A stretch of 64,000 nucleotides of DNA from a virus (lineage: Duplodnaviria > Heunggongvirae > Uroviricota > Caudoviricetes): IMG/VR virus record IMGVR_UViG_2974574029_000001, positions 31,424-95,423 of that record; one strand, written 5' to 3'. Within the stretch, counting starts at the first letter, position 1. Each line of letters starts with the position of its first letter. The position numbers were made by a program, and so were the translations under genes. The notes below the pieces were generated by a model. It ran no database searches. It was given only the letters and a program-made list of their open reading frames with translations, and was not told the origin of the DNA. Of this stretch, positions 1 through 64,000 are shown in pieces.

Positions 1-91
1 GTGATCGCGGACGATCGCTCTCATTATCCAGAAATTCATAGCTCCTCCTCTTGAGTAGATACCCTGAGGATATATTACTATCCGGGAGGTG

Positions 92-448
92 TCAAGGCTC
101 TTTTCCAAAAAGAATACGATCATGACCAACAATGGCCTTCGTCTTTTCTTTCAAAGCAAAGCGCTTTGTCCAGTCAGCCATTTCCTGAATGTACCAACAA
201 GCCTCAGCCGCTGCACGAATATTTTCTACATATGCAAGGGCGCCTTGATAGCCACGAGAAACTCCTCCCGCCCATCGAATACCGGGACGCGTTGTATCAA
301 GATGCTCTAATGCCTTTTTAACATTTTCCACGAAAACTCCTTCACAAAAAGATCGACGGCAAAATCCAGGCCCCGGCGTAGCGAGTACTGGATTGAGGCG
401 GCGCGGCGCTTCGCGCCCATATGTTAACGCCATTCCAGCTTCACGCAA
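92..448 (-). CDS. hypothetical protein
   Basis: Complete 118-aa ORF; no recognisable motif. Confidence 0.35.
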   Translation of the reverse strand: MREAGMALTYGREAPRRLNPVLATPGPGFCRRSFCEGVFVENVKKALEHLDTTRPGIRWAGGVSRGYQGALAYVENIRAAAEACWYIQEMADWTKRFALKEKTKAIVGHDRILFGKEP

Positions 449-590
449 CCGTAGCCTTCGCCCTTACATTTTACCATCTGTCGAAGGGCCTCGTCAAAGC
501 TTCCACCCTGCCAGAACACGTAATATTTATACTCGCCCTCGTGGGCGTTTGTCCAGTATTGTACAGTAAAAGTGCTTCCCATATTAACTC

Positions 591-773
591 CTAATGATCG
601 CCAAAAATACGTAGAAGGGAGAGATTAGTCCAGAAGGCAAAGGCCATTCCAAACAGCAACATCCCGATGAACTCATGGGACTCGGTAGTTTGCACCAGCC
701 CGGTCCCCATCACAAAGGACATGAAAACACACCCCAGGGTTTTCCAGATTTCAATCATATAGAACCTTCCCAA
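591..773 (-). CDS. small hydrophobic/membrane protein
   Basis: 60-aa ORF with two hydrophobic stretches. Confidence 0.3.
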   Translation of the reverse strand: MGRFYMIEIWKTLGCVFMSFVMGTGLVQTTESHEFIGMLLFGMAFAFWTNLSLLRIFGDH

Positions 774-1000
774 ATCTCAAAGTTGTGGCCGAGACTGGGG
801 AGGACGTGCTCATTAATCTGAGTGCATCGATAGCCCTCTCCTCCAAACATGGTTCCCAAGCTGTAGACTATGTACAAGCTACCCTCCTTAGATAGGTAGA
901 TGTAAATGCCCTGTAACCACTTAGGGTCCCTGAAGTAAATTCCATTGCTCCGAGATTTCTTCAGAGCAGACTTTATCAAAACCAAATCATCGTAAATCAT
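755..1000 (-). CDS. hypothetical protein
   Basis: 81-aa ORF in the minus-strand gene series. Confidence 0.3.
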   Translation of the reverse strand: MIYDDLVLIKSALKKSRSNGIYFRDPKWLQGIYIYLSKEGSLYIVYSLGTMFGGEGYRCTQINEHVLPSLGHNFEIWEGSI

Positions 1001-1012
1001 ATTTTATCCTCA

Positions 1013-1369
1013 TTAAGGCTTGGAAGGAGGGGCTGGTGGTGGGCCTGGTCGCAACATCTTAGCAGAGACTGCGGAGATAATCTCTTCCCGTGTTGGATAG
1101 TAAATGCACTCATCCTCTTTTTCCTGGACGTGCTCTGCAATCTTTGCCATTGCACTTTCTTTCGTCAAAGAGGAATTCCAAATGGTTAGCCACAGGAACC
1201 CAAAGAATTTTTCCTGCACCCACCAACGGCCACCATGACATTTCAGCCTGAACTTATTCATCGTAAGAAATTCCCTTAACATAACGCCAAGTTTCCCGGT
1301 AATAGTCCAGCCACTTGGCAAGTTCACCTTCGTTGATACCAGATTTACATAAATACCATCCGTTGTCAA
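1013..1369 (-). CDS. hypothetical protein
   Basis: 118-aa ORF. Confidence 0.35.
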   Translation of the reverse strand: MTTDGIYVNLVSTKVNLPSGWTITGKLGVMLREFLTMNKFRLKCHGGRWWVQEKFFGFLWLTIWNSSLTKESAMAKIAEHVQEKEDECIYYPTREEIISAVSAKMLRPGPPPAPPSKP

Positions 1370-1399
1370 CGCTCATCCGACCGTAGATGCAGAATTTTT

Positions 1400-2491
1400 T
1401 CATTCCTTTTCACCTTTAGCAACTTTCAACATGTGGATCGTATTTTCCAAGTCCTTGCGTGCCTTACTATATAGATTCCTACCATGTTTATCAAGGAATT
1501 TCTCAAGATACTCAAGGGCCTTGAATTCAACAATCTTATCGATGGTTTCCGGGACTTTAAATTCAGACTTCAGCATCTGGTATGCTGCCTTCTTCACGGT
1601 GATCGGGGTTTTTCCCTGACCGATAGCCATTTCGGTAACCAATCGTTTTCTACTATCTGTCCACCCATCATTGATAGGGAATGCCTTATCTCCATTTTTC
1701 TGACGGAAAAACTCTACCGCATGGTCTTTTAGAGTTTCAGGCGCATAGCGGCGGTTGTAGAAGCTACACTCATCCTGATAGTCGAAGTGTTCAAGGTCGT
1801 CGTAGTGACCAACACCCAAATCTGCCAGCATCAAGACATCGTTAGACTGGGATAAGAGTCGGGTAGCGTTCCAACGAACTTCAAAGTCCTGTGCCTGATT
1901 TCGATCGCGGTCCAGTGTGAAAACCTCCGCCGGGAAATCGTAGTCGAATTTATAGTTACCCTTTACAGTGGTGACGTACAGGCCATTCACGTAGAGGCGG
2001 CAATCTTTGCCGTTCTTCTTAGCGTATGCCTTACCATAACCATCGGCTTCGACGACAACTTCTAAATCATCACGCGCCGGAGCGTAGTTGCGCTTAATTT
2101 GGGAGATGATATGATCAGGAACGCCCTTGATAAGGACGGAGACATGAGTGTCTTGACGATTATCGCAGACCCCTTCCTCGATATTGATAGTCAAAACCTT
2201 CTCGTCGAAGGCATCGTCCATCTCTAGGGTCGGTTTCCATACATCCTTACCGTTCCACATGGTTACATCTGCACCTTCACGTAGCAGGCACAGAAAGGCC
2301 AGCTTCATGCCCTCGCCATATTTACCAATCTTTGTCTCGTCGTCCTCTTTTGAGGTTTTACCGAGGAGCAGCGACTGAATTGGCAGTTTGCCACCATAGG
2401 AGTCAATGCAGATACTGTCTTTGATGAAGGTTACGTCGTGATCACCAGAGTCAATAGCATTCTGTATAAGCTCGCGAGCACCTTCCACCAT
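1400..2491 (-). CDS. GHKL-type (histidine-kinase/MutL/Hsp90-like) ATPase domain protein
   Basis: N-terminal ELIQNAIDSGD (Bergerat N-box-like) followed by IGKYGEGMKLAF glycine-rich box; 363 aa. Confidence 0.4.
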   Translation of the reverse strand: MVEGARELIQNAIDSGDHDVTFIKDSICIDSYGGKLPIQSLLLGKTSKEDDETKIGKYGEGMKLAFLCLLREGADVTMWNGKDVWKPTLEMDDAFDEKVLTINIEEGVCDNRQDTHVSVLIKGVPDHIISQIKRNYAPARDDLEVVVEADGYGKAYAKKNGKDCRLYVNGLYVTTVKGNYKFDYDFPAEVFTLDRDRNQAQDFEVRWNATRLLSQSNDVLMLADLGVGHYDDLEHFDYQDECSFYNRRYAPETLKDHAVEFFRQKNGDKAFPINDGWTDSRKRLVTEMAIGQGKTPITVKKAAYQMLKSEFKVPETIDKIVEFKALEYLEKFLDKHGRNLYSKARKDLENTIHMLKVAKGEKE

Positions 2492-2602
2492 GCCCAGTGT
2501 GAAACATAGGTTGGGGTGATTGTCAATTTTACGCTCTTCATAATCTCTCCTTTGAAGTTGTTTGTTCTTCCATTATGACAGAAAGAAAGGTAGTGTCAAT
2601 AC

Positions 2603-2869
2603 TTGATTTTCATTAAGAGAGTTCGTATACTTCTCATTGTGAGAAATTTAGAGGAGAAAAGCATGTCAGAGAAAGTTGAAGAGCAGTTCAAGTATAGGTT
2701 CAATGAAATTGTCCTGGTCGATGGTCAATTCGAGGCAACCATTCGGGATATTTACACCAGAACCATCCGTAAGGATGAGGATACCATTGAGGTCTATGTG
2801 TCTTATCGTCTTCACGAGAAAGATTGGTGGTGGCAGGAAATTTCACCAGAAAGGGTATCTAAATTATGA
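2603..2869 (+). CDS. hypothetical protein
   Basis: 88-aa ORF with RBS-like AGGAGAAAAGC before the ATG; first plus-strand gene after a short divergent region. Confidence 0.4.
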   Translation: MIFIKRVRILLIVRNLEEKSMSEKVEEQFKYRFNEIVLVDGQFEATIRDIYTRTIRKDEDTIEVYVSYRLHEKDWWWQEISPERVSKL

Positions 2870-3453
2870 TAGAAAGAGAAAGGTTGTTAGCAGTGTTGCA
2901 TTACAATGATAAGACAGGAATGTTTGTCTGGTTAAAGACCCTTTCTCGAAATGTAAAGGCAGGAACAATTGCGGGATACATAAATAAAGACGGGTACAGA
3001 GTTATAAAAATAGATGGCAGACTGTATTCCGCACACCGATTAGCGTGGTTATATATGAAAGGATATGTTCCACCTATGATTGACCACAGAAATAGGGTAA
3101 GGAGTGATAACTCATTCGAAAATCTCAGGTCTTCAGATAGCGAGAGGAATCAGCATAATACAGGATTGAAGAAGGGAGAAGTCCCTTACAAAGGTGTCAG
3201 CATAGATCCAAGGGGCGGTAAATATCAGGCAAAAATAAGGTATAAGGGAAAGAGGTATACCTTCTATGGGTTCACTGACCCAATTTTTGCAGCATTAGCA
3301 TATGATTATGCAACACTACTACTAAGGGACTCTCACGCTGAGACAAATGAGAGTTTAGGGCTTTGTGATTTTAAAACGATGACAGAGGCCGATAAGAAAG
3401 TGGTTATTGCTTTTGTAAAACAAAAACTTAACTTTGGAGATAAAAAATGCTAG
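2866..3453 (+). CDS. HNH homing endonuclease with AP2-type DNA-binding domain
   Basis: HRLAWLYMKG...IDHRNRVRSDN (HNH_3-like) plus YKGVSIDPRGGKYQAKIRYKGKRYTFYGF (AP2-like). Confidence 0.6.
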   Translation: MIERERLLAVLHYNDKTGMFVWLKTLSRNVKAGTIAGYINKDGYRVIKIDGRLYSAHRLAWLYMKGYVPPMIDHRNRVRSDNSFENLRSSDSERNQHNTGLKKGEVPYKGVSIDPRGGKYQAKIRYKGKRYTFYGFTDPIFAALAYDYATLLLRDSHAETNESLGLCDFKTMTEADKKVVIAFVKQKLNFGDKKC

Positions 3454-3743
3454 AATTAGAAGATAGTGGTATGCCTGATCGTAACGAGCCAGACCATAAG
3501 GTTTGTGTTGATTCCATTTGCCTGCTGTATGGGTTCTCGGAGGATAATATCCTTAACGGTAAACGTTGCCTTGTGCTGGAGAAGACCGTCCTCGGTGTAA
3601 ATGGATATTATCCTCGTAACGAATCTTGGTTTCTTTGCCACGTTGATGGACTTCCATATCTACATGATATCCGAGCTGATCACTTGATGCACCTGGATGA
3701 TTCAGATCATCTCGTGATAGAAAAGCTATCCAAAGGTCAATAA
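3447..3743 (+). CDS. hypothetical protein
   Basis: 98-aa ORF, ATGA overlap with the upstream gene. Confidence 0.4.
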   Translation: MLELEDSGMPDRNEPDHKVCVDSICLLYGFSEDNILNGKRCLVLEKTVLGVNGYYPRNESWFLCHVDGLPYLHDIRADHLMHLDDSDHLVIEKLSKGQ

Positions 3744-3773
3744 AAAAAAAACCCGGCACTCGCCGGGTTTCTT
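3742..3773. terminator. bidirectional rho-independent terminator
   Basis: A10-CCCGGC-ACTC-GCCGGG-TTTCTTC; the hairpin is flanked by an A-run and a T-run and lies between convergent genes. Confidence 0.6.
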
Positions 3774-4148
3774 CTATACATCTTTCAACCATTCATTCCT
3801 TTCGGTATAAATCATACGGTTTTTCTTCTTCCTGTTGAGGGTCGCAGGTATCACCTGGATATTATCACCACAGTTAAGGCCGGACACTTTAGTTGCCCTG
3901 AGCGGAAGCATGTGGTCTGGTTCCCACTTTATTCCAGTATCTTCACAGCGAACAGAACACAAGTGGTCAGCCTCATCTCTGACAAACTCATCCCACTCAC
4001 TATGGAGGGTAGCACGTTTCTCTGCTTCAATACGAGAAAGACGAATACGAAGTTGTTCTGCTTTACCTTCCGGTGTGGAACGTCGCTGACGATCAATCTC
4101 ACGACGCCGAGCGGCATACTGACGATAATACTCCTGACGATCTCTCAT
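3774..4148 (-). CDS. HNH endonuclease
   Basis: PDHMLPLRATKVSGLNCGDNIQVIPATLNRKKKN matches the DH..P....G...N.Q.....N..K HNH pattern. Confidence 0.5.
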   Translation of the reverse strand: MRDRQEYYRQYAARRREIDRQRRSTPEGKAEQLRIRLSRIEAEKRATLHSEWDEFVRDEADHLCSVRCEDTGIKWEPDHMLPLRATKVSGLNCGDNIQVIPATLNRKKKNRMIYTERNEWLKDV

Positions 4149-4160
4149 AAGAATCTCCTC

Positions 4161-4640
4161 TTAGTGCAAGGTCAGAAATACCGTCAACAGGCCGTAGAGA
4201 ACTGCCGCCAGAAGAAACCAGCGGTTATTGGGATTTCTGAACCAGTCTTTTACTCGGTATTTTACACCTAGCGTTTTCTTGTGTTCACTGATAATCCTAT
4301 CCAACGATCTATAGAGATCACGAATAGACGCCTCGAACCCTTCATAACTATCAAAGGCCTCTTCCAGATGTTCTGGATCAAGCTTCCCCATGTCGCCAAC
4401 ACGAAATGTGTAAGTTGTTGGCCTTATAGTGTTTGAACCTCTGGTAACGTCCAGACGACCAACTTTGATAGAAAAAAGGATGCCGTTTTTGGCATCCCTT
4501 ATGACGAGAACTCGTTCTTCTGTCACAGGCTCCCTTACGAGAGCGATGCAACCTTTTGAGTTTTCTATAAAACCCTTTTCCAGCAGAGTATGCCAGTGCT
4601 CTCGAAGGATAGGGTGTTCACGTACAATCTTTTGAAACAT
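4161..4640 (-). CDS. hypothetical protein with C-terminal transmembrane helix
   Basis: 159 aa; C-terminal WFLLAAVLYGLLTVFLTL. Confidence 0.35.
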   Translation of the reverse strand: MFQKIVREHPILREHWHTLLEKGFIENSKGCIALVREPVTEERVLVIRDAKNGILFSIKVGRLDVTRGSNTIRPTTYTFRVGDMGKLDPEHLEEAFDSYEGFEASIRDLYRSLDRIISEHKKTLGVKYRVKDWFRNPNNRWFLLAAVLYGLLTVFLTLH

Positions 4641-4712
4641 ACTAACCTCCTATCTTAATGATAGATCCATTTTATCATGAAAAACAGGGTTATCATATAA
4701 GATAGGGACGAT

Positions 4713-4943
4713 TCAGCACTTAAAACTGCACTTGGGACAAGGACAAGAGATGCCGTGGAAGCATAAACCCGTACCATCTTTTCTAACACCGGTGCCACCA
4801 CAATTCGGACAAGAGTCATGCAAGCACTTCACAGTTCCGGTATCACCTGAAGAAGGCCATACAACTCTCTCGATGCCTTGCTGGGCATAGTATCTTTCTC
4901 TCATAATCTTTGCCTGTTCTGGAGTGAGAAGACCATAACTCAT
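4713..4943 (-). CDS. Cys-rich zinc-ribbon-like small protein
   Basis: CPNCGGTG...CFHGISCPCPKC. Confidence 0.35.
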   Translation of the reverse strand: MSYGLLTPEQAKIMRERYYAQQGIERVVWPSSGDTGTVKCLHDSCPNCGGTGVRKDGTGLCFHGISCPCPKCSFKC

Positions 4944-5102
4944 ACTGTGTACCCCTTACATTGTAGCCAAACAAAGAAATCCTCCAACCAATCTTCCTGA
5001 TCTCTGGTGTCGGGCCAGTTCTCAGGCTCTTCGGAGAGATTCCTGTGCATTTTATATTCTGATTGCCATTCGGAAATCAGTTCTACCATTCTACCCATAA
5101 AC

Positions 5103-5333
5103 TCAAGCTGTCGCATTTCTTCTCCTCATAACATAGTGGATTAAGGCCCCGAAGGGCCATGCAAAACCAATGGCAAAGCAGATTTCAGACCAGTCCCGAT
5201 CTGTACGGGCTTTATAAATCTGCTTCAGGACTACGTCCTTTTCCATCTTTACTGAGTATACCACAGCAATTATCGCATATGCAACACCAAAAAGTCCTAC
5301 CAGAGCTTCAATCATCCCATCTTGCTCCAGCAC
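5103..5333 (-). CDS. small membrane protein
   Basis: 76 aa, two hydrophobic segments. Confidence 0.3.
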   Translation of the reverse strand: MLEQDGMIEALVGLFGVAYAIIAVVYSVKMEKDVVLKQIYKARTDRDWSEICFAIGFAWPFGALIHYVMRRRNATA

Positions 5334-6382
5334 ATGTCCTGAGCCGTCATGAGGACCCTTGCAAACAGGTCAAGATCCGCCATTTTAGGAAGCTGTGTTT
5401 TTTTGTACAAATCCTCACGGATATAGCGATCCTTCTCATCCGCCCATGAGAGTAGCTCATTAAGCGTCCACTTACCAGCCCTGATATCGAGAAGTTCCTG
5501 AGCATCAGGACGCTTCACGAGGACCTTCCCATCAGAAAGAATCTCTTCTGCCATACGCATCAGGCGTACAAGGTGCATCGCATGTTTGGTGTCATAACCA
5601 AAATCAACTTCGAGCTGGTGACGAACTTCGTTTCGGTTCTGTTTCCATGTCCAATAATTACGATGCTTCTCTTTGGCCTGTTTGTGCTCCTCTGCCAAGT
5701 ATTTGACAATAAAGACAGGCTTTCTCCGCTTGTCAGAGTCAGAGAGTTGCTGATAATCAACATGGCGAATTGAACCATCAGCATTGAACATTCCTGAGCT
5801 GCTGAAGTTTTCCATCACCCCGTATATATCGTTGCCATAAGGAACAAGGATACACATATCGTTGAGATTGCTCATTGCCTTCATGAAACGATCATGTTTA
5901 ATTGCCCCAGCAAGGAACTCGTTCTCACTATAGTTGTGAACTAAGCGGAAGAACTCCTTTTGCGTAGGCTTTTCTTCAGGCTGCGGATTGCTGATCCACT
6001 TATCGTGACCACGAATACGCTTCAACTGAGCCATCGCATACCCAGAGAAGGAGAACGCTACCTTACTGGTCAGTAGTGCTGGGGCAATTGTGCGAAGATA
6101 GTCATAAACTTCAGAGGTTTGCAGGATATCCTTATCATCGACAAACATCAGTTCGATAATGTTGGGGTTCATCTCTGCAAACAATTTCATGAAGTTTGTC
6201 AGCTCATAAATCTTCCCATCCTCTTCATCTTCCAGCGTCTGCTCTTTGGTCTTAAAGAACGGGGTGCGGATGAATTTAGGCGGCGCACAGAAGAGGCCCC
6301 GGATATCCACATCACTAGTTGGCAGGTTTGTGCCATAAGCGAGGCTACCTGAGTAGCATCGCATCACTTCAAACTTTTCCAT
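5312..6382 (-). CDS. pol-beta superfamily nucleotidyltransferase domain protein
   Basis: N-terminal GSLAYGTNLPTSDVDIRGLF (GS...G...SDxD nucleotidyltransferase signature); 356 aa. Confidence 0.45.
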   Translation of the reverse strand: MEKFEVMRCYSGSLAYGTNLPTSDVDIRGLFCAPPKFIRTPFFKTKEQTLEDEEDGKIYELTNFMKLFAEMNPNIIELMFVDDKDILQTSEVYDYLRTIAPALLTSKVAFSFSGYAMAQLKRIRGHDKWISNPQPEEKPTQKEFFRLVHNYSENEFLAGAIKHDRFMKAMSNLNDMCILVPYGNDIYGVMENFSSSGMFNADGSIRHVDYQQLSDSDKRRKPVFIVKYLAEEHKQAKEKHRNYWTWKQNRNEVRHQLEVDFGYDTKHAMHLVRLMRMAEEILSDGKVLVKRPDAQELLDIRAGKWTLNELLSWADEKDRYIREDLYKKTQLPKMADLDLFARVLMTAQDMCWSKMG

Positions 6383-6391
6383 TATCTCTCC

Positions 6392-6766
6392 TTATGAACA
6401 GACCAGATTACATGGTCGTTTTCTGTCCCAATAATTCAAGAGGTGTTGACATAGTTGTTTAGTCGGTAAACCTTCTTTGTTACTGGGAGCTTCATCCCGC
6501 AACCTGCGGATCTCCTCTAAGAGCAGGGTCACCTCATCAGGATACCAACCCGTAGGCTCATCCGCCTTGACCATGCAGATACCGGGTTTCCACTTAGACA
6601 AAGAGTAGCGGTCCTCATCATCTTCCCGGTTTGGGTATGCATCAACCAATACCTTAGCCATCTTACCACGGATCTCTTTTACAATGCCAGGCTTCAGCTC
6701 ATTATACCCGAAATAAATGTAAACAGAGTCACCTACCTTAAGTGTGTCACCACGAACATCGTTCAT
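6392..6766 (-). CDS. hypothetical protein
   Basis: 124-aa ORF. Confidence 0.35.
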   Translation of the reverse strand: MNDVRGDTLKVGDSVYIYFGYNELKPGIVKEIRGKMAKVLVDAYPNREDDEDRYSLSKWKPGICMVKADEPTGWYPDEVTLLLEEIRRLRDEAPSNKEGLPTKQLCQHLLNYWDRKRPCNLVCS

Positions 6767-6767
6767 A

Positions 6768-7259
6768 CTATTCTCCTTTCAGGCGGAAAGATTTGATCGT
6801 GGTGATCAGGTCTTTCTCTGTTTGGGTGTAGTTGTGGACCACATTGCCCAACTCGTCACGGTACTGGTTAGCAATCTGCGGCCCTACGAGTTGGCCTGGT
6901 CGGTATACGAGATCCGTAACTTCCATGTATTGTGGGTTGTACATATACTCCGGCAGCACAACAGCAACTGCTGTCATTGCCCCGTTGAGAGCATCTTGTT
7001 CCTCACAAAAAGAGGCCCACGGGTAAGTGCCACTGAGAATCCCCAATTTTGAACAAAGGTCCTGTAAGTTTGACTGGTAACCACCATTAAGAACGATCAT
7101 CGTCTTATCTCTATCCGCCCAGTCCCACAACAGGTTGCTGGCCTTGTTCCTACGCTGTGGGTAGTCTAAGAACACTTCTGTCATGGCATGAGCAGACTGA
7201 ATTCCGGCATGGATACCTGCAATATACTGATTTACTACGCAATACATGCGTGTCTTCAT
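6768..7259 (-). CDS. hypothetical protein
   Basis: 163-aa ORF. Confidence 0.35.
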   Translation of the reverse strand: MKTRMYCVVNQYIAGIHAGIQSAHAMTEVFLDYPQRRNKASNLLWDWADRDKTMIVLNGGYQSNLQDLCSKLGILSGTYPWASFCEEQDALNGAMTAVAVVLPEYMYNPQYMEVTDLVYRPGQLVGPQIANQYRDELGNVVHNYTQTEKDLITTIKSFRLKGE

Positions 7260-7612
7260 TTTTCTTTCCTTTCTTTCACAAATTTACCAAGAAGGAATGC
7301 CCCTAATGCTAAGATAGCAACCCCCGCAACAAGCACAAGAAAAGGGAGCAATAGCACACCTATTGCGATCATTACTGGAAGGAATAATCCGCACATAACC
7401 GCAAGGAAAGCTGGCAGGCCATACTTATCCCAGATGGTATCATCTTCTGCCCGGTAACTGATACCAATTCCCAGCCCAGCTAGGAGGCTGAACACGAACA
7501 TAAGCAAGAATGCGTAATTGAAAATAAATGCCCACACGGGGAGCACAACATCATCGATATAATTCATTTTTCTATCCTTTTTTGAAGAACTCTGTGTATT
7601 TAAACATAGCAC
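7256..7612 (-). CDS. integral membrane protein
   Basis: 118 aa, mostly hydrophobic with 3-4 predicted helices. Confidence 0.35.
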   Translation of the reverse strand: MLCLNTQSSSKKDRKMNYIDDVVLPVWAFIFNYAFLLMFVFSLLAGLGIGISYRAEDDTIWDKYGLPAFLAVMCGLFLPVMIAIGVLLLPFLVLVAGVAILALGAFLLGKFVKERKEK

Positions 7613-7781
7613 CCTTGTAGCTTGGATGCAAGCGATAATTACAACCTTTTTCGATACACCAGTCTGTGGCCTTGTTACGCAGGGCTACTAAACCGCACCA
7701 TGCACAAACTTGCTTCCCTGCATGTTTGTCCAGAAAGAAATGATGTTTCTCGTAGGTGTACTCTTCTTTGTCCTTAGACAT
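7572..7781 (-). CDS. Cys-rich small protein
   Basis: Likely starts at MSKDKEEY, internal to track ORF 7572..7856; CAWCG...CIEKGC. Confidence 0.3.
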   Translation of the reverse strand: MSKDKEEYTYEKHHFFLDKHAGKQVCAWCGLVALRNKATDWCIEKGCNYRLHPSYKGAMFKYTEFFKKG

Positions 7782-8232
7782 TGTTCTGCGCCTCCAGCCA
7801 ATCCCCAAGTTCATCTCTGGTCTGTTTGAAAGATTCAAGTTCAAGCAGTTTTTCATCTTTTTCCGTGAGCCTATCTGCTAGGTTGAAAAGTCTTGCCAAC
7901 GCATGGTTGAGCAGCGTTCTCTCAAACAGAGTAGCCCAAGAAATTCCTTTGAAGCTGATTGCGTGATCAGTCCCATACTCAGTTATATCGAAGATTTCCA
8001 CCTTCTCTATGCGGAAAGGAAGCTCTCCATTTTTCCACACAAGAAATTTCCTTTTCCCTTCATTTCTGGTCCTAAAGTTGTTCGCCTCTTTTTCCAAGAA
8101 CTTAAGGAATTCCCAAGCCGGGTAATCACATCTCGCCACAAGTCGAGCATACTCTGCCTTCGCGTCTATAGTATTCTTTGGAGAGCATCTTATCCACCAC
8201 AAGTTGAAATCTTCGTGACTTACAAGTTTCAT
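7774..8232 (-). CDS. hypothetical protein
   Basis: 152-aa ORF. Confidence 0.3.
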   Translation of the reverse strand: MKLVSHEDFNLWWIRCSPKNTIDAKAEYARLVARCDYPAWEFLKFLEKEANNFRTRNEGKRKFLVWKNGELPFRIEKVEIFDITEYGTDHAISFKGISWATLFERTLLNHALARLFNLADRLTEKDEKLLELESFKQTRDELGDWLEAQNNV

Positions 8233-9475
8233 GGTCTCTCCTTAAGAACATTACGGATTGCATCGATACGTGCAACACGGATCGCCTCACCGATCTCCTT
8301 ACCGCTTTTGCCTTTCTCTAGCATTGCGGAAGATACCGCCTTGCTGTCCGTATTTACAACCGCCTCGAAAGCATCAAGGAGAATTTTTCCTTGCGGGTAT
8401 TCCTTATCTGCGTGCGTGGCACCACGACCACGGGCATCGCAGAAACAAGCGTCTGCTAAGGAAAACACCTTGTCCTGTGTCTTCTGACTAGCCACGTTAC
8501 CTGCGGCTTCGAAAAGCTTCATCATGGAACGTGGCTTGATTCCTTTATTATTCCCACGGCCCAAAATGCAATGCACACGAGTATGGTGCTCTGTCACGTA
8601 CAGTGCAATATCCCTGAATTCGTTAGGAACTCGAATCCGACTGCACAGCGTCCGCACAGGATCAAGACCAGCCTCTTCATGACCGAGGAGATTACCGTAC
8701 TTACGGAAAGTGATCGCCTTTCCAAAGTCATGACACAGCACCGCAAATTTCACCTGAGGAGAGCAAAAGGTTTTATCGGCCTGTTGCAGACACATCAATG
8801 TATGAATGAAAGCGTCTCCTTCCGGGTGATGTTCTCTCGGCTGTTCTACTCCACGAAGGGCATCCAGTTCTGGAAGTTCGCCCATAATCGACATGTGGTA
8901 AGCATAGTTATGGAAGTTTTTGGAATTTAAAGCCTTTTCCATCTCTTTCCATTTACGCTCAGGACTAATCTCCGCAAGGCGGTGACGATTATTAAACATA
9001 AGTGTGTATGTTTTATGGTCAACAGACCAACTCTCCCCTAACTGTGCCTTAAGACGGAAAAGACGCAGAATACGCAGTGGGTCATCCATGAATGCTGACG
9101 TCGTATGACGAAGAGTCATGTTTGACAGGTCATGCATACCGTTGAACGGGTCAATGATAAACCCTGTCTCCATGTCTTTAGCCATCGCATTGATCGTAAG
9201 ATCACGACGAGACAAATCCTCTTCCAGCGTCACATCTGGCTGAAGAAAGTCTCAAAGCCAGTATGACCTTCACCAGTTTTGCGCTCAGTACGGGCCAGTG
9301 CGTATTCTTCTTTGGTTTCAGGATGCAAGTACACCGGGAAAGCAGCGCCAACCTGGGTGAAACCTTTTTCAATCATTTCTTCGTGCGTTGCACCCACAAC
9401 CACGTAGTCACGGTCATGAACTGGGCGACCCAGCAGACCATCACGAACAGCGCCACCTACCAGATATACTTTCAT
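8229..9475 (-). CDS. cca: tRNA nucleotidyltransferase (CCA-adding enzyme), reading frame interrupted near 9233-9250
   Basis: N-terminal fragment (9230..9475) [28 protein letters not shown]...[17 protein letters not shown]-terminal fragment (8229..9233) [17 protein letters not shown]...[11 protein letters not shown] plus an HD domain LCHDFGKA. Both match the bacterial Cca head and HD domain; the fragments meet at a 1-nt frame change. Confidence 0.7.
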
Positions 9476-9484
9476 CTTTTCTCC

Positions 9485-9751
9485 TTAGAAATTGTCTGTG
9501 TTGATGAAGTGTATACCGTTCTTCTTCAACAAGTCAACCTTTAATTTCCGTAAAAGAAGATCGTGGTCTTTTTTAATGGAAATAAGGGTATTCCTATGAC
9601 CATCTATCTCATGTGACGGCCTCACATGGAGGACCTTTTCGCGACTGTATGTGCCAGATGCCGTTTTCACATCAAAATTCTCTTGCAGATCACCCAAAAC
9701 AACAGTGTAATACGGATACAGATCATATTTCACAAATGCAGTTACTTTCAT
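9485..9751 (-). CDS. hypothetical protein
   Basis: 88-aa ORF. Confidence 0.3.
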   Translation of the reverse strand: MKVTAFVKYDLYPYYTVVLGDLQENFDVKTASGTYSREKVLHVRPSHEIDGHRNTLISIKKDHDLLLRKLKVDLLKKNGIHFINTDNF

Positions 9752-9755
9752 AGTA

Positions 9756-10040
9756 TCACCATATCACGTAAGTTTTATAAATTTGGTGAAGATTGTTTTT
9801 ATTCATGAAGATATCGTACTCTTCAAGACCATTTTCACCTTCAACGAAAAATGTAAACTGAACACTGTTCCAGCCGTTTCCATGCTCATTGAGAGTTATG
9901 GCTGTGCTGCTACGACCAATAGCAACTTCAAGCACAGAGAGAATTTCTTCCTCATCATGAGTTTTCAAAAACTCTTTTGCTCGTTTCTCATCATAAGGCC
10001 AACCCGCATTCGGGTTAGTAAGCTTTGCGTAAAGATTCAT
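9756..10040 (-). CDS. hypothetical protein
   Basis: 94-aa ORF. Confidence 0.3.
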   Translation of the reverse strand: MNLYAKLTNPNAGWPYDEKRAKEFLKTHDEEEILSVLEVAIGRSSTAITLNEHGNGWNSVQFTFFVEGENGLEEYDIFMNKNNLHQIYKTYVIW

Positions 10041-10345
10041 TCAGTAATCTCCAGCTCTTCTGCGGTATACACATCGTTACCTTCGTACACTGTACCACCA
10101 ATACGCACGACGAATGTACGATCAACAACCTTACCAAAGTGTAAAGTTCTTGATCCTCCGCCCGTGGTTAAGTAGACATCCCGACTAGTGCGTGCAGTCC
10201 CGCACAACTTATCCTCGGAATAAATAGCCATCTCTGTCCCAGCAGGTATTGCTACGACTGCTGTTACAATTTGTCCAACAGTAGAAGATGTTCCCACAAC
10301 TTCACTGCACAGATCTCTAACAACGGTATAGATTTTATTAATCAT
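10037..10345 (-). CDS. hypothetical protein
   Basis: 102-aa ORF. Confidence 0.3.
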   Translation of the reverse strand: MINKIYTVVRDLCSEVVGTSSTVGQIVTAVVAIPAGTEMAIYSEDKLCGTARTSRDVYLTTGGGSRTLHFGKVVDRTFVVRIGGTVYEGNDVYTAEELEITE

Positions 10346-10673
10346 TGTGTCTCCCCCAAGTATTCATATAAGAAACCAGATCCTTAAGTGAGCGTTTGTC
10401 GGATAGTGGATAAATACCATCTGAAGGGACGCCACCAGAAGCTAGCATTTTGTTCAATCGATTATACACGGCCTCAGGACGATTGCAACGTTTAATTTTC
10501 CATTGCTCCCCATCCGGGCTAAAATCTTTCTCTTCACAAGAAACATGGATCAGATCGCCCATGTACTCTTTGAATTTGATGGTGTGCATAGGACGGTGAT
10601 AAATGTAGAATTTCATAGCAATCTCCTCTGATACGAGAAGCATAATTGAAGCTGTGCAGGGAGTCAAGCACAA
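10338..10673 (-). CDS. hypothetical protein
   Basis: 111-aa ORF. Confidence 0.3.
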   Translation of the reverse strand: MCLTPCTASIMLLVSEEIAMKFYIYHRPMHTIKFKEYMGDLIHVSCEEKDFSPDGEQWKIKRCNRPEAVYNRLNKMLASGGVPSDGIYPLSDKRSLKDLVSYMNTWGRHND

Positions 10674-10675
10674 AA

Positions 10676-10700
10676 ACTAAAAAAACCCGCCGAAGCGGGT
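10676..10700 (-). terminator. rho-independent terminator (minus strand)
   Basis: Minus strand reads AAACCCGC-TTCG-GCGGGTTTTTTTAG directly downstream of the 10701 stop. Confidence 0.55.
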
Positions 10701-10979
10701 TTACCATGTAATATACAATCGTGCTCTAATGCCTTGCATAGAGGGTTCAACTTCTACGACATCAACCTCGAAACCTCCACCACGAAGATCAGCAATAATA
10801 TGAGGCAAATAATCAAGCAGGTGATCCGGCAGGTCTATCACCATCCCCATCCCCAAAAGTCCCTTCTTGGCACATTGGTGAATCCCCTCCACCATGTTGT
10901 CGTACAACTGGTTCATCTCGGGCGGGATTGCTGCGTTTGCGATTTCTGCGATCCCTCGCATCTTGCTTGCGGCACTCAT
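10701..10979 (-). CDS. hypothetical protein
   Basis: 92-aa ORF; overlaps the low-complexity tail of the upstream methyltransferase ORF. Confidence 0.35.
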   Translation of the reverse strand: MSAASKMRGIAEIANAAIPPEMNQLYDNMVEGIHQCAKKGLLGMGMVIDLPDHLLDYLPHIIADLRGGGFEVDVVEVEPSMQGIRARLYITW

Positions 10980-11496
10980 CGTCTTGTCCCTCCAAAAAAT
11001 AAAATGGCTTAAGATTCAGCCTGTTCTTTCGATCCCAGACAAAGTAAGCATACCCACTTCCGTCTGTTTTACCATCTTCAGTAAATGATGGTCTTTGAGA
11101 CAACACCATCAGACTGGTGATAGGATTCTCTTGCCACCATTCCCATCGCTTCATACTCTCAAGGAACCCTAACCGCAAAAGCATAATCACGACATCGGCA
11201 TCGTCAAGTGCTTTTGTCACAAACTCTTGGGCCAATGAATATGGCGGGTTGGTGATGATGCAATCCACATGATTTGGATAATAGGTGTTGAGATAATCCA
11301 CACCTTCACGAATTTCCCCCCAAGCTGAACCGAGAGGCATGTGATTATAGAACCTCCCAGACGCTCTACAAGGTTCCAGGTATGTCCATGAGGGGTTAAT
11401 AGGGATAACATCCAAAAGGGCCTGTACGGCCCATTCAGGAGTCTCATAGACGTCATAATCCCTACGTTCCCCCTTTTTCTTCAGGGGAGCACTCAT
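10813..11496 (-). CDS. N6-adenine DNA methyltransferase (NPPY motif)
   Basis: DCIITNPPYSLAQEF catalytic motif. The C-terminal ~55 aa are low-complexity and overlap the next ORF, so a frameshift is possible. Confidence 0.5.
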   Translation of the reverse strand: MSAPLKKKGERRDYDVYETPEWAVQALLDVIPINPSWTYLEPCRASGRFYNHMPLGSAWGEIREGVDYLNTYYPNHVDCIITNPPYSLAQEFVTKALDDADVVIMLLRLGFLESMKRWEWWQENPITSLMVLSQRPSFTEDGKTDGSGYAYFVWDRKNRLNLKPFYFLEGQDDECRKQDARDRRNRKRSNPARDEPVVRQHGGGDSPMCQEGTFGDGDGDRPAGSPA

Positions 11497-12422
11497 TACT
11501 CGGCATTCCCAAAGGTATCGATGATAACTTCACCTGCGGTCAGGAGAGCTTCGATTAGTGCTTGGCGATCACGAGAGGTAATCTCCAGTGCCTTTTCTTC
11601 TCCTTGTGCAATAGCCCCAACCTGTGACAGAATGCTTTGCAGCTCATCGATGTTGAAGATATCGAAATCAGAGGCCTTCAGGTTTCTCACATCCAACGAG
11701 AAAGTCTCACCATCGACATGTACCTTCAGGACAACACTGCGGTCAGGATCTCCAGTAACAGTGCCCTCTTTCTGGGTATCTTTCACACCAACAGGGGTTA
11801 CGATCGGATTTTTACCGGATTTCATCCTTTCGATATTTTTATCATCCAAAATCACTGCGCGAGTTCGTTTCGTGATCTCAACTTCATCCAGCCACACCTG
11901 CCCGCCACCTTTGATTGTGTTGATCTCCCCGTCGGTCAATACACCTTTGTAGAAATAATCGATTAAGCGATCGAAGTGTTGTTTATAGAACAGCACCTGG
12001 GTATAAATATTAGCCCCATCACCAAATGCCCCGCCCTGATAGTTATGGAACATAAATTCCGTCATTGGGGCGACAGTTCGCTCTTTAGAAGCCAGCCATA
12101 AGATTGTTCCAGCAGAACACACCTGCCCCTCTGCATGGGTTACTACGGTTGCTTGACTCTCACGCATCGCGCTCACATAAGCCATTGCGATATCAACACG
12201 CCCACCGTAAGTGTTTATGATTACACGCACCATATCGTCTGGGTTGGCTTGGCGAATTTGTTGTAATTTATTAAAATGGTCTTCCATATAATCCAAATCG
12301 TGAATATAGATTACATGCTCATGAGAGGGCATTGGATAGCAGAAAGAACCTTCCCCACCAAAACCACCGCCAAAGCCAAAGTAATTCTTTTTGTCGTTAT
12401 TCTGCATCTTGTGTCTCCCCAT
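11496..12422 (-). CDS. ClpP-like (S14 family) serine protease
   Basis: INTYGGRVDIAMAYVSAMRES...HAEGQVCSAGTILWLAS...MFHNYQGGAFG resembles the ClpP catalytic Ser/His region. Confidence 0.45.
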   Translation of the reverse strand: MGRHKMQNNDKKNYFGFGGGFGGEGSFCYPMPSHEHVIYIHDLDYMEDHFNKLQQIRQANPDDMVRVIINTYGGRVDIAMAYVSAMRESQATVVTHAEGQVCSAGTILWLASKERTVAPMTEFMFHNYQGGAFGDGANIYTQVLFYKQHFDRLIDYFYKGVLTDGEINTIKGGGQVWLDEVEITKRTRAVILDDKNIERMKSGKNPIVTPVGVKDTQKEGTVTGDPDRSVVLKVHVDGETFSLDVRNLKASDFDIFNIDELQSILSQVGAIAQGEEKALEITSRDRQALIEALLTAGEVIIDTFGNAE

Positions 12423-12891
12423 TCGCGTCTACAATCAGTTGTCGTAATGTGTATGCATTCCGTAACAACCAGTCTATATTGAACCCTGAATCATCATCCA
12501 CAAGGACTTGGTCGCTGTACTTAAAGCACAGGAGAACCCTCTTGGCGCGTTCTGAGGCTACTGCCGCCTGATGCAACAGCGTAAAGTGGTTAAGCTCTTC
12601 TTTGGTCAAACTCACGTACTGAGATTTCCCATCTAGGTAAATCAAATGTTCCAGCAGGTCACGACGATCCGGGAACATCCAAGAGGCATCCCGCTCGGCA
12701 GCGGAACGACTATAAATCATCCGGGTAAAGAACCCGTCATTCATTTTATAAAGTGATTCAGCCACAACCTTCAGATAGAGATTGTAATACTTTGTCACCT
12801 CGGACTCGAAAAATTCAGGCTCGACGACTCCACAATTCTTCAGTTCCATCAGTCTCCGATGGGAAAGAATCCCATGAATACTAACTGTCAT
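12397..12891 (-). CDS. hypothetical protein
   Basis: 164-aa ORF. Confidence 0.3.
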   Translation of the reverse strand: MTVSIHGILSHRRLMELKNCGVVEPEFFESEVTKYYNLYLKVVAESLYKMNDGFFTRMIYSRSAAERDASWMFPDRRDLLEHLIYLDGKSQYVSLTKEELNHFTLLHQAAVASERAKRVLLCFKYSDQVLVDDDSGFNIDWLLRNAYTLRQLIVDANGETQDAE

Positions 12892-12898
12892 ACTCCTC

Positions 12899-13210
12899 CT
12901 ATCGAGCTATAAGGTACTTAATACTTCCGTCTTTCTCACGGTGACCGATATCTACCACATAGTACGGTCCGAACTTGTCAACGTTCACCTTGTCACCGAC
13001 GAATAACTCTCTCTTACTTTGGTACTCAATGGATTCTAGGAAGTATCTGAATAAATCAGTATCATCTGTGTTACAGATGTTTTTCATCCCGCCATCCTTG
13101 TAAGTAATGAAAATAACCTTGTTGCTGATTTTACCAACTGCCCAGCCTTGACCATCTACCTTAACGAGACAATATGAGTCATTAAGCTTGTCGCGAAATC
13201 GGGATGCCAC
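12899..13210 (-). CDS. hypothetical protein
   Basis: 103-aa ORF. Confidence 0.3.
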   Translation of the reverse strand: MASRFRDKLNDSYCLVKVDGQGWAVGKISNKVIFITYKDGGMKNICNTDDTDLFRYFLESIEYQSKRELFVGDKVNVDKFGPYYVVDIGHREKDGSIKYLIAR

Positions 13211-13826
13211 GTTTTTCCTCCAAGGATCTCAAGAACCTCTCCAACAAGGCTAGTTTATCTGCTGTGTTCAGGTTAAGAACCCGAACGCCGTATTTTTTGG
13301 ACAAATTAACTGCGGTTGCAGTTCCGCCCTTAGGATTCCCGTTCCTATCTTCCTGGGCATAGTACAAACAAAATGCCGAAGGCCTTGGGTCAAGGACATT
13401 GGCCCCCAAAACCTGATGCACATTACGTGAATGGAGTGCAAAAGCACCCCTTTTTCTCTTAAGGGCTTCAAAATTAGGGTGGATTTCCTCTACCAATGCC
13501 TCTCGTACAGGTTTTTGGTCAGGAATCAAATAATCAAGATAATCTAATGGGTAGTCCCAGAAATCCCAGAGGTTATTATTGCCAGATGAAAATCCATCCC
13601 AAGGGATATAGATCTCCGCCAAATGTGTACGATACTCTTCTTCCTTTCCATTGTCAAGAGCTTCGTAGTATTTTTGCATTCCAACCTGGAATGCTTCATC
13701 TGCCCCTCCAGCTTTTCCACTTCTCAAGGTGAATCCGCACCTTGCAAGACGGAAACCAGCATCTTCCATGATGCTGATAACCTCAGGAGGGGTCTCCCTA
13801 GACCCCACGCCTGTATAATAAGCCAT
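13182..13826 (-). CDS. Rossmann-fold DprA/Smf (SLOG)-like nucleotide-binding protein
   Basis: MAYYTGVGSRETP...RSGKAGGADEAF pattern (GSR..P ... SGgA.GAD). Confidence 0.35.
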   Translation of the reverse strand: MAYYTGVGSRETPPEVISIMEDAGFRLARCGFTLRSGKAGGADEAFQVGMQKYYEALDNGKEEEYRTHLAEIYIPWDGFSSGNNNLWDFWDYPLDYLDYLIPDQKPVREALVEEIHPNFEALKRKRGAFALHSRNVHQVLGANVLDPRPSAFCLYYAQEDRNGNPKGGTATAVNLSKKYGVRVLNLNTADKLALLERFLRSLEEKRGIPISRQA

Positions 13827-13835
13827 ATTCCTCCT

Positions 13836-14624
13836 TTACGAAGCCAGTGGAGTATAGCGCCCCTCTGCACGGTCGGCGATTAACGCCTTGGCAATGTCAC
13901 GAACCATACCACCACGAACAATATCATCATCTGGGTTGTCGAAGTTTACAATACCAACACCTGCGATACCATTACGGCTCAGGAAATCTTCCACCCATTC
14001 CAGACCGGAGATACCGTGGATATCTTTCTGAGAGGCATCACCCATGACCACAAGGGTACAATTATCAGAGATACGAGTAATGATACTCAACATTTCCTCT
14101 GGGGTGCTCTGCTGGGCCTCGTCGATCAGGAGATAGCTTCTTTCATCGAATGAACGACCTCGAATACTTTCTAATTCCTGAACCTCGATACGACCATTGA
14201 GGCCGTCTTTAAGCGCGGTGTAGTAGGCACCGTCTCCCATACGTTTACGGATGGTATCTAACATGTTACGAACATACGGGAAGAGTTTTTCCAACGATGT
14301 TCCCGGTTTGAAGCCGGAGGTTTTACCCGTCTGTACGTAAGGACGAGCGACAATAATCTTGTCGAGTTCATTCTTACGGAGCAGATCAGCAGCGTAGGCA
14401 GATGCTAGGTAAGTTTTACCTGTACCGAAGATACCTTTTGCGATAACAATATTGCAAGTTTGCAACTTGTGGAGGTAATCTTGCTGCTTGTCATTCAGAG
14501 GATTCAGCGGTGGAGCGCTATTCCTTTCCTCATCGAATTTCGGGTGGTGCTTGGCTTGTCTCTCAGCACGTTGTTGTTGGCGAACGCTGAGTTTGGTTGC
14601 ACGAGCCTCTTTGCTTCTTCCCAT
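13836..14624 (-). CDS. phoH: PhoH-like ATPase
   Basis: Walker A GIFGTGKTYLASAYAA plus conserved PhoH C-terminal region; 262 aa. Confidence 0.75.
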   Translation of the reverse strand: MGRSKEARATKLSVRQQQRAERQAKHHPKFDEERNSAPPLNPLNDKQQDYLHKLQTCNIVIAKGIFGTGKTYLASAYAADLLRKNELDKIIVARPYVQTGKTSGFKPGTSLEKLFPYVRNMLDTIRKRMGDGAYYTALKDGLNGRIEVQELESIRGRSFDERSYLLIDEAQQSTPEEMLSIITRISDNCTLVVMGDASQKDIHGISGLEWVEDFLSRNGIAGVGIVNFDNPDDDIVRGGMVRDIAKALIADRAEGRYTPLAS

Positions 14625-14634
14625 GTGGTTCTCC

Positions 14635-15189
14635 TTAAGAGGTTAGAACAGATTTTGCCTTTTTGTAGTATGCAGTTCTTTCTGCGAGGTGGTTAGTCCC
14701 GCCGTTCACCAGCTTGGTGATTTTGGTGATATCATCAGCATCGCAAGCAGCGTTGATGTTTCTCATGTTCCAATACCAACCAGCGCTATCAACTGCATAT
14801 TTCGGCTGTTCAAGTAATTCAGGGTGATTGACGAGATCCAACCCTAAGGCTTTACCACAAGCTTTGTAGTTTGCAAGCCCGGTGACTTGGATCAGACCAC
14901 GTCCCTTGTACTTAGCTCCGTCACCATCCTTTTCTGGTGTATTGCCAAGTCGCTTTGCAATTGGTCCGGTATCATACTTATCAAAATATGCATTGTTTCC
15001 AAGTTCTCTGGTATACAGGAACTCTGCGGACTCCACCCCGATTTGGGAAAGGAATCCAGCAATGCGGTTGACAGTGTTAATACCACCCTTCTCAAACAAG
15101 TCGTTCAAAGGACCGATAAACTTGGCATTCCTGCCCGCCTTCGCGCCATTAGGAAAGATTTTGTTGAGTTGTTCCAGCGTAAGTTTCAA
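14635..15189 (-). CDS. endolysin, glycoside hydrolase family 19 (chitinase-like)
   Basis: YKGRGLIQVTGLANYKA matches the GH19 catalytic signature; AGFLSQIGVESAEF. Confidence 0.65.
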   Translation of the reverse strand: MKLTLEQLNKIFPNGAKAGRNAKFIGPLNDLFEKGGINTVNRIAGFLSQIGVESAEFLYTRELGNNAYFDKYDTGPIAKRLGNTPEKDGDGAKYKGRGLIQVTGLANYKACGKALGLDLVNHPELLEQPKYAVDSAGWYWNMRNINAACDADDITKITKLVNGGTNHLAERTAYYKKAKSVLTS

Positions 15190-15207
15190 AAGACCCCCTT
15201 TTTCAGG

Positions 15208-15588
15208 TTAGGCCTCTCCCACCGCCTCTTCAAAAGCCGTTTCGAGCTGGGAGGCTACCCCATGAATCTTGATCGTAATCTTCTCTTGGAAGATCGCGTA
15301 TCTCAGCTCTTCTTCGGTCAAAGCCTCTGCCAACAGGCCGACCAATTTATCAAATACTTTCTGTTGAACCTCTGTAGAGAGAGTTTTACGAAGGCGTTCT
15401 TTTTTATCCTTTATTTCCTTGGCAAAATAGACGTCTTTCTCTCCCTTCACCATGTTCTGGAGACTTTCAACCTGCGCCTGCAATCCGGTAGCAAAATCCC
15501 CGATCAGTCGGTCCCACACCAGAGAAACAAACTCCTTTGCCAGAGAAGGTCGTAAGTCAGTGGTTACAACTGCGGCCTTTTTTGACAT
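15208..15588 (-). CDS. hypothetical protein
   Basis: 126-aa ORF. Confidence 0.3.
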   Translation of the reverse strand: MSKKAAVVTTDLRPSLAKEFVSLVWDRLIGDFATGLQAQVESLQNMVKGEKDVYFAKEIKDKKERLRKTLSTEVQQKVFDKLVGLLAEALTEEELRYAIFQEKITIKIHGVASQLETAFEEAVGEA

Positions 15589-15591
15589 TAG

Positions 15592-15729
15592 TAACCCCCG
15601 CGAGCGGCAGCGTCTGCTGCAAGTTGCTGAAGTTCTTCATCAGAAGAGCGTTTATTCTTCGGCTTTTTGCCACGCAGTTCCAGAGCCAGTTCCTTGGTAT
15701 ATGCCTTACGCAGTGCTTTCTTACTCATT
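15592..15729 (-). CDS. small basic protein (45 aa), hand-called
   Basis: MSKKALRKAYTKELALELRGKKPKNKRSSDEELQQLAADAAARGGY. Below the 60-aa cutoff of the ORF track but fills the gap between flanking genes. Confidence 0.25.
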
Positions 15730-15807
15730 CGAATTCTCCTCTAAATTTCCTGCCGGACAGATTTCTCGGCAGGATTACATAAATCATACAGACAGAAAGT
15801 TGTTATG

Positions 15808-16080
15808 TCAACAGGATTTCATATGTTTTTTCACAAAAGCAATGAAGTCATCCGCGCCACCAATGTACTCCGTTGAGGAGTCAGTCTCACGGAAAATCTG
15901 CGGGACGGTGCGAGGGATAACCGGGGCGCATTGCTCTACCAGCCCTTCCTTGGTGTAATTCTTCCCGAGTGTCAGGTAGATATACTCGATCCCATTTGCA
16001 ATGGCAAACTCCTTCGCACGGACGCAGTGTGAGCAGTTATCCTTACCATAAATGGTGAAGGTGGAATTCTTCAGATTCAT
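15808..16080 (-). CDS. glutaredoxin/thioredoxin-like protein (NrdC/NrdH-like)
   Basis: 90 aa with a CSHC redox motif at the N-terminus and thioredoxin-fold spacing; immediately downstream of nrdB. Confidence 0.55.
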   Translation of the reverse strand: MNLKNSTFTIYGKDNCSHCVRAKEFAIANGIEYIYLTLGKNYTKEGLVEQCAPVIPRTVPQIFRETDSSTEYIGGADDFIAFVKKHMKSC

Positions 16081-16424
16081 TGTTTCTCCGATTCAAGAAG
16101 GAATGTGAATACTGGGATTTCTGATGTGTAGTCAACATCATACCCTTTAACTACCAAGTCCCCAACGAAACGCATTGATTCTGAGAGACTGCCAAGAACG
16201 GGATACTCTGCCTCAACCCTTGCAGGATGGCCTAGCGCCTGTTTAAGCTTTAATACCCAAGGGCTGGTAGCCTGTAAATAGATTTTAGCCTTAGCTACTC
16301 CGTGCAATCGACGGGAAATGGAAATTTTCATATCACTTGAGAAGCCTACCACACGCTCGCCTCCAAAAGTAACTACCAGCTTGGACGGATCGTATACTAC
16401 AGATTCAAAATTTGCGCTATCCAT
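16077..16424 (-). CDS. hypothetical protein
   Basis: 115-aa ORF between nrdB and the glutaredoxin-like gene. Confidence 0.3.
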   Translation of the reverse strand: MDSANFESVVYDPSKLVVTFGGERVVGFSSDMKISISRRLHGVAKAKIYLQATSPWVLKLKQALGHPARVEAEYPVLGSLSESMRFVGDLVVKGYDVDYTSEIPVFTFLLESEKQ

Positions 16425-16433
16425 TATTACTCC

Positions 16434-17522
16434 TTAAAAATCCCAGACTTCATCTTCAGCGTCATTGACTGTCGCATTAAGACGATAATCAGTGTTTGTT
16501 TGTTCCTGATTCGCATTCTGTTGCTTGGAAGGGTTCATCCAAACATCCATGAACGGGAGGGGATCACGTTTTGGTGCTACGAAATCTTTTTCAATGCCGT
16601 AGTAATCGTAGATCGGAGCACAGTTCCAGTCAGTCCAGTCTTTCAGCAACGGAGCGTTTAACCCGATGATCGCACGTCCTTCACTGAAGAGATAATCACC
16701 CCAACCATATTCATTAGTACGAACTTCATCAAGAATTGCTTTCAGCTCGTATTTGATTGCGATAAAACTGGCCTTCCATACCGGGTCTTTCAGAAGGATA
16801 TCGATAACTCCGAAATCCATCTTGGTATGCAGCATCTCATCCAACATAATTTTCTGCACTAGCTGCCCTACCTGGACAAACACACCCTGTTCTGCAAGGG
16901 CGAACGTACAGGCAAAGCTAGAGATGAATTCAATACCTTCCAGCCCCAACAGGGAGAACATCGCTCTCAGGATTCCTCGACGGATCTCTTCTTTGTCAAC
17001 AGAGTCCGGGTCAATACGGTATCGAGCACCGAGGATCTCTAATTCACGCATGAATTTGACAATGACTCCAGAGCGTTCAAGGACTGCCTGGTTGTTCTGA
17101 ATATCTTCAATGATCTGGCGAGAATTAGGCAGGCATTGACGAACGATATCAGAATACGTCAGAGCATGTAGGACTTCAATCTCCGATTGCTTCATCATCA
17201 TGGCAAACAGTTCACTATTCGTGATGAAGGGCGCAAAAAGGCAGATGATAGACTGTGCTGCAACGCTATCAGCTTCCCATTGCCACATCAGTGTCTGCAC
17301 CATAACGTCGTAAGTCGATTTGCTGCAAGTCGCAAAGTCTGTGATAGATTGGCTCAGTTCAACTTCATCTTCTGACCAGTCCTGTTCTTTCTGCTTCTTA
17401 TACAAATCAAACAGTTGCGGGTACTTCTTATTGATGGAGTCATACATCCCCATCTGTTGACCAAGGAACAGTGGATAGTCCCCAGTTTTATGTGCGGTAT
17501 TTTCTACGTTAAAAACTGCCAT
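16434..17522 (-). CDS. nrdB: ribonucleotide reductase class Ia beta subunit
   Basis: Ferritin-like di-iron R2 protein of 362 aa (ELFAMMMKQSEIEVLHALTYSDIV, MLDEMLHTKMDFG). Confidence 0.8.
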   Translation of the reverse strand: MAVFNVENTAHKTGDYPLFLGQQMGMYDSINKKYPQLFDLYKKQKEQDWSEDEVELSQSITDFATCSKSTYDVMVQTLMWQWEADSVAAQSIICLFAPFITNSELFAMMMKQSEIEVLHALTYSDIVRQCLPNSRQIIEDIQNNQAVLERSGVIVKFMRELEILGARYRIDPDSVDKEEIRRGILRAMFSLLGLEGIEFISSFACTFALAEQGVFVQVGQLVQKIMLDEMLHTKMDFGVIDILLKDPVWKASFIAIKYELKAILDEVRTNEYGWGDYLFSEGRAIIGLNAPLLKDWTDWNCAPIYDYYGIEKDFVAPKRDPLPFMDVWMNPSKQQNANQEQTNTDYRLNATVNDAEDEVWDF

Positions 17523-17530
17523 TTTCTCTC

Positions 17531-17553
17531 CTCAAAAACGGGGCCGAAGCCCC
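17531..17553 (-). terminator. rho-independent terminator (minus strand)
   Basis: Minus strand reads GGGGC-TTCG-GCCCC followed by GTTTTTGAG, downstream of the nrdA stop. Confidence 0.5.
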
Positions 17554-17559
17554 TACAAC

Positions 17560-19871
17560 TTATAAAGAACAACTTTCGCAATAAGGGTCTTCAGTATCCC
17601 CGGCAATAAATGGTGCAACAGCTCTTGTCTCTTCCTCAGCTTTTGCTTTAGCATGAAGTTCCTCAGTGAGGGAATCTCCAGCACCGACTTTAGAGTTCAG
17701 ATAATACCATGTCTTCATCCCCATCTTCGTGGCGCGGATCAGATATCCCAGTTGTTGTTTCATGGAAATCTTACCATCAGGCAACTGGGTATAGTCGATG
17801 TAAAGATCCGCACTAATTGCTTGCCCTGCGAACTTCTGAATGATTGCATAGATATCAATCAAGTCGTTCGTATCGATATCCCAAGCCGATGTGTAATATT
17901 CCTTCAGCTCTTCATACTCAGGCACGATAAACAGCACAGAGCCTTGAGGGGATTTCTTGAAGATCACATGGTCACGTACCGGATACAGGCCATTTGTTGT
18001 GTTGGTAGCCAATGATGAACTTTCGTTCGGCATATAAGCTTCCAGAACACTGTTACGGATACCACCATTTTCGATGATTTCCTGGCGCAAAGTTTCCCAG
18101 TCCTGCTTCAGGCTCGGATTCTTCACGACACTATCAACTGCCTTATTATAGGTATCGATAGGCAACCAACCCTGCGGTACTTAGTCTTATTCATCCACGG
18201 AGCAACACCACGCTCTTTAGCCAGTCGTAGACTTGCCTTATGCAGACTGAAGCTATGCAGTTCTGCCAGATCGTGAACCAACTGCTTGCTCTCAGGAGAA
18301 CCATACGCGACTTTGTGTTTCGCTATGTAATGAGCAAGGTTGGTCAAACCAACACCAATAGAACGGCGAGACTCGGCTGTGTACTTCATATTCTCATACG
18401 GATAGTCCATGATATCCATAACGTTGTCGATCATCAGGACGGTGTAGTAAGCAACATCCTCGTATTCTTCTTCGGAAACACGACCAGCAACCAGAGAGGC
18501 GATAAAGCACAATGCAACTTCACCATCATCGACAGCCGGGTTGAAAATATTACGCATATCTGTATACCCTTTTGTTGGCAGACAGATTTCTTGACACAAG
18601 TTAGATGAGTAAATTGTTTCAAGGAATGGCGTATGACGGTTCATTTCGTCAGGCCAGTAAACATAAAGACGACCAGTTTCTGCACGTTGAGTAATCAGCT
18701 CCATTGCCAGATCACGAGCCTTCACCCAAGTCTTTGGAATCTTCGTATCTGCTGCTACACGGGCAACCTCAGCATCAAACTCCTGCATTGTCATTCGGAA
18801 CATACCCTCATGCAACTGAGGGGCATCCTTATATGACACCAACATCCAGTCCAGATTCTTAGCTACGCGATTCATGAACGAGTGGTTGACACCAATCGAA
18901 TAGTCCATCGTATTGATACGTTTTGAGGTAACCGTCATCGGGTTACGCAGGCGCATCAGTTCTTCAACCTGCGGGTCTAGCGCAAGGAAAGACACCGTTG
19001 CAGAACCACCACGGGATTGTTGGCGATTTTCCTTAACACCAACATCAATTCCACGGTAATACGGGAGTTTACCCATATGTTTGATCGTATTGTCACGAAC
19101 ACCATCGCCGATAGAGCGGGATGACAGGTAATAACCGATCCCTGCCTGTGCTACCGTCATAGTGTACGCCACTTCACGAGCAACACCTATACTTTTAGCT
19201 GTATCGTCTGCTTTGATAATGCAACAGGATGCATATCCAGTTTTACCAGTACGCAGACCATTCAGGTACGGCGTTGGTGCATTGATTTTAAGATCAGAGA
19301 GATACCTATACAGTCTGATGACGTCATTCTTCCTACGGGATAATGGCATATTCTTCATAACAGCCATAGCAATACCCATGAACATCATCTGTGGGGATTC
19401 GAACAGGATATCATTGATGTTATCTTTGATACCATACTTATCCCGGAACTGTTTCAGAACCGCATACCCATAACTCAGGTCCTTACTGTGGTCAATGACT
19501 TGATCAAAGTTTAACAGCTCAGGTCCCGTATAGCCCATTTCTTCCCAGTACCCACGCATCACCATGTCCTGGTAAAACTCGGTAAGGCTTGGGATTTTCT
19601 TAAATCCACCAAAAGCTTCCTTGTAGATTTGTCCAATCAGGACGCGCCCAGCCATACGTGAATGGGCTTCGTCTTTACGACTCACACAGGCGTCGATCAA
19701 TGCCTGGTTAACTTCACGAGTGGTGCAGCCGTCATACAGTCGCTTATATGCATCCATTGAGATATACGACCAGTTACCATTACCGTCATCACCAAAGATA
19801 GCGGCCTTGTTTAGACGTTCTGGTTCAAATGGAACCACACTGCCATCACTCTTCACAACTGTATTGATCAA
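17560..19871 (-). CDS. nrdA: ribonucleotide reductase class Ia alpha subunit, frame interrupted near 18160-18170
   Basis: ORF 18123..19871 carries an ATP-cone at the N-terminus and the catalytic domain. ORF 17560..18165 (MPIDTYNKAV...) matches the NrdA C-terminus (E. coli GILPIDTYKK...). The fragments join across a 1-nt frame change (KTKYRR / VPQGWLPIDTY). Confidence 0.8.
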
Positions 19872-19880
19872 ACTTTCCCC

Positions 19881-20111
19881 TTATTTTTCATCGAATTGAG
19901 ACAGATAAGCATCTGCTTCGTCAACATCCTGATCTTCTTTGTCGTCTTGATCCGGTGCAACGATGTTAACTATTTTACCAGAAAACTCATCATAGTAAAC
20001 ATCATCGTACATCTTACTGTCATCGGTTAAATCATTAAAGTAGAGCCACCCAGCATAGTGATGTTTGTCATCGAAGCCTCGGTCTTTCCACTTGGTCTTT
20101 TCTTTACTCAT
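19881..20111 (-). CDS. small acidic protein
   Basis: 76 aa, Asp/Glu-rich. Confidence 0.3.
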   Translation of the reverse strand: MSKEKTKWKDRGFDDKHHYAGWLYFNDLTDDSKMYDDVYYDEFSGKIVNIVAPDQDDKEDQDVDEADAYLSQFDEK

Positions 20112-20587
20112 TCATCCTCCAGGCCAAAGATATTGCCCAGACGTGCTTCGGCTTCGCTGTCGAAAGTAATTTCAAATGCTTCTGGTCGGTCACCGCGCTT
20201 GGTGTACTTACGAGTATTAACCTTTTCAGTTACGGGGATGTCATAAGGTAGATCAAGAACGAATTCCATATCACGTCCTGAATAAACACCTACGTCAAGG
20301 ATCTCTACCCCATTATAGATATTTGCATACTTGTAATCCGGGCGCATATCTCCAACGAAAATCATTGTCTTACGATACGTTGAGGGCATATTTGCACATC
20401 GTACATTTTTATTTTGAAGCACTGTTACATGCTTCGGGTTCCCATCTTTATCGGTAACCTGAAAACCTAGTGCGTATAAGGCAGCGCGGAGGTCATTATC
20501 TTTCTGGACATCGAATCCTGGAACTGTTTTCAGAAAGTCAATGGTGACCGAAATATGTTGGGGTGGTTTGCGTTTCTCTTTACTCAT
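20108..20587 (-). CDS. hypothetical protein
   Basis: Start taken at MSKEKRKPPQ (GGAG RBS) rather than the track start at 20617. Confidence 0.35.
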   Translation of the reverse strand: MSKEKRKPPQHISVTIDFLKTVPGFDVQKDNDLRAALYALGFQVTDKDGNPKHVTVLQNKNVRCANMPSTYRKTMIFVGDMRPDYKYANIYNGVEILDVGVYSGRDMEFVLDLPYDIPVTEKVNTRKYTKRGDRPEAFEITFDSEAEARLGNIFGLEDE

Positions 20588-20642
20588 GTAATCTCCATTC
20601 TGCCTGACAAGGGGCAAAATCGCCCCTAATTAATATGCTTCT

Positions 20643-20671
20643 AAGATACGAATTAACGATATCTTTGTCAA
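20643..20671 (-). promoter_or_regulatory. sigma70-like promoter (minus strand)
   Basis: Minus strand: TTGACA - 17 nt - TATCTT upstream of the 20587 start. Confidence 0.3.
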
Positions 20672-21687
20672 CCTGAAATTGCATTGTCAGGCACTAACTG
20701 GCGATGTTGTCGCCACCCACGCAGGTTACCGGACCAGAGTTGCCCTTGACGATCTGCGTGTGTGATACCTTCTTCCCAAGAGCTTGGATCACGGGGAAAG
20801 TTAATATGCCCGATAGTTAAATAATCAGAGTTCTCAATTTCCCTGTATTCTGCCATAGGTGTAGCCTGATGTTCGAATGGAGAGGCATGAACCTTGTTAC
20901 CACTCACCAACTTCTCATAGATATCCAGAGCCTTTTCTTTGCTCGTATTCAGAACACGATAAGACACCTGAGCACAACAAGATGCGGAAATAGCCAAAGC
21001 CTCTTCTAGGGTCAGCATTACAGGCTTGTTCTCTTCGTCAAGAACGCAATAGCCTTCAAATACTGCACACTCTTTGTCATCGATATCTTCAAAGCCATAA
21101 ACGTGATCAACGTATGGTGTATGCCACTGTCCCGGTTCAAGAGGGTCTGGGATAGAATTATCGCTAGCCTCTTTCATTGCCTTAGCTAGTTCATAGATCG
21201 TCGGGTCAGCATCCTGGTCAACCCGCAGCCAGAAGAAATTATTCCAGTCTGTAGCGGTGACAACTGTCTTCATCCTTTGGTATGGTTCTAGGAGGCGGTT
21301 TGCAATCTGTTTGTGGTAACCAGCATTTGAGAAAGCCTCAGCAAAGATACAGGCAGATTGTCCAGCAGCTCGCCACGCCATTTCTGCGGTATTTACATAA
21401 GTGAGGCCATCCCATTCGTACATTACATAGGCCCCATGTTCACCAGCATCCTGCATCCCCGGCTGATTCTTTCCGAACTTAACTGGCATTGCGGGGTCAT
21501 TACGTACTTGGTCGATCATCTTATTGATCGGAATAGCACGACTGCTCATCGCATTCCGACTTAACAGTCGGTGAGTCATCAACTCACTGTGAATAATTCG
21601 TGGATATTCAAGCTCGAAAGTTGTGATCCGAGAACCAGAAGGTGAAATGCTGTCAGCTACAATTTTTACGGAAATCAAATTACTCAC
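20668..21687 (-). CDS. thyX: flavin-dependent thymidylate synthase (ThyX-like)
   Basis: THRLLSRNAMSSR fits the ThyX RHRx7SxR signature. Confidence 0.55.
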   Translation of the reverse strand: MSNLISVKIVADSISPSGSRITTFELEYPRIIHSELMTHRLLSRNAMSSRAIPINKMIDQVRNDPAMPVKFGKNQPGMQDAGEHGAYVMYEWDGLTYVNTAEMAWRAAGQSACIFAEAFSNAGYHKQIANRLLEPYQRMKTVVTATDWNNFFWLRVDQDADPTIYELAKAMKEASDNSIPDPLEPGQWHTPYVDHVYGFEDIDDKECAVFEGYCVLDEENKPVMLTLEEALAISASCCAQVSYRVLNTSKEKALDIYEKLVSGNKVHASPFEHQATPMAEYREIENSDYLTIGHINFPRDPSSWEEGITHADRQGQLWSGNLRGWRQHRQLVPDNAISG

Positions 21688-21997
21688 TCATTGCTCCTAA
21701 TTTCTCAATAATCTTGTCTTGGTTTTCAGCCATACGGGCGGCGACGGCAGTTTCAACTAACAGGTCAAGTTCAGCAAGACGGTCTTTGTATTTGATCTGG
21801 GGGGTAATAATCTCTTCCAGCTCGCGGAGAGAGAATAAGTTCAGATAGACGTCATCAAAAAGACCTTTATTAAAATCCGCATCAATACCCATGATATCCG
21901 CAGTTAGTCCTGTACCTGGGAACATACCTTCAATAACACGATTCACACGAGCCGTTGCTTGTGTACGGATGTGTTCCGCCATTTCATCCTTTGTCAT
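21680..21997 (-). CDS. hypothetical protein
   Basis: 105-aa ORF. Confidence 0.3.
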   Translation of the reverse strand: MTKDEMAEHIRTQATARVNRVIEGMFPGTGLTADIMGIDADFNKGLFDDVYLNLFSLRELEEIITPQIKYKDRLAELDLLVETAVAARMAENQDKIIEKLGAMSE

Positions 21998-22194
21998 TTT
22001 CCAACCCTCTTAATTTTGTAGTTAACATTTGGATCAAGGTCTGCCTTGAACACCAAGTAGCGGTTAAGCACATTCTTGCACATGTCGCTTGTCGCTTTGA
22101 ATGAGTACACGAAATTATCCTTCTCATCGAATACTTCGTACCACTTACCCTGACGGGCGATGAAATCACCGCCATCGCATCTATTCCTTTTCAT
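21994..22194 (-). CDS. hypothetical protein
   Basis: 66-aa ORF. Confidence 0.25.
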   Translation of the reverse strand: MKRNRCDGGDFIARQGKWYEVFDEKDNFVYSFKATSDMCKNVLNRYLVFKADLDPNVNYKIKRVGK

Positions 22195-22808
22195 CAGGAG
22201 AGGTCCAGAATAAAGTCCTGAATATGACTCCAGTCGGATGTCTCAAGGTCAATCGAGACTTTCAACTCCTCAGATTGGTCATACGGAGTCCAGAACTTAA
22301 TCTTAAGTACGTCATCTCCGAACTGATTCAGGAATTCATTGCGATCATCAATAATGACGTCAAGCTTAAGACCGGCTTTGTTCTTCGTCGCATAAAAACC
22401 ATGACCAGAACCCGGCTCAAGGCTGAAGAACTCTTCTGTCTCACGTTTCAAGAAGCGTACCTTAGACGAGAAGTGTCCCTTTTTGCAGTATGATACAAAT
22501 TGGTTGAAGTGACCAGCTTCAGCAAATGCGGCCACTGCTTCAACAGCGCTAGGGCGTGGTTTCAGCCTATCGTACAAATAAGGGTCTTCCCAGAACTCAT
22601 ACGGAGGTAATTGATTCACCTTCGCGGGTGGAAAATATTTAGAAAGATTATAGTAAGTCTTCCCCTGTGGGTTCGGGGGTGGCAAACTACAGTCCGCCTT
22701 AACGCCATACATCAGTTCCAACCAATGAAGCCAAGGAGTACCAGAATCTACAAAAGTTAGATCGACATCAATACCTATATTCATCGGTTTACGCATCATC
22801 TTCTCCAT
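22194..22808 (-). CDS. HAD-like 5-prime deoxyribonucleotidase (putative)
   Basis: NIGIDVDLTFVD resembles a HAD DxD nucleophile motif. Start uncertain; an internal Met was chosen to avoid overlap with the dNMP kinase gene. Confidence 0.3.
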   Translation of the reverse strand: MEKMMRKPMNIGIDVDLTFVDSGTPWLHWLELMYGVKADCSLPPPNPQGKTYYNLSKYFPPAKVNQLPPYEFWEDPYLYDRLKPRPSAVEAVAAFAEAGHFNQFVSYCKKGHFSSKVRFLKRETEEFFSLEPGSGHGFYATKNKAGLKLDVIIDDRNEFLNQFGDDVLKIKFWTPYDQSEELKVSIDLETSDWSHIQDFILDLS

Positions 22809-23394
22809 AGCTAATTGATCTAGCCCACTCAAGAATCTCTTCTGCACAGTCGATCATACCACCTTCTTTGTTATCGAAGTCACGTTCATGACCCCGGATA
22901 CCATCAAGGTATAACCAGTTACGACTGTCATTCCCCCAATCATAACCTTTTCGGTGGATACGTGCAAGGAAGAATTCACCACCAGTCGAGTATGCATAAT
23001 CGGACAACTCTTTGATTTCCTCAGCAAAGCCACCATCTGAGAATACAATCACCTCGTCATTTGCATAGGTCTGCTTCAACTTTTCCACAGCAGCTTTACC
23101 GAATGCTGACTTTCCGAACAATGGCTTGATTACCTTTTCTGAGCAATGGATCATCCACTGACGTGGCGACACATTCACACCATCAATCATCAGGTATAGG
23201 CTTGGAATCTCTTTATACCGACGGGTATACATTGCATCCCACAACTCACGGGAAATTCCCGCTGAACGAGTAGCAACCTCAAAAAGGAGTTCCTTTACCT
23301 CTTCGTGGTTGATGTTTGGGTTACCTTTACAAAGGTACGCAGAAATCTCATCTTTACCGCTCTGTGGGGGAGCATTCAGAACAATAATATCCAT
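22789..23394 (-). CDS. deoxynucleoside monophosphate kinase
   Basis: MDIIVLNAPPQSGKDE P-loop resembles T4 gp1 (MKLIFLSGVKRSGKDT). Confidence 0.5.
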   Translation of the reverse strand: MDIIVLNAPPQSGKDEISAYLCKGNPNINHEEVKELLFEVATRSAGISRELWDAMYTRRYKEIPSLYLMIDGVNVSPRQWMIHCSEKVIKPLFGKSAFGKAAVEKLKQTYANDEVIVFSDGGFAEEIKELSDYAYSTGGEFFLARIHRKGYDWGNDSRNWLYLDGIRGHERDFDNKEGGMIDCAEEILEWARSISYGEDDA

Positions 23395-23579
23395 TAGTAC
23401 CCCGTATACTGTTGAAGTGCATCAATGATGTCAAGACAAGCCCCTAACTTATTAAAGCTTTCTTCGTTATCCTCAATCTCTACAACAGCCTCGATCCTTA
23501 CACGTAAGGATTCGATCTGCTCTCGCAGCCAATCATCATCTGCGGCATCAGGAACTTTAACAACAATTTCTCTTCCCAT
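23394..23579 (-). CDS. small hypothetical protein
   Basis: 61 aa. Confidence 0.25.
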   Translation of the reverse strand: MGREIVVKVPDAADDDWLREQIESLRVRIEAVVEIEDNEESFNKLGACLDIIDALQQYTGY

Positions 23580-23608
23580 AGAACCTCCTTAGCAAAGGGC
23601 CGAAGCCC

Positions 23609-24463
23609 TTAAGTATTAAAGTTGTGAACAAGGATCTCTGTAGCTTTTGCCCCGAAGGTGTCTTTCGAGGATGCTGTGTACTTCACGTTGAACTCCTCGA
23701 AGCTAAACCCTGCAAAGATTTCTCTAAACATCTTATCATCCTTGTTGCAGAAAGCAATCTTATTCTTCTTGCTGTGTGCGATCAGGAACTCGGCCATTTC
23801 AAATTGCATAAGGTCGCTGAAGTTCTCACGTTTGTCGTACTGTGTATGGCTGGAGATGTACGGAGGGTCAGCAAAGACCAGTGAGTTGTCAGGAATAACA
23901 ACCTGCTCGTAGCTCCCGCAGAGAATCTCTGCCTTATCTACCATTGCCTTGAAATCTTCCATGCCTTTACGGTTATAAATTCCGGTCTTCTCGCCACCAT
24001 TGCCGAATGGCGTGTAATACAGACCGGAGCTGGACTTAGCTTGCCAGATGCCGTTGAAGTTTGTACACAATAGGAAGTATAGCATCGCAGAGCGATCGAG
24101 GACATCTATTTCGTAATACTCCTCGTGGAATTCTTCACGAACCTTGAGGTACATCGCTTTCCGGTTCTCTTTACCTTCGAGAGCCATGTAGGTTCGCTCA
24201 TAATAATCTACAAGGTCGATGAAAGAGGCATAGTCATGCTTGATGCCTGTGTAGATTCCAAAGATGTCTACGTTAATTTCATTCAGGATAATTCTTGCAT
24301 CGGGGTAGTTCTGGTGAATCCACACAGAAGTAGCTCCTGTTCCCCCGCATAAATCCACAAAGGTGTCGAACTGCAATCCCTTGAAGAAAGGCTCATACTT
24401 TGGAAACATCTTTCGCTTGCTTCCGGTCCATTTGAAAAGCGGATAAATACTTGTAATCAACAA
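23609..24463 (-). CDS. Dam-family DNA adenine methyltransferase
   Basis: FKWTGSKRKM (KWAGGK-like motif) and FADPPYISS (DPPY). Confidence 0.7.
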   Translation of the reverse strand: MLITSIYPLFKWTGSKRKMFPKYEPFFKGLQFDTFVDLCGGTGATSVWIHQNYPDARIILNEINVDIFGIYTGIKHDYASFIDLVDYYERTYMALEGKENRKAMYLKVREEFHEEYYEIDVLDRSAMLYFLLCTNFNGIWQAKSSSGLYYTPFGNGGEKTGIYNRKGMEDFKAMVDKAEILCGSYEQVVIPDNSLVFADPPYISSHTQYDKRENFSDLMQFEMAEFLIAHSKKNKIAFCNKDDKMFREIFAGFSFEEFNVKYTASSKDTFGAKATEILVHNFNT

Positions 24464-24504
24464 GCCCCCTAAGAAAGAGAAGAGGGGCTTACGCCCCTAT
24501 TTTT

Positions 24505-24738
24505 TTAGAATGTCATTTCACTGTTGAACAGGTCTCTCATCTTATCTGCCCCCGCTTGGCTATTGGAGACAGGTTTGCGATTAATCGGGACAAAGAGATT
24601 GCCACCAATTACCCGCATACCGTAATGATAAAGAAGCCCAGCCACAATGAAGATACGGTCTGCCGATGCTTTCGGGTTAAGGAATGAATAAGATCCTTGT
24701 TGCATTAGCAAGTTGTTCAGGTACGTTGTCACACACAT
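24505..24738 (-). CDS. hypothetical protein
   Basis: 77-aa ORF. Confidence 0.25.
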   Translation of the reverse strand: MCVTTYLNNLLMQQGSYSFLNPKASADRIFIVAGLLYHYGMRVIGGNLFVPINRKPVSNSQAGADKMRDLFNSEMTF

Positions 24739-25529
24739 CTCCCTGCGGAGTTAAGAGGTTTTGAGAACTGACCTGTAAGGATCTCATCAAAAAACCAGTC
24801 GATTCGGATGTAACTACTCTTACCACCCTTGGCACGAAGGGCGCGGTACGCTGCAAGGAATGGTGCGCTCTTAGACATAAAAGTTTTCGTTGTGCGTGGT
24901 TCAAAAGCATCGTAAAAAGCATTGATGTGCTCAACACCGAACGCCATTACCTTCTTAGAACGGAGTTCAACCTCAGTTTTACACGATTTCTTATCAACAG
25001 ACTTCACCATGCGGTTAAGTAGGGTTGAAAGACGCATAATACGACCTTCATCCACACCGCTCAAGTGAGCAGCAGACTGCATCGCATGACTGGATTTTTT
25101 AATTTGCCCGTTGCTGTCGAAAGTTTCGTACCACATTTCGATATCCAGTGGTGTCTTCATATCTTTTACACATACAACCAATGGATTCTTTCTTAGGTCG
25201 TTCACCATAGGGTGTCCCGACTCTACGGCACGTTGCCAGTAGCATTTACGGGTGTTTCCATCAACAACCAGAGCATCGCCAGGTTTGATTACCTCACCAC
25301 CTTCGTACTCAAAAGATTCTCCAGTATAAATGCCCACCGAAACAACACGGTGCTGAGGAAGAACATTCTCGAAATGATCAACCTGACCCTTATTAACACG
25401 ATCATCGTGGTTTCGCTGCACAACAGGCGTTTTGGTCAGGGTTAAGAAGTTATCAACGCTACATAAAGCCATGAACCCATCTGACGTGGCTGTGCCGGTT
25501 ATTGGTGTCAGGGTATCTTGAAATTTCAT
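24729..25529 (-). CDS. hypothetical protein
   Basis: 266-aa ORF. Confidence 0.35.
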   Translation of the reverse strand: MKFQDTLTPITGTATSDGFMALCSVDNFLTLTKTPVVQRNHDDRVNKGQVDHFENVLPQHRVVSVGIYTGESFEYEGGEVIKPGDALVVDGNTRKCYWQRAVESGHPMVNDLRKNPLVVCVKDMKTPLDIEMWYETFDSNGQIKKSSHAMQSAAHLSGVDEGRIMRLSTLLNRMVKSVDKKSCKTEVELRSKKVMAFGVEHINAFYDAFEPRTTKTFMSKSAPFLAAYRALRAKGGKSSYIRIDWFFDEILTGQFSKPLNSAGRCV

Positions 25530-25566
25530 AATTTCTCCTTTATATTGCTAACCGAGGTTTTGAGGA

Positions 25567-26028
25567 TTAGATTTCTGTTTTAGCTTTGAATACGGATTCT
25601 TTAACTCCGTGGCCCTCGTAAATTTTACCACGGAAATGGATTTTAAGTTTTCCGTTGCTGTCTTTCTTCAGTTTACCATCTTTCTTGATTTCCACAAGGG
25701 TTTTGTACAGTGCCTTGGTGTGGAAGATCGGTTCACGATGCAGGAAAAGGTCGCCCTTACCATTGTGCCGCTTGAAAAGCAGCGGAAATGTTTTCGGGTT
25801 CAGAGATCGGATTATATCCACCACAGATTCGGCAGAATACCCCATGTCTCTGAAGCGACCATTGCCCATGATAGAACCAAGAGTATGATAACCCACAGTA
25901 GAGGATTTCACATCATGGTTACGGTCATAGACCGATGAGAGGTCTTTAAGCATAAGCAGAAGACTTGCATCAGTTGCCGGGATGTTCTCAGTTGCTGAAA
26001 TGCAAAAGCCTGCGTATTTTACTGTCAT
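25567..26028 (-). CDS. hypothetical protein
   Basis: 153-aa ORF. Confidence 0.3.
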   Translation of the reverse strand: MTVKYAGFCISATENIPATDASLLLMLKDLSSVYDRNHDVKSSTVGYHTLGSIMGNGRFRDMGYSAESVVDIIRSLNPKTFPLLFKRHNGKGDLFLHREPIFHTKALYKTLVEIKKDGKLKKDSNGKLKIHFRGKIYEGHGVKESVFKAKTEI

Positions 26029-26130
26029 ACAGTCTCTCCCTTGGTAGTTTGTATTGTCTCGTGCAGTTTGCTCTCTGGCACACGAGACATTCTACTGTTT
26101 AATAAAGTCTTGTCAACACGTTTTTATTGC

Positions 26131-27072
26131 TTAAGACAAGATATTTGCCAGAAGCTGTTGCCGTTTATCCTTGGAGAGGATATTAACACGCCCACGGCGC
26201 TGTTGCCCGGTGACCTTATGGCGGTAGCGTTGGTATTTGCCAAGATTGGTGTAATGGAAACCATCCTCTACCCACTCGCTCATATCCAGAACATCATCAA
26301 CGTAAAGGTCGAAGTTAGGAAGACGAGGGTCCCACGGCATGAAGATTTCATACAACTCTTGGTTCGATAAAACGTCGAACTTGTTATACTCTTCCATTTC
26401 ATCCCAAGCCTCGGGGTTACCTTTCAAGCACTCATCCCACAGTAGGTGTCCTGGGAACTTGGTGTGCTTAGACTTCTTGTATTTCGTACACAGGCGATCG
26501 GTCAGATATTCCAGCTTGTTGGAGGTGAATCCAAACAGGGCTTTGGCGATAAGCATGGTATCGATAATACGGAAGGTTGATGGCTTATCCATTCCATTCA
26601 ATAGGAAACGAGCATTGACCTTCTTAATGTCGAACTTACGGACATTATGCCCAACAACAAAATCCGCTTCATCAAGCAAGTCCCACAGGTCTTGAAGGAT
26701 AGATGCATCACTTTCCTTATCGTAGTTATCACGGATATCGCGATAAATGACCTCGTCCTGGTCAGCCCATTTGGCTACGAAAGATAGCATGTACCAGTCA
26801 GAAACCATCTGGTTAAGCCCAATTCCATTCTGCCATAGACTCCAGAGATGCCCCTTCAGCGGTGCAGTCTCGATATCTAAGAACAGGATCTTAGCTTTCT
26901 TATAGTCCGATACTAAGGCCTTTGTTAAAGGCGTAGACTCTGCGCTATGACGCTTAAGAACCAAACGGATGTATGACTCTCTCGACTCTTTTCCAAGGAA
27001 TGTGCGAGCAATTTCACGGTTACTCATTCCGCTTTCATGAAGTTCTATAATCTTTTTATCTACAGGTAGCAT
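26131..27072 (-). CDS. DEDD/RNase H-fold exonuclease-like protein with N-terminal HTH
   Basis: ILFLDIETAP (Exo I DxE-like motif); the N-terminus HESGMSNREIARTF resembles an HTH. Confidence 0.4.
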   Translation of the reverse strand: MLPVDKKIIELHESGMSNREIARTFLGKESRESYIRLVLKRHSAESTPLTKALVSDYKKAKILFLDIETAPLKGHLWSLWQNGIGLNQMVSDWYMLSFVAKWADQDEVIYRDIRDNYDKESDASILQDLWDLLDEADFVVGHNVRKFDIKKVNARFLLNGMDKPSTFRIIDTMLIAKALFGFTSNKLEYLTDRLCTKYKKSKHTKFPGHLLWDECLKGNPEAWDEMEEYNKFDVLSNQELYEIFMPWDPRLPNFDLYVDDVLDMSEWVEDGFHYTNLGKYQRYRHKVTGQQRRGRVNILSKDKRQQLLANILS

Positions 27073-27275
27073 TACACCTCTCGGACGAATTCAATGATAT
27101 CATTCACAGCGAAATCTCTAAAGTCTTGTTTATCGAGATCATAACCTCTAATAAACCATTGAGAGTTCTTGTGATACTGGGTAGACCCATACCACATAAC
27201 GGGTTCTTCTACAGTACGATATCCGCACTTACCTCGCCAATTTCTGTAAAAGAATTTAAGTGGTTTCTTTGGCAT
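27072..27275 (-). CDS. hypothetical protein
   Basis: 67-aa ORF. Confidence 0.25.
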   Translation of the reverse strand: MPKKPLKFFYRNWRGKCGYRTVEEPVMWYGSTQYHKNSQWFIRGYDLDKQDFRDFAVNDIIEFVREV

Positions 27276-27750
27276 GTTTTTCCTCCGTCTGCTTGACGAA
27301 CTCTGTAAGGTATAGCAAGAGGCTGTCTTGTTTCTGAGTACCTTCGGGGATAATTATGCCAAGGTCCGCCTTAGCTCTTTCAATTATCTTCTCGTTGGTG
27401 CATCTTCTCAAAAACTTCAACATATCGTTCTTAAACCCGCCGTGAAGCGGATAGCCACTGAAGTCTTGCTCTAAGTAATCTGCCAAATTTCTAAGAGCGG
27501 TGGATAACGACGTCTGAGTATTCTCTGAAACGTACTTCATCCAAGCCTTCAGGACATATCCCTCAAAAGTATTCACGCACTGACTAAGGACACCTCTGCA
27601 TTTACCTTCGAAATGGTCATGATCCAAGCACGGCTTGCGAAGTGGCTCGCCGAGTATAGGATCTAACCCTTGCTGCTCCAGAATCAATTTGTTTCTGAAA
27701 GCAGCAATCTGCTTTGCATCTTTCACCCAAAGTTCCGGTGTTAATGGCAC
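27256..27750 (-). CDS. hypothetical protein
   Basis: 164-aa ORF. Confidence 0.3.
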   Translation of the reverse strand: MPLTPELWVKDAKQIAAFRNKLILEQQGLDPILGEPLRKPCLDHDHFEGKCRGVLSQCVNTFEGYVLKAWMKYVSENTQTSLSTALRNLADYLEQDFSGYPLHGGFKNDMLKFLRRCTNEKIIERAKADLGIIIPEGTQKQDSLLLYLTEFVKQTEEKHAKETT

Positions 27751-27794
27751 AACTACTGGCTTCTTCCTTGCTTTTGGTTTGGATGCTCGACTCT

Positions 27795-28417
27795 TTATTC
27801 TTTTCCTACGGATATATCCTCCAAGAACTTCTTCCCTATCAAATATGCATCTGCGTAGTCAGCCTTTCCGGCGGCAAGAGTCATTCCATCAAGCCAGCCA
27901 GGCATATCACAATCGACAGCCCTGATCATGTGTGACTTTTCCATCTTAACCTGACCTGTGGAGTATACCTTTTTCCCGGTCTTTTTGTCAACCTTTTCTT
28001 TAACAACTGTGCGCTCTGCTTCAGGCAAAAGTCCTCTGGCATAAGCTTCACAGAAGTAGGGGCGACAGTGTGGATATCTTCCCAATCCAGCCAATTTCTT
28101 CCAGAATTAACAAGGGCCAAAGCAATGCAATAAAATAGCCCAGCAAGATCCCGAGTAGCGCTACCAAGAGACCCAAGGCTTAATGCTTCCATTACGTAAG
28201 CACCAATGACACCCTGATCCTCACAAATATTGCATATTCTTTCGCAAATGTAATCAATCTGCTCATAGACAGTATTGAAATACATAACATCCTTGTTTTT
28301 CTTACCCTTGCTATTGTTGGAGCCTGTTCTGATCATTTCCCGGTAAACAGGCACTCCATCATCGAATATGACAACAGCACAATGGCTAAGACTCTGATCA
28401 ACCGACATCAGCTTCAT
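27795..28417 (-). CDS. RuvC-like Holliday junction resolvase, apparently frameshifted (two overlapping ORFs)
   Basis: ORF 27926..28417 starts MKLMSVDQSLSHCAVVIFDDG (RuvC-like N-terminal acidic motif). The overlapping ORF 27795..28094 carries KADYADAYLIGKKFL (RuvC C-terminal DaaDALA-like motif). Two frames overlap by about 170 nt. Confidence 0.4.
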
Positions 28418-28718
28418 CGGTTACCTCCGAGTCATTTTGGTCCTTGAAGACAACAAGCGAGAATTCTTGAGTGTCTAGCAAAACGCTTGTTAACATCAAC
28501 AGCTTCTCACCTTCTACCAGCTCGCAATCATCCAGAAGCAATACGGTGAATGCAACATTCGGATCAGCATAGTCATCAGTGAAAATCACATAGCAATCAT
28601 CACCAGACTCAACCATGCGCCACAATCCTGTGGCGACTAAGAATTTACCCTTGACGCTGGGAACAGCCAGCGCCTCAGCATCCCTCATAACTGCCTGCAT
28701 GATTAAGTTATCAATCAT
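28398..28718 (-). CDS. hypothetical acidic protein
   Basis: 106-aa ORF. Confidence 0.3.
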   Translation of the reverse strand: MIDNLIMQAVMRDAEALAVPSVKGKFLVATGLWRMVESGDDCYVIFTDDYADPNVAFTVLLLDDCELVEGEKLLMLTSVLLDTQEFSLVVFKDQNDSEVTDEADVG

Positions 28719-29860
28719 ATAACCCCCACACGGCGTAACTCGCTTGAAAGGGTTGTCTTATCATTTGCAGAACGTTTCATGTAGACCATCTGGAAGATGA
28801 TAGATGCCCACTGGCCTGCACTCATTTTCCGTTGTGTGCCGTCCCACGAAGTAAACTCAACACCGTTCGGGAACCAGGTTTTATACTGGTTAATGATCGC
28901 TTGCCACATGGATTTCTCATCCTGAAGGTGTCCGATCAGATTGAATGCCGCCGTATCACCGAAACGTCCAGCGATATCGAAACACTGGTAAGGCTTGATG
29001 TTATCTGAGCTGTCACCGCAAAGCATCTGGTAACCGAAGAACTTACGTCCCCATCCCTTGACCTTGTTACCTTCCATCCAGATTTCTCCCATCGAATCAT
29101 CGATCAACATAGGAATCGGGTGCTTCCATGTCTTCTCTTCTGAATCGCGCATGGTGTCGAAGATAAGCCCGGGGTTTCCTTTCTGGTCTTTATCAAACGA
29201 TGCCACGATGTAGTTGAACTTCCCGGTCTTCTGGTAATTCTCCCACCCCATATAGGCAAGAACAGACAGATAGTCATCTGCCTCAACACCATTAATCACC
29301 TTAGCGTTATACTTCCGGGTAACATAATCCCTTGTTTCCTGAAGAAGGAGTGGGCGTAATGTATCCTCACGGTTACCCTTATAACGTTCTGGAGCTGGGA
29401 GCATAAGACGGAAGTTACCCTCACCGCCGAGGACACCCATCCCCGTATTACTTTCCATCTCAAGGTGTTCAAAGATAGCATTAATCTTTGTCTTTAGGAT
29501 ATGAAGGCAGTTTTCTACAGGCTCAGGGGTTTGAATGTCCTCGATGAGGAAATCATCACGACCCCAAGGAGTAAACTCCCTGCCTTCAGCTTTTGCCTTC
29601 ACCTCCATATTGGCGTTCTGGTCTTTCAACCAACCACCCACCACCCTTTTGGTGGAACCCCAGAATTCTGTTCTGTTGCGGAAGATTTTAGTCCTGCCTG
29701 TTTTGATATGTGTTGCTTTTATCGTCCTCTTTTCGGCACCCGCCGCTGAAACAAAGCAGGTCTGATCCAAGTCCAAAGCCAAAACACAATCAGGTGTAAC
29801 TAAGGATTTCCAATCCTTGCAATACGGATAAGCCAACATTCCTCCTACTATAAACCACAA
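28715..29860 (-). CDS. hypothetical protein
   Basis: 381-aa ORF. Confidence 0.35.
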   Translation of the reverse strand: MWFIVGGMLAYPYCKDWKSLVTPDCVLALDLDQTCFVSAAGAEKRTIKATHIKTGRTKIFRNRTEFWGSTKRVVGGWLKDQNANMEVKAKAEGREFTPWGRDDFLIEDIQTPEPVENCLHILKTKINAIFEHLEMESNTGMGVLGGEGNFRLMLPAPERYKGNREDTLRPLLLQETRDYVTRKYNAKVINGVEADDYLSVLAYMGWENYQKTGKFNYIVASFDKDQKGNPGLIFDTMRDSEEKTWKHPIPMLIDDSMGEIWMEGNKVKGWGRKFFGYQMLCGDSSDNIKPYQCFDIAGRFGDTAAFNLIGHLQDEKSMWQAIINQYKTWFPNGVEFTSWDGTQRKMSAGQWASIIFQMVYMKRSANDKTTLSSELRRVGVI

Positions 29861-30168
29861 TTCTCGTGAAAATCATACTCTATCTCAGCAGCCTTACGTG
29901 CATTAATTGCAGAGTCCTTATCCTTGAAGTTACCGAGATGGACTAGCGTCCCATCAACTCCTATAGACGCCACCCAACAGTCGTCCCTTTTATGATAATG
30001 CACACCAGAAACACCTGATAGGTTGTTTTTCATCTTGGATTTGTTTTTACAATTGTCCTTTTTGGTTACCAAACGTAGATTCTCAAATCTGTTGTCCCAC
30101 CGCACATGGTTTATGTGGTCTATTTCAAATCCGGCAGGTATTTCTCCTTTATGGACCATCCAGGCCAC
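29848..30168 (-). CDS. HNH endonuclease with AP2 domain
   Basis: EIDHINHVRWDNRFENLRLV (HNH) plus GVHYHKRDDCWVASIGVDGTLVHLGNFKDKDSA (AP2). Confidence 0.55.
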   Translation of the reverse strand: MAWMVHKGEIPAGFEIDHINHVRWDNRFENLRLVTKKDNCKNKSKMKNNLSGVSGVHYHKRDDCWVASIGVDGTLVHLGNFKDKDSAINARKAAEIEYDFHENCGL

Positions 30169-30327
30169 CCTGTGTGCCAGGTCCTTTATGCCATTGGCAG
30201 AAACTGAGATGTACCTTTCTTGGTTTTGTAACCTGCTGGGGATCCAATTTTAGATCTTTTTCCAGACCTGATTTTCCACAAAAGTTCGCCAGTTGAGGGA
30301 TTGTAATCAAAATAACGCTTCCAATGG

Positions 30328-30816
30328 TCAATCATCTAAATACTCGTCCAAATACCGGACATCCAATTCCCACTTTTCGCGCTTGCTTCGTTCATGATAC
30401 AAATCAAACGCTTCCTTAACATATTTCTCTGCCACATGGCGACTCACTTCATTCACTCTCATAAAGTGACGAAGGGCAATTTCACCACGCCCACGGATCC
30501 CTGCCAAACCAATATGCTTGACTTCATGACAGGAAGGACATAGCGCGATTAGACCTATCAGAGTTATCTTACCGTCTCCGAAATTCCACCTCTCATGGCA
30601 TTCAACAGGGTGTTTTGTTCCTTTACCCCCGCAGATTTCACATCGATAATTGGCCTTCTCATAACACTTCTTTCTGACAACATCCCACTGGGCTTTTGGG
30701 AGGCGAGATCGGAGATTAGTAAACCACGCGGTCTTTGGAACCAGTTCAATCTCTAATTTCAAATCACCTCCACGTTGCAGCAACAACAATATCAATAGCT
30801 CGTTCCCAGCATTCAC
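30328..30816 (-). CDS. HNH endonuclease
   Basis: CEICGGKGTKHPVECHERWNF...ALCPSCHEVKH. Confidence 0.5.
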   Translation of the reverse strand: MNAGNELLILLLLQRGGDLKLEIELVPKTAWFTNLRSRLPKAQWDVVRKKCYEKANYRCEICGGKGTKHPVECHERWNFGDGKITLIGLIALCPSCHEVKHIGLAGIRGRGEIALRHFMRVNEVSRHVAEKYVKEAFDLYHERSKREKWELDVRYLDEYLDD

Positions 30817-31318
30817 CGAGAAGATTCAAACCACGCCAGTTGGCGGGGTCATCGATACGTGTGTCATATTCGTTTAACTTAACACCCCATATGGCATCAT
30901 AAGGGGAGGCCTCTACAAACTTACGCCCAGCATCCCGATGTCCAATAGCTGCTTCGAGAACAGACCTGTTGGCCTTCATTTTCAATACAAGACCTGAAGT
31001 CACAATATCCATTCTATTCTCTTCCCAGACGCTGTTGTCGAAACCTTTTACCTGACGACCAAGAGCTTTGGCTTCATTAGGGTTATCAACCGTAGCGATT
31101 CGAGAAGCAATTTCTTTGTCATCGAAGAGCATTGCCTTCTGGAACATCATGTAATGTTCTACAGTGAAAAACTCGTAACCACCACAACGAATAGGAATAA
31201 CCTGTCGGTAGTGATTACTGAACATATCCCGGTAAGTGAAGAAAAAGACGTATTTATCAGTTACTCGCATCATTGCCTCAATGAAATGTTTTCTTACTTG
31301 GACAAGAACCCGCGCCAT
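30764..31318 (-). CDS. NADAR (YbiA/DUF1768) domain protein
   Basis: FFTVEHYMMFQKAMLFDD ... ASPYDAIWGVKL ... NLLGECW follow the conserved NADAR pattern. Confidence 0.5.
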   Translation of the reverse strand: MARVLVQVRKHFIEAMMRVTDKYVFFFTYRDMFSNHYRQVIPIRCGGYEFFTVEHYMMFQKAMLFDDKEIASRIATVDNPNEAKALGRQVKGFDNSVWEENRMDIVTSGLVLKMKANRSVLEAAIGHRDAGRKFVEASPYDAIWGVKLNEYDTRIDDPANWRGLNLLGECWERAIDIVVAATWR

Positions 31319-31472
31319 CTTTTGTTACAGTCTCTGTTCGATGACCGTCGCTGTAGACGCAGACCTTAGAGCTTCCGTTGGTATACTCATCAACCAAATC
31401 AAGAGTGTTTACAGTTGCGAATACCGGAGAAGAGAGCAGCAATGCTGCGATAAGAATTTTTGTGCGGATCAT
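31278..31472 (-). CDS. small secreted protein with signal peptide
   Basis: Start at MIRTKILIAALLLSSPVFA (GGAG RBS); two Cys. Confidence 0.35.
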   Translation of the reverse strand: MIRTKILIAALLLSSPVFATVNTLDLVDEYTNGSSKVCVYSDGHRTETVTKDGAGSCPSKKTFH

Positions 31473-31535
31473 TGTGTATCTCCTTTTGTAAGTAGAGACC
31501 CGATGATAGTCTATCACCGGGCCTTTTGTCAACTC

Positions 31536-32426
31536 TTACTTACCTGCTGGTAAGGTAACGAATGGGGTCTGGGAACCACTGGTCATGTAGACTGGGGTCA
31601 CACCGTTCCACTTGTTGATCGCTTCCAGTTGCATAATTTCTGGGTTTTTTCGGAGAGAATCACCACGCAGTTGGATAGATTCTGCTTCGCCTTTTGCCAG
31701 TGCTACTTTAGCATCTGCTTCACCCTGAGCTTGCAGTCGCTTAGATTCAGCTTCACCGCGAGCGGCTTCGATCTGTTTCTGAGCTTCAGCCTTGGTCTGC
31801 TGGATTTCGTTTTCACGCAGCAGCGCTTTCTGAGTCGCTTCGATCTTAGCGTTGATGGACGCAGTTACCTGAGGAGGATAACCAAGGTCATCAGTGTAAG
31901 ACAGTTTCACAATAACGATACCTACCGGGTCAAGTTTCTGCTTCAGGGTCTTGGTCACTCGGTCTAGAAGCTGAGATTTGCCATCACCAGCCAGTGTACC
32001 AATGTCCATTGTACCCGCTTCCTTGATCAACGCATCAGAGATATTCTGACGAATGTTGACATCGGTAATCTCCTGGACGCCTTTACGGTAGGTCTGGAAG
32101 ATCTTGGTAACCTTAGAGCGGTCAACGTAATACTCAACACCGATCTTCGCAGTAACCGTCATAGAATCTTTGGTCTGGAAGTTAAACGGTTGTTCGTAGT
32201 TGTTCAACTGGTTGAACGTCGGGAACTGATAGATCTCTTCGTTCCAGGTTAACCAATACTTACCAACGCCCACTTCTTGCTGCTGAACGCCTTTCTCATC
32301 ACCATACAGGTCAACCTTAACACCCACATAACCCGCCGGAACAGTTGCACGTTCACAACCAGTCAGACCAATTGCACTCAGGGCGATCAGGCCAGCAAAT
32401 ACTACGCGTTTGATATTCTTAAGCAT
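31536..32426 (-). CDS. SPFH/band-7 family lipoprotein
   Basis: Lipobox IGLTGC after the signal peptide; prohibitin/HflC-like core followed by a coiled-coil QKALLRENEIQQTKAEAQKQIEAARGEAESKRLQAQ. Confidence 0.5.
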   Translation of the reverse strand: MLKNIKRVVFAGLIALSAIGLTGCERATVPAGYVGVKVDLYGDEKGVQQQEVGVGKYWLTWNEEIYQFPTFNQLNNYEQPFNFQTKDSMTVTAKIGVEYYVDRSKVTKIFQTYRKGVQEITDVNIRQNISDALIKEAGTMDIGTLAGDGKSQLLDRVTKTLKQKLDPVGIVIVKLSYTDDLGYPPQVTASINAKIEATQKALLRENEIQQTKAEAQKQIEAARGEAESKRLQAQGEADAKVALAKGEAESIQLRGDSLRKNPEIMQLEAINKWNGVTPVYMTSGSQTPFVTLPAGK

Positions 32427-32582
32427 TAGTTTGTTTCTCCTCTTTGATTTTATACTCAGTCTTTACGTTTTCATCAACGTGGTCATCTACGATTTTTGCA
32501 ACATAAGATGCCGCAGACTTACCTTTGGACTTTGCCAAGTGCTGCAACTTTTCCCAAGTTGCCGCCTTCAGATTTAGCAACA

Positions 32583-32783
32583 TTATCGATCTCCTTCAGC
32601 GCTTGTCTTCGGAATGAAGACCTTACGCAACCAGTACCATACGACAACCGGGGCAGTGAAGACTAAGGCAAACCCGCCAATAACACTGATTGTATCTTTG
32701 GCAGAAACCAGAGTTGGAACACCAAACCCGAATACGACGCAGATGAATACAAATAGGCCAACACCATTAAGGTAGTATTTCAT
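32583..32783 (-). CDS. small membrane protein
   Basis: 66 aa with two TM segments. Confidence 0.3.
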   Translation of the reverse strand: MKYYLNGVGLFVFICVVFGFGVPTLVSAKDTISVIGGFALVFTAPVVVWYWLRKVFIPKTSAEGDR

Positions 32784-33142
32784 TATTCAGTGTCCTCAGC
32801 ACCATCATCGGCTTCAGTCTGTGCAACATTTGGGGTTCCACGACCAAACAGAATATCTGCCTCGGTGAAGACTTCTTTTTCTGCCTCTAATGCAGCAGTT
32901 TTCTTTTCGGCTTCGAAGCGAACATCATACTCGCGCTTCACCAGACTATTGAAGAATTTTGGAGAGATATTATGCGTTTCTTTCTCCACAGAGCGAATAT
33001 CTTTGATCTGGTCTTTCAGATCAGCGATTTGACGCTGGAGATCAACCACTTCAGTTACGCTATCTTTTAGGCGTTTACGCTGAACCGGGTCAGACGGAAG
33101 AGAGGTGATCAGTTCGATTTTGATTTTTGGCATACGTGGCAT
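32783..33142 (-). CDS. coiled-coil protein
   Basis: 119-aa ORF. Confidence 0.3.
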   Translation of the reverse strand: MPRMPKIKIELITSLPSDPVQRKRLKDSVTEVVDLQRQIADLKDQIKDIRSVEKETHNISPKFFNSLVKREYDVRFEAEKKTAALEAEKEVFTEADILFGRGTPNVAQTEADDGAEDTE

Positions 33143-33204
33143 ATATTGCTCCTTTGTTTGGTTTAGTGTGGTCAGTATAACCGTTCAGTTTTATTTGTCA
33201 AGCT

Positions 33205-33489
33205 TCAATTGTCAATGCCGACAATTTTTCCGCCCATCCTCTCGATCTGGTTGACATGAGATACCAGTGTGCCGAGTGTGCATTCATAAGCGTATTTCTT
33301 TACGCCGCCCCAACGACGCTTCATCGTGAAGCGGATAACATGACGGGAAGATGCCCCGCGATTCATGATGGTCATTTTAAGGCGTTTAGCCAAGGCAATA
33401 ATTTCAGAATAATCAATATTTTCTTCCACTTCTTTCTCCTTTTTTCTTGATGGGGTCATTATACAGACCCCGATACGATTGTCAAACAA
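33205..33489 (-). CDS. hypothetical protein
   Basis: 94-aa ORF. Confidence 0.3.
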   Translation of the reverse strand: MFDNRIGVCIMTPSRKKEKEVEENIDYSEIIALAKRLKMTIMNRGASSRHVIRFTMKRRWGGVKKYAYECTLGTLVSHVNQIERMGGKIVGIDN

Positions 33490-34147
33490 TAATGTTTGGT
33501 TTTTTGAAAGTCCCGGGCTTCATGATTTTACCGCCTTTGTCGAAGAATACCACGCGGTCTTCTTGGCCCAAAACACCTTTAACAATACTGAAGTGAACAC
33601 CTTCATAACGACCATTGTTACGCTCCTCAATACAAGCACATTCTGCCTCAAGTGCCTCTACCAAGTCAAGATCTTTATGCAAAGACCGGACTTCGGTCAC
33701 AGTTGGGTATTTAGAATCGTTAGACTCCAGAACGCTACTCATGTTCTTATCCAATTGCATATCAAGACTAAACAGAAGAGCCGTGCTCAGTTTGAGCATT
33801 TCTTCATAATCTTCATTCGCAAAAGCATCAAAAGCTTTACCAGGAGAAAACTTAAGATCAGGATTATAGGTTAAGGATAGCGAATAGTTATTACTCAACC
33901 AATAAGCATACGACGCCACAACAAACAAGTCACACGCTCCATCAACAACTTCCTTACGGTCATTTTCGATTAATGCTGTAACGGTTTCTTGTAACTCCTC
34001 CCCTACAAACTCCCACTGCTTTTCCAATGGGGTAAATTCACCCTTTGCAGAGGCTGCGATAGAATTCCAATCTACAACATGTTTCGCATACTTAACAAGA
34101 GAGGTTGGGCGCAGCATAGCATTCAGAGTGTCATAAGCTTCTTTCAT
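33482..34147 (-). CDS. MazG-like nucleotide pyrophosphohydrolase (putative)
   Basis: FVGEELQETVTALIENDRKEVVDGACDLFVV resembles the EExxE...D MazG helix pair. Confidence 0.35.
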   Translation of the reverse strand: MKEAYDTLNAMLRPTSLVKYAKHVVDWNSIAASAKGEFTPLEKQWEFVGEELQETVTALIENDRKEVVDGACDLFVVASYAYWLSNNYSLSLTYNPDLKFSPGKAFDAFANEDYEEMLKLSTALLFSLDMQLDKNMSSVLESNDSKYPTVTEVRSLHKDLDLVEALEAECACIEERNNGRYEGVHFSIVKGVLGQEDRVVFFDKGGKIMKPGTFKKPNIIV

Positions 34148-34155
34148 TAAGTCTC

Positions 34156-34434
34156 CTAAATTGTTTTTTCAAAAACACCATCGATGGCGTATTTAATTTT
34201 TTCCCAAGTTTCTTTATCGAAACCTACCATACCACGCTGCTCATAGCCTTGGCGAGAACGGTTGTCATAATGAGCTAACTCATTGTAAGAAAGATTAACT
34301 GAACCGGGTAGGTCAGGATCTGGACGAATTGACCATCTATAGTTGTCGTTCATCGCAGAATCGTAGATATGCGCTTCAAAATCTACAGTATTTTCTTTAA
34401 TTTGATGCATCACCATCTCCTTGCGGTTGATCAC
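34156..34434 (-). CDS. hypothetical protein
   Basis: 92-aa ORF. Confidence 0.3.
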   Translation of the reverse strand: MINRKEMVMHQIKENTVDFEAHIYDSAMNDNYRWSIRPDPDLPGSVNLSYNELAHYDNRSRQGYEQRGMVGFDKETWEKIKYAIDGVFEKTI

Positions 34435-34747
34435 GACTGATACCTAAAGGTAGCCATGCCCCTGTCTTGCTTTTATACAGGCAGGTTGATTTGTACCATG
34501 AATAACTGGTCTCTGTATTCGCGGCCCAGCCGTCGAACTGACAAGTCATAGTATGCCATAATGGGGCAGTAAGGGCCAGCGTAACAAGGCCCATAACAAA
34601 TACCCAGATGACCAGCAGACGTTTAACCTTTCCAGCAACCCAGTCAAAGAAATCATCCAGCTTATCTTTTCGGAATCTGTAAGCGGCATAAATGCCGCCT
34701 CCTGTTACAAATGATGCGCCTAGTAGCGCTAGCCAATACCAGATCAT
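34397..34747 (-). CDS. membrane protein
   Basis: 116 aa with 3 hydrophobic helices. Confidence 0.3.
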   Translation of the reverse strand: MIWYWLALLGASFVTGGGIYAAYRFRKDKLDDFFDWVAGKVKRLLVIWVFVMGLVTLALTAPLWHTMTCQFDGWAANTETSYSWYKSTCLYKSKTGAWLPLGISRDQPQGDGDASN

Positions 34748-34762
34748 TTTACTGTGCCTTTG

Positions 34763-35077
34763 TTACGATAATTTGAGTATCAGGCGCACAGGGATTTGGG
34801 AACCATCGCCGAGAGACAGGATAACATCCTCCCCCATCGCACCAGTATTAGTTACGGTATAAACCTTTCCGCAAAACATGATCTCATCACCCTTACGGAT
34901 TGCTTTAGCTGGATAGTTTCCAGGTTCCCGATCAGTGTCTTCCAGAGGGTCATATGTTGCATGGAAAATTTCTGATTTGCAAGGATAGAATTCTCCAGCC
35001 ACCCCTTTAATTACATAATCCCCAGCAGAGGCTACAACCACCCCCTCTAGGTTTTTATCTCTACAGTACGACCACAA
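34763..35077 (-). CDS. hypothetical protein
   Basis: 104-aa ORF. Confidence 0.3.
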   Translation of the reverse strand: MWSYCRDKNLEGVVVASAGDYVIKGVAGEFYPCKSEIFHATYDPLEDTDREPGNYPAKAIRKGDEIMFCGKVYTVTNTGAMGEDVILSLGDGSQIPVRLILKLS

Positions 35078-35207
35078 TCACGAGTGTGGATTTCGGAATC
35101 CTTCCACACACCAGTTTCCATCCAATTATGGATCTGCCCTGCGCTGGTTGACGATCCGTCAAACTTATGTGCTTCAACCTCTACAGGTTTTTTACGATAA
35201 AATCCCA

Positions 35208-35744
35208 TTATATCTCCTTTGTCTGTCTATTGTTTTCTATATCTTCTAAAATCCTATTTGCTGCGTTTACAATGTATGCTCTAATTGGGTCATCATACCT
35301 TAAAGAAAGATTACATGCTGCCTGATATTTTCTATTTTGCCAAGCCTTATGAGCATCCATTGCTGTCTCATAGCTTCCAATATACTCTGTCTTAACAGAG
35401 TCCTTAATCTTTGCTGTATAAGGTTTTACACATTTACCGCTTTGCAAACCAACCCCGTGGGGCAAGTGAGAACCTCTACCGCCAATCGCTAAAAAAGAGT
35501 TAAGTTCTGAATCAATCAAAACACAAGTTTCTGGACTGTACAATTTGTTACCCCTGAACAAAAGGTCTTTATCAATAACCTGTGTTCCATCAAATCCAGA
35601 ACCTACTAACCAAGCCTTAAAGATAGAAAATGTTTTCCATTCTTCACAAACAGAGCATCCAATGTAGGAAGGGTTGTTTGCATGAAAGCTTTCAGAATAG
35701 CATCTTTTAAGGATGTCTTTCCATCTTGAGTAATAGACATCCAT
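35208..35744 (-). CDS. hypothetical protein
   Basis: 178-aa ORF. Confidence 0.3.
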   Translation of the reverse strand: MDVYYSRWKDILKRCYSESFHANNPSYIGCSVCEEWKTFSIFKAWLVGSGFDGTQVIDKDLLFRGNKLYSPETCVLIDSELNSFLAIGGRGSHLPHGVGLQSGKCVKPYTAKIKDSVKTEYIGSYETAMDAHKAWQNRKYQAACNLSLRYDDPIRAYIVNAANRILEDIENNRQTKEI

Positions 35745-35799
35745 GTTTCCATTTGAGTAGACTGGTGTAGAAGAATCATTTATACCGACATTATATACG

Positions 35800-37101
35800 C
35801 TAATAAGTAGGTTCCCATGTTAATGTATCTAGTTCACGAACGCTTTGACCGACAGGGAACTGAGGTACACCATCATCAGTTCTGGCCTGGAACGTGAAGT
35901 TAATAAACTTGTCCACCAGTAGCAGCATTCGTTCCTGAGAGCGCTCTGCGTGGGTTCCCTTCATTTTACAGTTGAATCGTGTTCCGTCCTGTTCTTCACA
36001 AAGCAGAACACCCTCGCCATTTTTGTCCTCTACAGAATCAAGGACTTTGGCCTCACCGTCCTGGAACAGCTTCCATTTCTGGAGATCAGAGGATCGTTGC
36101 CCGAATTCATAGACACCTTTGAAGTTTCGGATGATCGACCCTTCAAAACCTTGTTCCATGTATTTACCGATAGACCACTTAACTTCTCTCTCAGAAGTAA
36201 CAACGATACCAGCGATAACTTTTACCAATGGAACGTTGAGTTCGCACTCGACAGCATCAGTAACAGCCAGAAGGTCTTGGTGTCTGGTCTTATCGTGTTC
36301 CGTAGAATACCAAGGACTACCTGCATTCACAGGAATGTCGAAGATATGATATTCCAGGTCAAGACTTGAATAACCGCCATAACGATCAACATCTTTAACT
36401 GGTTCAATTGCGACGGAATAAACCTCACCATCATGATCTTTCCAGCTTTCTTCCCCATTGTCAACAGCTTTCTGATGACGCTTCAGGTCAGACTGATAAT
36501 CCTTTTCGATCTCATCTTCAATCTGCTCAGGTGTACGCCACTTCTTAGCAAGAGCAACAATTTTCTGTAGGCTAAGACCATGAATGTACAGCTCCCCATC
36601 AAATTTGTCAAACCCGGAATGTTCAGAAAGGGATCTGACCTGTTCAGACAACTCAGAATCAAGCGGTACAGGATACAGTTTGTTACCACGGCTATTGAAT
36701 TGTGGGAAGCCATCTGCATCAAGAGTAACCAGAGCACGTACACCATCTAGCTTAGGCTGCACGTATGCAGGATAAACTATTGATTTTGAACGTTTAATTG
36801 CGTCATGGGCCAGCATTGGGGAGAAGTTCTCTTCCTGCTCAAGCTTGCTTGTATCGTCACGATATCCAAGGCGAACCTGTTTCTCCCATTTGGAAACCGC
36901 CTCAGCCAATGCCTGCTGTTCTGCGGTGGTTTCGTTAGAACGTCCAACGTTCTTCGGTTCACAGGTGGTAACCTTTTGTTGCTTCTTACCACCAACCTTG
37001 CCAAACTCTACAACTACCTGATTACCAGCAATAAACACCTTCCAACACTGGAAAGAACCATCTTTATTAAGGGCGTACAGTGTACTGTTTACTTGTTGCA
37101 T
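35800..37101 (-). CDS. ATP-dependent DNA ligase
   Basis: Adenylation motif I YVQPKLDGVRALV (KxDGxR); 433 aa with an N-terminal extension. Confidence 0.65.
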   Translation of the reverse strand: MQQVNSTLYALNKDGSFQCWKVFIAGNQVVVEFGKVGGKKQQKVTTCEPKNVGRSNETTAEQQALAEAVSKWEKQVRLGYRDDTSKLEQEENFSPMLAHDAIKRSKSIVYPAYVQPKLDGVRALVTLDADGFPQFNSRGNKLYPVPLDSELSEQVRSLSEHSGFDKFDGELYIHGLSLQKIVALAKKWRTPEQIEDEIEKDYQSDLKRHQKAVDNGEESWKDHDGEVYSVAIEPVKDVDRYGGYSSLDLEYHIFDIPVNAGSPWYSTEHDKTRHQDLLAVTDAVECELNVPLVKVIAGIVVTSEREVKWSIGKYMEQGFEGSIIRNFKGVYEFGQRSSDLQKWKLFQDGEAKVLDSVEDKNGEGVLLCEEQDGTRFNCKMKGTHAERSQERMLLLVDKFINFTFQARTDDGVPQFPVGQSVRELDTLTWEPTY

Positions 37102-37877
37102 TATTTCTCCTTGCTTTGCAATGGTGTCTTACCTTCAAGGTGATTCTCAACCATCTTGATAAGGCCGGGATTATTAAAGGCATCAACAGCTCCGGTACGA
37201 TATACAAGAACACCCGCATTCTCATATATCATTTGTTCATCATACTTAATAGCAGGATTGACAACAACAACTTTAGTCCCCCGCACAACCGCAGGGAACA
37301 ACTCCCAGTTGAAGTTGATTACCGTGTTTGAGCAACCAACAACAATTACAAGATCTTGGTTTGTCAAGGACTCTAAGGTATCATACATAGGTCCATACGC
37401 CGGGGCATTTTCACCAAAGAAAATTACGTTTGGTTTACACCAATCATAATCATCAGGATCAATTTGGTCGTAACCAATATCGACAACCTTTATCTTCTTG
37501 GTGAAAGCATCTTTAATAAGGATCTCTTTCAGATAACCATGTATGTAAAGAGTATCTTCTTTATGGACACCAGCACGTTCCAGAAGGTCATCAACGTTAG
37601 TCGTCATGTTAACAACCTGCCCAGGATAACGTTTGTACCACTCAGCCACGCGAAGATGCGCCGCATTCGGATGTACCGTTGGTAACTCTGCACGACGCTT
37701 GTTATAAAACATGTGCGTTTTATGGTAGAAGTTACCACGGAAGGCGTGTATGTTACAAACCTCCTCAAGGTCGTATTCATCCCACAGAGCTTTACCGGAG
37801 TCAGTATCTGTACGGAATGTACGGACACCACTCTCGGCAGAGAAACCAGCGCCACTAATAACAATTAAACGCCTCAA
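37101..37877 (-). CDS. Sir2-family (sirtuin) NAD-dependent protein deacylase-like
   Basis: ISGAGFSAESGVRTFR (GAGISxxSGIxxFR), HPNAAHLRVAEW, NVDDLLERAGV...IHG. Confidence 0.6.
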   Translation of the reverse strand: MRRLIVISGAGFSAESGVRTFRTDTDSGKALWDEYDLEEVCNIHAFRGNFYHKTHMFYNKRRAELPTVHPNAAHLRVAEWYKRYPGQVVNMTTNVDDLLERAGVHKEDTLYIHGYLKEILIKDAFTKKIKVVDIGYDQIDPDDYDWCKPNVIFFGENAPAYGPMYDTLESLTNQDLVIVVGCSNTVINFNWELFPAVVRGTKVVVVNPAIKYDEQMIYENAGVLVYRTGAVDAFNNPGLIKMVENHLEGKTPLQSKEK

Positions 37878-37887
37878 TTATTTCCTC

Positions 37888-38292
37888 CTACTGTAATTTC
37901 AATGAGTTACGCAGACGACGCTCTTGAGCATCACGGGTTTCCTGCGGAACGCTGTGGACAGAATCATTGCCATGTCTGTTTTCAATGACCAAACTGAAAA
38001 CAGAATAACCAAACTCCTCAGCCATATCGATATAAGGTTGGATCTCCTTCAGGCTCGTATTTGTGTTAGAAACAATGATCCTATCAAAACCATAAGACAT
38101 TGCACCCCTGGCCTTTTCTTTGCACCATGCATGGGCTGCTGCCTGGTTTTCAGCTTTCCAGTTGTAGTCACCATTCTGGTAATGGTACGAGTCTGCCTCA
38201 CACACAGGCCACAACGAGTTTTCAGAAAGCGCATCTGCTACAGTTGACTTTCCTGCACCGGATACTCCACGAAGAATGTATAACTCTTTCAT
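37888..38292 (-). CDS. P-loop kinase, polynucleotide kinase (Pnk)-like
   Basis: MKELYILRGVSGAGKSTVADAL resembles the T4 Pnk kinase N-terminus. Confidence 0.4.
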   Translation of the reverse strand: MKELYILRGVSGAGKSTVADALSENSLWPVCEADSYHYQNGDYNWKAENQAAAHAWCKEKARGAMSYGFDRIIVSNTNTSLKEIQPYIDMAEEFGYSVFSLVIENRHGNDSVHSVPQETRDAQERRLRNSLKLQ

Positions 38293-38301
38293 TGCCTCTC
38301 C

Positions 38302-38646
38302 TCAGTAATTGTTTCTCAAGATCGTGATACGATACTTTAAGAAGCTCTCTTTTGCAAGCATGAACTTTTGTGCAGCAGAAGGATTAGACGTGTGGACATA
38401 AAGTTTAGCATCATGCACAGGAAGTTTCCCATACACAAGCTTCTCCTCCAAGGCCAACAAACAGTCATAACCTTCCTTTTCTGAATCTTCGCCCAAGTCA
38501 TTATCGAAATGCCACTCTGTGACATAACGATAGAACTTTGACCGATTATCAAGAAAGTCCATAAATTTCTGAGAGGTCTTGAACCACAACGCATCAGGAT
38601 ACCCGTAGTCTTTTGGATCTCTCAGATCATCAAGCCAGATGATCAC
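38302..38646 (-). CDS. hypothetical protein
   Basis: 114-aa ORF. Confidence 0.3.
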   Translation of the reverse strand: MIIWLDDLRDPKDYGYPDALWFKTSQKFMDFLDNRSKFYRYVTEWHFDNDLGEDSEKEGYDCLLALEEKLVYGKLPVHDAKLYVHTSNPSAAQKFMLAKESFLKYRITILRNNY

Positions 38647-39605
38647 TTTGTCACCCCAACATAAAAACGGCTACCACGGTCAAACATGTCTTCGATTGTA
38701 AAGTAATCTTCGACCACCTGACGGCGTTTTTGAGAATCCATCGCAGCCCACGTATCTTTAGAGTAATACTCACGGATATGATCCAGCAACTCATAATACT
38801 CTTCGTCAATACGCTGCTTGGCGTTCTGAGGGTTATCCCAGATCATGTCCCACTTGTTCTGGCTACCACGCATCAGGAACTTCTTCGCCAGGTAATGTGG
38901 AGACTTGATTTTCAGCAATAACTCATTGGTATCAACATCACGAACAACAAACCCTTCATGATTAACCGACTGAGAGGCCTTAACAACATCGCTGAATAGC
39001 ATATTATCCCAGCCAGCACGTTTCCAGCCATATCGATCTGCAACCTTATCAAGGTCCCATTCTGGGAGCATACCACCGCTCAAGTGGACACGGCAACCGA
39101 TCAGGTAAGCCCCAGCTTCTTCCGCAACAATGTGTGGGTCACTATCGTCACAGATTTCGAAGATAAGTGTGCATGGGCCAGCATTTTTCACGAAATAGTC
39201 CAGCATCCCGTCATGCATTGCTGAGGTGATCTTGTCTTTTGCCATTTGTGCAAATTCAGAGTCGAGTGTTCCGGTGGTAGATACAATCACCCCACCTTTG
39301 TAAACACTCATCGCTGCCATAAAGCCATTAACTTTACGAGGTACGCACACCAACTGGTCCTGTGGGACATCAGTTCCATTCTCGAAGTGGTTGAAAATCT
39401 TCGTGAAAGGCCAGATAACAACGTTGTCTTCTGCATCAACAACCATACCACGGCACTCTAACAGACGTGCGTCAGTATGCCACAGGTTATCCCAGAACAC
39501 ATTGTTCTTATACTTAAGCACAGACAGGCCCGCGAACGGGCCTTCGGTGTAAGTCTTTTTGGTTACCAGATTTTTAGCGACCAGATCGTCTACGTTGAAT
39601 TTCAT
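38643..39605 (-). CDS. RNA ligase-like nucleotidyltransferase (Rnl family)
   Basis: Motif I PRKVNGFMA (KxNG), motif IV HEGFVVRD (EGxV), motif V LKIKSPHY (KxK) in correct order and spacing. The separate DNA ligase at 35800 suggests this one is an RNA ligase. Confidence 0.45.
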   Translation of the reverse strand: MKFNVDDLVAKNLVTKKTYTEGPFAGLSVLKYKNNVFWDNLWHTDARLLECRGMVVDAEDNVVIWPFTKIFNHFENGTDVPQDQLVCVPRKVNGFMAAMSVYKGGVIVSTTGTLDSEFAQMAKDKITSAMHDGMLDYFVKNAGPCTLIFEICDDSDPHIVAEEAGAYLIGCRVHLSGGMLPEWDLDKVADRYGWKRAGWDNMLFSDVVKASQSVNHEGFVVRDVDTNELLLKIKSPHYLAKKFLMRGSQNKWDMIWDNPQNAKQRIDEEYYELLDHIREYYSKDTWAAMDSQKRRQVVEDYFTIEDMFDRGSRFYVGVTK

Positions 39606-39813
39606 TTTCTCTCCTCAATCTGAGACTTTTAAGTATTTTTAGCAGTTCTTTTTGTGCCAATTTCATTTCTTGATAGTCATCATAAATGCTCAGATCAAGC
39701 ATGTCAACATAATCTTCAAGCTCTGAGATTAAAAACGCGACATTACCCAATTGATCAAGATCTTTTTTCATAGCCTTCCGCCTGGTAATAGGTTGTATTG
39801 TACGGAGTTTCAA
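39574..39813 (-). CDS. hypothetical protein
   Basis: 79-aa ORF. Confidence 0.25.
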   Translation of the reverse strand: MKLRTIQPITRRKAMKKDLDQLGNVAFLISELEDYVDMLDLSIYDDYQEMKLAQKELLKILKSLRLRRENEIQRRRSGR

Positions 39814-40111
39814 TGCTGAAACTGACCTGGCAGAGTTCCTGAGCTAAAAATTTAGCAAGTTCAACCGCCATTTCAAGGATTTCATGCTCAGGACGCTCAA
39901 AACGAGGATACTGTATAATACGTACCGTCATACCTCGTTCAGAGCCGCCAGTATAGATGTAATCACACCAGGCTAGTTGCACACAAGCACCACGCATAGT
40001 CCATTGACGGAGCAATGGTCTTGCTGACTCCAGATCTCCAGCAATGTGGATCGTGGCATAAAAAGACTTAGATGTTTTCTTAGGTAAGAAATTACGTACT
40101 TTGTTGTGCAT
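39755..40111 (-). CDS. hypothetical protein
   Basis: 118-aa ORF. Confidence 0.3.
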   Translation of the reverse strand: MHNKVRNFLPKKTSKSFYATIHIAGDLESARPLLRQWTMRGACVQLAWCDYIYTGGSERGMTVRIIQYPRFERPEHEILEMAVELAKFLAQELCQVSFSIETPYNTTYYQAEGYEKRS

Positions 40112-40649
40112 GTATTTTCCTTACAATGTTGTGTATGAGGCTCTTGGAAACACCGTATTTTTTAGCCAAGGAAACCACCCCATGTGTTGATGATCCATAA
40201 ATATACTCATCCCTTATCTTTTCCTCAACCTCTGTAGAAAAAATAGTTTCTTTAGGCGTTGTTAATCCAAGTGAAAAGGCGTGTTCACTATTCTCTTTGG
40301 CAGTTACCCATTCGAGGTTATCCTTATGATTATTAAGCTTGTCACCGTCCTTATGATTAACAAAAGGAAGATTATCCGGATTTTCATGGAAGCAGATAGC
40401 AACACAGCGATGTACAAAATGTTTCGCAATGGTTCCATTCCTGCTCAAGAGCACACGTCTGTAACCATGAATGGAGGTCTCCCCGATTACTTCACATCCT
40501 TTCTTTATGTATCTAAAGTTTCCACTTTTAGAATAAATTGGTCGGGAATGTGAAAATAATCTACCATCATCTGTTACATAGTACAATCCTTCATATCCAG
40601 GTATGTCCTTAGTGACCATCTGCACTGTACTGCTCTTTTTCATCTGCAT
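40092..40649 (-). CDS. HNH homing endonuclease (NUMOD4 + HNH_3)
   Basis: YEGLYYVTDDGRLFS plus VNHKDGDKLNNHKDNLEWVTAKEN. Confidence 0.6.
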   Translation of the reverse strand: MQMKKSSTVQMVTKDIPGYEGLYYVTDDGRLFSHSRPIYSKSGNFRYIKKGCEVIGETSIHGYRRVLLSRNGTIAKHFVHRCVAICFHENPDNLPFVNHKDGDKLNNHKDNLEWVTAKENSEHAFSLGLTTPKETIFSTEVEEKIRDEYIYGSSTHGVVSLAKKYGVSKSLIHNIVRKIHAQQST

Positions 40650-41190
40650 ATTTATATGCCTCTTCTAGGGTCAAAGGTCTGCCCCATACATCCCAACCCA
40701 CATCCAAAATCTTCCCTTTTCCACCAACCAAACTTCCGTGGCAATGTCCATGAAGCATAACAGAACCATGATGGCACTTATCCCAAACCATCATCGGATA
40801 GTGACTCATAATAACAGTTCTCTTACCAGGAAGATCTACTCTTTTGTAATCAACAACTTCGTGACCGAATTCACGGAAGATACGTTTCGTATCTCGGTTG
40901 TCATGGTTTCCACCCACAAGGATGATCTTTCCGTTGATCTTTTCCAGGATGTCACGAACGCGAGGCTCCATATAACGACCATAAGCAATCACGAAGTCAC
41001 CAAGGTGTGCCACGACATCATCTGGTTTTACGTGCTTATTCCAGATTTCAATCATGCCTGCATTCATGGCATACAGACTTTCACGGTCTTCTTTTGGACC
41101 GTACAGGTCCTTGCGGAATTTATCACACGAGGGGAAACCAAGGATATTGGTGTGCCACCAGTGGGTATCTGACGTAACGTGGTCGATCAT
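40609..41190 (-). CDS. calcineurin-like metallophosphoesterase (Ser/Thr phosphatase-like)
   Basis: HLGDFV and GGNHDN metal-binding motifs, with a DxH at the N-terminus. Confidence 0.55.
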   Translation of the reverse strand: MIDHVTSDTHWWHTNILGFPSCDKFRKDLYGPKEDRESLYAMNAGMIEIWNKHVKPDDVVAHLGDFVIAYGRYMEPRVRDILEKINGKIILVGGNHDNRDTKRIFREFGHEVVDYKRVDLPGKRTVIMSHYPMMVWDKCHHGSVMLHGHCHGSLVGGKGKILDVGWDVWGRPLTLEEAYKYADEKEQYSADGH

Positions 41191-41483
41191 TTATTCTCCT
41201 GATTTCTTTTTTCCAGTTCTTCTTGAATGTGACATGAAACGTCACGTACTTCACCTTCTAAGTCGTGGAGCACAGGACGGAGTATATCACGGATAATCTG
41301 CCTCTGAGAAGGGGTTATCCTATTTGCCTTCATAGCCTCTCGCACACTTGGAAAGTAGCCGTGATGTTTTTCTGCTTTTCTTTCAACATTTTCTTTCTTC
41401 TGTTTAGTTTTGCAAGTCTGCTCATTTTTTCTTCCTCTTCGTAGTTTTCTTATACAGACCCAGTGCAGCATTTTCCTGAGCAC
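41187..41483 (-). CDS. basic hypothetical protein
   Basis: 98-aa ORF. Confidence 0.25.
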   Translation of the reverse strand: MLRKMLHWVCIRKLRRGRKNEQTCKTKQKKENVERKAEKHHGYFPSVREAMKANRITPSQRQIIRDILRPVLHDLEGEVRDVSCHIQEELEKRNQENK

Positions 41484-41706
41484 ATGTCAAGACGCTGGTT
41501 AATCCGCGACGATCAACCTCTGGCATGTTAAGCTCCCACCACCCCATCCAATAGATCTCATCTTTGGTTAGTGGATATGAATCAGGGTCTGCTTCCTGAT
41601 CATGAAGCCGCTGCAAGGCTTCTTTGATAACTGACACTTCCGTTGTGAACACAAACGCAGAGGTATCAAACTTTTCCTTGACAGGTTTTCTGATGTCTTT
41701 CTTCAT
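41422..41706 (-). CDS. hypothetical protein
   Basis: 94-aa ORF. Confidence 0.25.
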   Translation of the reverse strand: MKKDIRKPVKEKFDTSAFVFTTEVSVIKEALQRLHDQEADPDSYPLTKDEIYWMGWWELNMPEVDRRGLTSVLTCAQENAALGLYKKTTKRKKK

Positions 41707-41996
41707 TTCATATCCTTAGCTGGGTAGGCGAACAGAATCCCATCCGTGATCTTCTGGTAATGCTGCCACACAATAAGTTTCATGCACACCAAGTTAACGA
41801 TATGCCTATCACCATGAATGTAAACTGAAGCATCCATCCATGTCTTTCCCCAGTCTACCCGGCTATCTAAGTACAGTTTCACACCATACTTTTTCTCCAT
41901 AGACTCCATGATGTCTCTCAGAGCGAGATAAGCACCTTTATAGATGGAGTCATCACGGGTAATGCTCTTCATATCCAAAATAAGCCTCCATAACAC
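41703..41996 (-). CDS. hypothetical protein
   Basis: 97-aa ORF. Confidence 0.3.
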   Translation of the reverse strand: MLWRLILDMKSITRDDSIYKGAYLALRDIMESMEKKYGVKLYLDSRVDWGKTWMDASVYIHGDRHIVNLVCMKLIVWQHYQKITDGILFAYPAKDMK

Positions 41997-42089
41997 CTCT
42001 AAGAGCCTCTGGGAGGCCCTGTATTTAATTTAATATGGGTTGGTAACCCAAGTGTACCACCATACACTTAAAACGCCTTAGAATGCGTT

Positions 42090-42431
42090 CTATAGAGTTA
42101 TACGGATTTCGCTTAGATCCACTACAACATTGTTGTTCTCGATGTGTTCCACAGTCATGTCTTTTGCATATATTACACACACATTACGTCGAGCTAGTCT
42201 CGACTTTATTGAAGCATAGAAGTTATCGAAGACCTTGTCAACAGGTATACCATCTGGTAATACCACGCACACATTGTGGTCTTCACCACATTCATGATAC
42301 ACTTCACGTATCATCATCAACTTGGTATTCTCTTCATCGGTCTGCTCCGGTTTCCGTCGTGGCTTACCACAGACCATTTCACCGATAACTTTTGTTTCTT
42401 TACTTGAAAACATAACAATCTCCTTTAACAT
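42090..42431 (-). CDS. hypothetical protein (last minus-strand gene before the strand switch)
   Basis: 113-aa ORF. Confidence 0.3.
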   Translation of the reverse strand: MLKEIVMFSSKETKVIGEMVCGKPRRKPEQTDEENTKLMMIREVYHECGEDHNVCVVLPDGIPVDKVFDNFYASIKSRLARRNVCVIYAKDMTVEHIENNNVVVDLSEIRITL

Positions 42432-42636
42432 TACCTAGATTCTACACGTTAAAAATTTCATGTCAACACTTGACATCATCTTTTCTTCATACGATAATCC
42501 AACTTATCGAGTCACCGACTCTATGATATAGAGTATTTATACTCTGTAGTAAAAGATCTTGTTTTAGGTCTTATGTTTTATTGTTTTTAAAGATCATAAG
42601 TTAGTTTAAATGATAAGTTAGTATTGTATTCCTTTT

Positions 42637-42733
42637 CGGGAATAATTAGATATTCCTAATCGGGAATAATTAGAGTTGACAGTATTGGTTTAGTAGTGTA
42701 GCTTCTAGTTATACCTGCTTGGGAATAATTAGG
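42637..42733. repeat. three direct copies of GGGAATAATTAG(A/G), one forming a palindrome with TATTCC
   Basis: Copies at 42637, 42661 and 42719. An inverted partial copy TATTCCTAAT lies at 42651. Located in an AT-rich intergenic region between divergent gene blocks. Confidence 0.6.
42676..42704 (+). promoter_or_regulatory. candidate sigma70 promoter for the plus-strand block
   Basis: TTGACA (42676-81) - 17 nt - TAGCTT; weak -10 box. Confidence 0.25.
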
Positions 42734-42742
42734 AGATTGGTG

Positions 42743-43111
42743 GTGGAGATAAAGATTGGCGAGCACTCGGTTAAAGTACGTGACGGTTCATATGTCACAA
42801 TCCCTACCATGTGGCTTTTCGATGAAAACCTCTCCCCTCAAGATTTGCAAAGGCTCGTAAAGTTGTGGTGGAGGTATGATTACTTCAGAAACCTTAACCC
42901 AGAGGGTGGTGAAGAAGTCTTCTTTCCCTCGCAGAAGTCTTTGTGTCATCTGTTTGGGTTGAGTGAAAAATCACAACCGAAGGTTTCTGAGTTCCTCTCT
43001 AAAATGGAGAAGCTCGGTTACATTCGAAGAGTACGTTCTGGATTTAAGGATTCCTCTGGGAATGCGAAGCCAAGACATTACATCATTGTTAACAGAGGTA
43101 CAAATGCTTGA
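42743..43111 (+). CDS. winged-helix DNA-binding protein (first of tandem pair)
   Basis: LFGLSEKSQPKVSEFLSKMEKLGYIRRVRSG is wHTH-like. Start taken at GTG after AGGAGA rather than the track TTG at 42719. Confidence 0.4.
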   Translation: MEIKIGEHSVKVRDGSYVTIPTMWLFDENLSPQDLQRLVKLWWRYDYFRNLNPEGGEEVFFPSQKSLCHLFGLSEKSQPKVSEFLSKMEKLGYIRRVRSGFKDSSGNAKPRHYIIVNRGTNA

Positions 43112-43667
43112 AATTCTAAAATCAAAAGAACTAGGGGCATCTGAAAAGGTTATCGTCATGTTCATGGGTCTGAATGGTAATGGTGTATATACCTATCAAG
43201 ATTTTATGGACTTCACAGGGTTGAGTAGGGCAACTGTTGGCAGGTCTCTTTCAAAACTATATGATGATGGTTGGATCGATAAGAAAACTACCATCTCCCC
43301 GTCAGGTGCAGAAAGTATAGAGTACGTATTGCTACTGCAAAAGGCTTCTGTTGCTGAGAGACTGAACAGACCGTGCTTCGTATACGTGCAACGACTGACA
43401 GGCCCAGGCCTTACAGTAGGTAAGGTGGGAATCGCGTTTAATGTTTTTGAGAGAATGCGCCAACAAGGGAAAAGTAGTCTTTTCCGTCATGAGCTTGTTT
43501 ACTCAAGGTTGTTTGAGTGCTATGCTGATGCTTCAAACGTTGAGAAACAAGTTCTACGAGAACTTCCACAATTTATTTGTGAAAAGGATTGGTTACCAGA
43601 TGGTTACACCGAAACAATACATGTAGATGATATATTACGCGCTATAAAAATTATTGAGGAGAAATGA
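43104..43667 (+). CDS. winged-helix DNA-binding protein (second of tandem pair)
   Basis: DFMDFTGLSRATVGRSLSKLYDDGWIDKK is MarR/wHTH-like. Start at MLEILK, overlapping the upstream stop by 8 nt; the track N-terminal extension from 42963 reads as out-of-frame noise. Confidence 0.4.
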   Translation: MLEILKSKELGASEKVIVMFMGLNGNGVYTYQDFMDFTGLSRATVGRSLSKLYDDGWIDKKTTISPSGAESIEYVLLLQKASVAERLNRPCFVYVQRLTGPGLTVGKVGIAFNVFERMRQQGKSSLFRHELVYSRLFECYADASNVEKQVLRELPQFICEKDWLPDGYTETIHVDDILRAIKIIEEK

Positions 43668-43668
43668 A

Positions 43669-44469
43669 ATGAGTTTAGAACTTCGTCTGAACAAACTGGT
43701 AGTTCCTGTCGATCACTTTACGTTCAAAGGTGGTGAAGAACAGGTTAGAATCGATATGGGGCATACTCCGAAAGGTGGTATTGGTTTCGTTGATATCACT
43801 GCTAAAATCAAGAATTCCACCGATGTCATGGCGTTAGCTATGTTGGTGGATGCATGTTCTCGTCTGGAAGGACTGCATAACCATGCTGAGTTTACCCTGC
43901 ATCTGCCATACATCCCGTATGCACGTCAGGACCGTGTGATGAATCCGGGTGAAGCGTTATCCATCAAAGTTTTCGCAAATATCGTCAACTCTCTTGGGTT
44001 TGACAAGGTCATTGTCGATGATCCGCACAGCGATGTCTCCGCTGCGTTGCTTAACAACGTTAAAATTCGTGGTCAGGATGCTCTTATTGCGGAATTCCAT
44101 GAAGGTCTTGCCGGAAAAGATGTTGTTATCGTTGCCCCTGACGCCGGAGCACGTAAAAAAGCTCAGAAAGTTTCCGATCGTCTCCGCCTCCCTCTGGTAG
44201 AAGCTGGAAAAGTGCGCGACCTGAAGACAAATGAAATTACCGGGACTGCTGTTTTCGGTGATGTTGAAGGCCGCGAGTGTGTTATTGTCGATGATATCTG
44301 CGACGGCGGTCGCACATTCATCGCCCTGGCACAAGCATTGAAGGCAAAAGGAGCAAAACGTGTTATTCTTTACGTAACTCACGGTATCTTTTCCTTCGGT
44401 AAAGAAGTTATCTACGAAGGCGGCGTTGATGAAATCTACGCGTACCACGACTGGACCGAAAACTTTTAA
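43669..44469 (+). CDS. prs: ribose-phosphate pyrophosphokinase (PRPP synthetase)
   Basis: PRPP-binding loop VIVDDICDGGRTF, VIVAPDAGARKKAQ, HGIFS. Start at MSLELR after a GAGGAG RBS. Confidence 0.7.
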   Translation: MSLELRLNKLVVPVDHFTFKGGEEQVRIDMGHTPKGGIGFVDITAKIKNSTDVMALAMLVDACSRLEGLHNHAEFTLHLPYIPYARQDRVMNPGEALSIKVFANIVNSLGFDKVIVDDPHSDVSAALLNNVKIRGQDALIAEFHEGLAGKDVVIVAPDAGARKKAQKVSDRLRLPLVEAGKVRDLKTNEITGTAVFGDVEGRECVIVDDICDGGRTFIALAQALKAKGAKRVILYVTHGIFSFGKEVIYEGGVDEIYAYHDWTENF

Positions 44470-44530
44470 TTGACAAATGAATAAGTGGGCGTACAATCGC
44501 CCTATTAAACACACAAAGGAGAAACAAAAC

Positions 44531-46222
44531 ATGCTGCATAAAGAAAGCCCACTCGTATTCGCTGACTTTTACAAACCTTCACACATCTCCATGTATGACC
44601 GACGTTCTGAAATTGTTCAGGACAACATGACACCACGCAATGCAAAGCACTTCATTCACTTCGCTGATAACGACCAGCGTGTAATGATGGCTGGTCTGCA
44701 AGGTTTCATCAAATGGTTCCTGATCGACCTGTTCAACGAAAACTTTTTCAAAATGAAAAAGAAGGCGGCTATCGCACAGTACAAAGAAATTTGTGACCTG
44801 AGCATCGGTCCTGACATGGTTGAAACCTGGGGCTTTGAAAAGCTGCATGACCTTGGTTATCTGCCACTGGAAATCCGTTCGATTCCTGAAGGCACTCTGT
44901 CTCCGGTACAGGTTCCGCTGTTCACCATTCAGAACACGCACCCTGATTTTTACTGGTTGCCGAACTTCCTGGAAAGCGTGATCTCCGCAGAGACCTGGAA
45001 AACCATCACAACTGCAACTACCTTCTGGCAATATCGCAAGCTGTCTGAAAAATGGGCTGCGGAGACCTGTGATAACAACGCCCATGTTCCGTTCCAGAAC
45101 CACTGCTTCGCTTATCGCGGTGAATCTGGTACTCACGACGCAGCACAGAGCGAATTTGGTCAACTGATCAACTCAATGGGTACAGATACCATCCCTGCGA
45201 TTCTGTATGCGAACCGTTATTACAACATGAAAGGTAAGTTCGTTGCTGGTTCTATTCCTGCATCAGAACACAGCGTTGCAACCACGAATATCGGTTTTAT
45301 CGTTGGTCGCCTGAAAACGGAAAATCCTGATCTGTCTCTGGACGAATTGCGTTTCCTGGCTGAAGTTGAATTCCTGAAACGCTACATCACGGAAATTTTC
45401 CCGAAAGGTTTTGTTTCCTACGTAGCAGACAGCTATGACTTCTGGGCGATTATCACCCGTGCGGCACTGATTCTGAAAGAAGAGATCATGGCTCGTGACG
45501 GTCGTGTGGTGTTCCGTCCTGATTCTGGCATCCCTGAACACATCATTGCTGGGTATTATATCCTGCCTGGTGAATATAAAACCTGCTCAGACGCATTTGA
45601 TGAGCTTGAGCGATTTGAAGGTCCATATACTCCTGAAGTTGTGAATGTGCAGGGTACTTGGTTCACCATTGAATATAACGAGTTCTCAGATACAACGATT
45701 ACTCGTTCAGAACTTACAGACCATGAAGTCAAAGGTGCAATCCAGTGTCTGTGGGAAATCTTTGGTGGTGAAATTAACTCCAAAGGCTACAAAGTTCTGG
45801 ACACCCACGTTGGCCTGATCTACGGTGACTCTATCACCGTTGCTCGTGCAAAAGACATCTTTGAACGTCTGAAAGATCGTGGTTTTGCATCCAGTAACAT
45901 TGTGTTCGGTGTTGGTTCCTTTACCACTCAATACACAACCCGTGATTCACTTGGTATGGCTGTGAAAGCAACTGGCGCTGTGATTGATGGTCAGCAGATC
46001 ATGGTTGTCAAAGAACCGAAGACTGACCTCGGTAAGAAATCTGCAAAAGGTTTCCTGAAGGTTGTTCGTGATGAGAATGGCGAACTGAAACTGGTTGACA
46101 ATTGTCAGCTTGAAGAGGTACAGTCTGAAGATAATGAACTGCGTCGTGTGTTCTACAACGGAAAACTGATTGTCGATGAAGACCTGACAACAATTCGTGA
46201 ACGAGCTGCTGCTCAACTGTAA
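44531..46222 (+). CDS. nadV: nicotinamide phosphoribosyltransferase (NAMPT/NadV)
   Basis: 563 aa. Conserved NAMPT blocks: FADFYKPSH at the N-terminus, GSIPASEHSV and VRPDSG. Start at MLHKESP after a strong AAGGAGA RBS. Confidence 0.7.
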   Translation: MLHKESPLVFADFYKPSHISMYDRRSEIVQDNMTPRNAKHFIHFADNDQRVMMAGLQGFIKWFLIDLFNENFFKMKKKAAIAQYKEICDLSIGPDMVETWGFEKLHDLGYLPLEIRSIPEGTLSPVQVPLFTIQNTHPDFYWLPNFLESVISAETWKTITTATTFWQYRKLSEKWAAETCDNNAHVPFQNHCFAYRGESGTHDAAQSEFGQLINSMGTDTIPAILYANRYYNMKGKFVAGSIPASEHSVATTNIGFIVGRLKTENPDLSLDELRFLAEVEFLKRYITEIFPKGFVSYVADSYDFWAIITRAALILKEEIMARDGRVVFRPDSGIPEHIIAGYYILPGEYKTCSDAFDELERFEGPYTPEVVNVQGTWFTIEYNEFSDTTITRSELTDHEVKGAIQCLWEIFGGEINSKGYKVLDTHVGLIYGDSITVARAKDIFERLKDRGFASSNIVFGVGSFTTQYTTRDSLGMAVKATGAVIDGQQIMVVKEPKTDLGKKSAKGFLKVVRDENGELKLVDNCQLEEVQSEDNELRRVFYNGKLIVDEDLTTIRERAAAQL

Positions 46223-46230
46223 TTTTAACT

Positions 46231-46252
46231 AAGCCCCTTCGGGGGCTTTTCT
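46231..46252 (+). terminator. rho-independent terminator
   Basis: GCCCC-TTCG-GGGGC-TTTTCT immediately after the nadV stop. Confidence 0.6.
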
Positions 46253-46264
46253 GATAGGTACACT

Positions 46265-46552
46265 ATGGAAAATCCATGCAAGTGGCATGAAGTCCCGGTA
46301 CGTGATTGCCTGACATGTAATAATACACCAACAAATCAATATTATATTAAGGAGCCTAAAATGTTTGGACCAGTAATGATGGAATGCAAAGTTTGCAAGA
46401 AAGAAGTTGAAGCAGACCTAGAAGCTCATGGCCCCGGTGTTTGCATCATCTCTTTCGGTTGTGGTCACCAGATGAATGCGAGCAAGGATAAGACAATCTG
46501 GATAAATACCAATACCGGGAAAATCGATCTCGAAGAGGTAGAGGGTGCGTAA
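46265..46552 (+). CDS. Cys-rich zinc-finger-like protein
   Basis: CLTC...CKVCKK...CIISFGCGH. Confidence 0.35.
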   Translation: MENPCKWHEVPVRDCLTCNNTPTNQYYIKEPKMFGPVMMECKVCKKEVEADLEAHGPGVCIISFGCGHQMNASKDKTIWINTNTGKIDLEEVEGA

Positions 46553-46757
46553 TTTAGTATCAAAAAACGATTTTAACAGGGCATCTGTTCATGAAGACCA
46601 AAAGAAGTCTTGGGTTCCTGATATTGAGGAAAGTCTTGATGAATATTACGATGATGACTGCGAATGGGAGACCGATGATGAGTTCATAGAGCGTATCAGA
46701 GCACTTTCCATATCCGAATACCGTCGTGGTGTCAATGACTCAGGCATCATGGATTGA
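46545..46757 (+). CDS. small acidic protein
   Basis: 70-aa ORF. Confidence 0.3.
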   Translation: MRNLVSKNDFNRASVHEDQKKSWVPDIEESLDEYYDDDCEWETDDEFIERIRALSISEYRRGVNDSGIMD

Positions 46758-46831
46758 CAAAAAAGGTGTCCGCTGGTAAGATTAAGTTATCAAAATAACT
46801 TGACTCTTAACAACTTACACGGTAGGACACT

Positions 46832-47077
46832 ATGTTTAAACTAAAACTCGTTTATAAATCTGATAACGGAGAGTATATTGAACACGAATCGAATCATAGG
46901 GAACTGGATGAAGCCACTGATGAAGCGGATGAGATCGCTTTTTCTACAACTGGTTTTGGAATTGAAGCCTGGAAATACGTTGCCTCCTTCGGTGAGGAAG
47001 GTGGATTGTACTATTTCTACCCCAATGATGAAGACCTCACAATCAAATACGCTCTCCGAATCTTCCGAACAGTTTAA
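46832..47077 (+). CDS. hypothetical protein
   Basis: 81-aa ORF. Confidence 0.3.
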   Translation: MFKLKLVYKSDNGEYIEHESNHRELDEATDEADEIAFSTTGFGIEAWKYVASFGEEGGLYYFYPNDEDLTIKYALRIFRTV

Positions 47078-47141
47078 GAATCGCAAACAACGCCGTGCTG
47101 AAGCGGCAATCAATCGTTCAAAACGAAAAGGAGCAAAACGA

Positions 47142-47261
47142 TGAAAGATGAATTTGACGGCTTTATTGGTTACGGTGAAGGAATTCGTCAGACTGAAGAT
47201 GTAGATTTTTTCGTTGGTTTCGGAGAGGGGATTTCTTCTGATGAGCGACCAGATCTCTAAT
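47142..47261 (+). CDS. small ORF (39 aa), hand-called
   Basis: AAAGGAGCAAAACG before the ATG; MKDEFDGFIGYGEGIRQTEDVDFFVGFGEGISSDERPDL. Confidence 0.2.
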
Positions 47262-47441
47262 TCTAATCACTGCATTGTATTCTCTGAAAGGGACTGGCCC
47301 AGTGAAAGCCTGCGTGGGATGTACTATCACAGGTCTTGCATTAGCTGTGGTAAGGAATACATAGGCCCTAAAAGAGAAATTTTCTGTTTTATTTGCGAGA
47401 ATAGTAAAAAAGACGTTGACAATGAAACAGGCAATCTATAA
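47241..47441 (+). CDS. zinc-ribbon small protein
   Basis: Start at MSDQIS after GGAGAGGGG; HC...CISC...CFIC. Confidence 0.3.
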   Translation: MSDQISNSNHCIVFSERDWPSESLRGMYYHRSCISCGKEYIGPKREIFCFICENSKKDVDNETGNL

Positions 47442-47465
47442 TATCTACCACATCAACAGTACAAC

Positions 47466-47538
47466 CGTTCAGTAGCTTAGTTGGTAGAGCATGTTCTTCA
47501 TACGGATAAGGTCAGTGGTTCAAGTCCACTCTGAACGA
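47466..47538 (+). tRNA. tRNA-Met (anticodon CAT)
   Basis: Acceptor CGTTCAG/CTGAACG, T-arm AGTGG-TTCAAGT-CCACT, anticodon loop TTCATAC; no encoded CCA. Confidence 0.75.
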
Positions 47539-47541
47539 TAA

Positions 47542-47619
47542 GGCCCTCAAGCTCATAAGGTATGAGCAATCGACTCATAATCGAGAGGTAGGTAGGTTCG
47601 AATCCTCCGGGGGTCACCA
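47542..47619 (+). tRNA. tRNA with CAT anticodon (Ile2/fMet-type), atypical
   Basis: Acceptor GGCCCTC/GGGGGTC (2 G-U pairs), D-arm GCTC/GAGC, loop CTCATAA, TTCGAAT T-loop, encoded CCA. One mismatch each in the anticodon and T stems. Confidence 0.45.
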
Positions 47620-47712
47620 ATTAAAAAATGTTGACGAGGATAATTGATTGAGTTAATATCCTCATGAACATAAACGGGAGAAATTCCCAAATAAAATGCA
47701 AAGGAGAAAATT

Positions 47713-48024
47713 ATGACTAAGAAAAATTCTACTAAGAAAGTATCTGCTATTGACGCTATCAAACAGCCTTTCCAGTTTGAGTCAAAGTCTACTCAGACGC
47801 ATTCTGCTCCGCATGATGTACGTCTGGGTGGTGTAGAGAAGACTGTTTCGGTATTTGATCGCCGTAAGGGTGAATACAAGTCAGAAACCCGCATTGAGGG
47901 TGGTCAGATTATCTCTGCATCTTACCGTGTTCGCACAGGTAAGACAAAACGTGAACGTGCTGGTAAAGTGAAGGAAGCTAAGGTTATTGAAACCGTAGCT
48001 CCAAATGGTAAGAAGAAAAAATAA
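47713..48024 (+). CDS. basic Lys-rich hypothetical protein inside the tRNA cluster
   Basis: 103 aa; AAGGAGAAAATT before the ATG. Confidence 0.4.
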   Translation: MTKKNSTKKVSAIDAIKQPFQFESKSTQTHSAPHDVRLGGVEKTVSVFDRRKGEYKSETRIEGGQIISASYRVRTGKTKRERAGKVKEAKVIETVAPNGKKKK

Positions 48025-48088
48025 TTCCTCCGGCATGGGGAACAATGACGATTCCGTGAAACGTCTTTAAAAACACGGATCTTATTTC

Positions 48089-48163
48089 GGGGTATTAACT
48101 CAGTGGTAGAGTAGCCGACTCTTAATCGGTTTGTCGAAGGTTCGAATCCTTCATGCCCCACCA
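48089..48163 (+). tRNA. tRNA-Lys (anticodon CTT)
   Basis: Clean cloverleaf: GGGGTAT/ATGCCCC, loop CTCTTAA, GAAGG-TTCGAAT-CCTTC, encoded CCA. Confidence 0.75.
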
Positions 48164-48165
48164 AA

Positions 48166-48270
48166 TTTGAAATGAGAGAGATACGGGTTCGACTCCCGTT
48201 CTTGCTGGCCCGGCTCGCGTAGTGGCACAGGGCGATAGCTTAAATGGACGAAAGTGCTCTCGTTTCAAAT
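48166..48270 (+). ncRNA. structured RNA element (13-14 bp closing stem around a T-arm-like hairpin)
   Basis: TTTGAAATGAGAG (48166-78) pairs with CTCTCGTTTCAAA (48257-69). Inside lie ACGGG-TTCGACT-CCCGT and a GGCCCGGC hairpin. Confidence 0.3.
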
Positions 48271-48291
48271 CGGAACCAAAAGGAGAACAAA

Positions 48292-48480
48292 ATGTTAGGG
48301 TCATTATTACGTATGGCTGGCGATATTGTTGGTACTGCTGTTGTTGTCACTGCAACTGTTGCAGAACCTTTTGTAGATGTAGCCGCAGAAGTTCTTGACG
48401 CCGCTGATGAGATGATTGTATCTCCTACCGCAGACGTCGTTGGTGAAGTTTGCGACTCCATTAAGGACGTTGTACGATGA
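48292..48480 (+). CDS. small hydrophobic/acidic protein
   Basis: Start at MLGSLLRMAGDIVG after AAAAGGAGAA. Confidence 0.35.
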   Translation: MLGSLLRMAGDIVGTAVVVTATVAEPFVDVAAEVLDAADEMIVSPTADVVGEVCDSIKDVVR

Positions 48481-48614
48481 GTGGCGGTGTTATCTTTATC
48501 ATCATGTCAGTGATCTCTTTCCTGCTTGTTCTTTGGTATTATTGGTCATGGTTTGAAAACAACCCTACCATCGAAGAAATAGTCAAAGATTCGCTTGACA
48601 AACACAATCTGTAA
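48477..48614 (+). CDS. small single-pass membrane protein (45 aa), hand-called
   Basis: ATGA overlap with upstream ORF; MSGGVIFIIMSVISFLLVLWYYWSWFENNPTIEEIVKDSLDKHNL. Confidence 0.3.
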   Translation: MSGGVIFIIMSVISFLLVLWYYWSWFENNPTIEEIVKDSLDKHNL

Positions 48615-48655
48615 GTGTAGTATTTAAAACCTAATTTAACGCAAAGGAGAACTTA

Positions 48656-49267
48656 ATGACTGATTCTAAAACTGTAATTTCCGTAACTGAACGTGCCACT
48701 AAAGCAGTAACCACTGCCGCTACTGGTCTGACTAAGGTAGTCGCTGAACTGCAATCTCTGGCAGAAGGGTCTGAACAGATCAGCCAGGAAATTCAGTTTA
48801 AGCAGCAGGAACTGGGACAAATTGAAGTTCAGTTCAACGAAAAACTGGCTGAAGAAAAATCCAAGCTGAAGATCAAAGTTCTGGAAAACGAAGATTCCGT
48901 TCTTAACTCTATCCTGAAAGCTCGCGGCCTTGTAGCTGTAGAACCGGGTGTTGTTGACGAACTTCGTGCAGAGCTGGCTACCTCTCAGCAGAACAATGCT
49001 GAAGCTGTAGAAAGCGCAGTTGCCGACGTTAAACGTAGTGCTGCAATTGAACTGAATGCGGTTAAGGCAAATCTGGAGTCTGCTCACAAGGTTGCAATTG
49101 CAGAACTTACTGCGAACAGCAAGGCTAAGGATGACCGTATTGCAATGCTGACTGAGCAGCTTGAAGCAGCGCGTGGCGATCTGAAGGCTGAACGCGAAAC
49201 CCGTCTGGAAATCGCAAAAGCGGACGCTAACCGCCAAGGCGTAGTTGTCAATACTGGCAAAAACTAA
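48656..49267 (+). CDS. coiled-coil protein (paralog A)
   Basis: 203 aa, Ala/Glu/Lys-rich heptads; GCAAAGGAGAA RBS context shared with the next gene. Confidence 0.45.
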   Translation: MTDSKTVISVTERATKAVTTAATGLTKVVAELQSLAEGSEQISQEIQFKQQELGQIEVQFNEKLAEEKSKLKIKVLENEDSVLNSILKARGLVAVEPGVVDELRAELATSQQNNAEAVESAVADVKRSAAIELNAVKANLESAHKVAIAELTANSKAKDDRIAMLTEQLEAARGDLKAERETRLEIAKADANRQGVVVNTGKN

Positions 49268-49275
49268 TACGTAGT

Positions 49276-49301
49276 GCCGACATGGATGTCGGCTAATTTT
49301 T
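49276..49301 (+). terminator. rho-independent terminator
   Basis: GCCGACA-TGGA-TGTCGGC followed by TAATTTTT. Confidence 0.55.
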
Positions 49302-49344
49302 GAAGTTCATTAAAATTTAAAATTTATTGCAAAGGAGAATATTT

Positions 49345-49992
49345 ATGACTACCAAGATTTCTGTGACTCGTGCTCTGGCAACTCTTTCTAAGATCGAAGA
49401 CAAGATCACGAAACGCATTAACACCCTGGAAACCATCCACGTTGCTCGCGGTGAAGGTGACCGTAAGGCAATCCCAGGTTCTCTGGCTTCTGTATCTGCT
49501 TTCGAAAGCGCAGCGGTTTCTGACTTCCAAGGTCTTGTTGACTTGATGAAAGTTCGTGATGAACTGAAAGCTGCGGTAGTACAGTCCAACGCAGTTACCA
49601 AGGTAACTGTCGGTGGTGTTGAGATGACTGTCGCTCAGGCTATCGAGCGCAAGCGTACAATCGTCTTTAATGAGCAACTGCTTGCTAAACTGATTGCTCA
49701 GTACAATCATGGCAAGATTCTCCTTAAGAAAGAGAATAGCGATTTTGAGATGAAGCTGGAACAGGCTCGCGCACCTTACATCAGTCGTGATAAGGCACCT
49801 GATCCAGAGCAGATCAAGACCGTTGAAGCTCCGGTCCGTCTGATGGGTACTCCGAGCATCGTTGATCCGCTTAATTTGGCAGTTCGCATTCGTTCTCTGG
49901 AAGCAGAGATTGAAGACTTTAAGTCTAACGTTGACTTTGTTCTTTCCGAGTCAAATGCACGGACTGAAGTAGAGATTGAAGGATCAATCTAA
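49345..49992 (+). CDS. coiled-coil protein (paralog B)
   Basis: Start at MTTKISV after GCAAAGGAGAATATTT; similar N-terminus and composition to 48656..49267. Confidence 0.45.
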   Translation: MTTKISVTRALATLSKIEDKITKRINTLETIHVARGEGDRKAIPGSLASVSAFESAAVSDFQGLVDLMKVRDELKAAVVQSNAVTKVTVGGVEMTVAQAIERKRTIVFNEQLLAKLIAQYNHGKILLKKENSDFEMKLEQARAPYISRDKAPDPEQIKTVEAPVRLMGTPSIVDPLNLAVRIRSLEAEIEDFKSNVDFVLSESNARTEVEIEGSI

Positions 49993-50382
49993 AATATCTT
50001 CAGGAATTCTTGATTAACCTCTTGTAATTCCTGCGGATAGCTGGTAAAGTTTTTAAATGCTGTTTTTGGTTAGCGAAGTCAGAAACATCTTGCCTCTACC
50101 GGGGCCGGAGGTTAAACTGCTCCGAACATAATCATATAGGATGATACTTAAACGTATGTTTCCGCAGACCATACATCTGCCGAAATTGTCGAATCGCGAA
50201 TTCGAAAGACTTCAAAATTCAACACTCAAAGATTATCGTTCAAAGCTTAATGTTTAAACTTGAAACTTCTAAACCGTAAAGTTAAAATTTCTTTGATTAC
50301 TTAAATCCTGGATATAGGATCTTAGCTCACAAGATATGGCTAACTGACTCCTCCAGGCTGTTAATCGGAAACAGTATGCTTC

Positions 50383-50457
50383 GCTCTCATCGTATAATGG
50401 CTATTACAGCGGCTTTGTAACCCGTTAATCTCTGTTCGATTCAGTGTGGGAGCACCA
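50383..50457 (+). tRNA. tRNA-like, possible tRNA-Thr (anticodon TGT), degenerate
   Basis: Acceptor GCTCTCA/TGGGAGC (one G-U), loop TTTGTAA, TTCGATT T-loop, CCA. One mismatch each in the D, anticodon and T stems. Abuts the HNH start codon. Confidence 0.3.
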
Positions 50458-50850
50458 ATGTTTATTTGTCTTTGTTGCAAAAAAGAATGTAAAATAAAGA
50501 AAAACACCTTATCTAAATATTGTTCTAATAAGTGCCAGAGAGATTACGAATACAAGGCTAGGGTCGAGTCTTGGCTGAGAGGGGAATATCTTGGATACAC
50601 GGGGAAGACAGCTCAAATAGCAAACTTCGTGAGAAGATACCTCTTAGAGACAAGAGGAGAGAAATGTGAGTCTTGTGGTTGGAGTAAACGACATCCGGTA
50701 GACGGGGCTATTCTTCTTGAGATTGACCATATTGATGGGGATGCTAGGAACTGTGAGCCTTCTAATCTTAAGATACTTTGTCCTAACTGCCACGCTATGA
50801 CACCTACATTTAGGGCAAGAAACAAGATATCCAGTAGGATAAGAAAATAA
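50458..50850 (+). CDS. HNH endonuclease
   Basis: CESCGWSKRHPVDGAILLEIDHIDGDARNCEPSNLKILCPNCHAM. ATG directly follows the CCA of the tRNA-like element. Confidence 0.55.
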   Translation: MFICLCCKKECKIKKNTLSKYCSNKCQRDYEYKARVESWLRGEYLGYTGKTAQIANFVRRYLLETRGEKCESCGWSKRHPVDGAILLEIDHIDGDARNCEPSNLKILCPNCHAMTPTFRARNKISSRIRK

Positions 50851-51146
50851 CCAATGCCGGGTAAGCGGTTTGTCAACTGCGGGGTCCCTCCAGACCTGAA
50901 AAATACGCCAAAAATAATAGTACGGCTAAATACATAGGTGGTTAGATTCCACCACCCGGCTCCAAATCTATTTTGCGAGGTTCTGAAACACTTAAAATCT
51001 CCTGCATCTAATGGGATGTGATCTCTGTGTCAGCTCTTATATCAAGTTGATGAAAGGGATGGCGTAGGCTCTGCTTCGCAAGCAGGGGCGCTTCGGGGAG
51101 ACAACGGCGGTTGTCATGACATCGGAACTTCACAAAATAGATTTCT

Positions 51147-51235
51147 GCGGGATTGGTGGTATTGGCAGTACACACGAGGCTTAAGACTTCGTAGGCCTCT
51201 TGGCCTTGAGGGTTCGAATCCCTCATCCCGCACCA
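51147..51235 (+). tRNA. tRNA-Leu (anticodon TAA)
   Basis: GCGGGAT/ATCCCGC, loop CTTAAGA, long variable arm AGGCC-TCTT-GGCCT, GAGGG-TTCGAAT-CCCTC, CCA. Confidence 0.75.
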
Positions 51236-51312
51236 GAATTATGGGGTACTTAACCGATAACACTCCCGGCTTCCAACGCGTGGGGGAGTGCGGAGAGTCC
51301 CCGCCAAATACA

Positions 51313-51388
<76 letters not shown>

Positions 51389-51393
51389 AAAAA

Positions 51394-51467
51394 GCGCGGT
51401 TGCTGGAGTGGTAACAGCTTTCTCTGCAAAAGAAATGTCAGGTGTTCGATTCGCCTACCGTGCTCCA
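51394..51467 (+). tRNA. tRNA-Cys (anticodon GCA)
   Basis: GCGCGGT/ACCGTGC, D-stem GCTG/CAGC, anticodon stem TTTCT/AGAAA, loop CTGCAAA, AGGTG-TTCGATT-CGCCT, CCA. Confidence 0.65.
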
Positions 51468-51552
51468 AGTTGTTGAATATTTTTATAAAAAATGATAAAA
51501 TAGCCCTTGACAGATAAATTTAAATCTGATAACATTAATAAGTGGGGTTATT

Positions 51553-51903
51553 ATGGCAGTAAAACAACAACTTACAAAGCGTCGTAGAGGAAAAGGTAGA
51601 CCTCTTAAAGAAGAGTCTAATGCTATTCAGCTTGAGAAGAATATCCTTGACCTTAAGACCAATATGATTGCTATGATTCCTGATGCTCATAAAGTGCTAA
51701 AAGACCTTATGACAAGTGCCACAACAAAGGACAATATCAGGGAAAATATTGCTCGATTTGTAATTGAGAAAGGTGAACAAATGCTTTCTGATTACTTCGA
51801 TGAAGAGAATGAAGAAGCTGAAACAACTAATGTTGATGATAAGAAATCTACTCCTATGAGTAAGCCATTCACAACAGATATTGTTCAGTTCAAACAAGGT
51901 TAA
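51553..51903 (+). CDS. hypothetical protein inside the tRNA cluster
   Basis: 116 aa with a basic N-terminus and acidic C-terminus. Confidence 0.35.
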   Translation: MAVKQQLTKRRRGKGRPLKEESNAIQLEKNILDLKTNMIAMIPDAHKVLKDLMTSATTKDNIRENIARFVIEKGEQMLSDYFDEENEEAETTNVDDKKSTPMSKPFTTDIVQFKQG

Positions 51904-51905
51904 AT

Positions 51906-51992
51906 GCGTCGTTAGACCGTAGGGGTAGCGGGACAGACTGTAAATCTGTTGCTCAAAAGGCTCGGGTAGTTCGACTCTATCACGGCGCACCA
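51906..51992 (+). tRNA. tRNA-Tyr (anticodon GTA)
   Basis: GCGTCGT/ACGGCGC, anticodon stem ACAGA/TCTGT, loop CTGTAAA, long variable arm, GGTAG-TTCGACT-CTATC, CCA; 87 nt. Confidence 0.7.
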
Positions 51993-51998
51993 ATTAAT

Positions 51999-52073
51999 GG
52001 GAGTATAGTTCAGCGGTAGAACGCTCGACCGATAATCGAGAGGTCTCTGGTTCGATCCCAGATACTCCCACCA
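51999..52073 (+). tRNA. tRNA-Ile (anticodon GAT)
   Basis: GGGAGTA/TACTCCC, GTTC-AGCGGTA-GAAC, loop CCGATAA, TCTGG-TTCGATC-CCAGA, CCA. Confidence 0.8.
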
Positions 52074-52082
52074 ATATAACTA

Positions 52083-52157
52083 GAGGCCGTAGTATAGCGG
52101 GAATTATGACTGGCTTCCACCCAGTAGATGAGAGTTCAATTCTCTCCGGTCTCTCCA
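52083..52157 (+). tRNA. tRNA-Gly (anticodon TCC)
   Basis: GAGGCCG/CGGTCTC, ACTGG-CTTCCAC-CCAGT, GAGAG-TTCAATT-CTCTC, CCA. Confidence 0.75.
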
Positions 52158-52172
52158 ACTTCAAGAGGCTCC

Positions 52173-52691
52173 ATGAAAGAGTTGTGGAAAGATGTTGAAG
52201 GATATGAGGAATTCTTCATGATAAGCAATCTTGGAAACCTCTATAGTAAAAGAAGTTTTAGGTGTCTTAAACTGAGTACGTTGCCCTCTGGATATGTGCA
52301 ACACACTACGAGGATTGGTGGTAGAGGCGGCAGATATGTTGCATTTCGTATACACCGTCTTGTGGCAAAAGCTTTTATCAGTAATCCTGAAGGGAAGCCA
52401 GAGGTTAATCATAAAAATGGCAACAAAAGTGATAATAGGGTAAGTAATCTTGAATGGGTAACCCCATCTGAAAATGTTCGTCATGCTTTCGATACAGGTT
52501 TATCAAAAGCCAGAAGTGGTATTTACAATAGTAGAAGTAAACTTTCCATCTCTCAAGTTGAAGAGATAAGAGAAAGAAGACTACAAGGTGAAACATGCAG
52601 GTCTCTTGCTGAAGAGTTTTGTGTTCACCATATGCAGATTTCGAGAATCTGTAGGGGAGTCTCTTACAAAACAAATGCTCCTATCGGCTAA
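52173..52691 (+). CDS. HNH homing endonuclease (NUMOD4 + HNH_3)
   Basis: MKELWKDVEGYEEFFMISNLGNLYS and VNHKNGNKSDNRVSNLEWVTPSEN. Start at the internal ATG 16 nt after the tRNA-Gly CCA. Confidence 0.6.
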   Translation: MKELWKDVEGYEEFFMISNLGNLYSKRSFRCLKLSTLPSGYVQHTTRIGGRGGRYVAFRIHRLVAKAFISNPEGKPEVNHKNGNKSDNRVSNLEWVTPSENVRHAFDTGLSKARSGIYNSRSKLSISQVEEIRERRLQGETCRSLAEEFCVHHMQISRICRGVSYKTNAPIG

Positions 52692-52752
52692 ATGGACAGG
52701 CCGTCATACTTTCAATCTGGAAATCCGAGTTCGATCCTCGGTGGGAGTGCCA
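52677..52752 (+). tRNA. tRNA-like remnant (acceptor stem + T-arm + CCA, no convincing D/anticodon arms)
   Basis: GCTCCTA (inside the HNH 3-prime end) pairs with TGGGAGT. CCGAG-TTCGATC-CTCGG T-arm and CCA present. 76 nt, but the internal region does not fold as a cloverleaf. Confidence 0.25.
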
Positions 52753-52758
52753 AATAAT

Positions 52759-52862
52759 GGGTATCTAAGGCGAATTGGAAAACGCCCGGTGAAGTGGGTG
52801 CGCACCTTGTAGCTCACTGGCATACTTGCTGAGGTTCGTTCGAATCGGACTGATGCCCACCA
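52759..52862 (+). tRNA. over-long (104 nt) tRNA-like gene
   Basis: Perfect 7-bp acceptor pairing GGGTATC/GATGCCC, D-arm-like GGCG-N10-CGCC, T-arm GTTCG-TTCGAAT-CGGAC, discriminator A and CCA. Roughly 30 nt of extra internal sequence; no anticodon assignable. Confidence 0.25.
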
Positions 52863-52874
52863 AACAATGTGCGG

Positions 52875-52949
52875 GTAACTTAATTGCTCCGGGAGCAAGC
52901 TGGTCTCCAAAGCCAGTCGTAAGGGGTTCGACTCCTCACCTTCATGCCA
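52875..52949 (+). tRNA. tRNA-like with Trp-type anticodon arm (CCA anticodon) but unpaired acceptor
   Basis: D-arm TTGC-TCCGGGA-GCAA, anticodon arm CTGGT-CTCCAAA-GCCAG, T-arm AGGGG-TTCGACT-CCTCA and terminal GCCA all lie at canonical spacing. The 5-prime and 3-prime ends do not base-pair. Confidence 0.25.
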
Positions 52950-53104
52950 GATAATGGGGGCGACCGGATGTTGAAAATGACTATGATCTACCGCTGCAAC
53001 GGGAAATCTTGTCGGTCATAAGTAAGCATGGCGGCAACAAAATAAGCTGAGGATTGCAGTCCGATACTTAGCCTGGCTCGGTTTCAGGCGCCCTCACCGA
53101 TTGT

Positions 53105-53180
53105 AGGGAGATGGTGTAATTGGTTAGCACACGGGTCTTTGAAATCCGTAGTTCAGGTTCAAGTCCTGATCTCCCTGCCA
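53105..53180 (+). tRNA. tRNA-Gln (anticodon TTG)
   Basis: AGGGAGA/TCTCCCT, GTGT-AATTGGTTA-GCAC, CGGGT-CTTTGAA-ATCCG, TCAGG-TTCAAGT-CCTGA, CCA. Confidence 0.75.
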
Positions 53181-53372
53181 AGTTTTAGTGTTTTCTTTTG
53201 AGAATACTCATGCGTGGCCTAAGCATTTATCAGATGATGTTCAACCTGTGACGTTGAGGAAGTGGGAGCGATACCCACAGGTCACCCCAAATTGCAGATA
53301 CGTGAACATCTCTAACTTCCCCTTAATTGGTTCTAGTCGAGATTTTCGTTTATACGTTATCTGCCGCGATTT

Positions 53373-53464
53373 GGTGGAATGGTCGAGAGGTTTAAGACAG
53401 CATCTTGGAAAGATGTCGGCCCCTTAACAGGGGTCCGTAGGTTCGAATCCTACTTCCACCGCCA
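53373..53464 (+). tRNA. tRNA-Ser (anticodon GGA)
   Basis: GGTGGAA/TTCCACC, GCATC-TTGGAAA-GATGT, long variable arm GGCCCC-TTAACA-GGGGTC, GTAGG-TTCGAAT-CCTAC, CCA; 92 nt. Confidence 0.7.
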
Positions 53465-53479
53465 CTTTATGGAGGGTTC

Positions 53480-53638
53480 ATGCAGAAGCTATTGCGTTGT
53501 AAGAAAGTGTTTGGTCGTTGCAAACTCCACGGAAGTAACTGTGGTGTTGCTGAAGAGATTCAATCTATTCCGATCACTCGCGCAAAAGAGAAAATGGATC
53601 TTCGTAAAGAGATTAAAGAACAATTGGAAGATTGGTGA
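53480..53638 (+). CDS. small Cys-containing protein (52 aa), hand-called
   Basis: GGAGGG RBS; MQKLLRCKKVFGRCKLHGSNCGVAEE... The stop overlaps the start of the next tRNA. Confidence 0.3.
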   Translation: MQKLLRCKKVFGRCKLHGSNCGVAEEIQSIPITRAKEKMDLRKEIKEQLEDW

Positions 53639-53711
53639 AATGGTAGCCACAGCGGTTTGCTAAACCGCCATCCGAAAGGGTGTGCAAGTTCAACCCTTGC
53701 ATCTTCCGCCA
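53626..53711 (+). tRNA. tRNA-Ser (anticodon GCT)
   Basis: GGAAGAT/ATCTTCC, GCGGT-TTGCTAA-ACCGC, long variable arm, GCAAG-TTCAACC-CTTGC, CCA. Confidence 0.7.
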
Positions 53712-53735
53712 AAACAACAAGGAGGAACAAATCGA

Positions 53736-54182
53736 ATGGCGACGAAAACTGTTTTGAAAACAGCCGAGCATGATGAGTGCCTTGGGAGTTCAACTCTCCC
53801 TTCCTCCGCCAAATATTGCAATGGGTGCGCAACAACGTATCCAATAAGCGAGTTCTACACGATAGGTAAGTACAAAGACAAAATGAAATATAAACCTTTG
53901 TGCAAACGTTGTGAGAATAAACGCAGAAAAGAAAGGAATCTTGAGATAATCAAGGAAGTGTTTGGAGAAAATCTCTGCTGCTCATCTTGTGGATATGACA
54001 AGTGCTTTGCTGCTCTTGACTTCCATCATGTAGATGCAGAATCGAAAGACTTCAATATCGCTAAGATGCTACTTGGGACGCCAGCAAAAGAGAAGCTGGC
54101 AGCAGAATTGAAGAAGTGTATGATTCTTTGTGCGAATTGTCACAGGGAGCACCACGCAGAAGAAAGATTATCGGATAGGTAG
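53736..54182 (+). CDS. HNH endonuclease
   Basis: Start at MATKTVLK after AAGGAGGAAC; Cys-rich CNGC...CKRC...CSSCGYDKC and ILCANCHREHH. Confidence 0.55.
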   Translation: MATKTVLKTAEHDECLGSSTLPSSAKYCNGCATTYPISEFYTIGKYKDKMKYKPLCKRCENKRRKERNLEIIKEVFGENLCCSSCGYDKCFAALDFHHVDAESKDFNIAKMLLGTPAKEKLAAELKKCMILCANCHREHHAEERLSDR

Positions 54183-54248
54183 CCGAGCGGTCAGGCATTC
54201 GCCTTTTAAGCGAAGAGACGATGGGTTCAAATCCCTCCCTTCCCACCA
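54173..54248 (+). tRNA. tRNA-like, degenerate (Ser/Leu-type D-loop; TTT in anticodon position)
   Basis: GCCGAGCGGTCAGGC D-loop typical of type II tRNAs. TTCGC-CTTTTAA-GCGAA anticodon arm, GGG-TTCAAAT-CCC, CCA. The acceptor (5/7 pairs) and T-stem (3/5) pair poorly. Confidence 0.3.
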
Positions 54249-54372
54249 AATTAAATTAGTTAAAATAATTCTTGCAAAAAGTTGTTTTGACTGATAAAGT
54301 AAATACTCGATAGGGGTAAAGAGACGGCACTCTCCCTGTGACGCTGAAAGATGCAGGCCGACGAACACAAAT

Positions 54373-54457
54373 GACGAGCTGGTTCATTGGTAGAACGGCG
54401 GACTGTTAATCCGCGAGCATTAGCTCTATGTAGGTTCAATTCCTACGCTCGTCGCCA
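54373..54457 (+). tRNA. tRNA-Asn (anticodon GTT) with an unusual extended variable arm
   Basis: Perfect acceptor GACGAGC/GCTCGTC, GTTC-ATTGGTA-GAAC, GCGGA-CTGTTAA-TCCGC, 15-nt variable arm containing GAGC-ATTA-GCTC, GTAGG-TTCAATT-CCTAC, CCA. Confidence 0.6.
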
Positions 54458-54464
54458 ACTTTAT

Positions 54465-54541
54465 GGGGCCGTGACTGACAAGGTAATGGTGCCGCACTGT
54501 CGATGCGGAAAATGAGGGTTCGATCCCCTTCGGTCCCGCCA
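54465..54541 (+). tRNA. tRNA-Asp (anticodon GTC)
   Basis: GGGGCCG/CGGTCCC, CCGCA-CTGTCGA-TGCGG, GAGGG-TTCGATC-CCCTT, CCA. Confidence 0.7.
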
Positions 54542-54682
54542 ATTTGATATGTTGATGTAAATTGCAGGAATGCACTCAAAATGAGTTCGGCATATCAAAC
54601 CAATTGTACCCGAAATGGGCTTGATATTAGCTAGCCAGCGATACCAGTTGCAGTATCTGGGATAATTAAAATTCTGCACCTT

Positions 54683-54760
54683 CGGAGCGTAGCGCAGTCT
54701 GGTCAGCGTGGGTGCCTTGGATGCACTGGGTCGCAGGTTCGAATCCTGCCGCTCCGACCA
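54683..54760 (+). tRNA. tRNA-Pro (anticodon TGG)
   Basis: CGGAGCG/CGCTCCG, GGTGC-CTTGGAT-GCACT, GCAGG-TTCGAAT-CCTGC, CCA. Confidence 0.75.
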
Positions 54761-54766
54761 CTTTTA

Positions 54767-54842
54767 GCAGGTATAGTTCAACTGGACAGAGCATCAGTTT
54801 ACGAAGCTGAGAATCGGGGTTCGAATCCCTGTACTTGCACCA
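54767..54842 (+). tRNA. tRNA-Arg (anticodon ACG)
   Basis: GCAGGTA/TACTTGC, TCAGT-TTACGAA-GCTGA, CGGGG-TTCGAAT-CCCTG, CCA. Confidence 0.7.
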
Positions 54843-54846
54843 ACAT

Positions 54847-54922
54847 GGGGCTGTAGTTTATTTGGATAAAATCACAGGCTTGCACCTTGTAGAACTGAGT
54901 TCGATTCTCAGTGGCTCCACCA
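54847..54922 (+). tRNA. tRNA-Ala (anticodon TGC)
   Basis: GGGGCTG/TGGCTCC (G-U rich), ACAGG-CTTGCAC-CTTGT, CTGAG-TTCGATT-CTCAG, CCA. Confidence 0.65.
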
Positions 54923-55025
54923 AAAGAAGGCTGAGATTTCTTCGTGACCTCAGCGTTAAATAGTCCTCAAGCATCATTTCGGTGGTGAGCTTCTCGGGTA
55001 GCGCCCGGTTAATGAGGCAATATAC

Positions 55026-55112
55026 GGGCAAGTGGCGGAATTGGTAGACGCACTGGATTTAGGTTCCAGCGCCCATCGTGGTGTGAGAGTTCGAGTCTCT
55101 CCTTGCCCACCA
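55026..55112 (+). tRNA. tRNA-Leu (anticodon TAG)
   Basis: GGGCAAG/CTTGCCC, GCG-GAATTGGTAGA-CGC, CTGGA-TTTAGGT-TCCAG, long variable arm, GAGAG-TTCGAGT-CTCTC, CCA. Confidence 0.75.
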
Positions 55113-55209
55113 TAAAGAATAGTCAGACTCTGGTTGAATGTGAGTAGGGTTGAGTAGGCGTACTCAATGTGGATTCCGATACTGGAGTCACGCGAGTTTC
55201 TGACTATCT

Positions 55210-55285
55210 GGGGTTGTAGCTCAGTTGGTAGAGCACCTGATTGAAGATCAGGGTGTCGGTGGTTCGAGTCCACCCGGCCCCACCA
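55210..55285 (+). tRNA. tRNA-Phe (anticodon GAA)
   Basis: GGGGTTG/CGGCCCC, GCTC-AGTTGGTA-GAGC, CCTGA-TTGAAGA-TCAGG, GGTGG-TTCGAGT-CCACC, CCA. Confidence 0.8.
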
Positions 55286-55498
55286 AACAATGTCCTTTGG
55301 GAAGCGTAACTGCCTTATGGCTCGTGGCAAGACTCAGGGGTGTTTTTGACAACACCGAGGGCACCTTTCAATTGCGTGGTAGTGAAATGGATATATAGAT
55401 CACGCTGGCCTCATAAGCCGGAAATTGCTTGTTCAACTCAAGCTCACGCATCCAAATTCTAATAACAATAAATTATTATATCTCCTCTCCTTTGCCTC

Positions 55499-55526
55499 GC
55501 CCCGCTCTTGCGGGGCTTTTCTTTTT
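55499..55526 (+). terminator. rho-independent terminator closing the tRNA cluster
   Basis: GCCCCGC-TCTT-GCGGGGC followed by TTTTCTTTTTCT. Confidence 0.65.
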
Positions 55527-55565
55527 CTGGTACACTCTAAAAGTAACTTACTAAAGGAGACCAGA

Positions 55566-55715
55566 ATGATCCACACTTACGATAAAAATGAACACCTTCG
55601 AGAATACCGCCTGCTTAAAAGCTTCTTTGCTGATGATATCTATCATATCCTCCGTAGTCTTGATGTGATGATCGCCGGAGGTCCATCACCGCCCTCTTTA
55701 CCAACCGAGAAGTGA
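55566..55715 (+). CDS. small protein (49 aa)
   Basis: AAAGGAGACCAGA before the ATG; MIHTYDKNEHLREYRLLKSFFADDIYHILRSLDVMIAGGPSPPSLPTEK. Confidence 0.35.
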   Translation: MIHTYDKNEHLREYRLLKSFFADDIYHILRSLDVMIAGGPSPPSLPTEK

Positions 55716-57022
55716 ATGATCTTGACCTGTACTTTCGTTCATGGGACGACATGGAGATCTTCATTACCTATATGATGGATATAGAACTTCGGAAAGGAGA
55801 GCATGACCTTACCACCAAAACTATGGGGTATAATGAACAGAAGCGTGTTTATCGTGATTTCTTCACCTTGGACAATGGGAAGGATGTGTGGGAAGCGCGT
55901 ACTCCCCGATTGAAAGTTCTTTCTCACCGAGTCTCCAAAGAGGAAGTTTCTCAAATGGAAGACGAGTTTGTAAAAGATTGTCCTTTTGAGTTGTCAAATC
56001 TCTCAGAGTCAACTTGGAGCGGTATTAGAAAATTACTTGATGACCGGAAGAAGAAGGTTTCAAGTGTCCGGCAGATTGGCATGACAGACAAGAGCGTTAT
56101 GTTCTCAGAAGGATCTAATCCTGTGATGCAGTGTATTGCTTTCTCTGTGTTTGACAATGCAGAGGAGGTCTTTGATAAGTTCGACTACACGATCAATATG
56201 GGGGCATTCTATTTTGGTGATGAGACGTGGGTTTTTGACAGTCGCTTTCTTAAACACGCCGCACAGAAAGTATTAGTGCTCAACCCGGCTACTGACTATC
56301 CAATTATCAGTATGCTCCGCGCTTCTAAATATGAAGCACGTGGGTATACAATCTCCCGTCGTGAGATAATGAAGTTAGGTGTTGCAGCCGCAGGACTTAA
56401 AATGGAAAGCTGGGAAGATGCTAAAAAGCATCTGAGCGGTATGTATGGGACCAATGTTGAAGAACTCTTTGATACAAAAGAACCGTTTTCATTTGAGAAA
56501 TTATTTGATAAACTGGATAACGCAGGGGATATTGCTATCAGTACGATTGCGACTATCACCGACAAACGAGAAGGCCAACGTCGTTTCAATCTTGAAGCGA
56601 AAGATATCTTTAATGTTTTCCAGCGCCTTCGTAAAAACACCGATCGCCAGTATTTCAAGGAATTCTGGGCAGTATCTAGTGCTGCACATTTTTACATGAT
56701 GCAAGCTCATACCGAGAAACACGTATTCGGTCTGAACAGCAACAGCATCGATAATCCAAAAATGTTGGATAAGATTAGGATTTATTTTGATCTTGATGCT
56801 GCCAAAGAGAGATACGAACTCTTGCGTAAAGATGGGGTGAAAGGAAGTTTTCACGTAGAGGAGATTGAGCCTGGAGCTTGCCTCTTTAAGGTTGACGTGG
56901 AAGACCCGCTTGTCCTTGAATACGAGAGTGATGGTAGAGTATCTGTAAACCGAGAAGATAAAGTGCCTCGAAATAAAGTGACCATTGTTGAATTATTAGA
57001 TTGTGATGGGGATCTCTCATGA
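55712..57022 (+). CDS. hypothetical protein (436 aa)
   Basis: Long ORF with a GTG start overlapping the upstream stop (GTGA). Its frame is open for about 14 codons upstream, so a frameshift fusion with 55566..55715 is possible. Confidence 0.4.
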   Translation: MNDLDLYFRSWDDMEIFITYMMDIELRKGEHDLTTKTMGYNEQKRVYRDFFTLDNGKDVWEARTPRLKVLSHRVSKEEVSQMEDEFVKDCPFELSNLSESTWSGIRKLLDDRKKKVSSVRQIGMTDKSVMFSEGSNPVMQCIAFSVFDNAEEVFDKFDYTINMGAFYFGDETWVFDSRFLKHAAQKVLVLNPATDYPIISMLRASKYEARGYTISRREIMKLGVAAAGLKMESWEDAKKHLSGMYGTNVEELFDTKEPFSFEKLFDKLDNAGDIAISTIATITDKREGQRRFNLEAKDIFNVFQRLRKNTDRQYFKEFWAVSSAAHFYMMQAHTEKHVFGLNSNSIDNPKMLDKIRIYFDLDAAKERYELLRKDGVKGSFHVEEIEPGACLFKVDVEDPLVLEYESDGRVSVNREDKVPRNKVTIVELLDCDGDLS

Positions 57023-57423
57023 TAGATTTTATCAGTGTGGTTTGGACCTTTATCAAGGGACATACCAAGCTGGTTATCATTGCTGTCCTTTCCCTGGCGC
57101 TCCTGTGGGGCGCTTTTGAAGTTAAGTGGTGGTATGATGACCAAATACAGCAGGCCTATAGCCGTGGAGTTAATGATACGGATAACAAATGGGATCTGCA
57201 AATGAGAAACAACAAAGATGCAAATCAAGATTTTAAAAATGGGCAGCAAGACTTTTCGGATGAACTAAGTCGTCAGCTTGCAGAAGAGAAAGCTAAGAAT
57301 GAACTGCTTAGGTCTCGCCTCGATGAAAAACAAGAGGCATATAACAAATCTGAAGCAGGTAAAAAGTTTGGGCTGGATAACGACTTTGTTGATATCTATA
57401 ATGAAAGCTTGGGGGTTAAATGA
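57019..57423 (+). CDS. i-spanin-like protein (N-terminal TM helix + coiled-coil)
   Basis: VWTFIKGHTKLVIIAVLSLALLWGAF TM helix, then a charged helical region; overlaps the downstream lipoprotein start (TAAATGA). Confidence 0.4.
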   Translation: MIDFISVVWTFIKGHTKLVIIAVLSLALLWGAFEVKWWYDDQIQQAYSRGVNDTDNKWDLQMRNNKDANQDFKNGQQDFSDELSRQLAEEKAKNELLRSRLDEKQEAYNKSEAGKKFGLDNDFVDIYNESLGVK

Positions 57424-57710
57424 GAAAGAGTTTGCTTGCCATATTCCTCTCTGTAATCATGCTGGTTGGATGCGAGTCTCCACAGAAGGTAGTTCCAGTG
57501 GTTGAGAAGTTTAATCCATCTGAGGTGCTTTCTAAGCCCCCTTCTCACGCGATGATCCCACCTTCCGACCCAACACCACTCCCCTATGGTGCTGATAACG
57601 CTAAAAACAGCGCTATTGTTAAGAAAAATAATCTTGAAGCAGCGGATACACGTAGCAAATTGCTCATCCTTCAAGCATACATTCGTAACATATTTACACC
57701 TCAAAAGTAA
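57420..57710 (+). CDS. o-spanin-like outer-membrane lipoprotein
   Basis: Signal peptide with lipobox IMLVGC; Pro-rich 96-aa protein. Confidence 0.45.
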   Translation: MRKSLLAIFLSVIMLVGCESPQKVVPVVEKFNPSEVLSKPPSHAMIPPSDPTPLPYGADNAKNSAIVKKNNLEAADTRSKLLILQAYIRNIFTPQK

Positions 57711-57715
57711 TTGAC

Positions 57716-57749
57716 AAGGCCCTTATTTCGTGATAAGGGCTTTATTTTT
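57716..57749 (+). terminator. rho-independent terminator
   Basis: GGCCCTTAT-TTCGTG-ATAAGGGC followed by TTTATTTTTA. Confidence 0.55.
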
Positions 57750-57799
57750 ATGATCTTTCGTGGTAAAATCCTCCTATAGCATATAATAATGGAGGTCCT

Positions 57800-59299
57800 T
57801 TGAGTACCACTTTCGGACCCGCCAGCCCTAAGCAAAAAATGATCCTGGAAAATAAGGCGCAAATCCTGATCATTGGGGGCGCTGCGGGATCAGGTAAGTC
57901 TTACCTGTTACAACTTATGCCTTTAGCCTTAATAGATGACCCTCGATCAAACTGTATCATGTTCCGAAGACTTACACCGCAGATTGTCGGTGCAGGCGGT
58001 CTGTATGAAACAGCTCGCGGGATCTATAGTGAATTATCACCAGAGTGGAAACCTCGCTTCCGAGAAAAAGACCTGAAGGCTATTTTCCCTTCGGGTGCTA
58101 AAGTTAAATGGTCCCACATGGAATATGAGAAAGATAAACTTTCTCACCAGGGTCTTCAGTATACTTTTGTAGGGTTTGATGAAGGAACACAGTTTGAATG
58201 GACGCAGATCGAATATCTGATGTCTCGTTTACGTTCCGAATCTAAATACCCAAGTCGTATGGTTATCTCCTGTAACCCCGATCCAGACCATAAGATTAAA
58301 GAGTTGATCGATTGGTATCTCGACGAAGATGGATATCCTATCCCAGAACGTGATGGGGTTATCCGCTGGTTCATCCGTCGTGATGGTGATTTCGTTTGGG
58401 GTGACAGTGCAGAAGAATTGATTGAACGATACTGGGATGGTGAAGATATTCATAAGAAGCCTAAACCGCTCTCTTTCTCATTCATTAGTGCAACAATTTT
58501 CGATAACCCGCCAATGCTGGAAAACAACCCGGATTACCTTGCATTCCTTGAAGGTCTTCCTGAAGTTGAAAAAGCACAGCTGTTGTATGGTAACTGGAAG
58601 GTTCGCCCAGAAGGTGCAAACTATTTCCAAAGGTCTTTTTTGAAAGAAGTTGCGGCGCTTCCTTTAGGCTGCACGTCTGTAAGACCATACGACAAGGCGG
58701 GGACTGAACGCTCTACAGGTAACAAGTTCCCTGACTTTACTGCATCCGTCAAGGTGAGTAAAGATACCGAGGGGTTCTATTATCTTTCTGGTGATTACCA
58801 CCCTGATTTTGTTGATGATGGTACTTATTCTACCGGGACGCAAGGCCGTTTCTGTAAGAAGGCTGGAGAACGGGATGCAATTATCAAAAAACAAGCAGAA
58901 CATGATGGTGACGATGTGACGATTATTTTCTCAGTTGACCCCGGTCAGGCTGGTATAAGCGAATTCCTCACCAGTTCAAGAGCATTGCTCGCTGACGGTT
59001 ATGTGGTTGAGAAGGACCCTACACCAGGTAACAAGTCGAAACTTACTCGATTCGCACCCTTTGCCCAGCTTGCACAGCAAGGCTTTGTTCGTATTGTTCG
59101 TAGTAGTTTTGACGCAAAGACATATGAAGCCCTCATGAATGAACTTGAGAAATTTAATGGCGAGCGAAGCACCGTGTCCCGTAAGGACGACTGGGTTGAC
59201 GCCATCTCTTCAGGTATTAACTTCCTGGAGAAAACGGAGATCATCAGACCTGTCGTAATCCCAAGGATTGTTGCTCCGACTATGTATACACGATTATAA
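57800..59299 (+). CDS. terminase large subunit
   Basis: Walker A ILIIGGAAGSGKSY near the N-terminus and VGFDEGTQF Walker B-like; 499 aa followed by a portal-like gene. Confidence 0.7.
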   Translation: MSTTFGPASPKQKMILENKAQILIIGGAAGSGKSYLLQLMPLALIDDPRSNCIMFRRLTPQIVGAGGLYETARGIYSELSPEWKPRFREKDLKAIFPSGAKVKWSHMEYEKDKLSHQGLQYTFVGFDEGTQFEWTQIEYLMSRLRSESKYPSRMVISCNPDPDHKIKELIDWYLDEDGYPIPERDGVIRWFIRRDGDFVWGDSAEELIERYWDGEDIHKKPKPLSFSFISATIFDNPPMLENNPDYLAFLEGLPEVEKAQLLYGNWKVRPEGANYFQRSFLKEVAALPLGCTSVRPYDKAGTERSTGNKFPDFTASVKVSKDTEGFYYLSGDYHPDFVDDGTYSTGTQGRFCKKAGERDAIIKKQAEHDGDDVTIIFSVDPGQAGISEFLTSSRALLADGYVVEKDPTPGNKSKLTRFAPFAQLAQQGFVRIVRSSFDAKTYEALMNELEKFNGERSTVSRKDDWVDAISSGINFLEKTEIIRPVVIPRIVAPTMYTRL

Positions 59300-59314
59300 T
59301 AGAGGGGATGACTC

Positions 59315-60862
59315 GTGTCAAATCGCAGAAACAGAAAAAGAAAGAATGCGGTGGCAAAAGCCGGTAATGAAAACCTTGCTGTGAGTCGTGTCCGTACTGG
59401 AGAGCTGGGTAGTGGAGCATTGTCTCAGATTCGTGCTGAATCTGAGATTATGAAGGTTGAAGAACTCCGCTGGCCCATGTTCCTCGCAACAGTGGATTCC
59501 ATGAAGCAAGACCATACTGTTGCCACAGCGCTGGATACGAAATATGTTTTTGTCACCAAGGCTTTCAATGATTTTAAAATTCTTTTCAACCGAGATAGTG
59601 AAGAGTCTAAAAAAGCGGCAGATTTCGTCGAGTATGCTCTGAAGAATCTTGCTAACCAACAGACGCTTCGCGATGTGGCGAGAAGTGCTGCGACATTTAA
59701 CGAGTATGGTTTCTCTGTATTCGAAAAGGTCTACAGAACAGAATCCGCGCCATCTAAGTACGCAGGCTATATGACGATCGACAAAATTGCTTTCCGTCCT
59801 CAGTCAAGCCTCTCTCGTACAAAACCTTTTGTCTTCAGCGATGATGGAAGGACAATCACGGGTGTTTATCAAAGCGCACTGGCTTTTGCTAATTTTCAGA
59901 ACGGGATGAACCAGATTGCTGGGGCTATGAGTCTCGTCACAAATCTGTCAGGAAGTGCGGATGAGAAATTCATCCCTGTGAATAAGTTGATGATAATGTC
60001 TCTTGGTGGGACAGAATCAAACCCTACAGGTGTATCACCTCTTGTTGGTTGTTACCGTGCGTTCCGTGAAAAAATCCTGATCGAAAACCTTGAAGTTATA
60101 GGGGCATCTAAGGACCTCGGTGGTATCATTGAATTAAAGATCCCTTCTTCAATTCTGAATAAGGCGTCTATGGACCCGAGATCACCTGAAGCAGATATGG
60201 TTCGTGGTCTGATGGCTGACGCTGCAAACGCACATTCAGGTGAACAATCTTACTTCATCTTACCTTCAGATATGAATGATAAGGGCGGTGAGCAGTATAA
60301 GATGACCCTTAAGGGAATCGATGGGGTTGGTAAACAGTATAGTACCAAGGACCTAATACAAGAGCGTAAGAAGGCGATCTTGGACAGATTTGGTGCGGGA
60401 TTCATCAACTTAGGTAATGATGGTCAAGGGTCTTACAACCTCTCAGAATCAAAACAAACAATCCACGGGCATTTTGTTCAACGAGATATCGATATTATTT
60501 GTGAATCATTCAACAAGAACTTGATTCCTCAACTACTCGCTCTTAATAATATCCGTTTGTCTGATGAAGACATGCCGAGGCTTAAGCCTGGAGCTATCCA
60601 GGAAGTTGATATGGAAAGCTTCTCCAAATTTGTTCAGAGAATTGGTGCTGTTGGTTATCTGCCGAAGACACCTACAGTTATCAACAAGATCCTTGAGGTT
60701 GGTGGGTTTGATGAAGAGATTCCTGAAAACACATCTCAAGAGGAACTACTCAAGATCCTTGGGGAAGATACCAGTCGCTCCGGTGATGGAATGAAGCAAG
60801 GTACTTCTGGTAATGGGACGTCTAAAGTAAGAGATAATTCTGTCTCTAACTTGGATAACTAA
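59315..60862 (+). CDS. portal protein (putative)
   Basis: 515-aa ORF immediately after the terminase; basic N-terminus. Called on position and size; no diagnostic motif. Confidence 0.45.
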   Translation: MSNRRNRKRKNAVAKAGNENLAVSRVRTGELGSGALSQIRAESEIMKVEELRWPMFLATVDSMKQDHTVATALDTKYVFVTKAFNDFKILFNRDSEESKKAADFVEYALKNLANQQTLRDVARSAATFNEYGFSVFEKVYRTESAPSKYAGYMTIDKIAFRPQSSLSRTKPFVFSDDGRTITGVYQSALAFANFQNGMNQIAGAMSLVTNLSGSADEKFIPVNKLMIMSLGGTESNPTGVSPLVGCYRAFREKILIENLEVIGASKDLGGIIELKIPSSILNKASMDPRSPEADMVRGLMADAANAHSGEQSYFILPSDMNDKGGEQYKMTLKGIDGVGKQYSTKDLIQERKKAILDRFGAGFINLGNDGQGSYNLSESKQTIHGHFVQRDIDIICESFNKNLIPQLLALNNIRLSDEDMPRLKPGAIQEVDMESFSKFVQRIGAVGYLPKTPTVINKILEVGGFDEEIPENTSQEELLKILGEDTSRSGDGMKQGTSGNGTSKVRDNSVSNLDN

Positions 60863-60926
60863 GCAACTCACTGAAATAACTTGCAAAAGAAAATAAACGG
60901 TGTTAAAATAACTATCAACGGGGAAA

Positions 60927-61556
60927 ATGATGAAATACTCAAGTATTGCTGACCTTCCTGCATCAGTATCGAATCTGTCTCTCATTCAGAAGAGCAAGGT
61001 GCTGGTTCTCGCAAATGGCCTGATTGATTCAGGCCTATCTCCTGAAGCCGCTATTGAGAAAGCATCTAAAGATGTACTCCATGTAGGGCTGAAGAAGACA
61101 GCAATTCAAAAGAATGCCAAGCCTGTATCTGTTGTCAAAGATGCTGGAGAACAAATGATTTCTTACGAAGTCATTTATGAACCAAACACCAGGGATGCCC
61201 ACGGTGAATGGATGTCTCCAGAGACAATCATCAAAGGTAAGGAAAGTTTCGATGCTGCGCGAGCGGCTGGTCTTGTTAAAGAGAACCTGTTCCACATTGT
61301 CGAGACTGATGCCTTTACCATCGAGAAGACTTGGATTCAAGAAGAGTTCGATGTCGTGGTTATCGGTAGCGAGCAAATCATTAAAGCTGGCACCTGGGTA
61401 GCTAAGGTTAAATACAATGATCCTGAACTGTGGCTCTTGAAAAAGGCCAACGCTGTCGGTGGACTGAGCATTCAATGCTCTGGCTACACAGACAAGGAGA
61501 CTGGTGAAATCACCGGACTCGATTTCGGGATTGAGATTGCCGAGGAAAACGAATGA
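60927..61556 (+). CDS. head maturation protease or head-assembly protein (putative)
   Basis: 209 aa located between portal and scaffold-like genes; size matches T5-type prohead protease. No catalytic motif recognised. Confidence 0.25.
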   Translation: MMKYSSIADLPASVSNLSLIQKSKVLVLANGLIDSGLSPEAAIEKASKDVLHVGLKKTAIQKNAKPVSVVKDAGEQMISYEVIYEPNTRDAHGEWMSPETIIKGKESFDAARAAGLVKENLFHIVETDAFTIEKTWIQEEFDVVVIGSEQIIKAGTWVAKVKYNDPELWLLKKANAVGGLSIQCSGYTDKETGEITGLDFGIEIAEENE

Positions 61557-62551
61557 GCGCACTCGTAGTCAAGGCCAAAACTATTAAGGATAAGGGTATC
61601 GCACTCTGCCACGAGAGTCAAGGTTATTCTGCAAATATGCGTCCGGTTAGTCTTCTAATGAAGTCTGACCTCGCACCTGAACAGATTACCAAAGACGTGG
61701 TTAAGGCACTTCGCCAAGTTACTGTCGATATGAGCTTTGAAGAATTCCTTCGTCGCTTCTTCGATATGTGGAGTAGTGATGCTGAACTCCTTGCCAAACT
61801 TTTGGGCTTCGAAACAGAACTGGAAAACGCTGCTGCTGAAAATCCTGATGATGAATGGCTGCAACGTTGGAATGATGATAACCAAGAATGGTTAGAATCG
61901 AAGATGGAGTCCATCTCTATCGCCAAAGCTGCAAATGCAGGTGAAGAGCTGGACCTTGTGAAGCAATATGAACTAATCAAACTCCAACAGATGTTTGAGA
62001 AGGGTGTTGCAGAGCACGGTGTCATTTTTGATGCCAAAGACACTCAGGAGACTGAGGTCATCAAGGGCGCTGTTAAACCAGACGTACCTGTTCAAAATAC
62101 AATTGAAAACAAGGAGACCTCTGTGTCCGATACTGTTACTGATGTAACCAAATCTCAGGAATACCTGGACCTGGTTAAAAAGCTTGAAGAAGCTAATGCA
62201 AAAAATGCCCAAGCAGAACTGATTATCAAGGCTGCTGTTGAAGCAGAAAAGAAAAATGCTCTTACAAAGGCCAAAGGTTTTACTTTTGCCGCTGAAGAAG
62301 ACCATGAATCTCTTGCTGACTTCATCATTGAAAAAGCTAACGCCCCAGTGGTAGCTCTTCTGGAAAAAGCCCAAGCTCGTATTAGCGAACTGGAAACAGA
62401 AGTCGAAACTGTGAAGAAAGAGTTCGGTACTCAGGAAAATGGTATCAACCAAGAGGTTGTTACTGGAGACCTAGCTAAGTCCGCCGAAGATGTTCTTAAA
62501 GCTAACGTGCAGAAAGCTCTAGAAGCTGCTCGCGCGCGCCAAACTGCCTAA
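61553..62551 (+). CDS. acidic coiled-coil protein (scaffold-like)
   Basis: 332 aa, Glu/Ala/Lys-rich helical repeats, located in the head module. Confidence 0.35.
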   Translation: MSALVVKAKTIKDKGIALCHESQGYSANMRPVSLLMKSDLAPEQITKDVVKALRQVTVDMSFEEFLRRFFDMWSSDAELLAKLLGFETELENAAAENPDDEWLQRWNDDNQEWLESKMESISIAKAANAGEELDLVKQYELIKLQQMFEKGVAEHGVIFDAKDTQETEVIKGAVKPDVPVQNTIENKETSVSDTVTDVTKSQEYLDLVKKLEEANAKNAQAELIIKAAVEAEKKNALTKAKGFTFAAEEDHESLADFIIEKANAPVVALLEKAQARISELETEVETVKKEFGTQENGINQEVVTGDLAKSAEDVLKANVQKALEAARARQTA

Positions 62552-62570
62552 TATCGAGGAGATAATATAA

Positions 62571-62993
62571 ATGGCTAATCCGATTCAAGGGTACTACTCT
62601 GACATCGTCCTGGGTAAAGTTGACTCTTCTGACCAGGGATACAGCTTCCTGGAAATGGAAATCACTTATGCCGCAGGTATGAAAGCTGGTATGATCGTCA
62701 AAGCAGACGGTACACTTGCTGCAACTGCTGACGCTGCTAACGCCTTTGGTGTAATTACCGACCGCGACCTGGTGACCTCTTCCTACACCATGCCACGTCC
62801 TTTCGTAGTTGGTCAGAAATACAATTTCGTGGTTGCTGTTCGTGGTCTGACCCTGAACAAATCCAAACTGTTCTTCGCTGACGGTACTACTGCTATCAAC
62901 GCTGCCGCTATCGCTGCTCTTGAGGCCAAAGGCCTGAAGATCACTGATAAATATTACGACGGTTCCGTTGAGATCCCAGTAACGTCTATCTAA
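62571..62993 (+). CDS. head-associated protein (decoration/minor head protein candidate)
   Basis: 140 aa, Ala/Gly-rich, strong RBS; lies directly upstream of the capsid-like gene. Confidence 0.3.
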   Translation: MANPIQGYYSDIVLGKVDSSDQGYSFLEMEITYAAGMKAGMIVKADGTLAATADAANAFGVITDRDLVTSSYTMPRPFVVGQKYNFVVAVRGLTLNKSKLFFADGTTAINAAAIAALEAKGLKITDKYYDGSVEIPVTSI

Positions 62994-63014
62994 TCTACAC
63001 CAAGGAGAAATACA

Positions 63015-64000
63015 ATGGCAGTAGTACGCACTAATGACTTCCAGATCGTCGATCTAGGCGCAACTCTGGAAATCGTACCTCGTCAGTATCGAATGATCAC
63101 CAATATGAACCTCTTCGAGGCTTATCATGGTGTCACCACTATCGCTCAGATTGAGCGTGTTGATGAAATGGTTACTGACTTCCCGGCACGCCGTCGTCAG
63201 GGTGAACGTAACTATGTTGGTACTGAAAAGGCCCAACTGAAAAACTTCAACATTCCGTTCTTCCCGCTGGATCGCCAGATCACTGCGGCAGATGTACAGA
63301 ACTTCCGTAAGTATTTCACTGCGGACGCTCCTAAGTCTGTACAGGACGTTGTTGCTCGTGTAGTTCGTCGTATCCGCATCTCTCATGAACAACTGAAAGA
63401 GAAAGCCATGCTTCAGGCTATCATGGGTAAATCTTGGTCCCCGCAGGACCCAACTGCTCAGTACAACTACTTTACTGAATGGGGTGTTACTCAGGAAGTT
63501 GTAAACGTAGACTTTACTGACGTTGCAATTGACCCGTCTGACCTGATCGAAAACGATGGTCGTGCGTTCATCATCGACAACGCTGGTGACAACGGAAACA
63601 ACTACGACATCGTAGTTCTGGCTTCTCGTAAATGGTTCTCTGCTTTCGTAGGTCACCCGCTGATCACGAACGCATACCAATACTACAGTTCCACTCAAGA
63701 ACCGCTGCGCCGTCGTCTTGGTGACGGACAAGAGAACGCTAACAACCGTTCCTTCGTTCACAAGAACGTTCTGTACATCGAAGATATCTCCGGCTACATC
63801 CCGGACGGTGAAGCTTACATGCTGCCACGCGGTATCGACAACATGTTCCAGATCCACTACGCGCCAGCAGACGATGTTCGTGAAGCGAACACTCCGGCAC
63901 AAGAACTGTACCTGTGGTACAAATCTTCTGCTTACCTGCGTGAAGAGAAGGTTGAATCTGAAACCTCCTTCCTGACAGTTAACTGCCGCCCAGAGCTGGT
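63015..64000 (+). CDS. major capsid protein (putative), truncated at the window end
   Basis: AAGGAGAAATACA before the ATG. Open reading frame continues to the last base (328+ aa, MAVVRTNDFQIVDLGATLEIVP...). Position after protease and scaffold-like genes and high-expression-like codon usage support the call. Confidence 0.45.
   Translation, partial: MAVVRTNDFQIVDLGATLEIVPRQYRMITNMNLFEAYHGVTTIAQIERVDEMVTDFPARRRQGERNYVGTEKAQLKNFNIPFFPLDRQITAADVQNFRKYFTADAPKSVQDVVARVVRRIRISHEQLKEKAMLQAIMGKSWSPQDPTAQYNYFTEWGVTQEVVNVDFTDVAIDPSDLIENDGRAFIIDNAGDNGNNYDIVVLASRKWFSAFVGHPLITNAYQYYSSTQEPLRRRLGDGQENANNRSFVHKNVLYIEDISGYIPDGEAYMLPRGIDNMFQIHYAPADDVREANTPAQELYLWYKSSAYLREEKVESETSFLTVNCRPEL

Follow-up and report, generated by a model that had tools for sequence, protein, structure and literature searches.

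SegB of phage T4 and F-TflI, -II and -IV of phage T5 are located in tRNA clusters. The stop codon of segB abuts tRNA-Arg, and processing of the transcript has been proposed to limit its expression (PMC2330249). Here we describe, in Raoultella phage Ro1 (genus Mydovirus, Vequintavirinae), a tRNA operon region that has very probably been colonised by three free-standing HNH homing-endonuclease genes, with tRNA-like "remnants" that are, at the same level of confidence, not insertion products.

The tRNA array of phage Ro1

The window (the whole 64-kb stretch of DNA that was analysed) belongs to a member of the Vequintavirinae, not to a T5-like phage as a sequence-only reading had assumed. Its tRNA array spans 47466-55454 on the + strand and is syntenic with the arrays of Mydovirus, Seunavirus and Henunavirus. 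ARAGORN (default settings) found 21 tRNAs, and the identical set of 21 is annotated in the public record. Together with two extra CAT genes and atypical Trp, His and Ser-UGA genes, the array would hold about 26 tRNA genes, accompanied by a few longer, putative tRNA-like RNAs (Table 1). T-arm-like hairpins were concentrated in the array far beyond chance: 26 were found on the + strand, all inside 47.5-55.4 kb, with none outside the array on that strand of the window and none on the - strand.

Both parts of the tRNA cluster with three HNH genes that the sequence-only reading had proposed are real, as judged by ARAGORN and by domain or profile matches of the ORFs. All 18 tRNA names it gave were recovered; its list omitted Thr(TGT) and Lys(TTT) and miscalled Glu. 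The second tRNA(CAT), which it had thought likely real, is real: it scored above the Rfam gathering score of 29, and the counterpart is annotated as tRNA-Met or tRNA-Ile in relatives. Its range left out the third tRNA(CAT), which carries compensatory changes across genera in the acceptor stem and T-stem, and it missed the atypical tRNA-His, the Ser(TGA)-like element and a 109-nt tRNA-like RNA (Y109). tRNA-Arg(TCT) is intact in Ro1; several other mydoviruses have a broken copy or none. The orphan T-arm hairpin is kept in mydoviruses; the remainder of a tRNA was not recognisable beside it, and blastn-short matched the T-arm only.

Table 1. Features of the Ro1 tRNA array and its borders, with positions in the window
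Feature	Position	Strand	Evidence and remarks
Promoter-like site, TTGACA-17-TAATAT, just 5' of first tRNA	47416..47444	+	10/12 consensus positions; consensus match only
tRNA-Met(CAT)	47466..47538	+	ARAGORN; Rfam 62.6 bits
Second tRNA(CAT), Met or Ile2 type	47542..47619	+	Rfam 42.3 bits; relaxed ARAGORN; unannotated in record
tRNA-Lys(CTT)	48089..48163	+	ARAGORN; Rfam 71.2 bits
Orphan T-arm hairpin, ACGGG TTCGACT CCCGT	48183..48199	+	Hairpin scan
Promoter-like site 5' of tRNA-Thr	50260..50288	+	10/12 consensus positions
tRNA-Thr(TGT)	50383..50457	+	ARAGORN; Rfam 47.1 bits
HNH1, putative 130-aa zinc-finger HNH endonuclease gene	50458..50850	+	phrog_1271 E=7e-22
Y109, 109-nt tRNA-like RNA	50856..50964	+	Conserved in four genera; unannotated
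tRNA-Leu(TAA)	51147..51235	+	ARAGORN; Rfam
tRNA-Arg(TCT)	51313..51388	+	ARAGORN; Rfam
tRNA-Cys(GCA)	51394..51467	+	ARAGORN; Rfam
tRNA-Tyr(GTA)	51906..51992	+	ARAGORN
tRNA-Ile(GAT)	51999..52073	+	ARAGORN; Rfam
tRNA-Gly(TCC)	52083..52157	+	ARAGORN; Rfam 60.5 bits
HNH2, predicted 172-aa I-HmuI-like HNH endonuclease	52173..52691	+	NUMOD4, HNH_3 and helix-turn-helix; unannotated in record
tRNA-Glu(TTC)	52677..52752	+	ARAGORN default; Rfam 44.1 bits
E104, 104-nt tRNA-like	52759..52862	+	7-bp acceptor stem, D-arm, T-arm, ACCA end
Atypical tRNA-Trp(CCA)	52869..52949	+	Relaxed ARAGORN
Conserved spacer, 155 nt	52950..53104	+	tRNA-like closing stem GGGGGCG/CGCCCTC, then ACCG
tRNA-Gln(TTG)	53105..53180	+	ARAGORN; Rfam
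Atypical tRNA-His(GTG)	53214..53289	+	Relaxed ARAGORN; unannotated in record
tRNA-Ser(GGA)	53373..53464	+	ARAGORN; Rfam
tRNA-Ser(GCT)	53626..53711	+	ARAGORN; Rfam
tRNA-Ser(TGA)-like, G73, long variable arm, minimal D-arm	53721..53811	+	Relaxed ARAGORN; Rfam tRNA-Sec model 30.5 bits
HNH3, predicted 148-aa HNH endonuclease	53736..54182	+	phrog_2255 E=1.6e-34; unannotated in record
tRNA-Lys(TTT)	54173..54248	+	ARAGORN; Rfam
tRNA-Asn(GTT)	54373..54457	+	ARAGORN; Rfam
tRNA-Asp(GTC)	54465..54541	+	ARAGORN; Rfam
tRNA-Pro(TGG) 54683-54760, tRNA-Arg(ACG) 54767-54842, tRNA-Ala(TGC) 54847-54922	54683..54922 (block)	+	ARAGORN; Rfam
tRNA-Leu(TAG)	55026..55112	+	ARAGORN; Rfam
tRNA-Phe(GAA)	55210..55285	+	ARAGORN; Rfam
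Third tRNA(CAT), 82 nt, 14-nt D-loop	55373..55454	+	Rfam 48.7 bits; unannotated in record
Intrinsic-terminator-like hairpin, 7 G-C pairs, then T-run	55499..55525	+	Closes array

HNH genes lie next to foreign or replaced tRNA alleles

HNH1 matched Pfam HNH_3 and HNH below their cut-offs, and its PHROG match is confined to the C-terminal third of the profile; the gene may be reduced or inactive. Its ATG directly follows the CCA of tRNA-Thr (0 nt), as had been noticed earlier, and a GGGAG Shine-Dalgarno-like sequence lies in the 3' acceptor strand of this tRNA, 5 nt before the ATG. The tRNA-Thr most resembles its counterpart in jumbo phage CBB (59/75 identical, versus 50/75 in Seunavirus and 41/75 in its own genus) and appears to be a foreign allele linked to HNH1. 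Relative to HNH-less mydoviruses, homology ends at 50377 and restarts at 50851: HNH1 occupies the place of a second tRNA ("tRNA-X") found after Thr in relatives, and its 3' end reaches the final bases of that displaced tRNA. Among the Vequintavirinae of the phage collection HNH1 was found only in Ro1. Over its C-terminal part, GAP32_373 is 62% identical to HNH1; it comes after tRNA-Thr, as do the HNH1 homologues in CBB and EC.P1.

For HNH2, Pfam matches were above cut-offs (HNH_3 43.5 bits, NUMOD4 35 bits), and comparison with I-HmuI (PDB 1U3E) gave E=6e-18. The gene does follow closely behind a tRNA (15 nt from the end of tRNA-Gly to the ATG) and does share its 3' end with the next one, its last 15 nt overlapping tRNA-Glu. 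Identity of the tRNA-Gly is ~57% with each of the Vequintavirinae tRNA-Gly genes compared and 84-88% with those of T4-like phages; it is apparently a foreign allele linked to HNH2. Homology to HNH-less mydoviruses ends at 52077-52079 and restarts at 52669. HNH2 DNA was found only in Ro1, and ChuuTotoro, Ab15 and EC.P1 carry its closest homologues in their tRNA arrays.

HNH3 is 99% identical to a "putative HNH endonuclease" of phage DP; its Pfam match to HNH, at E=0.013, was under the gathering score. Its start inside a conserved, putative tRNA-Ser(UGA)-like gene is the most unusual feature of the array: the ATG and first 25 codons sit within the Ser(TGA)-like element, and the Shine-Dalgarno sequence, AAGGAGG, is the 5' acceptor strand of that element plus the 2 preceding bases. 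At the other end, the last 10 nt of HNH3 overlap tRNA-Lys(TTT). Six lineages carry the 91-nt element joined to the HNH gene, and between them it is 92-95% identical, versus 62-69% for the remaining ORF; pairing is retained across these lineages, and covariation in the element was not significant. The Ser-UGA allele of Ro1 is of the cassette type, and tRNA-Ser(GCT), 50-57% identical to the relatives compared, is probably a replaced allele 5' of the HNH3 cassette. Homology to HNH-less mydoviruses ends at 53633 and restarts at 54173-54224. HNH3 is present in Ro1, DP, KPP-1, KpS11 and the K54 series, absent from Mydo, VLCpiM5b, VIK251 and NDO71, and decayed in Hena1.

The apparent tRNA remnants and other atypical elements

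Three elements at or after the 3' end of HNH2 had been read as degenerate tRNAs and offered as a sign of HNH remodelling, which they do not support, having the same form in mydoviruses without HNH2: there, tRNA-Glu is 97% identical and 52753-52960 (E104 and the Trp element) 99.5-100% identical. The supposed remnants thus do not appear to be products of HNH insertions.

The first of them, said to have no foldable core, forms a full cloverleaf by ARAGORN default and was rejected as a remnant: by its Rfam score it is an ordinary tRNA-Glu(UUC). Its anticodon stem has one Ro1-specific mismatch (T52707 opposite C52717); relatives have G there and score 54.9-61.8 bits.

The third, a Trp-type element described as having unpaired termini at 52875..52949, had been placed in the wrong register; in the true span the termini pair at 6/7 positions. 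Its D-arm has a 6-bp stem and a 3-nt YGG loop, and C4 is mismatched opposite U69; an 8/4 acceptor/T reading is also possible. The element is an atypical tRNA-Trp of conserved structure: in a comparison of six lineages, 93% of cells are paired, compensatory changes occur in seven pairs, the 6-bp D-hairpin covaries, and 0/500 shuffles reached the observed value. The counterpart in PVP-SE1 is annotated as tRNA-Trp.

E104 exists as described earlier and is the only one of the three that could be an insertion-damaged tRNA, with ~14-17 extra nt in its anticodon domain and a Tyr/Leu-like look. It is 99-100% identical in 26 mydovirus records, whether HNH2 is present or not, and its state is fixed across the genus and unlinked to HNH2. 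E104 is absent from NDO71, PVP-SE1 and EC152 (a relative of EC.P1), and a search for a diverged homologue found none. It is possibly a genus-wide tRNA-like element or a Tyr/Leu-derived pseudo-tRNA.

Other unusual RNAs are also conserved. In Y109 the D-stem is 6 bp long with 4 nt in its loop, the "anticodon" loop has 6 nt and the variable region is long; compensatory changes occur in 8/23 pairs. The homologue in Hena1 carries the annotation tRNA-sup(tca) and reaches 39 bits with the Rfam tRNA-Sec model. The tRNA-His, with T-loop AGCGATA and a D-loop without GG, is 95-100% conserved between Mydovirus and Seunavirus and shows one compensatory pair. At the position matching the conserved spacer, GAP31 and Hena1 have elements with T-arm-like hairpins.

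Probable remodelling of the array

The general idea that HNH genes and gene conversion remodel the array is supported by comparison with relatives, which takes the place of the failed remnant evidence: i) each HNH gene lies directly 3' of a tRNA allele that appears foreign or replaced (Thr, Gly and Ser-UGA); ii) breaks and restarts of homology to HNH-less relatives fall at tRNA borders; iii) within the genus, six inter-tRNA slots have an HNH gene in some members but not in others, the insertion polymorphism that had been suggested as a check, and relatives use slots that differ from those of Ro1; iv) unrelated phages carry homologues of all three in their own tRNA arrays. Mosaicism is also seen at slots where Ro1 has no HNH gene (Tyr and the Pro-Arg-Ala block, for example), and part of this pattern could therefore reflect ordinary recombination at conserved tRNA sequence. 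The Pro-Arg-Ala block shares 94% identity with GAP31 and EC152 across 54626-54955, versus 38-83% with its own genus (38-75% outside Pro versus NDO71), and appears to be a Seunavirus-type allele. Moreover, the phages that look like donors of the Thr and Gly alleles are from other families and share no flanking homology, and simple homing from them is not straightforward.

Remodelling by the HNH genes could proceed as intronless homing with co-conversion: during co-infection the nuclease would nick or cut an HNH-less allele within or beside the tRNA gene, and recombinational repair would then copy the HNH gene and, along with it, the linked tRNA allele, which presumably resists cleavage. Directly upstream of the HNH genes there was no promoter-like site as strong as those upstream of tRNAs; lacking a strong promoter of their own, the HNH genes would probably be read from the tRNA precursor transcript. 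Since HNH1 and HNH3 each have their ribosome-binding site in a tRNA acceptor strand, and HNH2 and HNH3 each end at a stop codon within the following tRNA, tRNA folding and processing would compete with HNH translation and hold nuclease levels low. Expression and processing of all RNAs of the array are inferred.

By lying in a tRNA array, the Ro1 HNH genes follow what is known from T5 F-Tfl and T4 SegB; selfish HNH genes between tRNA genes, as in Ro1, are of an already known kind.

Identity and content of the tRNA array

Positions 47400-55500 were 100% identical to Raoultella phage Ro1 (MG250486.1 / NC_048682.1), a myovirus of the Vequintavirinae (genus Mydovirus); the T5-like (Demerecviridae) affiliation assumed in an earlier sequence-only reading is thereby replaced. 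The nearest relatives were Klebsiella and Proteus mydoviruses, which aligned at ~92-94% identity across just 47-69% of 47400-55500; therefore the region is mosaic. That reading had described a tRNA array with three embedded HNH endonuclease genes and several degenerate tRNA remnants, and was borne out in part: the array and the three HNH ORFs stood, while the elements taken as degenerate did not.

Using ARAGORN at default settings, we recovered a tRNA set identical to that of the public record; Rfam supported all of these tRNAs and added two above the gathering score (see table). A strict T-arm motif occurred 26 times on the plus strand, all in 47.5-55.4 kb, and the same scan found none on the minus strand and none in the rest of the 64 kb window. 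The array is bounded by a promoter-like site (10/12 match) upstream of the first tRNA and by a strong terminator-like hairpin downstream of the last one. The second added gene, a third tRNA with a CAT anticodon, is 82 nt long with a 14-nt D-loop, is unannotated in the record and shows cross-genus compensatory changes; the terminator comes after it. The public annotation of RefSeq phage Ro1 is incomplete in this region: it lacks two of the HNH genes, no fewer than five tRNA genes and several tRNA-like RNAs.

Coordinates and properties of the tRNA array, HNH genes, tRNA-like elements and related features in the window
Feature	Position	Strand	Properties
HNH2-like (I-HmuI-type) coding sequence	2947-3177	+	
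HNH2-like (I-HmuI-type) coding sequence	40113-40625	-	
21 tRNAs, ARAGORN default	47466-55285	+	identical to the 21 in the public record
Extra tRNA	47542-47616	+	Rfam 42.3 bits
Orphan T-arm hairpin	48183-48199	+	canonical; 20 nt past tRNA-Lys(CTT); mydovirus-conserved
HNH1	50458-50850	+	HNH endonuclease in RefSeq; phrog_1271 E=7e-22; Pfam HNH_3 23.1 bits, just below cut-off
Y109, tRNA-like RNA	50856-50964	+	directly after HNH1; unannotated
HNH2	52173-52691	+	unannotated; NUMOD4, HNH_3, helix-turn-helix; I-HmuI E=6e-18
tRNA-Glu(UUC)	52677-52752	+	ARAGORN default; Rfam 44.1 bits (RF00005 gathering 29)
E104, tRNA-like element	52759-52862		104 nt
Trp-type element	52869-52949		CCA anticodon
Trp-Gln spacer	52950-53104	+	155 nt
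Atypical tRNA-His(GTG)	53214-53289	+	T-loop AGCGATA; D-loop without GG; no encoded G-1
tRNA-Ser(UGA)-like element	53721-53811		91 nt
HNH3	53736-54182	+	unannotated; phrog_2255 E=1.6e-34
Pro-Arg(ACG)-Ala block	54626-54955	+	
Extra tRNA, third CAT anticodon	55373-55454 (Rfam match 55373-55451)	+	Rfam 48.7 bits
Terminator-like hairpin	55499-55525		

Free-standing HNH genes between tRNA genes

All three HNH ORFs are intact, keep their catalytic motifs and encode a recognised homing-endonuclease nuclease domain (HNH). They sit between tRNA genes as free-standing genes outside any intron or intein, and an Rfam search of 46500-56500 detected no intron family at E<=1. HNH2 exceeded the Pfam cut-offs for both HNH_3 (43.5 bits; cut-off 24.8) and NUMOD4 (35 bits; cut-off 23.4). 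HNH3 matched Pfam HNH at E=0.013 only and had no match at any curated cut-off in Pfam and NCBIfam, and HNH1 is short relative to its family profile; against solved structures HNH1 and HNH3 gave marginal McrA matches only, or none. The spacing reported from sequence for the first two genes was correct: the HNH1 ATG immediately follows the CCA of tRNA-Thr, and the HNH2 ATG lies 15 nt past tRNA-Gly, with the end of its ORF 15 nt into the next tRNA. Further HNH2-like coding sequence occurs at two other places in the window, one stretch being 32% identical across 177 aa and the other match weaker.

HNH genes are linked to replaced tRNA alleles

When Ro1 was compared with HNH-less mydoviruses, homology ended at 50377 and restarted at 50851 around HNH1, ended at 52077-52079 and restarted at 52669 around HNH2, and ended at 53633 and restarted at 54173-54224 around HNH3. 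Therefore every replaced block is made up of a tRNA gene with an HNH gene behind it. The tRNA alleles replaced upstream of the HNH genes were Thr, Gly, Ser-GCT and Ser-UGA, and the breakpoints lay at the cassette ends, which is the pattern of co-conversion or joint replacement. Ro1 tRNA-Thr matched that of its own genus at 41/75 positions, as against 59/75 for the tRNA-Thr of jumbo phage CBB; Ro1 tRNA-Gly was ~57% identical to every Vequintavirinae tRNA-Gly compared, as against 84-88% for T4-like phage tRNA-Gly; and the Ser-UGA allele was 100% identical in phage DP, which also carries HNH3, as against 26-44% in HNH3-less mydoviruses. No HNH2 relatives were found beside the tRNA-Gly of the T4-like phages X20 and Moon, the alleles of which resemble that of Ro1.

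The HNH insertion polymorphism that the sequence-only reading had suggested looking for was found: among collinear close relatives HNH genes were present or absent at the same locus, and six inter-tRNA slots in Mydovirus were polymorphic (Thr|X, Tyr|Ile, Gly|Glu, Ser-UGA|Lys, Asn|Asp and Pro|Arg, where X is a second tRNA that comes directly after tRNA-Thr in relatives). HNH1 stands exactly at the site of tRNA-X, which follows tRNA-Thr in all relatives compared; judged by these alignments, it is the sole clear case in Ro1 of an HNH gene in place of a tRNA. HNH1 homologues were located downstream of tRNA-Thr(UGU) in GAP32, CBB (remnant only) and EC.P1, and the closest HNH2 homologues between Glu and Gly in ChuuTotoro and within the arrays of Ab15 and EC.P1.

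In Klebsiella phage NDO71, an HNH gene (phrog_23251) occupies 7033-7638 between tRNA-Lys(TTT) and tRNA-Asp, and tRNA-Asn was not detected there; by its position this looks like a second instance of an HNH gene at an expected tRNA site.

The Pro-Arg(ACG)-Ala block was 94% identical to Seunavirus GAP31 and EC152, as against 38-83% to its own genus, suggesting an inter-genus exchange without any HNH gene in Ro1. As the mosaic extends to slots that lack an HNH gene in Ro1, general recombination contributes too.

HNH3 begins inside a tRNA-Ser(UGA)-like element

The only possible start of HNH3 is the ATG at 53736 (with AAGGAGG upstream), which lies inside the tRNA-Ser(UGA)-like element. Together, the 5' acceptor strand of the element and the two preceding bases make up the Shine-Dalgarno sequence, the ATG falls in the D-loop, and codons 1-25 reach the CCA end; HNH3 family members without this N-terminal extension start right at the first CxxC motif. 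The fused element-HNH unit, with an ATG or a TTG start, was also present in DP, Hena1 (where the ORF has decayed), Cronobacter phage PBES 02 and three metagenomic contigs, and the flanking tRNAs varied among these carriers. Between lineages, the overlapping 75 nt retained 92-95% identity, with just 2-3 of the 25 third codon positions varying, as against 62-69% identity for the remainder of the ORF; this conservation contrast suggests an RNA-level constraint. As a serine tRNA should, the element has G73 together with a long variable arm, and it is the sole Ser-UGA candidate of Ro1. Its helices were paired in 96.5% of cells with two compensatory pairs; covariation in the element was no better than in shuffled controls because too few sites vary.

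Two HNH3 homologues (P0003 and P0008) have predicted N- or C-terminal extensions that resemble translated tRNA arms ('AQLVER', 'GSNP', 'REFESR'). Gene callers evidently run HNH3-family ORFs into adjoining tRNA genes in other phages too.

Elements near HNH2 are shared with phages that lack HNH2

Three elements downstream of HNH2 had been read as degenerate tRNAs. The one at 52677 is instead tRNA-Glu(UUC), a canonical tRNA with a full cloverleaf and a 7-nt anticodon loop carrying one anticodon-stem mismatch. The gene is common to relatives with or without HNH2 and 97% identical in mydoviruses that lack HNH2. The mismatch stems from a change private to Ro1 (T at 52707, G in all others) that breaks one anticodon-stem pair, and the Ro1 copy scores ~11 bits below that of phage Mydo.

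The Trp-type element had been placed at 52875-52949, a wrong register; at 52869-52949 it presents the CCA anticodon in a 7-nt loop, an acceptor stem with 6/7 pairs, and a D-arm made of a 6-bp stem and a 3-nt YGG loop. We compared six versions of the element (Ro1, NDO71, PVP-SE1, UPEC06, Av-05 and one IMG/VR contig). The D-stem was 100% paired in 6/6 versions, with 4/6 of its pairs changed on both sides, and the whole cloverleaf was paired in 93% of cells with 7 compensatory pairs, a result reached by 0/500 shuffles (slid controls, 41-52%). Therefore the element is an atypical tRNA-Trp that has been maintained, rather than a damaged gene; the PVP-SE1 record annotates it as tRNA-Trp. It did not score as a canonical tRNA: there was no match to RF00005 at E<=1, ARAGORN reported it at a relaxed threshold only, and the only Rfam match was to the tRNA-Sec model (27.3 bits; gathering 47). 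All six versions could form an 8-bp acceptor with a 4-bp T-stem, the eighth pair being T8 with A/G at column 71, where variation is one-sided.

E104 combines a good acceptor stem, D-arm, T-arm and ACCA end with ~14-17 surplus nt in the anticodon domain, and its flanks are like those of class II tRNAs (Leu and Tyr types). It failed to score as a canonical tRNA: Rfam gave no match, and ARAGORN found it in intron mode only, with a 14-nt insert. E104 was 99-100% identical in 26 mydovirus records, in which the two substitutions seen preserve pairing, and was absent from NDO71, PVP-SE1 and EC152. Searches for diverged homologues (phage collection in distant mode; IMG/VR by D-arm pattern) found none, yielding just near-identical mydovirus copies and unrelated tRNA D-arms. 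From these features, E104 may be either a pseudo-tRNA that bears an insertion or a tRNA-like RNA. Its state is common to phages without HNH2, and 52753-52960 (E104 plus the Trp element) was 99.5-100% identical in mydoviruses without HNH2. Screening the Ro1 spacers with all tRNAs of ten relatives (blastn-short) revealed no decayed tRNA remnants except an orphan T-arm (48184-48198). The proposal that HNH homing and gene conversion are remodelling the array was right in spirit, and the elements cited for it were the wrong support.

Other irregular tRNA-like RNAs in the array

Y109, a 109-nt RNA, is kept in Mydovirus, Seunavirus, Henunavirus and Avunavirus, and in Erwinia phage Hena1 is annotated as tRNA-sup(tca). 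Its acceptor is 7 bp long and its 6-bp D-stem ends in a tetraloop (like tRNA-Sec or allo-tRNAs); a T-arm and a ~40-nt variable region are also present, and the anticodon stem is 5 bp with a 6-nt loop, the sequence of which is not conserved. Compensatory changes were found in 8/23 pairs. Y109 and the covarying atypical tRNA-Trp are candidates for tRNA-seq and aminoacylation work on irregular phage tRNAs.

The tRNA-His(GTG) is likewise atypical: given its T-loop and a D-loop without GG, the usual D-loop/T-loop contacts would be missing. Its conservation between Mydovirus and Seunavirus is 95-100%, and canonical alleles occupy that slot in EC152 and Hena1. The Trp-Gln spacer, identical in the mydoviruses compared, contains a tRNA-like closing stem followed by ACCG; at the same position other structured elements with T-arm-like hairpins occur in Seunavirus (137 nt) and Hena1 (132 nt, ACCA end). 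Around the orphan T-arm hairpin at 48183-48199, no rest of a tRNA was recognisable.

Proposed mechanism and alternative explanations

Beyond the anatomy, polymorphism, breakpoints and allele replacement observed in these genomes, we propose that the HNH nucleases would cleave HNH-less alleles in co-infection, and that repair, as in intronless homing, would then copy the HNH gene together with the tRNA allele linked to it. Because no strong promoter lies upstream of them, the HNH genes are probably translated off the tRNA precursor. HNH1 and HNH3 have their ribosome-binding sites within acceptor strands, and HNH2 and HNH3 end with a stop codon within the next tRNA; therefore tRNA folding and RNase P-type processing should limit nuclease synthesis.

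Combining these points, we tentatively entertain, at somewhat less than an even chance for the whole, a joint reading in which the tRNA-Ser(UGA)-like gene and HNH3 are a single composite mobile cassette, with a working tRNA that carries the ribosome-binding site, start and first 25 codons of its own HNH3, so that a transcript would be either processed as a tRNA or translated. The cassette would supply the replacement for the tRNA it displaces. HNH1 would travel along with tRNA-Thr and HNH2 along with tRNA-Gly; tRNA genes would serve as both landing site and linked cargo for homing endonucleases passing between arrays of unrelated phage families, and the arrays would keep irregular tRNAs (the 8/4-like tRNA-Trp, the tRNA-His without D/T-loop contacts and the allo-tRNA-like Y109). 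The overlap of the tRNA-Ser-like element with HNH3 offers a compact system to probe tRNA maturation versus translation on one transcript.

Among the alternatives, it is unlikely that the mosaic mainly reflects ordinary homologous recombination at conserved tRNA sequences of co-infecting phages, with the HNH genes as passengers or decaying relics and not drivers. Consistent with such a process, the allele also switches at the Tyr slot, which is HNH-less in Ro1 (100% vs DP, 34-53% vs others), the Pro-Arg-Ala block shares 94% identity with Seunavirus while holding no HNH gene in Ro1, HNH3 has decayed in Hena1, the HNH1 homologue of CBB is just a remnant, and HNH1 itself is short for its family. 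However, the class of the upstream tRNA allele follows HNH presence at the Thr, Ser-UGA and Asn slots, the breakpoints coincide exactly with the HNH cassette ends, in unrelated phages these HNH lineages again stand beside the same kind of tRNA (HNH1 after tRNA-Thr in three lineages), and the three Ro1 ORFs are intact with their catalytic motifs.

Recent damage to the tRNAs at 52677, 52759 and 52875, by insertion, deletion or gene conversion from the adjoining HNH genes, is more doubtful still and seems very improbable: mydoviruses that lack HNH2 carry all three elements in the same form (99.5-100% for E104 and Trp, 97% for Glu), the 52677 element passes both ARAGORN at default and Rfam at its gathering score, compensatory changes in the Trp element span six lineages, and the Ro1 spacers hold no detectable decayed remnants. 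What speaks for such damage is the 15-nt overlap of the HNH2 ORF with the start of the 52677 element, the Ro1-unique base change that breaks an anticodon-stem pair and leaves tRNA-Glu ~11 bits under the Mydo copy, and the resemblance of E104 to a class II tRNA with a 14-nt insertion; by the alignments with relatives, the explanation is already refuted in large part. HNH proteins help terminases in some phages, and in relatives the terminase gene is found a few kb downstream of the tRNA array, so a service to the phage (in packaging, or in attack on host or competitor tRNA genes) could be imagined in place of selfish homing. We regard this as extremely unlikely: every HNH gene is absent from some otherwise collinear close relatives, and therefore none is essential, and HNH2 is like I-HmuI, of a homing nickase family.

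Comparison with known systems

By location and predicted domains, the Ro1 genes belong to a known class, the free-standing homing endonuclease genes of phage tRNA clusters. The T5 genes F-TflI/II/IV are free-standing HNH ORFs within a phage tRNA cluster (a 2004 study as cited in PMC2330249), and that same secondary account gives tRNA precursor processing as the proposed limit on their expression (PMC2330249). The Ro1 ORFs are alike in being free-standing in a tRNA cluster, a comparison by location and not by sequence; they differ in the phage that carries them, a myovirus of the Vequintavirinae and not T5-like, in the replaced tRNA allele linked to each HNH gene, and in the start of HNH3 inside a tRNA-like gene. 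An endonuclease ORF starting within a conserved tRNA-like gene was not found described in the literature searched.

In T4, the homing endonuclease gene segB lies in the tRNA cluster; SegB cuts within tRNA genes of SegB-less relatives and drives co-inheritance of the tRNA region, and the segB stop codon abuts the downstream tRNA-Arg, hence tRNA maturation cuts the mRNA (PMC2330249). The overlaps of HNH2 (15-nt) and HNH3 (10-nt) with the next tRNA are comparable to the segB stop. On the other hand, SegB is a GIY-YIG enzyme with experimentally established activity, whereas the Ro1 proteins are HNH enzymes with activity predicted from sequence. By analogy, the logic of a processing-limited nuclease in Ro1 would be that proposed for T4 segB and T5 F-TflI/II/IV (PMC2330249).

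The predicted HNH2 protein is a clear I-HmuI-like family member: it aligned at residues 5-110 with this HNH nickase of Bacillus phage SPO1 (PDB 1U3E; E=6e-18), is of similar length (172 vs 174 aa) and shares the layout of NUMOD4, HNH_3 and a C-terminal helix-turn-helix. The I-HmuI gene resides within a group I intron that interrupts a DNA polymerase gene, whereas HNH2 is free-standing between tRNA-Gly and tRNA-Glu.

Irregular tRNAs, namely (8/4) tRNAs and allo-tRNAs with a tRNA-Sec-like long D-stem, occur in phage tRNA clusters (Mukai et al., PMC5389517), and the phage (8/4) tRNAs described are Ser and His, not Trp (PMC5389517). The Ro1 tRNA-Trp resembles them in its 6-bp D-stem, tiny loop and possible 8-bp acceptor/4-bp T-stem, as does Y109 the allo-tRNAs in its 6-bp D-stem with a tetraloop and its long variable region; they differ in that the tRNA-Trp, which has the long D-stem, lacks the long variable arm, and Y109 is 7/5 with a 6-nt anticodon loop. 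A covarying irregular tRNA-Trp was not found described in the literature searched.

The T4 species I and II RNAs have tRNA-like ends. These small stable RNAs, longer than tRNAs and of no known function, are encoded at the end of the tRNA cluster and co-transcribed with tRNAs (PMC2330249). E104, Y109 and the 155-nt spacer are at comparable positions, the Ro1 elements being predicted from sequence.

The general picture drawn from the T4 SegB and T5 F-Tfl genes is unchanged by the Ro1 locus, which adds a clear natural example of selfish endonuclease genes reshuffling phage tRNA arrays, and adds its scale: six slots in one genus, whole alleles from other phage families, and one tRNA replaced outright.
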